From the sequence record SRR20825006_248: DNA of 37,533 nucleotides. One strand, 5' to 3'. The translations under genes were made by a program, and so were the position numbers. Below, piece after piece: positions 1 to 37,533 of this stretch. Every line of letters starts with the position of its first letter. Position 1 is the first letter of the stretch. The notes below the pieces were generated by a model. The model was given only the letters and a program-made list of their open reading frames with translations, was not told the origin of the DNA and ran no database searches.

Positions 1-501
1 ATTTTCGTGACCCACGACCAGGGCGAGGCGTTGACCCTGTCGGACCGCGTCGCGGTCATGCGCGACGGCAAGATCGCGCAGGTGGACACGGCGCAGGACA
101 TTTATGACCGCCCATCAACGCGTTACGTGGCCGAGTTCATCGGGCGTACGAACCTGTTCGAGATTGAACAGGGCCAAGGAAACGGCTGGTCGATTGCGGC
201 GCTTGGCACGCAGATGGCACCTCTGGACGGCCACGGCGCCGCCGGACGCACACTGTCGGTGCGGCCCGAGAAAATCCGCCAGATCGGGCTGGGCGATCCC
301 GATGCGTCAGTCGTCTTTGATGCCCGTGTGACCGACGTCGTATTTCAGGGTGACCATGTCCAATACCAGGCGGTCACCAGTGGCGGCGCGCCTTTGACAT
401 TCCAGGAACACCGTGGCCATGGCGCCCGACTGCAACAGGCTGGCGATGCGCTGCGCCTGGGCTTTGATGTGGCCGACGCGGTGCCTGTGCAGAACCAATA
501 A
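1..501 (+). CDS. ABC transporter ATP-binding subunit, PotA/MalK type (5' truncated)
   Basis: Frame is open from base 1: [20 protein letters not shown] (H-loop), then [15 protein letters not shown] and a TOBE-like C-terminus (SVRPEKI...VFQG). Followed by a binding protein and two permeases. Confidence 0.93.
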
Positions 502-548
502 CAACAAAAACAAGAAGCGAAACCAACATATAAACCGGAGGATAAACA

Positions 549-1610
549 ATGACCTACAAGCTAAAGCTTATGCCCGCCGCAGCGGTCACAATTGCACTGC
601 TGACCGGACCTGCGCTGGCGCAGGACAAAGTGCTGACCATCGCCGGATCGGGCGGCGCCGTCAAAGACGCCACCGAACAGATCTTTTTGCCGGCTTTCAC
701 CGAAGCGACCGGCTGGAGCACCAAATTTGTCGCCGCCGAAAGCAACATCATGCTGGAAGTCGAGACAATGCTGAAGGCAGGCAACATGCTGTATGATGCC
801 ATGGAAGTGTCTGCCAGCAACTATCCCATCGGCGTACAGAGCGGCTTTCTTGCCCCCATCGACTATGCGCTTCTGGACCCGGACAACACCTTGCCGGAAG
901 CTGCGAAAAAGGAATTCGGCGTCGTTGCCGCAGCCTATTCCACGGTTCTGGTGCAGCGTCTGGACAAGAACCCCGAAGGGCGCAAAATGGAGAGCTGGGC
1001 CGATTTCTGGGACACTGAAACCTTCCCCGGTCCACGTTCCTTGAAACGTCAGCCACAATACACGCTGGAATTTGCCCTGCTGGCAGATGGTGTTGCCAAG
1101 GACCAGCTTTACGAGGTTTTGGGCACCGACGAAGGGCTAGACCGCGCTTTTGCCAAGCTGGACGAGATCAAGGATTCAATCCCCGTCTGGTGGACCTCGG
1201 GCGCGCAATCGGTGCAACTGCTGTCGGATGGAGAGGTGTTCTATTCGACCACCTACAACGGCCGTGTGACCAAGCTGCAAGAAAGCGGCATTCCGGCGGA
1301 AATCATGTGGAACGGTGGCGCGTTGCACACCAGCTATGTGGGCATCCCCAAGGGTGCGCCCAACTACGAAATGGCGCATGAATGGATCCGCGTGCGCACC
1401 ATGCGTCCCGAGTTGGAAGCGGAGTACGTGAAGTTCCTGCCGTACCCCAACTTTGCCCCCGGTCTGTTCGATACGATGACCGAAGAGCAGGCCGCGCAAA
1501 TGCCAACGTTCAAAGCCAACGCAGACGCGCAGTTCGTCGCCGATGAAGAGTTCTGGGCGGCCAACATCGACCGCATCCAGGAACGTTTTGACGAATGGCT
1601 GCTGTTCTAA
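549..1610 (+). CDS. ABC transporter substrate-binding protein, PotD/PotF (polyamine/opine) family
   Basis: GGAGG RBS; signal peptide ending ALA-Q; motifs SWADFWD..FPGPRSL, LEFALLADGV, RAFAKLDEIK, WWTSGAQSVQLL. Confidence 0.9.
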   Translation: MTYKLKLMPAAAVTIALLTGPALAQDKVLTIAGSGGAVKDATEQIFLPAFTEATGWSTKFVAAESNIMLEVETMLKAGNMLYDAMEVSASNYPIGVQSGFLAPIDYALLDPDNTLPEAAKKEFGVVAAAYSTVLVQRLDKNPEGRKMESWADFWDTETFPGPRSLKRQPQYTLEFALLADGVAKDQLYEVLGTDEGLDRAFAKLDEIKDSIPVWWTSGAQSVQLLSDGEVFYSTTYNGRVTKLQESGIPAEIMWNGGALHTSYVGIPKGAPNYEMAHEWIRVRTMRPELEAEYVKFLPYPNFAPGLFDTMTEEQAAQMPTFKANADAQFVADEEFWAANIDRIQERFDEWLLF

Positions 1611-1689
1611 CCAGCGCCATGCCGGCGCGCCCCTGGATGTGGCGCGTCGGATACCGATCCCTTTTCCTTACAAGCGTGGGCCACATCGC

Positions 1690-2523
1690 ATGAAGCGTAT
1701 TTCCCTGATCTGGTTGCTGCTGCCTGCTGTTTTGCTGCTGGCCGCATTCATCGTGATGCCCACGTTCGATCTGATCCGTGCCAGCATCTTTGACCCCGAT
1801 TTCACCATCAAACATTTTCAGCGACTGGTCGAACGCGGTGTCTATATCGACGTGATGTGGCGCACGGTGCGGGTGTCGTTGATCGTGGCGGTGATTTGCA
1901 CAATCGTCGGCTATCCCGTTGCGATGTTCATCAACTTGCAACCCAAGAAACGTCAGGTTGCGTTGCTGTTCCTGATCCTGATCCCGATGTGGATGTCGGT
2001 CCTGATCCGCACATTCGCGTGGATCGTGGTGCTGGGCCGCGAGGGGCTGATCAACGATCTGATGATCGGGCTGGGCATGACGGACGGTCCTGTGCAGATG
2101 CTCTATACCTCGGGCACGGTGATCACTGCGATGGTGCAGATCATGCTGCCGATCCAGATCATCACCTGTTATTCCGCCATGACCGAGATCGACCTGGACC
2201 TGATGCGCGCTGCGCGGGTGCTGGGGGCACGCCGCTGGCAGGCGCTGACGCGGGTGTACCTGCCGCTTAGCTATGACGGCACGCTGACCGGTCTGGTGAT
2301 CGTGTTCATGATGTCGATGGGGTTCTTTATCACGCCGGCGCTGCTGGGCGGACGTCAGGATATGATGATCGCCAACCTGATCGAATTTCAGGTGCAACAC
2401 CTGAACTGGAGCTTTGCCGCCGCCATCGGGATTGTCCTGCTGGTGCTGACCGTGTCGATGATTTTGCTGCTGCGCTGGACCGGACGGTTCGCGTTCCGGC
2501 GTCTGCTGAACGTGGGGAGATAA
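1690..2523 (+). CDS. ABC transporter permease, PotB type
   Basis: Hydrophobic protein with SVLIRTFAW, EAA-like loop (LMRAARVLGA) and FFITPALLGG. Start moved to ATG 1690 because the longer ORF overlaps the upstream gene. Confidence 0.9.
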   Translation: MKRISLIWLLLPAVLLLAAFIVMPTFDLIRASIFDPDFTIKHFQRLVERGVYIDVMWRTVRVSLIVAVICTIVGYPVAMFINLQPKKRQVALLFLILIPMWMSVLIRTFAWIVVLGREGLINDLMIGLGMTDGPVQMLYTSGTVITAMVQIMLPIQIITCYSAMTEIDLDLMRAARVLGARRWQALTRVYLPLSYDGTLTGLVIVFMMSMGFFITPALLGGRQDMMIANLIEFQVQHLNWSFAAAIGIVLLVLTVSMILLLRWTGRFAFRRLLNVGR

Positions 2524-2527
2524 GCCG

Positions 2528-3322
2528 ATGCGTGTGATGCAAACCTCGCGGATGCTGGCCGTCTATTTCTGGGCCATGGTGGTCTATCTGATCTTTCCGA
2601 TCCTGATCGTCCTGCCGGTGTCATTTTCTGATAACGAATTGCTGCGCTTTCCGCCGACCGCGTTTTCGTTGCGCTGGTATCAGTCCTATTTCAACGATCC
2701 CGTCTGGGTCGATGCCACGCTGATCTCGTTCCGGGTGGCAGTGGTGTCGATGGTCATCTCGACCACCGCAGGCACGCTGGCGGCCCTTGCGATCAACGCA
2801 GCCCCCAAGCGCCTGGCCGGGCCGCTGACCTATGGCGCGACCTTGCCGATTGTCATTCCGCACATCTTTATCGCTCTGGGCGTGTTCATCCTGGCGATCC
2901 GTTCCGGGCTGACGGACAACGAAATGATGCTGGCGCTGGCCCATGCCGCTGTTGCCATGCCCTTTGTGGTGCTGATCACCAGTGCGGCCATCCGCCAGAT
3001 CGATCCGACCATTGCCCGTGCCGCACGGGTGCTGGGTGCCGGACCACTGCGTGCCTTTCGCGTGGCGACCCTGCCACCGCTGATCCCGGCGATTGTGGCG
3101 GCTGCGATCTTTGCCTTTTTCGTCAGCTTTGACGAACTGATTATTGCCCAGTTCCTCATGAAAGGCTCGGAAACGCTGCCCATGCGCATCTGGGCCGACC
3201 TGCGGCTGGACTTCAACCCGACCGTGGCGGCGGTGTCGACCTTGCTGATCGTGGTGACATCGCTGGCCATGGGCGTGGCCGAAACCCTGCGACGGCGCGC
3301 GGCGCGCACGCTGGCCCCTTAA
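2528..3322 (+). CDS. ABC transporter permease, PotC type
   Basis: FPPTAFSLRWY, EAA-like loop (ARAARVLGA), SFDELII and ETLPMRIW. Confidence 0.9.
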   Translation: MRVMQTSRMLAVYFWAMVVYLIFPILIVLPVSFSDNELLRFPPTAFSLRWYQSYFNDPVWVDATLISFRVAVVSMVISTTAGTLAALAINAAPKRLAGPLTYGATLPIVIPHIFIALGVFILAIRSGLTDNEMMLALAHAAVAMPFVVLITSAAIRQIDPTIARAARVLGAGPLRAFRVATLPPLIPAIVAAAIFAFFVSFDELIIAQFLMKGSETLPMRIWADLRLDFNPTVAAVSTLLIVVTSLAMGVAETLRRRAARTLAP

Positions 3323-3354
3323 TCCTGAAATTCCCAACTCCCGAGGACGACCTT

Positions 3355-4143
3355 ATGACCATCAGATATGAAAAAGACGGCCACGTCGCGACCATCACCA
3401 TCGACAACGGCAAGGTGAACGCCTTTACCCCCGAGATGCACAAACAGCTGCATGACATCATGCAGGAGTTCATGGCAGACCGTTCGGTGCACGTGGGCAT
3501 CCTGACCGGCGCCGGAACCAAGGCGTTCTGTGCAGGCGACGACATTAAAACCCCCAACGGCGCGCAGCCGCCCGAGGATGCGCTGGCGGCGCATTTCTTT
3601 CCCTCGACCGACGAGGACACAAACTTGCGTCCCGGCTGGGAGCGTGAGTTGCGCAAGATGGAACGCTACAAGCCGATCATCGGCGCGATCAACGGGCCTG
3701 CGTTGGGCATGGGCGCGATCTACATGCTGAACCTGACTGACATTCGCGTGGCAGCACCACACGCCTTCATCGGACTGCCCGAGATTGCCTATGGGATGGC
3801 AGGGGCAGGGGGCTCGACCCAACTGGCCAAACACGTCCCGCCCGCCGTGGCGCATTGGATGGTGCTGTTGGGCGAACGGATGCCCGCCGAGGATTGTCTG
3901 AAATACGCGCTCTATAACGAGGTGAAGCCGGCCGAAGAGGTGCTGCCGCGTGCCCGCGAACTGGCCGACAAGATCGCCGCCTTGCCGCCGATTTCGGTGC
4001 GCGTCGAGATGGAAGTGACCAAAAAGGCGATGGACCTGCCCAAGGCGGATGCGCTCAGCCTGTCTGCGCATCTGTACCGCCTGCAACGCGCGGCGTTCTG
4101 GGCCAGTGGTGAATATGGCGGCACGCCGCTGAGTGAGGAATAA
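3355..4143 (+). CDS. Enoyl-CoA hydratase/isomerase (crotonase) family protein
   Basis: GAGG RBS; VNAFT, LTGAGTKAFCAGDD, KPIIGAINGPALG and GLPEI crotonase motifs. Confidence 0.9.
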   Translation: MTIRYEKDGHVATITIDNGKVNAFTPEMHKQLHDIMQEFMADRSVHVGILTGAGTKAFCAGDDIKTPNGAQPPEDALAAHFFPSTDEDTNLRPGWERELRKMERYKPIIGAINGPALGMGAIYMLNLTDIRVAAPHAFIGLPEIAYGMAGAGGSTQLAKHVPPAVAHWMVLLGERMPAEDCLKYALYNEVKPAEEVLPRARELADKIAALPPISVRVEMEVTKKAMDLPKADALSLSAHLYRLQRAAFWASGEYGGTPLSEE

Positions 4144-4148
4144 GCAAG

Positions 4149-5819
4149 ATGGATACGACCCTAGATTATGGCGTGGCCGGTATGCAGGCGCTTCGCGCGC
4201 AGGCCGAGGCCGCGACATATCCCGAAACACTGGGCGCGCTGATCGACGATGCCGCAGCGCGCAACGGCGATCAGATGCTGGCCAAATGGATCACGGACGG
4301 GCAGACCATGACCTATGCCGAATATGCCCGTCTGACCCGCAAACTGGCGTCCTCTCTGGAAGCACAGGGCATTCGCAAGGGCACCCATGTGGGCGTGATG
4401 CTGCCCAATGTGCCGGCCTTTGTGGTGACATGGGGGGCGCTGGCGCGGATCGGGGCGGTGATGATCCCCGTGAACATTTCGTACACGGAAACCGAGCTGA
4501 AGTTCGTGCTGACCGACGCCGATGCGCAGTTTATCGTGATGGATCAATCCGTTGTGCCGGTTTGGGAAGCAATGGCCGAGAAGCCTGCATTGGTCAATGA
4601 TGCGCGGGTGATTGTCCATGGTGGTACTCGCGAAGGATCACAGGACTGGCAGGCGTTGTTGGAAGCGGGTGACCCGGATTATGTTGCAACTTCAACGATT
4701 TCGCGGACGGACTTGTTGAACCTGCAATATACCTCCGGCACCACGGGCTTTCCCAAGGGCTGTATGCTGAGCCATGAATACTGGATCTTGCTGGGGTCGT
4801 TGGCCGCCAAGTTCCGCGGGCGCGGCGGAGATGTGAAGAACGTCCTGATCAACGCGCCGTTCTTCTACATGGACCCGATGTGGCAGTTCATTATGACGAT
4901 GGTGCTGGACGGCACCGCCAAGATCGCGCCACGTATCAGTTTAAGCAATCTTTACAACTGGTTGGTGGACGAAGACATTCACTATTGCATCTTTCCGCAG
5001 CCGGGCTTGAAAGCCTGGCCCGAAGGACCTGAAGATCGCAAGATAAACCTCAGATATGTCTCGATTTTCGGCTGGTCCGTTGAGGCACGCGAAGAAGCAG
5101 AACGTCGCTTTGGCTGCGTGGCACGCGAGAGCTTTGGCATGACCGAAATCGGTGGCGGTTTGATGGTGCCGCCCGAGGCTGGCCCAAAGGCCTATCAGCG
5201 CACCTGTGGCATTCCGGCGGCATTCCGCGAGGCACGGATCGTGGGCGATACCGGCCAGGACGTGGCCCAGGGCGAGATTGGCGAGCTGTGGATCGCAGGC
5301 CGTGGATTGCTCTGGGGCTATTACAAACGCCCGGACGCCAACGCGACAGGCTTTTCAGGGCGCTGGTTCCGCACCGGCGATCTGTTCCGGCAGGACGCTG
5401 ACGGGTTCTACTACATCGTGGGCCGGATCAAGGACATGATCCGCCGCGCGGGCGAAAACGTGGCTGCCCAAGAGGTCGAGGCCGCTGTGGTGTCGATGGA
5501 AGGTGTCTGGGAAGTCGCAGCCGTCGGCGTGCCGGACAAGATGCGCGGACAAGAGGTGATGGTGGTGATCCGTCCACGCGAGGGCGTGACACCGGACCAG
5601 ATTGATCCAGAGGCGGTCATCGCACATTGCGCGTCACGTCTGGCCAAGTTCAAGACGCCGCGGTTCATCAAATACATCGATGATTTCGAGCGCACGGTGT
5701 CCGGCAAGATCGTCAAACGCGCACTGGTGGACGAAAAGACCAATCCACGTGTCGGTGCCTGGGATCGCACGGTGGGCAAGGTTCTGGACCAATCCGAGGC
5801 AGATGCGCAAACAGCATAG
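4149..5819 (+). CDS. AMP-dependent acyl-CoA ligase, CaiC (crotonobetaine/carnitine-CoA ligase)-like
   Basis: YTSGTTGFPKG P-loop, FGMTE, WFRTGD, GRIKDMIRRAGENV and terminal TVSGKI lysine. Confidence 0.9.
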   Translation: MDTTLDYGVAGMQALRAQAEAATYPETLGALIDDAAARNGDQMLAKWITDGQTMTYAEYARLTRKLASSLEAQGIRKGTHVGVMLPNVPAFVVTWGALARIGAVMIPVNISYTETELKFVLTDADAQFIVMDQSVVPVWEAMAEKPALVNDARVIVHGGTREGSQDWQALLEAGDPDYVATSTISRTDLLNLQYTSGTTGFPKGCMLSHEYWILLGSLAAKFRGRGGDVKNVLINAPFFYMDPMWQFIMTMVLDGTAKIAPRISLSNLYNWLVDEDIHYCIFPQPGLKAWPEGPEDRKINLRYVSIFGWSVEAREEAERRFGCVARESFGMTEIGGGLMVPPEAGPKAYQRTCGIPAAFREARIVGDTGQDVAQGEIGELWIAGRGLLWGYYKRPDANATGFSGRWFRTGDLFRQDADGFYYIVGRIKDMIRRAGENVAAQEVEAAVVSMEGVWEVAAVGVPDKMRGQEVMVVIRPREGVTPDQIDPEAVIAHCASRLAKFKTPRFIKYIDDFERTVSGKIVKRALVDEKTNPRVGAWDRTVGKVLDQSEADAQTA

Positions 5820-5825
5820 TTTGGG

Positions 5826-5859
5826 TGAGCATTATCAGGTATCGCACTGATAATGCTCA
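5826..5859. terminator. Perfect 13-bp inverted repeat with 8-nt spacer between convergent genes; probable terminator hairpin
   Basis: TGAGCATTATCAG-gtatcgca-CTGATAATGCTCA, 6 nt after the ligase stop codon. No clear poly-U tail. Confidence 0.5.
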
Positions 5860-5865
5860 ATCCAT

Positions 5866-5893
5866 ATATTACATAATATGGATTATACGTTTA
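5866..5893 (-). other. dif-like XerC/XerD recombination site
   Basis: Minus strand reads TAAACGTATAA-TCCATA-TTATGTAATAT (11-6-11). It matches E. coli dif GGTGCGCATAATGTATATTATGTTAAAT at 19/28 positions (XerD arm 9/11), is intergenic and AT-rich, and KOPS motifs converge on it. Confidence 0.75.
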
Positions 5894-5938
5894 ACTGATG
5901 CGCCTTTGACCACGTCCCCCATTTCTTGCGAGCAGCAC

Positions 5939-6877
5939 TTAAGTGAGCAGCAGATAAACGCTGGACGCGATGATCCACAGCGACGCCAACGTCTTGAGCC
6001 ACAGCGATCCCAGGACCTGCGCGATCTGCTTGGCCAGGAAACCGCCGATGATCGCCCCCGGTATCGCGATCAGAGCGATCTCGATCCGCACCTGTCCTGA
6101 CAGCAGATTGTCCCAGACGCCGCAGATCACACAGACCACGGACACCCAGACCGCGACCGCGATGGCGACCTTGGTCGGGAACTTCTTGAGGATCAGGAAG
6201 ATCGCCAGAAACTCACCGATGCCCACCGAGAACAGCGCTGTGACCGCACCACCGATGATTCCCAGCCCCAGCAGCACCCACAGCTCGCCGGGCGTGACAT
6301 GCAGCTTGCGCTGGTATGCCGGTTGCCTGCGCTGCGCCCAGGTGAACAGCAACAGCACAGTTCCCAGCAACAGCGAGAAGATCTTGAAATAGAAGATCAG
6401 GCTTTTGCCGTCCACGCTGACAAGATTCTGCGTCAGCAGCAACGCCGGTATCCCCGTGGCCAATGGAGCAGCCGTCAGCGCCAGCAGCGTGTGCGGCGCG
6501 ATTTTTTCGTCCCAGGCCAGCGTATCCTTCACAAAAATCGCCCTGCCCCAGACCAGCGCGCCGACAGACATGCCAAAGCATTGAATCATAAAGGAAACGC
6601 CAACGGATTCCTGTGGTGACAGTGATGCGAGAGTTTGCAGTTCGGGCGGCACCATGATGCCGCCTTTTTCCAGTGCGGTGAACACCGGAACGAACACCAC
6701 GCCGCCGCCGGTGCCCGTTGCGTTGGCGATGATCGCGCCCATGATGCCCACGGGGAAGAAGAACCACAGCCCGCTGACCACCTCTGTTGTCAGGTCCGAC
6801 GCCTGCATAAGCCAGACATAGGCAATCGCCAATGCGGCCAGATGTACAGGCGTCCAGAGGCGCATAAAGGCCGCCAT
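5939..6877 (-). CDS. TauE/SafE (sulfite exporter, DUF81) family permease
   Basis: Multi-TM protein with two Gly-rich repeats (AIIANATGTGGGVVFVP; VTALFSVGIGEFL) and AIPGAIIGGFLA. ATG 6877 lies 1 nt after the upstream stop. Confidence 0.75.
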   Translation of the reverse strand: MAAFMRLWTPVHLAALAIAYVWLMQASDLTTEVVSGLWFFFPVGIMGAIIANATGTGGGVVFVPVFTALEKGGIMVPPELQTLASLSPQESVGVSFMIQCFGMSVGALVWGRAIFVKDTLAWDEKIAPHTLLALTAAPLATGIPALLLTQNLVSVDGKSLIFYFKIFSLLLGTVLLLFTWAQRRQPAYQRKLHVTPGELWVLLGLGIIGGAVTALFSVGIGEFLAIFLILKKFPTKVAIAVAVWVSVVCVICGVWDNLLSGQVRIEIALIAIPGAIIGGFLAKQIAQVLGSLWLKTLASLWIIASSVYLLLT

Positions 6878-6878
6878 C

Positions 6879-7334
6879 TCAGAGCTTGCCCAACTGGCCC
6901 GCCTTGAACCGCCAGCGGATGAAGAACACCGAAATCGGTCCCAGCAGCGCAAGGAAGGATGGGATGAACACGGTTGCGAAATGGGACGAGGCCATGATCA
7001 ACCCCTCCGTGCCTGCCAGAGCGTCCGCAGGCAGCCAGGGGATCAGTCCCGCACGCGCGGCCCACAGCACGACAGCGAATTCGACAATGGAAAAGAAGAA
7101 TTGATAGGCAAAGGGCCAGTCGCGGTCCCAGCGCAGTTTTTGCAGGCCGATATAGACCACATCCATCAGCAGGCCAAAGCCGGTGACCGTGGCCAGCACC
7201 GTCAGCAGGAACGAAAAAATCAAGTCCCAGTACAGGGGCAGCCACAGCCACGAAAACAGCGCTGTCAGCGGAATGCCCAGCAGCACGAACAGCAACAGGC
7301 GCGTCTGTATACGCCCCGCAAGCGTCGGAATCAT
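6879..7334 (-). CDS. Uncharacterised membrane protein, about 4 TM helices (151 aa)
   Basis: ATGA start/stop overlap with the upstream gene at 7331-7334. Begins MIPTLAGRIQTRLLL, with hydrophobic segments and a polar loop QKLRWDRDWP. Confidence 0.8.
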   Translation of the reverse strand: MIPTLAGRIQTRLLLFVLLGIPLTALFSWLWLPLYWDLIFSFLLTVLATVTGFGLLMDVVYIGLQKLRWDRDWPFAYQFFFSIVEFAVVLWAARAGLIPWLPADALAGTEGLIMASSHFATVFIPSFLALLGPISVFFIRWRFKAGQLGKL

Positions 7335-9283
7335 GGTTTCGCCCCCCTGCACCATTTCAGCCATTGTCCGGCGGACCGCAGCGGCCCCAGATTTTTCACG
7401 CCATGCGCGCCCTCGGTCACCAGATGGTCGGTGCTGCGCAGCGCCGAATATTGCAGGCCCAGAAAGCTGTCGACCGCCAGGTAAGGCCCGCCCGAAGTCA
7501 CGGTCCCCGAGGCATAGACGCGGCCGCGCTGGTTGCGCAGCCCCTCGATCTCGAAATCCGGTGTGACGTCCAGCCCGGTGGGCCCGCGTTTTTCAAACCC
7601 GTCGCCTTTGCGCGCATAGGCGTGGTTGCGCGGAAGCGCGTAGGTTTCGATCAGGTCGTTCAGCAGGCTGGAGCGGGTGATGTCACTGATCAGGCCGGTA
7701 CAATCCACCAGATAGTCGGCGATCAGCTCGGCGCGGTGGCCGCCCTCGCCCTCGACGCGGATCATGACTTTGTCGGGGCTGTCATCATGCGGAAGGATCT
7801 CGCGGATCGAGCCGTAGACGGGCTTGTACCACCCCTCTTCCGTGCCGCGTTCGATGATGCCGATCCAGTCGCTGCGCTCGGCTGTGGTGGTGCCGCCCAA
7901 TGTGGTCAGCATGGCGCCACGTTTGGCCGCATCGGCGCGTTCGTATTCGAACCGCAGATCGCCGCCCCAGCAGGACTTCGGCCAGTTGAACGGCTGGATT
8001 TCAATGTTGGTGCGCACCTGTCTGCGCGCCCGCCCAAAACGCGCGCCGCTGGTCGGGTCCAGTTTCGAGCGCATCGAATGCAGGATGGTGATCTGAGGGT
8101 TGCGTTTGCGCGCCTCGTGCAGGCGCTGGATGATGCGGCTGGCGACAATGCCGCGTCCGCGCACGACGACATAGACAGGCCCGTTTGCGGCCTCGGCGGC
8201 ATCATAGATCTGGTCGTGCGGCGCATAGGCGTTGTGGACCATGTGGCGGTGATCGGGATAATTCACGATAAAGGTCTGGAAATCATCGACAAATCGCGTG
8301 GCCGGATAGCCCGTGGCCAGATGCAGCACATCGGCGATGATAATGCGGCGGCGGTCGGCCTCGGCCACGGCCACGGACGGGTCGCGCATGGTATAGGCCA
8401 CGGCATAGCGCCCGTCGTTCAGCTTGCGGATACAGCGCGCCTGTCCCTGACGCTGCATCGCGGGCCAGTCGATGCGACGTTCCTCGCGGTCCAGGCTGTC
8501 GAAAACATCGCCCGCGCGTGGCGTATAGCTTTCGGCCAGTGTCGGTTCGCCAAAGACCTGGAACACCCGTTTGAACCCGCCCAGACGCCCGCGCAGCAGC
8601 CCGCCAAAGGCCTCGCGGCTGGCGTATCCGGGAAAGCCCCAGATGTTGTCGGGCGTGGACAGGGAATTGGACCGCAGCCGCTCGTGATCGGGGATCTGGC
8701 TGTCGCGGCAATAGCGTTTGTAGGTGGCGTAGCTGATCTTTTCCGTGCCGATCACGGCGATGTCGGACGCAGGCACGCCGTAACAGCGCAGATGATCGAC
8801 AAAGGTGAACGACCCCAGCCCGCCGCCAACGGCACAGAACTTGCGTTCCTCGACCGGATAGCCGTGACTGTGCAAGGTGCCGACATCGACCAGCGTGTCA
8901 TCACCAAAGACATCATGGGGAAATCCCTGGGGCGACACAGTGGCCTCGGTCTGGGTCACGCCGAAGCTCAGCGATGTGACCTCAAGGCGCCAGCCGGGAA
9001 TGTCGATCACATCGCCCTGCCCCAGTTCGGCCAGCCCCACGCGCATGTTGTTGACCTGCGTGCCGTTGGTGCTGTTCTGGTCGGTCAGCATCACGCGGCT
9101 GTCAGAGACTGTCAGGTCAAAATGATGGCGCGAGATCAGTTCGCCCTCAAGCACGATGTCACGCTTGGTCGACGAGCCGAAGGAGATGGTGCCGGTCTCG
9201 TCAATCTCCAGCGGTGCGCCCGGCCCTCTGGGCTGGCCTGCGGGGTCCAGCTCGATCACGTTGAATGTCAGCAAAACGGTCAT
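7331..9283 (-). CDS. FHA domain fused to a FAD/NAD(P)-dependent oxidoreductase (flavoprotein monooxygenase-like)
   Basis: N-terminal FHA (ISRHH...DQNSTNGT). Then dinucleotide motif CAVGGGLGS, DVLHLATGY, a second Rossmann motif VVVRGRGIVA and VDCTG. Start at ATG 9283 after an AGGA RBS. Confidence 0.75.
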   Translation of the reverse strand: MTVLLTFNVIELDPAGQPRGPGAPLEIDETGTISFGSSTKRDIVLEGELISRHHFDLTVSDSRVMLTDQNSTNGTQVNNMRVGLAELGQGDVIDIPGWRLEVTSLSFGVTQTEATVSPQGFPHDVFGDDTLVDVGTLHSHGYPVEERKFCAVGGGLGSFTFVDHLRCYGVPASDIAVIGTEKISYATYKRYCRDSQIPDHERLRSNSLSTPDNIWGFPGYASREAFGGLLRGRLGGFKRVFQVFGEPTLAESYTPRAGDVFDSLDREERRIDWPAMQRQGQARCIRKLNDGRYAVAYTMRDPSVAVAEADRRRIIIADVLHLATGYPATRFVDDFQTFIVNYPDHRHMVHNAYAPHDQIYDAAEAANGPVYVVVRGRGIVASRIIQRLHEARKRNPQITILHSMRSKLDPTSGARFGRARRQVRTNIEIQPFNWPKSCWGGDLRFEYERADAAKRGAMLTTLGGTTTAERSDWIGIIERGTEEGWYKPVYGSIREILPHDDSPDKVMIRVEGEGGHRAELIADYLVDCTGLISDITRSSLLNDLIETYALPRNHAYARKGDGFEKRGPTGLDVTPDFEIEGLRNQRGRVYASGTVTSGGPYLAVDSFLGLQYSALRSTDHLVTEGAHGVKNLGPLRSAGQWLKWCRGAKP

Positions 9284-9297
9284 GGGCGTCTCTGTTC

Positions 9298-10134
9298 CTA
9301 TCCGATGAACCGCGTGTGCGCATCGCCCAGACGGGTGCCGCAATAAACGCAGTTCTGGCCGGGTTTATAGTCGTTCAGCATCAGGCAAGTGTCGTTGACA
9401 CAGGCCAGCTGCCGGTCCGCGCCCGCCTTCATCAGGTGCAGGTGCCCGCCCTCAAAGGTCAGCAAAACTCCATGGGCCACCGGCTCGGGTTGGTTCTGGC
9501 CGATCTGGCGGCGGTTCAGTCGCGCGGCAAGGCCTGTGGTGGCGACCGCGTGCATATTCCCGCTGCGGTCGGGTGCGATGACCAGAGCACTGCGGCTGCC
9601 AAGGGCTGCGAGGATCCCGTTCAGATCGCCGTGGCGGTCATAACTGTATCCGCCCGCCAGCACCCCGCCCGCCACGACCAGCGGCGTGCGGTCCAGCGCC
9701 ACGCGGTGCAGCTTGCCTGCCAGCCGCACCTCGGCGTGCAGATTGCTGTTTGCGCGGGGCGCGCGCGGCGGCTGGCTTTGCACGCGGATGTCGAACCCCA
9801 CCGTGTCCAGCATCACCTGCAACTGCGCAGGAATGGCCATCGTATTGCCCTTGCCGATCAGCCGCGCGGTGTTCTGCTGGGACACGAAAACGCCATTGGT
9901 CGATTGGTCCGCGATCAACAGCGTGCCGTCGGCTTCGGCGCTCAGCGTCATGTGCTGGCGCGACACGTCAAAGCGGTTCTGTGCCAGCGGGTGCGCCACC
10001 CCTGCCCCGTCGATCAACGCCACGGCACCGCTGTCCCCGTCGCGGATCAGGCGCGCGGGCAAGGGCAAGCCCAGTTCGGACAGCACGGTACGTCCGGCCT
10101 CTTGGATGGTTATGGAGACGCTCCAGCCGCGCAT
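9298..10134 (-). CDS. FHA-domain protein with C-terminal 4-Cys zinc ribbon
   Basis: GAGGAG RBS before ATG 10134. VSRQH...DQSTNGVFV FHA motifs; C-terminal CVNDTC-x11-CVYCG. Confidence 0.72.
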   Translation of the reverse strand: MRGWSVSITIQEAGRTVLSELGLPLPARLIRDGDSGAVALIDGAGVAHPLAQNRFDVSRQHMTLSAEADGTLLIADQSTNGVFVSQQNTARLIGKGNTMAIPAQLQVMLDTVGFDIRVQSQPPRAPRANSNLHAEVRLAGKLHRVALDRTPLVVAGGVLAGGYSYDRHGDLNGILAALGSRSALVIAPDRSGNMHAVATTGLAARLNRRQIGQNQPEPVAHGVLLTFEGGHLHLMKAGADRQLACVNDTCLMLNDYKPGQNCVYCGTRLGDAHTRFIG

Positions 10135-10144
10135 GTCCCGCTCC

Positions 10145-11557
10145 TCAGTCGTTGGGATAGCCAAAGGTCAACGTGACCTCACCCAGTTGCAATGTATCGC
10201 CGGCCTTGACCTCTGCCGAAGTGACCCGCGTGCCGTTGACCAGCACACCATTGAGGGAATTCAGGTCCACGATTTGCATCGCACCGTCGCCGGTGACCGA
10301 AATTGTCGCATGGCGGCGTGACACGGACGGATCGTCCAGAACGATGTCGGCGTCCTCGGAACGGCCCAGCGTAGAGATGGACGAGGTCAGGTACAGCTCG
10401 TCACCGTTTGCGATGGTCAACACGCCGTAGACCTTGACCGGGTCGGGAGCTGGCACGGTGTCCGACATCGGTGTCGGGTCTGGCTGTGCCATCTCGGGCT
10501 GTGGCGATTTGCGACGACCGCGCAGGCCCAGCAGCAGGATCAGGAACAGCAACGCGCCGCCGGCAATCCACCCGGCCAGCGGGATGTTTTCGATCAGCGT
10601 CGCAGCGGGTTGCTGCTGTGGCTCCTCGGCGGCCTCTTCCTCGGCCGCATCCGGCCCGACCGGCGCGATCTGATAGCGCAGGGTGCGCCCGGTCGCAGTG
10701 GTCAGCACAAGCGTGCCCTCGCGGACAAAGCCCGCATCAAAGCTAACAACACCCACGCCTTCGCCCAGTTGCGCGATCCGGCTCAGGTCCTCGTTGTCGA
10801 AATTGGCGTTGCCGGGGGCCGTGCCGAAATACAGCCCGCCTGTTTCTTCGGCCATCCGTTCCAGCGTCTGGGTGTATTTCGTTTCGCTGGCGCGCAGCAC
10901 TGCGCCCAGCCCGTTGACCCGCACGCCCAACTTTCGCGCCCGCTCGGACACGTCGTTCAGGGTAAAGGCGGTGTCTTCTGCATTGCCGTCAGAGAACAAC
11001 ACGATGTCGCGCCGCCCGTCAGGCGCGGCTGGCAATATGTTGAGTATGTCCAGCGTCGCCTCGTAGAGGTTGGTGGTCTGCCCGTTGGCCTTGATGCCGG
11101 CGATGGCCTGTTGCAGCACGTCGCGGTCGGTTGTGGGCGTCTGCACTTCGGCAAAGTTTTCGTCAAAGGTGCCCAGACCAATCGGGGTTTGCGGCGGCAC
11201 CAGTTCGACCAGCGCCCAGGCGCTGTCGAGCGATTGGCGCAAGATCGCGGCGCGCGCGGGGTTCGAGGTGTCAAAAGCCAGGAAGAGCACGCGCGGCGTA
11301 TCCGCGTCGGGGGCTTGCAGTTCGGTCGGCTCGGCGGTGAAGCTGTGCTCAACTTCGGTGCCGTCGGACAGCGTCAGCTTGGTGTCGGTGATGTCCGTGC
11401 CACCGGGAAAGAAGACGGTGCAATCATGCCCCCCGTCCTCGGTCGCGCGGCAGTCCAGCGGCGGGGTTTGCGCCGTGCCCACCTGAGGCAACCACAGGGC
11501 CAAAGCGGTGAGCAGCGCCACCGCCTTTGGTGCGCGAAAAAAGATGTTATCTGCCAC
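10145..11557 (-). CDS. Exported vWA domain, TM helix and cytoplasmic FHA domain protein
   Basis: Signal peptide; vWA motifs LAFDTS, GQTTNLY, IVLFSDG, LERMAEETGG; TM IAGGALLFLILLLGL followed by RGRRK; canonical FHA LGR...SVSRRH...DLNSLNG. GTG start with GGAG RBS. Confidence 0.85.
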   Translation of the reverse strand: MADNIFFRAPKAVALLTALALWLPQVGTAQTPPLDCRATEDGGHDCTVFFPGGTDITDTKLTLSDGTEVEHSFTAEPTELQAPDADTPRVLFLAFDTSNPARAAILRQSLDSAWALVELVPPQTPIGLGTFDENFAEVQTPTTDRDVLQQAIAGIKANGQTTNLYEATLDILNILPAAPDGRRDIVLFSDGNAEDTAFTLNDVSERARKLGVRVNGLGAVLRASETKYTQTLERMAEETGGLYFGTAPGNANFDNEDLSRIAQLGEGVGVVSFDAGFVREGTLVLTTATGRTLRYQIAPVGPDAAEEEAAEEPQQQPAATLIENIPLAGWIAGGALLFLILLLGLRGRRKSPQPEMAQPDPTPMSDTVPAPDPVKVYGVLTIANGDELYLTSSISTLGRSEDADIVLDDPSVSRRHATISVTGDGAMQIVDLNSLNGVLVNGTRVTSAEVKAGDTLQLGEVTLTFGYPND

Positions 11558-12719
11558 TGCTCATGCTCCGGTTCTGGTCATAGCCAAGATGTTTATCCGT
11601 TTCGCGGGCGGCACTTGCGGACGCACGTTCCGATGTCACGGGGTATTCAGACATTTGCATCCGGCCCGGCGCGGGGCGGCTGAAAATAAAGAGATAGGCC
11701 AGCACCAGAACGACCAGTGCGGCCACGATAACGCCGGCGATCAAGGCCAGCGGCAGCTTGGACGAAGTGGCCTGCCCCGCAGGCGCTGCAGGCTGCGGGG
11801 CAGCTTGTTTGATCTGCTCCGGGTCCGGCTCGGGCATGAAGGTCTCGACGCTGCGCACGGCGGCGGCAGCGGCTTTGGGCCGTTCGCGGGTGATCTGCTG
11901 GGGCCGTCCGCGTGGTGGTGGCGGCATGTCGGTCTGGCGGGCCAGTTGCAGCACCAGAATGGCGATGTTGTCCTGATCGGGATCGTCCAGCGCCTCGAGC
12001 GCTTGCATCAGCGCGGTGCATATCTGCTGCGACGACGCATCTGCCTGTTCGGCCAGAACCTCGGCAATCATCGCATCGGACAGGAATTGCAGCCCGTCGC
12101 TGGCGGCAATCACCACGTCGCCCTGTTGCAGTTCGGTGGCCGTCTCGGGCGCGTTCTTCAGCTTGACCTTGCCCCCCATCAGCACCGAGGTCAGCGCATT
12201 GCGGTTGGGGTGGTTCAGCGCCGCCTCTGGATCAAGCTCGCCATCCTCGACCATCTTGGCGATGATCGGGGCCATGGAGTGATCCTCGTTGATCTGACGC
12301 AGCGCACCGTCGCGGTAGAGGTATAGCGGGCTGTCCCCCACAGAGACCCAATAAAGCCGGTTCTGGAACATGACGGTGGCCAGCAGCGTGGCCCCCATGC
12401 CCTCGCGGTCGGGGTTGTGTTCGACGTTGTCGGCGATGGTTTCATTGGCACGATCCGCCATGCCGCGCAGGCTTGCAGGCAGACCGTTTTCGGCCCCCGG
12501 CCCGTCGCGCAGACGGTTCTGCAGGTCGAACGCGACCTCATAGGCGACCAGCTGCGAGGCGACATCGCCCGCTGCCTGCCCGCCCATGCCATCGGCCAGA
12601 ACGGCAAAGCCCTGCGCCGCGCCACCGCCAAAGGCGGACAGCAGGCAGTCTTCCTGATAGTCCCGCCCGCCCTGTGACAGCGCAAAGGCCGTGTCGTAAT
12701 GAAACCGCGCCTTGCTCAT
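11547..12719 (-). CDS. PP2C/PPM-family Ser/Thr protein phosphatase with C-terminal TM anchor
   Basis: GGRDYQED, LADGMGG, GATL, VGDSPLY, DHS, ASDGL and DNIA motifs, then a Pro/Ala linker and a TM helix. ATGA overlap with the upstream FHA gene. Confidence 0.93.
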   Translation of the reverse strand: MSKARFHYDTAFALSQGGRDYQEDCLLSAFGGGAAQGFAVLADGMGGQAAGDVASQLVAYEVAFDLQNRLRDGPGAENGLPASLRGMADRANETIADNVEHNPDREGMGATLLATVMFQNRLYWVSVGDSPLYLYRDGALRQINEDHSMAPIIAKMVEDGELDPEAALNHPNRNALTSVLMGGKVKLKNAPETATELQQGDVVIAASDGLQFLSDAMIAEVLAEQADASSQQICTALMQALEALDDPDQDNIAILVLQLARQTDMPPPPRGRPQQITRERPKAAAAAVRSVETFMPEPDPEQIKQAAPQPAAPAGQATSSKLPLALIAGVIVAALVVLVLAYLFIFSRPAPGRMQMSEYPVTSERASASAARETDKHLGYDQNRSMSSGR

Positions 12720-13303
12720 GCGTCGGACCAGTCGAAATCCGGCCCGCAGAGCGCGCAGAACCGCATGGTCGTGGCCCCCAGACGAATGTTGTCGCCATTC
12801 GCCAGCGGCTCCGAATTCAGCACAGGCTTGCCGTTCAGGCGCACAAGGTTCTGCTTGCCGCCGTGGCTGACGTGGAAATTGCGTTCCTCGTCGTCGTAGA
12901 TCACATAGGCATGGGTGCCGCGCGAAATGCTCTCATCGCCGAAATCCACCTGCACGGCCTGATCGTCGCCGCGCCCGATCGCGTTCATGCCGTTGACCAG
13001 TTGCACGGCCTTGCCGCGACCAGGCCCCTTGTAGATGACCAGCCAGCCGACCACGGGCAGGCTGTCGTCGTCGGCGTCCATCATCGGGGCCGCTTCCGCG
13101 CGGCTGCCGCCATGGCCCAGGGGACGCGTTTTGGGCGGGCTCTTGCGCGCGGTGGCTTCCGGGTCGGGCGTCATCCGCATCTCTTCGGCTGGTGTGGTCG
13201 CCGCGCCGCGCCCTGCGTTGTCGCCGATGGGCCGTGTTTTCTTCGAGGCACTGCCTTCGGCATCAGGCAGGTCCGACGAGCGGTAGAACTGTTTATTTAC
13301 CAT
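12716..13303 (-). CDS. FHA-domain protein with disordered N-terminal tail
   Basis: AAGGA RBS; VVGWLV..KGPGRG, NAIGRG, ESISRGTH, VRLNG, GDNIRLG. Confidence 0.88.
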   Translation of the reverse strand: MVNKQFYRSSDLPDAEGSASKKTRPIGDNAGRGAATTPAEEMRMTPDPEATARKSPPKTRPLGHGGSRAEAAPMMDADDDSLPVVGWLVIYKGPGRGKAVQLVNGMNAIGRGDDQAVQVDFGDESISRGTHAYVIYDDEERNFHVSHGGKQNLVRLNGKPVLNSEPLANGDNIRLGATTMRFCALCGPDFDWSDA

Positions 13304-13350
13304 CTGTCTTTCCTTTTTAATTCGGTCCCAAGGAGGGGCTTGTGATCGCC

Positions 13351-15750
13351 TCAGGCGGCGGGTTTCGGACGAAAGAGGAATACGGCCACAAGGGCAAAAA
13401 CCGCCCCCAAGCCGACGCTCAGCAAAAGTTCATGGTGCGAGGGGGCCTCGGTATAGACCTGTTCGGCCAGCAGCACGGGCAGAATCTGGAACCCCAGAAG
13501 AAAGGCCGAAACAACGGGCAGCCAGCGCCGTTCAGGCACCGGGCGCACCTTGCGGGCCTGACGGGTGATCAGTGCAAAGATCACACCGCTCAGCGCCAGC
13601 AACGCCGCCGCGAACCACGGCACATCGCCATCCACGCCAAAGGTCTCTCCGATGAAGAGCCGCAAGGTTTCAAAAGAATACAGCGGGTCGCCGAAGGTAA
13701 ATACATTCGCCACCGATGCCACCGCCAACGGGATCAGGGCCCCGGTCATGACCAATGTGATCCACGACAGGAACCCGGTCGGGTGTTCCGCAGACACGGT
13801 CTGTTTCGGGGATGCCTTCGCGGTATCCTTGGCGCTGGCGCGCGGCTTGGGCTGCGCCTTTGGTGTTGCCTTGTCGGCCGCCTTTGCCGTTTCGGCGTCG
13901 CGTGTCGAAAGGGTCGTAAACCGTGCAAAGGCGTCCAGGGTCGGGCGCTGTCCGGGTCTGGGGCTCAGCGCCGCGTCGATGGTGTCGAACAACGGCTTGG
14001 GGCCGAACATCGTGGCGGGGATTTTGCGCGCGGCGTCGGCGGCGGGCGGACGACCGGTCAGGCAGGCGAACAGGATCGCGGCAACCGCATAGACATCCGA
14101 TGCCTGCGATACTGCCACATCCGCCGCCAGCAGCTCTGGCGCGACATAGCGGGTCATCGCTGCAGGCACGTCTGCGGCATCTATCTTGGCCGACATCGGC
14201 ACCGGCTCGAAATCCAGGCGCAGCGTCAGATGCTTGCCATCGACCACGGTGAAATGATCCGGTGTCAACAGGCCAAAAGCCTTGTTGCTGCCGTGAAACA
14301 GCCGCGCCTTTTCGATCAGGTCGCGCGCCCAGTCGCGCAGGGTTTCGGGGGCCACCAGCGGTGTCTTGTTCAAAGCACCCGAGTTCTGGCGCGACAATGC
14401 GGTTGCCAGAAAGGCCGTGAGCGAAGGGGCTTTTGCAGGCGCGGCTTTTTCGGAGGCGGATTTGGCATTCTTTGCCTCTGCGGCTTTGGCCCCGTCCCTT
14501 GCCGGAGCCTTTGTGTCCATCATCGCCAGCCATTCGGCGGCCGTCTGACAGCGGTCGGCGATGCGCAGGGACATGCATTTGTCGATGGCCGACAACAGGC
14601 CTTGCGCCTGATCAGGATATTGCCCCGACAGGGGTACGTAGGGGTCCGCCTCGCCGTTTGATTTCATGTGCTGGCGCATGTCCGCGGCGGGCGGCACGTC
14701 CCCGGTGATCACGTGGTACAATGTGCCCGCCAGCGCATAGAGGTCGGTCGCAGGTGTCTGCAAGGCGCCCGAAATATAAAGCTCGTTCGGGGAATAGCCG
14801 TCCTTGACCACAGGATGCGTCGACACGGCACGGCTGGCCTTGGTCACTTCGGCACGCGCCGCGCCAAAGTCGATCAGCATCGGCTGGCTGTTCTCGTCGA
14901 TCATGATGTTGCCGGGCGACACATCGCGGTGCAGCATTCCGGCGTCATGAACCGTGCGCAGCGTGTCCAGCATCGTGCGCGCCAGAAATTCCACGAACTC
15001 GGGCGTCAACGCCTCGCGGTTGTGCTCAAGGTTCCAGTCGATGTCACGGCCGTGCACACGTTCCAGCACCATATAGGCGGTGCCGTTTTCCTCGAAACAG
15101 CCTTTGACACCGACGATATTGGGGTGGTGCAGCTGCGCCAGCACCCGCGCCTCTTTCACGAACAGGCGGATGCACTTGCGCAACGTCGGCTGCTGGTCGC
15201 GGGTCGCGGCGCTGACGCGGGTATCCCGTCGGCGCGAGATCGAGGCAGGAAAGCACTCCTTGATGACAACCGACCGGCCCAGGTTGTCCTCGGCGAAATA
15301 GGTGATGCCGAAACCGCCCGCCGCGATATAGCGTTTGATGGTATACTGCCCGTTGCCCAGCGTCGTGCCGTTGGGCAACTCCTCGCCCAGCTCTTCGTCT
15401 TCCCATTGGTCATCTTCGGCGACGTCCGCGTCACCCGAAGGTGCGTAGTCGGCATTGGACGCATGATGAACGCGCCCTTCACTGTCCAGTTCGGCCCCCT
15501 CTTCGGCCTGCACCACGTAAAAGGCGACGGCGGGGCTGTCTATGGTTTGACCCACGGCCAGAAACGGATGCACAAATCCGTCATAGGGCGCCTTCAGGCC
15601 AATGCGGCGTCCGTTGGCATCGCGCAACTCATAAGCGATGGACCCCTTGGGCACCCACATCTGTTCGGAAATGCGGCATTGCGAGATTTCGACCGGATAA
15701 ATGACCGATTGGGCCCGTGGAGTTGAGACCTTTCGCCAGTTTTCAAACAC
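13351..15750 (-). CDS. Hanks-type Ser/Thr protein kinase with a second degenerate kinase lobe and about 4 C-terminal TM helices
   Basis: AGGFGITY, VVIKE, EARVL, HRDVSPGN, DFG, GYSPNE, TDLYALA. Second lobe RYVAPE/SDVYAVAAILF..LTGRPP. The GTG start is uncertain. Confidence 0.92.
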   Translation of the reverse strand: MFENWRKVSTPRAQSVIYPVEISQCRISEQMWVPKGSIAYELRDANGRRIGLKAPYDGFVHPFLAVGQTIDSPAVAFYVVQAEEGAELDSEGRVHHASNADYAPSGDADVAEDDQWEDEELGEELPNGTTLGNGQYTIKRYIAAGGFGITYFAEDNLGRSVVIKECFPASISRRRDTRVSAATRDQQPTLRKCIRLFVKEARVLAQLHHPNIVGVKGCFEENGTAYMVLERVHGRDIDWNLEHNREALTPEFVEFLARTMLDTLRTVHDAGMLHRDVSPGNIMIDENSQPMLIDFGAARAEVTKASRAVSTHPVVKDGYSPNELYISGALQTPATDLYALAGTLYHVITGDVPPAADMRQHMKSNGEADPYVPLSGQYPDQAQGLLSAIDKCMSLRIADRCQTAAEWLAMMDTKAPARDGAKAAEAKNAKSASEKAAPAKAPSLTAFLATALSRQNSGALNKTPLVAPETLRDWARDLIEKARLFHGSNKAFGLLTPDHFTVVDGKHLTLRLDFEPVPMSAKIDAADVPAAMTRYVAPELLAADVAVSQASDVYAVAAILFACLTGRPPAADAARKIPATMFGPKPLFDTIDAALSPRPGQRPTLDAFARFTTLSTRDAETAKAADKATPKAQPKPRASAKDTAKASPKQTVSAEHPTGFLSWITLVMTGALIPLAVASVANVFTFGDPLYSFETLRLFIGETFGVDGDVPWFAAALLALSGVIFALITRQARKVRPVPERRWLPVVSAFLLGFQILPVLLAEQVYTEAPSHHELLLSVGLGAVFALVAVFLFRPKPAA

Positions 15751-15774
15751 GTCAATCGCCTATTGGTTTTTTGC

Positions 15775-15837
15775 GGTCTTTGAGCAAAGACCTGCCAGAA
15801 TAGACGTAGGTTAAAAGACGTAGTTGCGAGATGTAAA
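15775..15837 (-). promoter_or_regulatory. Candidate sigma70-type promoter with operator-like repeats upstream of the kinase operon
   Basis: Minus strand TTTACA-N18-TAACCT (15837-15808). Direct repeat AGACGTAG at 15802 and 15816. Palindrome GGTCTTTG-AG-CAAAGACC at 15775-15792. Confidence 0.35.
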
Positions 15838-15898
15838 GCGTAAATCCCGACGCAAACAGTGGAAATTCATAGGGAAATTTGCACCTTTGCCGTGTACC

Positions 15899-17527
15899 TC
15901 AGGTCTTCACGTCGGGGGCGGTGCGCCCTGTCAAAGCAGGCAGATCGCTGATTTCAAGCGCCGCCTGGCGCACCTGATCCAGCACTTGATCCACAGGGGC
16001 GGTGTGATCTCCGGTGCCCATGAACTGCTCAAGGTAAAGCCGGATGGTCGCCCCTTCGGTGCCGGTGCCCGAAAGGCGGAACACGGCGCGCGCGCCGCCC
16101 TCGAAGAACAAGCGGATGCCCTGAGCGGCACTTGTCGATCCGTCGACGGGATCGGTGTAGGCGAAATCGTCTGCCTTTGTGACCGTCAGCCCGACAAAGC
16201 TCTGCCCCGCCAAAGTGTCCAGTTGATCGCGCAGATGGGCCATCATCGCCGCGGCGCGCGCGCTTTCGACTGCTTCGTAGTCATGACGCGCATAGTAATT
16301 GCGCCCGAACCGCTGCCAATGATCGGCCTGAACCTGCGCCACGGTCATGTCGCGTGCAGCCAGAATGTTCAGCCACAGCAAAACCGCCCAAAGACCGTCT
16401 TTCTCGCGCACGTGATGCGATCCGGTGCCGGCGCTTTCTTCGCCGCAGATGGTCACGCGGCCCGCGTCCAGCAGCGTGCCGAAGAACTTCCAGCCCGTCG
16501 GCGTCTCAAAACACGGGACCCCCAACGCCTCGGCCACCCGGTCGGCGGCGGCGCTGGTGGGCATGGAGCGGGCAATGCCCGCGATCCCGTCCCGGTAGGC
16601 CGGTGCAAGATGGGCGTTGGCCGCCAACATCGCCAAACTGTCCGAGGGGGTGATATAGGTGCCCTTCCCCACAATCATGTTGCGGTCACCGTCGCCATCC
16701 GAGGCTGCGCCCATGTCGGGCGCTGCGTCTGACAGCATCAGGTCCATCAGGTCCTTGGCCCAGATCGGGTTCGGATCGGGGTGACCCTTGCCGAAATCCT
16801 CGGACGGGATGCCGTTGACGACGGTCCCCTCGGCCGCGCCCAGCGTATCCTCGAGGATCGCGTGGGCGTATGGTCCCGTGACCGCGTGCATGGCATCAAA
16901 GCGCATGGTGAACCCGCCCGCAAACAGCGCGCGGATCGCGTCAAAATCGAACAGGCTGGCCATCAGGTCGCTGTAGTCGGCCACAGGATCCACCACGTCG
17001 ATGACCATATCGCCGATCTGCGTCTGACCAACCGTGTCGAGGTTCACATCCTCCACATCGGCCACATCATAGCTCTGGATCGCCAGCGTCGCGTCGTAGA
17101 TCCTGGCCGTCAGCGCCTCGGACGCAGGGCCGCCGTTGGCCGCGTTGAACTTCAGGCCAAAGTCCGCGTCGATGCCGCCGGGGTTGTGGCTGGCCGACAG
17201 GATGAAACCGCCATCGGCACCGTTCAGGCGGATCAGGTGCGAGGCTGCGGGGGTCGACAGCAAACCGCCCTGCCCCACGATGACCCTTGCAGCGCCCTGG
17301 GCTGCGGCCATTTTCAGGATCGTGTGAATGGCCTCACGGTTGAAGAATCGACCGTCCCCGCCCAGCACAAATGATTTGCCCGAGCCACCGCCAATCGCGG
17401 TGAAGGTCGCCGCTACGTAATTTTCCAGATAATGCGGCACCATGAAGCTGCGCGTCTTTTTGCGAAGGCCCGAAGTTCCCGGTTTTTGGTCATTGAAAGC
17501 GGTGGTGGAAATCGTCTTAACTGTCAT
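15899..17527 (-). CDS. pgm: Phosphoglucomutase (alpha-D-glucose phosphate-specific)
   Basis: QKPGTSGLRKK, catalytic ASHNPGG, metal loop DGDGDRN, CGEESAG and FRLSGTG..GATIRLY. Confidence 0.96.
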   Translation of the reverse strand: MTVKTISTTAFNDQKPGTSGLRKKTRSFMVPHYLENYVAATFTAIGGGSGKSFVLGGDGRFFNREAIHTILKMAAAQGAARVIVGQGGLLSTPAASHLIRLNGADGGFILSASHNPGGIDADFGLKFNAANGGPASEALTARIYDATLAIQSYDVADVEDVNLDTVGQTQIGDMVIDVVDPVADYSDLMASLFDFDAIRALFAGGFTMRFDAMHAVTGPYAHAILEDTLGAAEGTVVNGIPSEDFGKGHPDPNPIWAKDLMDLMLSDAAPDMGAASDGDGDRNMIVGKGTYITPSDSLAMLAANAHLAPAYRDGIAGIARSMPTSAAADRVAEALGVPCFETPTGWKFFGTLLDAGRVTICGEESAGTGSHHVREKDGLWAVLLWLNILAARDMTVAQVQADHWQRFGRNYYARHDYEAVESARAAAMMAHLRDQLDTLAGQSFVGLTVTKADDFAYTDPVDGSTSAAQGIRLFFEGGARAVFRLSGTGTEGATIRLYLEQFMGTGDHTAPVDQVLDQVRQAALEISDLPALTGRTAPDVKT

Positions 17528-17760
17528 AGCGGGCGGCCTTTTGCGGCGTCAGTGTACCCGTCAACTTGTCACGTGCGGGCGGCCTGTTGTCAACGCAACG
17601 TAAACGCGAAGTTTTCCCCATCGGCGGTTTTTCTGACCTTACGTCGCAGCGAAACGCAATTCCATTCTGCGGTATTGGCAGTGCGTTCTTTTGGGCCTAG
17701 GGTTGACCCTGAGGAACCGGGAAGGAGGAAGTCCCGGTCCACAAAAATGGGAGGATTCAC

Positions 17761-17805
17761 ATGGCCGTTTCCATGTACGCAAGCCGCACGGCGGGCCTGC
17801 GATGA
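17761..17805 (+). CDS. Possible 14-aa upstream ORF/leader (MAVSMYASRTAGLR)
   Basis: GGGAGG RBS 6 nt before ATG 17761. Its TGA overlaps the ligase ATG (ATGA, 17802-17805). Confidence 0.35.
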   Translation: MAVSMYASRTAGLR

Positions 17806-19502
17806 CTGCTATGAGCTATGATCAGGCCGCGGCCCATGTGACCGCCACCAACCCGACCTTCGAGCTGACCACCACCAATATTCGTGGCGTCGATTACACC
17901 GTATACAAGAATATTCCCGGAGATGTTGCCGCCATGATGCGCAACAGCCGCGAAGCGATGGACAACGGAGCGGCGGAGTATCTGGTGTTCGAGGGTGAAC
18001 GCTGGACCTATGATGCATTCATTGGCGATGTGAACCGGCTGGCCCATGTGCTGGCGACGCGGTTTGGCGTGACGCGGGGCACGCGGGTGGCGCTGGCCAT
18101 GCGCAACAGCCCCGAATTGCTGCTGGGCATGATGGCGATTGCTTCGCTTGGCGGTGTTGTGGTGTTCCTGAACGGTTGGTGGACCACCGAAGAGTTGGAC
18201 TATGCCCTGCAAGACAGCGCGGCCAAGCTGGTTCTGGCCGATGGCGACCGCGCCGCACGGCTGGCCCCGATCGAACAGGCGCTGGGGCTGACGATCATCG
18301 GCACGCGCGATGCGCAAACGCCGCTGCGCTACACCGATCTGATGCAGGGTCTGGGCGAAGTCGCGGCACCTGATGTCACCATCGACACCGACGACGACTT
18401 TGCGATCATGTATTCCTCGGGGACCACCGGCAAACCCAAGGGTGTGGTGCAAACCCACCGCGGCGTTGTGAATGCCGTTTATTCATGGCTGCTGACATTT
18501 GTCATGGGCCCGCTGATCGACCCGCCCGAGGACCCCGACGCCGTGGCTCCGCGCCCTGCCGTGTTGATCGTCACACCGCTGTTCCATGTGACCGCCACCC
18601 ATCCAAGCTTTATGCTGAGCATGCCCGCGGGTGCCAAGATCGTGGTGATGCCCAAGTGGGACGCACGCAAGGCGGTCGAGTTGATCCGCGACGAAAAGAT
18701 CACGCGGTTTCTGGGGGTGCCGACACAGTCCGCCGATCTGGTGGTGGCTGCCCGCGAAATGGGCGAGGAGTTGCCGTTGTTGACCTATATCGGCAGCGGC
18801 GGGGCCAAACGGCCCGCGGCACAAGTGGCCGAGATTGCGGGTACATTCAAGAATGCAGCCGTCGCAACCGGCTGGGGCATGACCGAAACCAATGCCATCG
18901 GCATCGGCATGCTGGGGGACGAATACCTTGAGCGTCCCGGCGCGGTTGGTCGCTTGTACCCCGCGGTTCAGGAGCTTCAGTTTCTGGATGATGCGGGCCA
19001 CCCCGTCGCCGTGGGCGAAGTGGGCGAGATCACTGTCAAAAGCCCCTGCAACATGCGTGAATACCTGAACAAGCCCGAAGCCACCGCCGAAGTGCTGAAA
19101 GATGGCTGGCTGCGGTCCGGCGATCTGGGTTTCATTGACGCCGAGGGCATTGTCACCATCGTGGACCGCAAGAAAAACATCATCATCCGTGGCGGCGAGA
19201 ACATCGCCTGTCTGGACGTCGAGGGCGCGTTGCACCGCCATCCCGCCGTGGCCGAGGCCTGTGTGTTCAGCGTCCCGCACGACCGTCTGGGCGAGGTTGT
19301 GGGCGCGGCTGTTCAGTTGCGACCCGGGCAGACCGCTGACGAGGAAGACCTGAAAGCATTCCTGCGCGATCACATCGCCAAATTCAAAGTGCCCGAGCAT
19401 TTCTGGTTCCAGTCCGAGCCGTTGACCCGTGGCACCACCGACAAGATTGACCGCCGCGCCCTGCAAGCTGCGTGTCTGGGAAAGGACAAAGCACATGTCT
19501 GA
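17802..19502 (+). CDS. Long-chain-fatty-acid CoA ligase (class I adenylate-forming enzyme)
   Basis: YSSGTTGKPKG, GWGMTET, WLRSGD, DRKKNIIIRGGENI, TDKIDR. Start is 17802 or 17811. Confidence 0.92.
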   Translation: MTAMSYDQAAAHVTATNPTFELTTTNIRGVDYTVYKNIPGDVAAMMRNSREAMDNGAAEYLVFEGERWTYDAFIGDVNRLAHVLATRFGVTRGTRVALAMRNSPELLLGMMAIASLGGVVVFLNGWWTTEELDYALQDSAAKLVLADGDRAARLAPIEQALGLTIIGTRDAQTPLRYTDLMQGLGEVAAPDVTIDTDDDFAIMYSSGTTGKPKGVVQTHRGVVNAVYSWLLTFVMGPLIDPPEDPDAVAPRPAVLIVTPLFHVTATHPSFMLSMPAGAKIVVMPKWDARKAVELIRDEKITRFLGVPTQSADLVVAAREMGEELPLLTYIGSGGAKRPAAQVAEIAGTFKNAAVATGWGMTETNAIGIGMLGDEYLERPGAVGRLYPAVQELQFLDDAGHPVAVGEVGEITVKSPCNMREYLNKPEATAEVLKDGWLRSGDLGFIDAEGIVTIVDRKKNIIIRGGENIACLDVEGALHRHPAVAEACVFSVPHDRLGEVVGAAVQLRPGQTADEEDLKAFLRDHIAKFKVPEHFWFQSEPLTRGTTDKIDRRALQAACLGKDKAHV

Positions 19503-20268
19503 ATTCGTCACCACCGAGGTCCGTGGTCCGATCCTGATCGTGACCATGAACCGCCCCGAGGTTTACAACGCCGTGCATCCGCCGATGCATATGGAAATGG
19601 ACGCGATCTGGAACGATTTCCGTGACAACAACGACCTGTGGGTCGCCGTGCTGACCGGTGCGGGCGACAAGGCGTTCTCGGCGGGCAATGACCTGAAATA
19701 CAGCGCCTCCGGCAAGGGCGGCAAGATCCCCGACAGCGGCTTTGCCGGGCTCAGCAAACGGTTCGATCTGGACAAGCCGGTGATTGCCGCCGTCAACGGA
19801 TTTGCCATGGGCGGCGGATTTGAAACCGCGCTGGCCTGCGACATCATCATCGGGGCGGACAATTCCACCTATGCGCTGCCCGAGGTCAAGGTCGGCTTTT
19901 TCGCCGCCACCGGTGGCGTGCAGCGTCTGTCACGTTTCATGTCGCGGACCAAGGCGAACGAACTGCTGTTCACAGGCCGCCACATGGACGCAACCGAGGC
20001 GCTGGGCCACGGCATCCTGAACGCGGTTGTGCCGCAGGCCGAACTGATGGACGCCGCCATGAAGATGGCCGAGGACATTGCATCACAATCACCCTCGTCC
20101 GTGCGCGCCACCAAACGTGTGCTGAACGAAATGGCCCGCGCCGAGGGTTTGGATGACAGCCTGGCCTACAGCTACGAGGTGCTGGGCGGGTTGATGAAAA
20201 CCGAAGATCACCGCGAGGGCGTCACCGCCTTTGTCGAGAAACGCAAACCCAATTGGGTCAACCGATAG
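19495..20268 (+). CDS. Enoyl-CoA hydratase (CaiD-like crotonase)
   Basis: AFSAGNDLK, AAVNGFAMGGGFE and LPEVKVG, so both catalytic glutamates are present. AAGGA RBS; overlaps the ligase stop. Confidence 0.92.
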   Translation: MSEFVTTEVRGPILIVTMNRPEVYNAVHPPMHMEMDAIWNDFRDNNDLWVAVLTGAGDKAFSAGNDLKYSASGKGGKIPDSGFAGLSKRFDLDKPVIAAVNGFAMGGGFETALACDIIIGADNSTYALPEVKVGFFAATGGVQRLSRFMSRTKANELLFTGRHMDATEALGHGILNAVVPQAELMDAAMKMAEDIASQSPSSVRATKRVLNEMARAEGLDDSLAYSYEVLGGLMKTEDHREGVTAFVEKRKPNWVNR

Positions 20269-20290
20269 AAATTGAAAGAGAGGGCCGAAC

Positions 20291-21595
20291 ATGGCAAAAT
20301 CAACTCCGGAAATGAACAACCTTGAGATGTCCGAGGGCAACAAGCCGTTGCTGAACGCGGTCATCCGTCACATCCGTGACAACGTCGATCCGATCACCGA
20401 AGAATTCTATCGTCTGGGCGAAGGCCGCGCCGATCGCTGGTCCTATGCGCCGGGTCAGCTGGAGCTGCTGGAAAGCGTCAAGCAAAAGGCCCGTGACGCG
20501 GGGCTGTGGAACTTTTTCCTGCCCAACGCCGAAACTGGCGAAGGCCTGTCGAACCTGGATTACGCCTATATTGCCGCCGAGCTGGGCAAAAGCCCGCTGG
20601 CACCCGAAACCCTGAACTGCTCGGCGCCCGATACCGGCAACATGGAAGTGTTGGAACGTGTCGGCACCCAAGCGCAAAAAGACAAATGGCTGAAACCGCT
20701 GTTGGCCGGTGAAATCCGTTCGGCCTTTGCGATGACCGAACCCGATGTCGCCTCGTCGGACGCCAAGAACATCTCGACCTCCGCCGTGCTGGAAAACGGC
20801 GAATGGGTCATCAACGGCGAGAAATATTATATCTCGGGTGCGGGCGATCCGCGCTGCAAGATCATGATCGTTATGGTCAAAACCTCGCCCGACGCGGAAA
20901 CCTTCCGCCAGCAAAGCCAGATCCTTGTGCCCATCGACACCCCCGGTGTTGAAATCCTCGGGCCCATGCATGTCTTTGGCCATGACGACGCGCCGCACGG
21001 TCACATGCACATCAAGTTCACCAACGTCCGCGTGCCCGAGGAAAACATCCTGTGGGGCGAAGGCCGTGGCTTTGAAATCAGCCAGGTGCGCCTTGGACCG
21101 GGCCGTATCCACCACTGCATGCGTTCGATCGGTCAGGCGGAAAAAGCGCTGGACCTGCTGATGGACCGCGCGATCAACCGCAAGGCCTTTGGCAAGCGGA
21201 TCGTCGACCTTGGCAAGAACATGGAAACCATCAGCCGCGCACGGATCGAGATCGAGGCGATGCGCCTGATGGTTCTGAAAGCGGCCAAGGCGATGGACGT
21301 GCTGGGCAACAAAGAGGCCCGCATCTGGGTCAGCATGATCAAGGCGATGGTGCCCGAAAAGGTCTGCCAGATCATCGACCAATCCATGCAGGTGCACGGT
21401 GCCACAGGTCTGTCGCAATGGTCGCCTTTGGCAAATATGTACACCGGCCAGCGCACGCTGCGCTTTGCGGACGGTCCCGATGAGGTACACCACCACGTCG
21501 TCGCCCGTGCCGAAGTGGCCGAGTTCCAGGAAAGCAACGAACGTCAGCTTGCCGCGCACGGCAAGACCCAGGGCAAGGTGTTTTCGGGACCATGA
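20291..21595 (+). CDS. Acyl-CoA dehydrogenase, ACAD10/11-like subfamily
   Basis: GLWNFFLP, NCSAPDTGNMEVL, FAMTEPDVASSDA, RLGPGRIHHCMR, LRFADGPDEVH. Confidence 0.93.
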   Translation: MAKSTPEMNNLEMSEGNKPLLNAVIRHIRDNVDPITEEFYRLGEGRADRWSYAPGQLELLESVKQKARDAGLWNFFLPNAETGEGLSNLDYAYIAAELGKSPLAPETLNCSAPDTGNMEVLERVGTQAQKDKWLKPLLAGEIRSAFAMTEPDVASSDAKNISTSAVLENGEWVINGEKYYISGAGDPRCKIMIVMVKTSPDAETFRQQSQILVPIDTPGVEILGPMHVFGHDDAPHGHMHIKFTNVRVPEENILWGEGRGFEISQVRLGPGRIHHCMRSIGQAEKALDLLMDRAINRKAFGKRIVDLGKNMETISRARIEIEAMRLMVLKAAKAMDVLGNKEARIWVSMIKAMVPEKVCQIIDQSMQVHGATGLSQWSPLANMYTGQRTLRFADGPDEVHHHVVARAEVAEFQESNERQLAAHGKTQGKVFSGP

Positions 21596-22365
21596 GCAAG
21601 ATGTTCGATCTGACCGGAAAAGTGGCGCTTCTGACGGGCGCGTCCAAGGGCATGGGGCTGGCGATGGCCACCGCATTGGCCGAACACGGCGCAACCGTTG
21701 TGATCTCTGCCCGCAAGCAGGATCAGCTGGACGAAGCGGCCGCTGACATCAACACGGCTGTGGGCGCAACGCGCGCCCACGGTGTCGCCTGCAACGTTGG
21801 CTACAAGGACCAGCTTCAGGCGCTGGTCGACCAGACCCGCAAGATCGCGGGGCCCATCGACATCGTTGTCGGCAATGCAGGTGTGAACCCCTATTACGGC
21901 AAGACCTCGCAAATCCCGGACGATGCCTATCACAAGACGATGAACGCCAACGTGTTGTCGAACCAGTGGCTGGCCACGATGGTCGCCTCCGACATGATCG
22001 AAAAAGGGTCTGGTTCGATGATGTTCACGTCCTCCATCGGCGCGTTCAAACCGTCGGAAATGCTGGGCACCTACGGCATGTCGAAACTGGCGCTGATCGG
22101 TCTGGTGCGCAATCTGGCACAGGAATTCGGGCCGCAAGGCATCCGGTTCAATGCGATCTGCCCCGGATTGGTCAAAACCGACTTTGCCCGCGAACTGTGG
22201 GACAACCCCGAGGTCGAAAAGCGCATTCAGGGCGAGATCCCGTTGCGCCGTCTGGGCGAGCCTGACGATTTCGGTGGTCTGGCCGTCTATCTGGCGTCGG
22301 ATGCCAGCAAATACATGACCGGACAGGCGCTGACCGTCTGTGGCGGCTCGAACATGTGGACATAA
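21592..22365 (+). CDS. Short-chain dehydrogenase/reductase (DHRS4-like)
   Basis: TGASKGMG, GNAGVNP, YGMSK (YxxxK), ICPGLVKT. ATGA overlap with the dehydrogenase gene. Confidence 0.92.
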   Translation: MSKMFDLTGKVALLTGASKGMGLAMATALAEHGATVVISARKQDQLDEAAADINTAVGATRAHGVACNVGYKDQLQALVDQTRKIAGPIDIVVGNAGVNPYYGKTSQIPDDAYHKTMNANVLSNQWLATMVASDMIEKGSGSMMFTSSIGAFKPSEMLGTYGMSKLALIGLVRNLAQEFGPQGIRFNAICPGLVKTDFARELWDNPEVEKRIQGEIPLRRLGEPDDFGGLAVYLASDASKYMTGQALTVCGGSNMWT

Positions 22366-22369
22366 GACG

Positions 22370-23143
22370 ATGGAACTGAAAGATAAAATCGTTGTCGTCA
22401 CCGGTGCCGCCAGCGGCATCGGGCGCGCCATGTGTGTGGCCTATAGCGGTGAAGGCGCCATCGTCATCTGCGTTGACCGCGATTTCAAAGGGGCCAACGA
22501 GACCGCCAACAGCATCGACGGTCTGGCCATCGAAGTTGACGTGTCCAGCGAAAAGCAGATCGTTGCGATGATCGACCGTGTCGAGGACGAAGTCGGCCCG
22601 ATTGACCTGTTCTGCTCGAACGCCGGTATCTCCATTGCGGGCGGTGTCGAGGTCGAGAATGACGGCTGGCAACGGATCTGGGAAATCAACGTGATGTCCC
22701 ACGTCTGGGCCGCGCGCAAACTGGTGCCGTTGATGACGGCACGCGGTGGCGGCTATCTGCTGAACACCTCTTCGGCAGCGGGTCTGCTGAACCAGGTGGG
22801 CAGCGCCCCTTATGGCGTGACCAAACACGCGGCTGTCGGTCTGGCCGAATGGCTGGCGATGACCTACGGCGATCAGGGGATCAAGGTTTCGGTCCTGTGC
22901 CCGCAAGCGGTGCGCACCGAAATGACACGCGGTCACGAAGACCACGTCGCAGCCATCGACGGCATGATGGAGCCGGATGTGGTCGCACAGGCCTGCATCG
23001 AGACAATCCGCAACGAGACCTTTCTGGTTCTGCCGCATCCCGAAGTCATGGGATACATGCGCAACAAGACCGAAAACTACGACCGTTGGATCGGCGGAAT
23101 GCGCAAGCTGAACCGCAGGTTTGGTCAATTCAACGACGCCTGA
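22370..23143 (+). CDS. Short-chain dehydrogenase/reductase
   Basis: TGAASGIG, SNAG, YGVTK (YxxxK), VLCPQAVRT. Confidence 0.92.
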   Translation: MELKDKIVVVTGAASGIGRAMCVAYSGEGAIVICVDRDFKGANETANSIDGLAIEVDVSSEKQIVAMIDRVEDEVGPIDLFCSNAGISIAGGVEVENDGWQRIWEINVMSHVWAARKLVPLMTARGGGYLLNTSSAAGLLNQVGSAPYGVTKHAAVGLAEWLAMTYGDQGIKVSVLCPQAVRTEMTRGHEDHVAAIDGMMEPDVVAQACIETIRNETFLVLPHPEVMGYMRNKTENYDRWIGGMRKLNRRFGQFNDA

Positions 23144-23159
23144 ACACGTCACCTCAACC

Positions 23160-23190
23160 ACGCGGACGATGCCACAATCGTCCGCGTTTC
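23160..23190 (+). terminator. Intergenic hairpin (weak terminator or mRNA stabiliser)
   Basis: ACGCGGACGAT-gccaca-ATCGTCCGCGT, a perfect 11-bp stem followed only by TTC. Confidence 0.5.
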
Positions 23191-23208
23191 TCGTCAAAGG
23201 ACAGAGTT

Positions 23209-23580
23209 ATGATCGGTTACACCACGCTTGGCGTGTCGGATATGGACGCCGCCAAGACATTCTACTCAGAGCTTTTTGCGTCCAAGGGCGCGAAAATCGT
23301 CACCGATATGGGCCGCATCGCCTTTATCAGCACCGGCCGCGGACAGCCCATGCTGGCGGTGTGCGAACCCTATGACAAACAGCCCCCCACCTCGGGCAAC
23401 GGCACGATGGTCGCCTTTGTGGCCGACAGCAAGGAAGAGGTCGACGCGATCTATGCGCGTGCGATTGAACTGGGCGCCACGGATGACGGCGCGCCCGGTC
23501 AGCGTATTCCGGACCGTTTCTACGGCGCTTACGTGCGGGATGCGGACAACAACAAGCTGTGCTTTTTCGTCTTTGGATGA
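23209..23580 (+). CDS. VOC/glyoxalase-bleomycin-resistance family protein
   Basis: AAGGA RBS; MIGYTTLGVSD..AKTFY, GNGTMVAF, GATDDGAPG.R..FYGAYVRD.DNNKL. Confidence 0.88.
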   Translation: MIGYTTLGVSDMDAAKTFYSELFASKGAKIVTDMGRIAFISTGRGQPMLAVCEPYDKQPPTSGNGTMVAFVADSKEEVDAIYARAIELGATDDGAPGQRIPDRFYGAYVRDADNNKLCFFVFG

Positions 23581-23588
23581 TGGCGCAC

Positions 23589-23619
23589 AGGGTCGCGGCG
23601 CATCTGCGTCCGCGGCCCT
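23589..23619. terminator. GC-rich hairpin between convergent genes
   Basis: AGGGTCGCGG-CGCA-tc-TGCG-t-CCGCGGCCCT lies between the stop codons at 23580 and 23623. Confidence 0.55.
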
Positions 23620-23622
23620 TGA

Positions 23623-24495
23623 TTAAGATTTGCGCGGTGTAATTTCGCGGATCAGCCCCTCTTGGGCGGTCGAGGCCACAAGGGTCCCGTTCTGGTCATA
23701 GATGCTGCCCCGGTTAAAGCCGCGTGCGCCGCCGGTCCAGGGGCTGTCCATCGTGTACAAATGCCAGTTTTCGAAATGCACCGGCGCGTGGAACCACATG
23801 GCGTGGTCCAGGCTGGCCGTCATCACCTTGCCATTCATCCACGTCAGCCCGTGCGGACGCAGCGACGACCCCAACAGGTTCATGTCAGAGGCATAAGCCA
23901 GCATGCAATGCTGCATCTGAGGGCTGGATCCCTTGGCCGCGGACATGCGGAACCAAGAATGGTTTTCGTCCGAAACAATCTCGGGCTCGAACATGTCGCG
24001 CGGTTCGACATCATGCAGCTCGATAGGGCGCGGCCGCATGAAATCGGCGCGGCGGTGCTCGGGCACGCGGTCCAGTTCCTCGGCCCGCAGGACGTTGCGG
24101 TCAGGCCAGTTTTCGGGGCCGGACACCTGCGGCATCGGGTGCTGGTGATGGCGGCCCGGCTCGTCTACGTGAAAGCTGGCCGACATGTTCAGGATCTGCT
24201 TGCCGTGCTGGATCGCCACCACGCGCCGCGTGGTAAAGCTGCCGCCGTCGCGGGCGCGGTCCACCTGGTAGATCACCGGAATCTCAGGATCGCCCGGACG
24301 GATGAAGTAGGCATGCAGCGAATGACACAGCCGGTCGGGCACGGTGCCATAGGCGGCCGCCAGCGCCTGCGCGACCACCTGACCACCAAAAATCCGCGTC
24401 GAGGTTTCGCCACCCTGCCCCGTCCCGCGAAACAGATCGACCTCGAGCTGTTCGATTTCCAGCAGGTTCAGCAGGGTTTCCTGGGCATCTGTCAT
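23623..24495 (-). CDS. tesB: Acyl-CoA thioesterase II
   Basis: IFGGQVVAQAL, HSLHAYFIRPG, RDGGSFTTRRV, LAYASD, ASLDHAMWFH, STAQEGL. Confidence 0.93.
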   Translation of the reverse strand: MTDAQETLLNLLEIEQLEVDLFRGTGQGGETSTRIFGGQVVAQALAAAYGTVPDRLCHSLHAYFIRPGDPEIPVIYQVDRARDGGSFTTRRVVAIQHGKQILNMSASFHVDEPGRHHQHPMPQVSGPENWPDRNVLRAEELDRVPEHRRADFMRPRPIELHDVEPRDMFEPEIVSDENHSWFRMSAAKGSSPQMQHCMLAYASDMNLLGSSLRPHGLTWMNGKVMTASLDHAMWFHAPVHFENWHLYTMDSPWTGGARGFNRGSIYDQNGTLVASTAQEGLIREITPRKS

Positions 24496-26447
24496 TTGGC
24501 GCGGGCCTTTGCGTAGTCGATGAAAAAGTCGAAGCTGTTCGGGTTGGCCATGGAGTCGCGGTTGACGACACGGGCCGGATCACCGCCCAAAAGCAGCTTT
24601 TTCACCGGAACTTCAAGCTTTTTACCCGACAGCGTGCGCGGAATGTCGGCCACTTCGACAATCTCGTTGGGCACGAACCGCGCCGAGACGCCTGTGCGGA
24701 TGGCATTGTTGATCTTGTCCTTCAACGCATCATCCAGCACCTGCCCCTTGGCGGGCACCACGAACAGCGGCATGAAACTTTCGCGGCCCAGAAATTCCAG
24801 ATCGACCACAAGGCTGTCCATGACCTCGGGCAGCCCTTCGACCGCCTGATAGATCTCGGCCGACCCCATGCGCAGCCCCTTGCGGTTGATCGTGGCGTCC
24901 GACCGGCCATAGATCACAGAGCCGCCGCGCGCATTGATCTCGATCCAGTCACCGTGCCGCCAGATGCCGGGATAGGTGTCGAAATAGGCATCATGCAAAC
25001 GGCTGCCGTCGTCATCCCCCCAGAAATACAGCGGCATCGAAGGCAGCGGTTGGGTGCAGACCAGCTCGCCCACGGCACTGATCAGTTCGTTGCCCTCTTC
25101 GTCATAGGCACGCACCGCATTGCCAAGCGCGCGGCACTGCATCTCGCCTGCGCGCACCGGCATCCCGGGATGGCCCAGCACAAAGGCCCCCGCCAGATCG
25201 GTGCCGCCCGAGATCGGGGCCAGCCAGAGGTCTTCTTTCACTTCGGAATAAATCCAGTTGTAGGCATCCTCGGACAGTGGCGATCCGGTGGACCCCAGCG
25301 CGCGCAATGCCGACAGGTCCACCTGGGTGCGCGGCGTGATCCCGGCCTTCAGGCAGCCTGCGTAAAACGCGGCCCCCGCACCGAAATAGGTCAGCCCCTC
25401 GTCCGCGACGAACCGCCAGACCACGCCCATATCGGGGTAATGCGGCGCGCCGTCATACATCGCCAGCATGGCACCCTGTCCCAGCGCCGTGAATTGCGAA
25501 TTCCACATGATCCAGCCCGAGGAAGTCAGCCAGGCATAGCGATCCTTCGGTCCCAGATCCTGATGCAGCGATTGTTTGGCTGATTCCAGCACGATGCCGC
25601 CATGCCCGTGCACGATGGGTTTGGGGTTGCCGGTGGTGCCGGACGAATAGACGATCCACAGCGGATGCTCGAACGGCACCTGACGGCTTTCCAGCGTCGC
25701 CGCGCGATCCGTGAGCGTGGCGAAATCGATCCAACCATCGGGAAGCGTATGTGCGACAGGCACCATAATGCGCCCCGTGACCGAGGGGAGCCCCTCGCTG
25801 ATCTGCTGGATCACAGCGCTGCGGTCCACCGGCTTGCCCGCATGGGTGTAACCGTCCTGCGCAATCAACACCTTGGGTTCGATCTGGGTGAACCGGTCGA
25901 GGATCGCCACATGCCCCATGTCGGGCGCGCACAGCGACCAGATCGCACCCTGCGAGGCCGTCGCCAGAAAGGCAATCACAGCCGTCTGTGTGTTGGGCAG
26001 GATCGCAACCACGCGATCGCCCTGCCCCACGCCCATATCCGCCAGATGGGACGCCACCGACGCCACCTGTGAACGCAGCTCGGCCCACGTCAGGCTGACC
26101 CGTTCAAAGGTTTCCGATTGCACCACCACCGCCACATCGTCCGGCCGCGCATCCGCATGGCGCAGCAGGTGATCGACATAGTTCAACATCGCCCCCGGCC
26201 CCCATTCCGCACCGGGCATCTGGTTCTTGGCCAGAAATGTCGTGGGCGGCACCGATGCGGGCATGTCGAAAAACTGCCAGACCGCCGACCAGAACCCTTC
26301 CAGATCGGTCACGGACCAGTCCCACATCTCGCCATAGTCGGCGAACGTCTGCCCGCGTTCGGTCTCGAGCCAGCGCTCAAACCGCGCAATCGACGTATCG
26401 GCGATACGTTCGGGCGTGGGTGTCCAGAGAATACGGCGATCGGTCAT
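24492..26447 (-). CDS. Acetoacetate-CoA ligase family protein
   Basis: YSSGTTGNPKPIVHGHGG, GWIMWN, ISGGTD, WRHGD, GRSDATINR.G.RMG, RTLSGKKLEVPVKK, SMANP. Confidence 0.9.
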   Translation of the reverse strand: MTDRRILWTPTPERIADTSIARFERWLETERGQTFADYGEMWDWSVTDLEGFWSAVWQFFDMPASVPPTTFLAKNQMPGAEWGPGAMLNYVDHLLRHADARPDDVAVVVQSETFERVSLTWAELRSQVASVASHLADMGVGQGDRVVAILPNTQTAVIAFLATASQGAIWSLCAPDMGHVAILDRFTQIEPKVLIAQDGYTHAGKPVDRSAVIQQISEGLPSVTGRIMVPVAHTLPDGWIDFATLTDRAATLESRQVPFEHPLWIVYSSGTTGNPKPIVHGHGGIVLESAKQSLHQDLGPKDRYAWLTSSGWIMWNSQFTALGQGAMLAMYDGAPHYPDMGVVWRFVADEGLTYFGAGAAFYAGCLKAGITPRTQVDLSALRALGSTGSPLSEDAYNWIYSEVKEDLWLAPISGGTDLAGAFVLGHPGMPVRAGEMQCRALGNAVRAYDEEGNELISAVGELVCTQPLPSMPLYFWGDDDGSRLHDAYFDTYPGIWRHGDWIEINARGGSVIYGRSDATINRKGLRMGSAEIYQAVEGLPEVMDSLVVDLEFLGRESFMPLFVVPAKGQVLDDALKDKINNAIRTGVSARFVPNEIVEVADIPRTLSGKKLEVPVKKLLLGGDPARVVNRDSMANPNSFDFFIDYAKARAK

Positions 26448-27652
26448 GACAAGGCCCCGTGCACCAGCGCCTTGAGTGCCGCACGTGCGGGATAGCTGCT
26501 GGAGGGGGTGAGCTGGGTGAAGAACACCGCAGAGATGTCATGCACCGGGTCGATCCAGAAAAAGGTCGACGCCATGCCGCCCCAGCTGAAGTCTCCGGCA
26601 GACGATGGCGTACGGGTCCGCGCGGGGGTCAACACAGTCGCACCGCCGATGCCAAAGCCCATGCCGGTCATCGGCTGTTCAGCAAAGCTGGACGGACCCA
26701 TGCTGGCAATGTCACCGGGCAGATGGTTGGACATCATGAACCGCAGGGTCGAGCCGGACACCAGCCCCTGACCACCGGTGCGCAATGCCTCGCAGAACAG
26801 CATATAGTCGTCGATGGTGCCAACCAGCCCACCGCCGCCCGACAGGGTTTTCGGGGCGCGGAAAGGCGATTTTTCGGCCACATCGACGCAGCGCAGCGTA
26901 TCGGCGCTTTTGTCGCCTGCATTGTCCAGCGACATCGCCCCTGCCGCAAGCGGCGTATAGAGCGAGGCGAAGCGGTCCAATGCCCCATCAGGCACGGCAA
27001 AACCGGTTTCGGTCATGCCGAGCGGGTCGAAAATACGCGACTTGAAGAACGCATCCAGCGTCTGCCCCGACACCACCTCGACCACGCGGCCGATCACGTC
27101 GATGCCCACGGAATACTCCCAGCGGGTGCCGGGTTGGAACGCCAAGGGCAATTTGGCCAGGTTCTGGGTGACTTCGGCCAGACCGGGCTCGGAGGCCGCG
27201 TACATCAGCTTGGCCTCTTCCATCGCCTTGGGCAGCACACCGGGGTTGAACGGATAGCTGAACCCAGCGGTATGGGTCACGGTCTGATGCAGCGTCGGCA
27301 CGGCGCACCGCTCGACCTGATCAATCGACGTGGCCCCGTCAACCAGCGCGTACATCTCGGCAAACTCGGGTAGAACCGCCGACAGGGGCGCATCCAGATG
27401 GATCAACCCTTCTTCCACCAGCATCATCAGCGCCAGCGAGGTCACAGGCTTGGTCATGGAATAGATACGCGCCACCGTGTCGCGGGTAAAAGGCACACCA
27501 CCGGCCACATCCCGCAGACCGGCTTCGTGATAGAACACCTCTTTGCCACCCTGCTTTAGCAATACAGTGCAGCCCGGGTATTTCCTTTCGTCTACATAGG
27601 TTTGCATCCAGGGTTTGATGCGGTTCAATCGGGCTTGGTCCAGTGGTGACAT
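26444..27652 (-). CDS. Serine hydrolase/esterase, beta-lactamase family (class C/EstB-like)
   Basis: YSMTK (SxxK), THTAG, FQPGTRWEYS, SGGGGLV, FSWGG..STFFWIDP. No signal peptide. Confidence 0.9.
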   Translation of the reverse strand: MSPLDQARLNRIKPWMQTYVDERKYPGCTVLLKQGGKEVFYHEAGLRDVAGGVPFTRDTVARIYSMTKPVTSLALMMLVEEGLIHLDAPLSAVLPEFAEMYALVDGATSIDQVERCAVPTLHQTVTHTAGFSYPFNPGVLPKAMEEAKLMYAASEPGLAEVTQNLAKLPLAFQPGTRWEYSVGIDVIGRVVEVVSGQTLDAFFKSRIFDPLGMTETGFAVPDGALDRFASLYTPLAAGAMSLDNAGDKSADTLRCVDVAEKSPFRAPKTLSGGGGLVGTIDDYMLFCEALRTGGQGLVSGSTLRFMMSNHLPGDIASMGPSSFAEQPMTGMGFGIGGATVLTPARTRTPSSAGDFSWGGMASTFFWIDPVHDISAVFFTQLTPSSSYPARAALKALVHGALS

Positions 27653-27657
27653 GCGTT

Positions 27658-28410
27658 TTATCCTATCATCCGTGCCATGGCGGCAGCAGTTTCATCTGTG
27701 AACCACGGTTGGTTCGCAGCCGTTTCGGCGGCAATGGCCGCTTTGGTCCGGTCTATGGCATCCGACCGAAGTTGTAATTTGACGGCGGCATAGGCCGCGG
27801 GCGGGATTTGGGCAAACTCGCGCGCTGCGTCCAAAGCCGCCTGCGCCAATGTGTCTGCCTCGACAATCTCGTCGATCAGCCCTGCAGCCAAAGCCGCTTT
27901 TGTATCAATGGGTTGCCCGCGCATCATCAGGCGGCGCGTCATGTTTGCATCCAGCATCTCCTGCGCGATCCCGAGCGGCCCAGCCGGGAAATCCACGCCC
28001 ACCCGCACCTCGGCCAGACCGAATTTTGCGTGCGGCACGGAAATGCGGTGGTCCGAGGCCAGCACGAAGAACAATCCACCCGCAATCGCGGGTCCGTTGA
28101 TCGCGCAGATCACCGGTTTGGGACATTCAAAAAGCGCCATGAAGCCGTCGTTCAACGCGTCCACAATCGCGCGTTGCCCGTCCAGATCAAAGTGCTGCGC
28201 CTGTTTCAGGTTCAGCCCTGCGGAGAACACCTTGCACCCCGACGACAATATGATCACGCGTACATCATCATCGGCAGACAAGTCATTCATAACATTATGA
28301 AACCCCATCAGCGTCGCGGGTTCCAGCGCATTGACCGGCGCGTGGTTCAGAACCAGTTCAACGATACCCTCACCGCGATCTGTTCGTGTAATCCATGTGT
28401 GATCCGCCAT
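27658..28410 (-). CDS. Enoyl-CoA hydratase/isomerase family protein (likely isomerase type)
   Basis: GGAGG RBS before ATG 28410; VNAL, FSAGLNL, AINGPAIAGG, GLAEVRVG. Confidence 0.9.
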   Translation of the reverse strand: MADHTWITRTDRGEGIVELVLNHAPVNALEPATLMGFHNVMNDLSADDDVRVIILSSGCKVFSAGLNLKQAQHFDLDGQRAIVDALNDGFMALFECPKPVICAINGPAIAGGLFFVLASDHRISVPHAKFGLAEVRVGVDFPAGPLGIAQEMLDANMTRRLMMRGQPIDTKAALAAGLIDEIVEADTLAQAALDAAREFAQIPPAAYAAVKLQLRSDAIDRTKAAIAAETAANQPWFTDETAAAMARMIG

Positions 28411-28435
28411 CGTTTCAGCCCTCCGATCTGGTGCC

Positions 28436-28494
28436 AATGTGACGGCTATTACAGCACTGTCAAAGTCCAAATGCAGGGTATGACGTTGCGTTGA
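28436..28494 (-). promoter_or_regulatory. Candidate promoter with upstream shared regulatory motif
   Basis: Minus strand TTGACA-N16-CACATT (28463-28436). TCAACGCAACGT at 28494-28483 also occurs at 17590-17601. Confidence 0.35.
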
Positions 28495-28510
28495 AGCATG
28501 ACCTCGGGGG

Positions 28511-28572
28511 CTTCATCTTGCCGGATAAACTCCGGGGGTCGGCGCGGCAGCGCCGGGGGGCTGGCCCCCGGC
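28511..28572. repeat. REP-like palindromic intergenic element
   Basis: CTTCATCTTGCCGGATAAACTCCGGGGGT, then overlapping hairpins CGGCGC-ggca-GCGCCG and GCCGGGGGC-tg-GCCCCCGGC. Single copy in this window. Confidence 0.5.
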
Positions 28573-28584
28573 ACCGCCAGAGGA

Positions 28585-29286
28585 TCAGACCTCCAGCCAT
28601 TCCTTGCGCACGTCGTCACGCGCTTTCAGCTCTTGCGGCGTTCCCTCGAACACCACCTGACCATGACCCATCACATAAACGCGGTGGGCGATGTCCAAAG
28701 CGATCGACAGCTTTTGTTCAACCAGCAATGTCGACACGCCCCGCTTTGCGATCTCCTGCAGAACTGTGGCAACCTTTTGCACCATCTGCGGGCTGAGCCC
28801 CTCGGTCGGCTCATCAATCATCACAAGGTCGGGATCGCCCATCAGCGTGCGGCACATGGTCAGCATCTGCTGCTCACCACCCGACATCACCGAGGCCTCG
28901 ACATCCGCGCGTTCGCGCAGGTTCGAGAACATCTCGAACATGTCGTTCATGGCCCAGCGGCCGGTACCATCCTTCTGGCCGGGCTTCAGGCCCAGGATCA
29001 GGTTCTGCCGCGTGGTCAGGCCGGGAAAGATATCGCGGTTTTCAGGCACATATCCGATGCCAAGGTTGGCCACCTCGAATGCCTTCTTGCCGGCGATTTC
29101 CTGACCCCGGAATTTGACCGAACCATGCGGCTCCACCTCGCCCATGATCGCCTTGCAGGTGGTCGAACGCCCCACCCCGTTGCGCCCCAGAAGGGCGACG
29201 ATCTCGCCCTCCTGAATGTTCAGGTTCACCCCTTGCAGGATGTGTGATTTGCCATAGTAGGCGTGCAGATCGGTGACTTCGAGCAT
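28585..29286 (-). CDS. livF: Branched-chain amino acid-type ABC transporter ATP-binding protein
   Basis: LLGRNGVGRST (Walker A with K to R), GYVPE.R.IF, MSGGEQQML, DEPTEGL, LVEQ. Confidence 0.92.
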   Translation of the reverse strand: MLEVTDLHAYYGKSHILQGVNLNIQEGEIVALLGRNGVGRSTTCKAIMGEVEPHGSVKFRGQEIAGKKAFEVANLGIGYVPENRDIFPGLTTRQNLILGLKPGQKDGTGRWAMNDMFEMFSNLRERADVEASVMSGGEQQMLTMCRTLMGDPDLVMIDEPTEGLSPQMVQKVATVLQEIAKRGVSTLLVEQKLSIALDIAHRVYVMGHGQVVFEGTPQELKARDDVRKEWLEV

Positions 29287-30047
29287 CAGTGTTCTGCCTC
29301 CAGTGCAGCGCCAAGATAGGCTTCTTGAACCTTGGGATCGCCGCGCACGTCCTCGGGGCGGCCGGTGGCGATCAACTCTCCATAAACCAGCACCGAAATG
29401 CGGTCGGCCAGACCAAAGACAACGCCCATGTCATGTTCGACCATGATCAGGGTCTTGCCTTCGGTCACGGTGCGGATCAACTCGACGATATAGTCGGTTT
29501 CCGAATGGCTCATGCCGGCCGTGGGTTCGTCCAGCATGATGACGTCGGCGCCACCGGCGATGGTGATGCCAATCTCCAGCGCACGCTGTTCCGCATAGGA
29601 CAAGGTGCCCGCAGGCAGATCACGCCGGTTGGTCAGGTTGATCTGTTCCAGGATCTGTTCAGCCCCTTCGGTCAGATCCCGGCTGCGCCCGACCATGGAC
29701 CAGAAGTTGTACTTGTAGCCCATCGACCAAAGCAGGGAACAACGGACGTTTTCAAACACCGACATTTTCGGAAAGATGTTGGTGATCTGAAAACTGCGGC
29801 TCAGCCCCATGCGGTTGATCTCGAACGGCGCCTTGCCCGCCAGATTCTGCCCGTGCAGCAGCACCTCGCCCGCGGTTTGCGGAAACCGTCCGGTGATCAG
29901 GTTGAACAGAGTCGACTTGCCCGCCCCGTTCGGCCCGATGATTGCATGGCGTTCGCTGTTGCCAACCGCCAGGTTGACCCCGCGAATGATTTCGGTCTTG
30001 CCGAAACTCTTCTGCAGGTTCTTCAGTTCAAGTGCAGCGGTGGTCAT
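29286..30047 (-). CDS. livG: Branched-chain amino acid-type ABC transporter ATP-binding protein
   Basis: GPNGAGKST, SRSFQ, LSYAEQRALE, LDEPTAGM, VEHDM, VQEAYLG. Confidence 0.93.
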   Translation of the reverse strand: MTTAALELKNLQKSFGKTEIIRGVNLAVGNSERHAIIGPNGAGKSTLFNLITGRFPQTAGEVLLHGQNLAGKAPFEINRMGLSRSFQITNIFPKMSVFENVRCSLLWSMGYKYNFWSMVGRSRDLTEGAEQILEQINLTNRRDLPAGTLSYAEQRALEIGITIAGGADVIMLDEPTAGMSHSETDYIVELIRTVTEGKTLIMVEHDMGVVFGLADRISVLVYGELIATGRPEDVRGDPKVQEAYLGAALEAEH

Positions 30048-31372
30048 GCGGCACCTCCATTGGATGTATTGGCCTTGGTTGAATTGGCATCAGCCCATGC
30101 GGCGCGCAATGTGGGCAGCATCATGCGCATGACGGCAAAAGCCACCACGGTCACACCGATTGCCACCGCCCACGGCAGGATGTCGTGGCTGTCAAATGTG
30201 GTCCAGAACACAGTCATTTCCTCGTCACCCACGGAAGAGTGGCGTACGTGGAATGTCATCTCGACCAGCGCGGATAGGCCCAGAATACCGATCAGCGCCG
30301 GTATCAGGGTGATTATGTAGGGCACCACCAGCTTTGACGCCTTGCCCATCTTGATCGCAGGCACGTGCATCATCAGCAGCCCTGCCAACCCACCTGGGAA
30401 GAACATCACCGTGGCAAGGAACAGCACACCGGCATAAAAGGCCCACAGATCCGTTTGCAGCGACAACACCGTTTGCAGCAGCGTAAAGGCAATCGCGCCG
30501 ATGATCGGCCCGAAGAAGAACCCGACGCCACCCAGGAAGGTCACCAGAAGGATCACACCGGACGAAGCCGTATTGAGGTTCTCTTCGGTCACGATCTCAT
30601 AGTTGATGGCGAAAAGCCCACCGGCGATGCCTGCGAAAAAGCCCGAGAAGATAAAGCTGTAGTAGCGAACCCAACGCGAGGAATAGCCCAGAAACTCGGC
30701 CCGTTCGGGGTTGTCGCGCACCGCGTTCGCCATGCGCCCGATAGGGGTGCGTGAGAACAGGTACATCAACAACGCCGACACCATCAGCCAGAAGGCGATC
30801 AGGTAATAGACCTCGATCTGGTGCAGGAATTCGATGCCGAAAAACGGCAGACCATAGGTCCGGTCGCCGGAGACACCCTCTTCACCGCCAAAGAAAGCGA
30901 CGATGATGACCGAACAGGCCGCGATCAGTTCGCCCACACCCAGCGAGATCATCGCAAAGACCGTGCCCGCACTGCGCGTCGAAAAGCTGCCGACGATCAT
31001 TGCCAGACCCATGCCGAACAGTCCGCCAAAGATCGGCAGCACCGGCAAGGGCAGCATCTCGAAAAAGTCAGTGCTGGCCATGACGTGCATACAGGCAAAG
31101 CCGCCGACACCCGCATAGACTGCATGGCCAAAGCTGAGCATCCCGCCCTGCCCCAACAGCATGTTATAGGCCAGCGCAAAGATGATTGTGATCGCCATCT
31201 GGTTCATGATGGTGATGGCCGAGTTGTCGTTGAACACAAAGGGCATGACCAGCAAGGCAAGCCCCGCAATGACCCATGGCAAGGCGGCTATCCTCAGCGA
31301 TCCGGCGCGCATCCGCTGGGCGGGTTTGCTCGGGTCGGTGGTGATCTGGTTTTCTTTCATTGGATTGCTCAT
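30044..31372 (-). CDS. livM: Branched-chain amino acid-type ABC transporter permease (with extra C-terminal TM segments)
   Basis: NMLLGQGGMLSFGHA, GGEEG, AVRDNPERAEFLG, LGGVG.F.GP. ATGA overlaps at both ends. Confidence 0.9.
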   Translation of the reverse strand: MSNPMKENQITTDPSKPAQRMRAGSLRIAALPWVIAGLALLVMPFVFNDNSAITIMNQMAITIIFALAYNMLLGQGGMLSFGHAVYAGVGGFACMHVMASTDFFEMLPLPVLPIFGGLFGMGLAMIVGSFSTRSAGTVFAMISLGVGELIAACSVIIVAFFGGEEGVSGDRTYGLPFFGIEFLHQIEVYYLIAFWLMVSALLMYLFSRTPIGRMANAVRDNPERAEFLGYSSRWVRYYSFIFSGFFAGIAGGLFAINYEIVTEENLNTASSGVILLVTFLGGVGFFFGPIIGAIAFTLLQTVLSLQTDLWAFYAGVLFLATVMFFPGGLAGLLMMHVPAIKMGKASKLVVPYIITLIPALIGILGLSALVEMTFHVRHSSVGDEEMTVFWTTFDSHDILPWAVAIGVTVVAFAVMRMMLPTLRAAWADANSTKANTSNGGAA

Positions 31373-32325
31373 GCGTCACGGTTCCCAAACAGGCCGTAGG
31401 GGCGGAAAATAAGGATCAGCACCATCAGGATATACGGAAGGATGTCGGCGATTTGCGGGCTGGTCACGGCCCAGATGTCGCGGAACATGCTGTCGCTCAG
31501 GTTTTCGGGCGTCGAAATGCCGATACCGTTCAGGATGTCTTCCATGCGGATGTTGTAGGATTTGGCGAAAGTTGTGATCCAGCCGATCAACAGCGATGCC
31601 ACCAACGCCCCCCACAATGATCCCAGACCGCCGATCACGATGGTCACGAACACGATAGAGCCAAGCACAAAGGCCATGCCGGGGAACGTCCCCAGAACCG
31701 GCCCTGCGATGACACCGGCGACACCGGCCAGCGCGGTGCCCACACCGAACACACCCATGAAGATCAGCGGTACGTTGTGGCCCAATGCCTCGACCGTACG
31801 CGGATAGCTAAGTGCGGCCTGGATGATCATGCCGACGCGCGTTTTGGTCAGCACGTACAACAGCCCGATAAAGATGGCGACCGAGATGAAGATCATGAAC
31901 ACCTTGTACGCGGGGATCGAATTGCCCGAGATGGCAAAGGCGGTAAAGTTCAGCGCTTCGGGGATCTGGTAAGGCATCTGGTTGCGGCCCCAGATGAATT
32001 GCACCAGTTCCTCGATCAGCAGCGCCAGACCGAATGTAAAGATCAGCTCCGGCACGTGGCCGTATTGGTGAACGCGGCGCAGGCCGTAACGTTCGACTCC
32101 GGCGCCAATGACACCGACGATAAGGGGTGCGATCAGCAGACCCATCCAGAATCCCAGCGCAATACTGATCTGGTAGGCGAAATAGGCACCCAACATGTAA
32201 AAGCTGGCATGGGCAAAGTTCAGCACGCCCATCATTGAGAAAATCAGTGTCAGACCGGCAGACAGCATAAACAACAGCAGTCCGGTCACCAGCCCGTCGA
32301 TCAGGTTGACGAGTACGAGGTCCAT
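31369..32325 (-). CDS. livH: Branched-chain amino acid-type ABC transporter permease
   Basis: GGAGG RBS; GLTLIFSMMGVLNFAH, TRVG, VIGGLGS, FRPYGLFG. Confidence 0.92.
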   Translation of the reverse strand: MDLVLVNLIDGLVTGLLLFMLSAGLTLIFSMMGVLNFAHASFYMLGAYFAYQISIALGFWMGLLIAPLIVGVIGAGVERYGLRRVHQYGHVPELIFTFGLALLIEELVQFIWGRNQMPYQIPEALNFTAFAISGNSIPAYKVFMIFISVAIFIGLLYVLTKTRVGMIIQAALSYPRTVEALGHNVPLIFMGVFGVGTALAGVAGVIAGPVLGTFPGMAFVLGSIVFVTIVIGGLGSLWGALVASLLIGWITTFAKSYNIRMEDILNGIGISTPENLSDSMFRDIWAVTSPQIADILPYILMVLILIFRPYGLFGNRDA

Positions 32326-32365
32326 CCGGGGTCCCTCCGAAGTAGGATGTGGCGATATTAGAGTG

Positions 32366-32403
32366 AAAAGGCCCGCCCCCGAAACTGTGGGGACGGGCCT
32401 AAA
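32366..32403 (-). terminator. Rho-independent terminator/attenuator after the binding-protein gene
   Basis: Minus strand AGGCCCGTCCCC-acagtttc-GGGGGCGGGCCT followed by TTTC (12-bp stem with one G-U pair). Confidence 0.7.
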
Positions 32404-32411
32404 GACGTGCC

Positions 32412-33662
32412 TTACGGACGCTTCATCTCACATGTGGTTGCGATATCCGCGGATGCGTTTTCAACCGTGTACTGGACTTTCAGGCCAAAGCCGGAATTGT
32501 CCATGTCATAGGGTGCTTCCACTTTCTGATGACCAAAGATGTGGATGTCCTGGATCAACTGGTGATCCTCGGGACGCATGTGCATGTCGGCCGTGCTCCA
32601 CAGGCTGTTGGTAAAGTGCATGTCTTCCAACGCGTTGGCCACTTTGACCACGTCGGTTGCCGTGCCTGCTTCGTCAATCGCCTGTGCCAGCATCTGGATC
32701 ACGTTGGTGATCCGCGTCTGGGACATGTTGCCATCAGGATACTTGGCCTTGAACGCCTGAATGTATTCTTGTGCTTCAGGCTTGGACGGCGGGTTGTCGT
32801 CGCCTTCTGCAACCAGATACAGCGAATCCACACCGCTTTCGCCGAAGGCAGCGGTGATACCGTCTGCGGCTGCGTAATAGGTAAAGATCGGACCTTCAAA
32901 GCCGTTTTCGAGGATCGACTTGCCCAGACCCAGCATGTCGGCGCCCCAGTTGCCGGTGATCACGGCATCGGCACCCGAGGCCACAATCTTGCGGGCATAA
33001 GGCGTAAAGTCCTTCACCTTGCCAATCGGGTGCAGCTCGTTGCCCACGATTTCGATGTCGGGGCGTTTTTCAGCCAGCATCGAAACAGCAGCATCTGCCA
33101 CAGCTTTGCCAAAGGAATAGTCCTGACCGATAACGTAGACTTTTTTGATGTCCTGGTTTTCGGCGATCATATCTGTCAGCGCGGCCATTTTCATGTCAGC
33201 GTGCGGGTCAAAACGGAAGTGCCAGAAGTTGCACTTTTCGTTGGTCAACGCAGGATCGACCGCCGAATAGTTCAGGAACAGAACCTGGCTGTCGGGGTTG
33301 CGGCGGTTGTGCTTGTCGATGGCTTCGGTCAATGCGTTCGCCACGCCCGAGCTGTTGCCCTGCACGATGTAACGCGCGCCTTGATCAATCGCGACCTGCA
33401 ACTGGATCAGGGATTCTTTCGGGCTGACCTTGTTGTCGAACGGCAGAATTTCGAACATGTCGCCGCCCAGAACGCCGCCCTTGGCGTTGACGAGTGTTTC
33501 GGCCGCGAATTCAAATTGGTGCAAGCCGTTGATGCCGGTTGCGGCAAAACCGCCACTCAGCGGATCAATGAAAGCAATTTTCACATTTTCGGCAAAAACA
33601 GCGGCTGTGCTGACGGAAAGCGCCAGCGCGGCGCTGAGGCCGAGCTTGATAGATTTACGCAT
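32412..33662 (-). CDS. LivK/LivJ-family ABC substrate-binding protein
   Basis: GGGAGG RBS before ATG 33662; signal peptide ending VFA-E; KIAFIDPLSG, NAKGGVLG, QDYSFG, DFTPYARKI. The longer computed ORF start is rejected. Confidence 0.92.
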   Translation of the reverse strand: MRKSIKLGLSAALALSVSTAAVFAENVKIAFIDPLSGGFAATGINGLHQFEFAAETLVNAKGGVLGGDMFEILPFDNKVSPKESLIQLQVAIDQGARYIVQGNSSGVANALTEAIDKHNRRNPDSQVLFLNYSAVDPALTNEKCNFWHFRFDPHADMKMAALTDMIAENQDIKKVYVIGQDYSFGKAVADAAVSMLAEKRPDIEIVGNELHPIGKVKDFTPYARKIVASGADAVITGNWGADMLGLGKSILENGFEGPIFTYYAAADGITAAFGESGVDSLYLVAEGDDNPPSKPEAQEYIQAFKAKYPDGNMSQTRITNVIQMLAQAIDEAGTATDVVKVANALEDMHFTNSLWSTADMHMRPEDHQLIQDIHIFGHQKVEAPYDMDNSGFGLKVQYTVENASADIATTCEMKRP

Positions 33663-34147
33663 AAGGTTCCTCCCTAGAACATACCCCGACTTACACTTGC
33701 GTGTATTTGCTATGCGTCGGTGTACCAAAAGCCTTGCATACTGGTGGGATAAGTCAAGCTTTCGACACCGCTGCGCGGACAAGTTCCGGACCGAATTCCG
33801 TAGCTTTGAAGAGGTCAAAATTTTGGCACCTTGCCCCGCAAGAGGCGAACCGATTTTGCGCGTCTCTTCAAGCACAGGTTGAACATTCATACCTATTTGT
33901 TATTAAATGATATTTCTAAATTATACTTGTCGAAAAGGGCGATCACGGGGTTTGAATTCTTGCCTCAAAATGCGGCAAACGCGGCAGATTTCACGCCGTC
34001 TGAAACAGGTTTATTTTACAGATTTCTTGCAGTGGAAATGGCGATCCCAACATTTTGACGCTGCGCCGCTTTGAGGTGGCTGTTTCCGCCCTGCAAAATC
34101 GAATTTCACAAAACTATGATTCTTTGACCCCACGACCATCTTCGGGT

Positions 34148-34945
34148 TCAGCCACCCGTGCTCAGCTTTGCCGCGGCATCCACCAGCATTCTGCCATAGG
34201 CACGTTCGAGGTGCTTTTTCTTCACATGAAACGACGGACCGCCCACGTTCAGACCATAGACACCGCGCCCGCTGAGCGCGAACACAGGGGCGGCGATACC
34301 GTTCACATCGGGGCGCCAGTCACCGTAGCTACAGCAATACCCAAGGTTTTCGTACTCAGAGCGCGCCTGCGCAAAGGCCGCCTTGCGGCCCACGTGACCT
34401 TCGGGGTCTCTGGCCTTGGTCCGCTCGAACATGACAGCGCGGTCTTCCTCGTCCATGCCCACCAGCATCGCGCGGCCAATGGCCGAATGAAAGATCGGCA
34501 ACCGTGCACCCACGTGCATGGTCAGCGACACGTTCTCCATCGACTTTTCAACCGCCACATAGACAGCGTCGGTCTGATAGGTTTCAGCCAACGCGACGGT
34601 GATATAGCTGTTGGGACCGTTTGACAGGGCGCGCATCGTGTCACGGGCGCGGTCGACAATTTCCATCGACGACAACACCGAAAACCCCAGCCGCAGTACC
34701 CCTGCCCCCAACTGGTAGGTTCCCGACCGCGGATCGGCGACAAGATATTCCAGCACGCACAGCGTATGGGTCAACCGCGACACGGTGGGCTTGGGCAGCC
34801 CTGTGCGCGCGGCAAAGTCCTGATTGGTCAGCGTGCTCTCGCCGGGTTTGAAACAGCGCAGAATGTCGAGCCCGCGGGCAAGCGCGGTGATAAAGTTGCG
34901 GTCCTTGTCATCCAGGGCCTCGCCCGCGAGATCGGGATCAATCAT
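34148..34945 (-). CDS. IclR-family transcriptional regulator
   Basis: ALARGLDIL..F, HTH TGLPKPTVSRLTHTL, VGARLP..HSAIGRA, NGIAAPV. Confidence 0.93.
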   Translation of the reverse strand: MIDPDLAGEALDDKDRNFITALARGLDILRCFKPGESTLTNQDFAARTGLPKPTVSRLTHTLCVLEYLVADPRSGTYQLGAGVLRLGFSVLSSMEIVDRARDTMRALSNGPNSYITVALAETYQTDAVYVAVEKSMENVSLTMHVGARLPIFHSAIGRAMLVGMDEEDRAVMFERTKARDPEGHVGRKAAFAQARSEYENLGYCCSYGDWRPDVNGIAAPVFALSGRGVYGLNVGGPSFHVKKKHLERAYGRMLVDAAAKLSTGG

Positions 34946-35976
34946 CCTTTCGACTCCAGCGCCTGAAGACCGTGTTCAGCGAACAGCGGTACATATTGCC
35001 CCATCTGCATCGCCCGTTCCGGGTTCGAGGCATTGCCGTCCAGCGCCCGTTTCAGCACGCCCTGGATAATCGCCGTCATGCGGAAAAAACAAAAAGCGAC
35101 ATAAAAGCCAAAGTTGTCGATGGGACCAATGCCACGGCGTTCGCAATAGCGTGCAACGAATTCGGCGTCCGTGGGCAGGCCGCGTGCGGTGCGGTCAATC
35201 CCGGCCAGCCCGCGCCCTTCGGGCGTTGCCGGCATTTGCCATTGCATGATGACAGCGGCAAGATCGGCATAGGGATGGCCGATGGTGCTCAGCTCCCAGT
35301 CCAGGATCGCCAGACATTTGGTGCCGTCCTTTTCAAACATCATATTGTCGATGCGATAGTCGCCGTGCACCAGCGTGCGCTGGCCGTCCTCAGCGGGGAT
35401 TTGCTGCGACAGCGCCTGCATCAGATTGTTCATCGCAGGCACGTCCACGGTTTCCGAGGCGCGGTACTGTTTCGACCAGCGGCCGATCTGGCGTTCGTAA
35501 TAGTTGCCGGGCGGTCCGAAATCCGACAAGCCCACCGCATCAATGTCCACATCATGCAGCGCAGCCAGCACGCGGTTCATGTCGTCAAGCACGGCAGTCC
35601 GGTCGGCTTTCTCAAGCTCGTCCAGCGAAGGCATGTTGAAATTGCGCCCGTCGATATGATCCATGATGTAGAAATCGGACCCGATCACATCGGAGTCTTC
35701 GCACAGCAGGTGCATTTTTGCCACGGGCACGTCGGTGCCTGCCAGCGCGGATTGCACGCGAAACTCGCGGTCGACCGCGTGGGCCGATTTCAGCAATTGC
35801 CCCGGCGGCTTGCGGCGCAGCACATAGTTGCGCGTGGGCGTTTTCAGCAAAAAGGTCGGGTTCGACTGCCCCCGCTGGAACTTGTCAGCCTCGATGGGAC
35901 CTTTGAACCCAGGCAGATGGGCCTCCAGATAGGATTCCACCGCTTTCAGGTCCAGCGTCTGTGTGTCTTGGCTCAT
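34942..35976 (-). CDS. Phosphotransferase (APH/choline kinase fold), ACAD10/11 kinase-domain-like
   Basis: GQSNPTF, VLRRKPPG.LL.SAHAVDREF, HGDYRIDN, LDWELSTIGHP.ADL, GNAS. Confidence 0.92.
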   Translation of the reverse strand: MSQDTQTLDLKAVESYLEAHLPGFKGPIEADKFQRGQSNPTFLLKTPTRNYVLRRKPPGQLLKSAHAVDREFRVQSALAGTDVPVAKMHLLCEDSDVIGSDFYIMDHIDGRNFNMPSLDELEKADRTAVLDDMNRVLAALHDVDIDAVGLSDFGPPGNYYERQIGRWSKQYRASETVDVPAMNNLMQALSQQIPAEDGQRTLVHGDYRIDNMMFEKDGTKCLAILDWELSTIGHPYADLAAVIMQWQMPATPEGRGLAGIDRTARGLPTDAEFVARYCERRGIGPIDNFGFYVAFCFFRMTAIIQGVLKRALDGNASNPERAMQMGQYVPLFAEHGLQALESKG

Positions 35977-35986
35977 CTGTTTGCCC

Positions 35987-36631
35987 TCAGCTATAGGTCA
36001 GCAAATCGTGGTCGGTGTCGAAATGCGGTGTGGCGTTGAATTGATGCACGAAATGGCGCGTGCCTGAAAAGACAAACTTGGTCACGGCGGTGTTTTTGAT
36101 CTGAAGGTTCAGCTCCATCATCATCCGCGCAGGCGCTTCCAGCGCACGGGACACCAGCTGCCCGATCACTCCCCCGGACGACACCACCAGCACCTGCCGC
36201 GCGCCATCGCGGGTGGCATGGGCCATTGCGGCCGCGGTACGTTCGGAGAATTCCGCATAGGTTTCGGCGCAGCCGGTCAACGTGCCCGCCTGCCATTCCA
36301 GAACCGTGTCACGCAGGGTGCGAAAGTGGGTCTTGCGATCACTGCTGACCATTTCGGGTACCACGCCCTTGTAGCGGGCCCTTAGAAGGTCGTGAAAGTC
36401 GTATTCATCGAAACCTGCGTGCACTTCCGCATCGCCGTCATAGCCCGTTGCAGACAGCGTATCGCGCTGGCGTTCCAGCGTGCCGGTGACCAGACGGTCG
36501 GGCGTCCAGCCGGTGCTGCGCAGCCAGTCGCCCACGGCGGCGGACTGCGCCCGACCCTTGTCGCTCAGGCAGTCATAATTGGCCGCCCCGAACGAGGCTT
36601 GTCCGTGGCGGATCAGGTACAGTTCGGCCAT
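35987..36631 (-). CDS. Histidine phosphatase superfamily protein
   Basis: LYLIRHGQAS, GTLERQRDT, FDEYD, LVVSSGG, FNATPH. Confidence 0.9.
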   Translation of the reverse strand: MAELYLIRHGQASFGAANYDCLSDKGRAQSAAVGDWLRSTGWTPDRLVTGTLERQRDTLSATGYDGDAEVHAGFDEYDFHDLLRARYKGVVPEMVSSDRKTHFRTLRDTVLEWQAGTLTGCAETYAEFSERTAAAMAHATRDGARQVLVVSSGGVIGQLVSRALEAPARMMMELNLQIKNTAVTKFVFSGTRHFVHQFNATPHFDTDHDLLTYS

Positions 36632-36641
36632 CGCTTGCGCC

Positions 36642-37533
36642 CTAACCCGTGAACTCGGCGGCCAGGCGTTTGCCCGCAGCCTGATATTCCGCAGCGATCC
36701 GGTCAACGACACCGGCTGCAGGCCCCACGGATGTAACCGCACCAATGCCTTGCCCCGCACCCCAGATGGATTTCCATGCCTTGGGCTTGGACGAACCACC
36801 GCTAAAGTTCATCGACGACGCATCCGCCGAAGGCAGATTGTCAGGGTCCATCCCCGCCGCCGCAATCGAGCCGCGCAGATAGTTGCCGGACACGCCGGTG
36901 AAGAGTGAGGAATAAACGATGTCCTCAGCCCCGCTGTCGGCGATCATCTGTTTGTATTCGGCTTGGGCATTCGCCTCGTCCGTGGCGATGAATGCCGAAC
37001 CGACATAGCCCAGATCGGCCCCCATGGCGCGCGCGGCCAAAAGCGCCTCGCCCGTGGCGATCGACCCGGACAGCAACAGCGGCCCGTCGAACCAGCCGCG
37101 AATTTCGCGGATCAGGGCCAGGGGCGATTGCATCCCCGCATGACCACCGGCACCGGCGGCCACGGCCACCAGACCGTCCGCGCCCTTGCTGATCGCCTTT
37201 TTGGCGAAGGTGTTGTTGATCACGTCATGCAGCACGATGCCGCCGCAGGAATGGGCCGCCTCGTTGACCTCTTCGCGCGCGCCCAGCGAGGTGATCCAGA
37301 TCGGCACCTTGTGTTTCACGCAAATCTCAAGATCACGGTCCAAACGGGCGTTCGAGCGGTGGACGATCTGATTGACCGCAAAGGGGGCCGCAGGAGTGTC
37401 AGGGTTCGCCTGGTTGTGGCGGTCCAGCTCTTCGCTGATCTGCGTCAGCCACGTGTCCAGCAACGGATGCTCGCCCTCGGCCTCGCGGGCGTTCAGCGCC
37501 GGAAAGCTGCCGACGACGCCGGCCTTGCACTGG
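36642..37533 (-). CDS. Nitronate monooxygenase / 2-nitropropane dioxygenase family FMN oxidoreductase (5' truncated)
   Basis: Frame is open to the window end (QCKAGVVGSFPALNAR...). AVNQIVHRSN, GAGGHAG, LSGSIATG, FTGVSGNYL, IWGAGQG. Confidence 0.92.
   Translation of the reverse strand, partial: QCKAGVVGSFPALNAREAEGEHPLLDTWLTQISEELDRHNQANPDTPAAPFAVNQIVHRSNARLDRDLEICVKHKVPIWITSLGAREEVNEAAHSCGGIVLHDVINNTFAKKAISKGADGLVAVAAGAGGHAGMQSPLALIREIRGWFDGPLLLSGSIATGEALLAARAMGADLGYVGSAFIATDEANAQAEYKQMIADSGAEDIVYSSLFTGVSGNYLRGSIAAAGMDPDNLPSADASSMNFSGGSSKPKAWKSIWGAGQGIGAVTSVGPAAGVVDRIAAEYQAAGKRLAAEFTG

Follow-up and report, generated by a model that had tools for sequence, protein, structure and literature searches.

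A clade of IS30-family elements inserts preferentially at a fixed distance from the XerC arm of dif in alphaproteobacteria

Nearly every bacterial chromosome carries a dif site. In the 37,533-nucleotide stretch of DNA analyzed here (record SRR20825006_248, hereafter the window), a 28-mer lying between two convergent genes is, with high confidence, the XerC/XerD dif of the main chromosome of a Roseobacter-group marine bacterium. This dif is itself ordinary, and the new part is its targeting by a clade of insertion sequences (IS): in an alphaproteobacterial clade of the IS30 family, the left end of the element comes to lie, with a strong preference, 13 bp away from the outer edge of the XerC arm, in one orientation and with the transposase gene pointing away. 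The window dif carries the empty allele of this insertion point. The features of the window are listed in Table 1. Replicon-scale tests were made on the draft genome of a close relative, G001, which is colinear with the window and 97% identical to it over the two stretches compared (4000–8000 and 17534–37533), and on two other species, G002 and G008.

Table 1. Coordinates of the dif site and its surroundings, counted from the first letter of the window.
Feature	Position	Strand	Remark
XerD-side cluster (ABC transporter, enoyl-CoA hydratase, AMP-binding enzyme)	7–5819	+	part of the 20.6-kb dif–phoB stretch in G001
KOPS octamer left of dif	3803–3810	+	aimed at dif
AMP-binding enzyme gene	4149–5819	+	convergent with the TauE gene across the gap
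13-bp perfect inverted repeat, 8-nt loop	5826–5859		beside the XerD arm
dif 28-mer	5866–5893	minus	within the 119-bp gap 5820–5938
XerD-binding arm, 11 bp	5866–5876	minus	8/11 positions invariant (window and 8 genus orthologues)
Central crossover region, 6 bp	5877–5882	minus	invariant in 9/9 sequences
XerC-binding arm, 11 bp	5883–5893	minus	7/11 positions invariant (9 sequences)
13-bp spacer outside the XerC arm	5894–5906		clade insertion point 5906/5907, empty in the window
2–3 bp on both sides of the break in run X15	5904–5906		read as target duplication
TauE gene	5939–6952	minus	other border of the gap
XerC-side cluster (TauE, two FHA proteins, PP2C phosphatase, Ser/Thr kinase)	5939–15750	minus	between dif and pgm
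Nine KOPS octamers right of dif	6541–34707 (starts 6541, 9015, 10000, 16662, 17268, 24413, 26020, 31146, 34700)	minus	aimed at dif
Phosphoglucomutase gene (pgm)	15899–17527	minus	core neighbor of dif in G002 and G008

In G001, the dif has a second BLAST match at the start of a ParB-bearing contig (C6); the XerC arm of the window recurs there together with its outer 13 bp, and these are followed by the left end of an IS30. An intact copy on contig C9 of the same genome encodes an IS30-family transposase (261.7 bits against NF033563, cut-off 80), and a score of 286.5 bits was also recorded for the targeting element against the same model. The elements of the clade, whose ends were located, are mostly 1118–1123 bp long, with imperfect terminal inverted repeats and a transposase of 330–340 residues; an HTH_38 and an rve (integrase core) domain, and no others, are shown by all 40 transposases scanned. 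We surveyed the flanks of the best 80 of 378 relatives of the C9 transposase, picked by protein similarity alone, with a profile built from 8 sites without an adjoining IS30, a score of 12 bits or more being taken as dif-like. Twenty-two loci without enough upstream flank or a full N-terminus were left out, leaving 58 scorable; one locus, L076, carries a transposase identical to the query and is therefore not independent. Among these best 80 of 378 relatives, a dif-like site is present in 37 of the 58 upstream flanks, every time with the XerC arm toward the IS, and in none of 66 downstream and none of 56 distant flanks. The left end could be located at 51 loci (it was unmatched by the pattern at 7 more) and adjoins a dif at 36 of them, with a spacing of 13 bp in 31 cases, 14 bp in three, 12 bp in one and 16 bp in one. 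Beside the clade copies, 35 distinct dif sites with 35 distinct spacers were counted. The spacer has no strong consensus, the commonest base being shared by at most 19 of 35, and the XerC arms at the insertions vary widely at positions 1–4 and 6–7. Given this diversity of sites and spacers, and given that transposases identical or nearly so lie beside different difs of one genome (L129/L134 and L138/L139), dif is the target of these elements and not a part of them.

Among the copies compared, this preference is confined to one branch of the family. A quick tree of 101 transposases, searched without bootstrap and leaving out rows with fewer than 280 aligned residues or an internal stop, places all 47 dif-adjacent copies in a single branch (SH-aLRT 99). 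Inside this clade, 47 of 66 scorable copies are dif-adjacent and 19 are not directly so; of the scorable IS30s outside, which number 20 and include E. coli IS30, none is. Members at 48–70% identity reside on plasmids of Pelagibacterium, Agrobacterium, Sinorhizobium, Rhizobium, Paracoccus, and Loktanella; of nine such distant plasmid members, eight were recognized as dif-adjacent, either from the profile score or by eye, and the other one has an ISNCY element next to it. A target duplication of 2–4 bp accompanies 10 of 27 scorable dif-adjacent copies, and those without one may have been reshuffled.

Examination of 23 non-adjacent clade copies reveals several arrangements. Five are in tandem with a second member and have a dif beyond it; in another two a second member is likewise present, but no dif scores within view. 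Two others (L067 and L098) lie, by eye, at 13 bp from an XerC-like half-site, while in seven no dif, half-site or stacked IS could be placed. The remaining seven abut, at about 12–13 bp and by eye, ends that look like those of the IS1202 type, one of these neighbors being confirmed as ISNCY and one identified by annotation. The ISAjo2/ISAba32 subgroup of the IS1202 family is described as targeting dif and pdif 5 bp from the XerC arm, in the sections at hand of PMC10132070 and bioRxiv 10.1101/2022.12.17.520857. At L084, L085, L095, L110, L070, L115, and L184, IS30 left ends were seen at about 12–13 bp from IS1202-like ends, as expected if an IS1202-like element had been inserted later, between the IS30 and dif. 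We also considered whether the 13-bp elements could themselves be members of the ISAba32 subgroup of IS1202; their IS30 transposase and the 13-bp distance rule this out. In genome G023, only one of five clade copies stands at a full dif, so the targeting is a strong preference and not a rule.

The locus under study provides both states of the target. Among its eight orthologues in the genus, the site is empty in G001, G004, G006, and G007, occupied in G002 by an IS30 plus a stacked remnant, and marked in G008 by a short remnant of an IS30 left end. In G003 and G009 (L061 and L063), an end resembling IS1202 lies 5 bp from the XerC arm, a resemblance only, at contig ends; it would be the known IS1202 targeting, here in roseobacters. 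The insertion point 5906/5907 was derived from the 13-bp rule before sequencing reads were compared, and IS30 ends were then found there in two of four public runs, X5, X7, X8, and X15, compared over 5000–6800 (X7 has no coverage of the site); in both cases, the evidence consists of right-end junctions of the IS30. In X5 (study P2), a contig equals the window over 5904–6283, and the 30 letters that precede it match, by eye, the right end of the G002 element at 30 of 30 positions. In X15 (study P7), one contig spans 5000–5906 and another 5904–6800, and the letters before 5904 match the right end of a different clade member at 28 of 29 positions; the overlap of 2–3 bp fits a target duplication. 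X8 carries the empty allele at the site.

We think it somewhat probable that arm-bound XerC is what positions the transposase. The transposase would dock on XerC there, so that the insertion falls 13 bp outside the arm, the left end at that point and the transposase gene pointing away from dif. When the complex of XerC and transposase was predicted, the score was 0.46, against 0.00 for the best control, which is a weak pass: in the benchmark, the mark was reached by 116 of the 157 solved complexes and by 2 of the 215 mismatched pairs, and at 0.60 or under stood only 18 of the 157 solved complexes together with both mismatches. The predictions agree between runs in at least 65% of contacts, with a partner pLDDT of at least 71.

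A quite possible alternative, to which we give rather less credence, is that the targeting is real but involves no contact with XerC, the transposase recognizing the DNA of dif or of the XerC half-site by itself. IS30-family elements prefer particular target sequences, the transposase has no domains beyond the HTH_38 and integrase core usual in its family, and two copies stand 13 bp from what is apparently a lone XerC arm (L067 and L098). XerC is able to bind half-sites, so these half-site targets fit recruitment by XerC as well as direct reading. Against direct reading speak the lack of a strong consensus in the spacer next to the cut and the wide variation of the XerC arms, as well as the predicted interface of XerC and transposase, for what a weak pass suggests. 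Alternatively, IS30 copies could build up beside dif without any aiming, through tolerance or shared inheritance. An insertion into a gap between convergent genes does no harm, genomes that are kin are not independent, and some copies lie elsewhere. We nevertheless regard this as improbable, for tolerance leaves unexplained the one side, the one orientation and the 13 bp in most located cases, and it has to contend with the diversity of the spacers and with the same transposases at different difs of one genome. Moreover, two different members of the clade occupy the same position of the dif studied here, in X5 and in X15. Recruitment by dif-bound XerC, although weakly supported, is the likeliest of the three readings.

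The original prediction placed the 28-mer at the junction of two accessory-looking clusters, which is right at the level of the genus. In G002 and G008, pgm and phoB border dif with only IS DNA between them, and in G009 phoB adjoins dif. G001 has, in addition, 10.0 kb between pgm and dif (kinase, PP2C, two FHA proteins, TauE) and 20.6 kb between dif and phoB (ABC transporters, catabolic enzymes). The two clusters are accessory within the genus because they are absent between pgm, dif and phoB in G002 and G008; both are common to G001, G004, G006, and G007, as far as these were compared. Their GC content of 0.60–0.63 is like that of the core genes. A scan of 36 window ORFs turned up no integrase or phage family, and neither the pgm end nor the phoB end has a second dif-like site, the best other scores being 11.8 in the window and 15.5 on the G001 contig C5. 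Lacking a second dif and having a core-like GC content, the clusters are not read as Xer-integrated, and the accompanying hint that Xer-exploiting elements had brought them in finds no second site at their far ends to rely on. What does exploit this dif is insertion sequences, which the original prediction had not named.

It is in fact very improbable that this dif is the attachment junction of Xer-integrated elements of the IMEX type that delivered both clusters. Such a history would account for G002 and G008, which are without the clusters and have pgm, dif and phoB adjacent save for IS DNA, and an old integration with decayed ends would leave the same picture. Apart from the missing second dif, for which the IMEX reading was dropped, and the other points just given, the clusters are kept in four genomes, and G008, though without the cluster, also has the XerD-side hairpin next to its dif; loss of the clusters in the other species is an alternative to their gain by integration. 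Two observations concern the gene content. The cluster at 5939–15750, which also includes membrane proteins, is a eukaryote-like signaling cluster that borders the terminus directly; four species of the genus have it conserved. The region 17691–37463 is an ordinary long fatty-acyl/aromatic catabolic region with acyl-CoA ligases, hydratases, dehydrogenases, a thioesterase, a branched-chain ABC transporter, and an IclR regulator.

Concerning the dif itself, the 28-mer was found exactly as predicted, on the minus strand of an AT-rich 119-bp gap between convergent genes (42% GC, against about 60% for the window), and its ATAA-N6-TTAT core occurs only once in the window. The predicted match to E. 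coli dif at 19 of 28 positions was reproduced by hand count against the MG1655 reference in the excerpted supplement of PMC3025954, with 5 of the 11 positions of the XerC arm differing by the same count. The XerD arm is identical (11/11) to that of the dif predicted for R. sphaeroides ATCC 17025 in the consulted part of supplement 2 of PMC3025954; the Rhodobacterales difs predicted there and the D. shibae dif given in the sections at hand of PMC7901474 served as comparison sites. A profile trained on 35 dif-like sites of other genomes, the window and G001 being left out, scores the 28-mer at 33.8 bits, as compared with 11.8 for the runner-up in the window and 22.5–35.4 for the training sites. 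A strict pattern ending TTATGTNAA misses the 28-mer's own arm and has no match in 16 of 41 relatives, and was therefore not used for counts. An orthologue with the same 6-bp center is present in eight of nine genomes of the genus, the ninth genome being 79% complete, and conservation is focused on the site: 21 of the 28 dif positions are invariant over nine sequences, against 1 of 40 flanking positions.

Two inverted repeats accompany the site. The 13-bp repeat is a single locus per genome, always beside dif, in four of five genomes searched, and it is kept at dif in G008, where the adjacent gene is phoB. The terminator scan made no call on this hairpin, which is possibly the terminator of the gene converging on dif. 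Half of the same repeat recurs on G001:C6 (183747–183792, L004), after a thiolase-like gene. A second, 9-bp repeat (5859–5867/5876–5884) overlaps the 28-mer. A hairpin or terminator identity of the 28-mer itself was dropped, the outer arm of this repeat being unconserved and the terminator scan having made no call.

The polarity of the FtsK-orienting KOPS octamers indicates that the site is chromosomal. The KOPS is GGGNAGGG and points toward dif, according to the excerpts of PMC13342612. All ten KOPS of the window are aimed at the 28-mer, one on the plus strand to its left and nine on the minus strand to its right. On the 418-kb contig C5 of G001, the counts are 77 plus and 2 minus on the left and 1 plus and 31 minus on the right (Fisher p 5.5e-24), and the switch falls in a 2.7-kb interval (287,973–290,711) that contains the dif orthologue (288,628–288,655). 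The same holds over 320 kb of G008 (34 plus and 0 minus left of dif, 0 plus and 36 minus right of it) and over 80 kb of G002 (15 plus and 1 minus, then 0 plus and 11 minus). The dif orthologue stands on the dnaA-bearing contig in G008 (3.57 Mb) and G002 (3.64 Mb), at a distance from dnaA of 47% and 57% of the contig, respectively, roughly opposite. These results uphold the claim that the 28-mer is the replicon's dif. An inversion of GC skew near the site, the check proposed with that claim, holds roughly: within the window alone the skew is flat and uninformative, and the maximum of the cumulative skew is off dif by about 18 kb in G001, 9 kb in G008, and 10 kb in G002. The host assignment fits the nearest relatives, among the best 80 of 378 matches, of the IS beside these sites, which are from Roseobacteraceae and Paracoccaceae.

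XerC and XerD bind the two dif arms and FtsK activates the pair, as described in the consulted sections of PMC7901474 and PMC13342612. By this established mechanism, XerC and XerD would each occupy their arm of the 28-mer, FtsK, guided by the KOPS converging from both replichores, would activate them at division, and a crossover in the 6-bp center would resolve chromosome dimers. G001 has one XerC-best and one XerD-best gene, with 306 and 303 bits, just below the NCBIfam cut-offs of 335 and 330.

The original prediction had left room for a pdif, and we consider it highly unlikely that the site is one, or the dif of a chromid or plasmid instead of the main chromosome. G001 does have further dif-like sites, found by a genome-wide pattern search on contigs C6, C9, C10, C13, and C14, each of which carries a ParB-family match, and the C6 site has the same XerC arm and 13-bp flank as the window dif. 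On C5, in contrast, no ParB match was found, and the profile scan of its 418 kb gives one dif and no paired sites (34.0 for the orthologue, 15.5 for the best match elsewhere); the neighbors are core genes, pgm and the phoB/phoU operon, and both the KOPS flip and the orthologues on dnaA-bearing contigs argue for the main chromosome. Finally, that the 28-mer is a chance AT-rich match or a piece of a regulator or terminator palindrome, as the overlapping 9-bp and the adjoining 13-bp repeats might suggest, can be practically dismissed, given that ATAA-N6-TTATGT is expected 0.017 times per window (300 shuffles in 2-base blocks), that the outer arm of the 9-bp repeat is lost in relatives while the 28-mer is kept, and that KOPS flip at the site in three genomes.

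The main-chromosome dif may have exchanged parts with other sites. In the C6 site of G001 (L007:379–421), XerC arm and spacer agree with those of the window at 24 of 24 positions by eye, but the center is another one, and the XerD-side flank is that of the C9 site (L013:8596–8717), whose arm and center match in turn the C13 site (L014 near 8279). In G008, a site on contig C3 (L064) has the XerC arm and center of the chromosomal dif of the same genome and stands beside another IS30; mosaic sites are usually found beside an IS30 left end. One contig of run X8 leaves the window at 5877 into a different center and XerC arm: the hairpin and the XerD arm are joined there to these, and the thiolase-like flank known from G001:C6 precedes them. 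From depth sums, this contig would cover 5814–5877 of the window, and it is possibly a reciprocal recombinant. Compared at the level of sequence, these mosaics suggest Xer crossovers between replicons. At 335000–341000 (L010 and L207), the point from which KOPS and GC skew diverge, contig C6 also bears a tyrosine recombinase and a pair of genes like parA and parB, and it therefore looks like a chromid with its terminus near the contig start. A weaker dif-like match is seen on C6 at 340,333.

Combining these elements, we tentatively propose that the clade, spread across Rhodobacterales and rhizobia, has independently evolved homing to XerC-bound dif by docking on XerC, 13 bp away. Together with IS1202, it would make every replicon's dif a shared landing pad, and the homologous IS copies next to the XerC arms would let the difs of chromosome, chromid and plasmid swap arms, as in the mosaics of G001, G008 and X8. 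The proposal as a whole is possible and falls short of being probable. How the IS1202 family locates dif is stated as an open question in the sections at hand of bioRxiv 10.1101/2022.12.17.520857 and PMC10132070. That two unrelated transposase families use the same arm, each at its own fixed distance, suggests that DNA bound by XerC acts as a general beacon. The 338-residue transposase is a small enzyme on which this idea can be tested, the present locus supplying natural empty and filled alleles of one dif. The left end of the clade is also a pointer to dif on alphaproteobacterial plasmids and chromids, and the element could be used to insert DNA site-specifically in roseobacters and rhizobia.

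Comparison with the E. coli-type system of dif, XerC/XerD and FtsK/KOPS reveals nothing different in kind: the site has the same 11-6-11 layout, is intergenic, and lies at the KOPS switch roughly opposite dnaA, its XerC arm being lineage-specific relative to the E. coli reference; over the 418 kb of G001:C5 it was found once. The distance of 9–18 kb between skew peak and dif has a counterpart in the offset from ter that the consulted part of PMC13342612 reports for some replicons. With the pdif modules of Acinetobacter, the present case shares dif-like sites on several replicons of one cell and signs of arm exchange (G001 C6/C9/C13, G008 C3), whereas the site here is single and has no paired inverted sites round a cargo gene. 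Accessory DNA gathered on both sides of dif recalls the IMEX of the CTXphi and TLC type, unlike which no duplicated att sites or element genes were found.

No description of IS30 targeting dif was found in the literature searched, which reported such targeting for IS1202 elements only, a scope from which most subscription journals, ISfinder, TnPedia and preprint supplements fell outside; an earlier mention is possible, though less likely than not. By text match, "IS30" is absent from the portions at hand of PMC10132070 and bioRxiv 10.1101/2022.12.17.520857, while the excerpts of PMC6053426, PMC12445084, and PMC12907356 contain both "IS30" and "dif" and describe no targeting. The clade is otherwise typical of the IS30 family (E. 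coli IS30 and others), with its HTH_38 and DDE core, imperfect terminal repeats of about 26–32 bp, a short target duplication at some of the copies, and tandem copies a few bases apart; adjacency to dif sets it apart from the members outside the clade. The closest parallel is the ISAjo2/ISAba32 subgroup of IS1202, as portrayed in the sections at hand of its two descriptions: in both groups the left end faces the XerC arm at a fixed distance and orientation, chromosomal and plasmid sites are used, and copies stack in tandem. The two differ in length (about 1.12 kb for the IS30 clade, 1.5 kb for IS1202), in transposase (IS30 type, NF033563, 330–340 residues, as against 440–500 residues and Tn7-TnsB-like), in distance to the XerC arm (13 bp as against 5 bp) and in target duplication (apparently about 2–3 bp as against 5 bp), and they appear to share the same dif sites in these bacteria.
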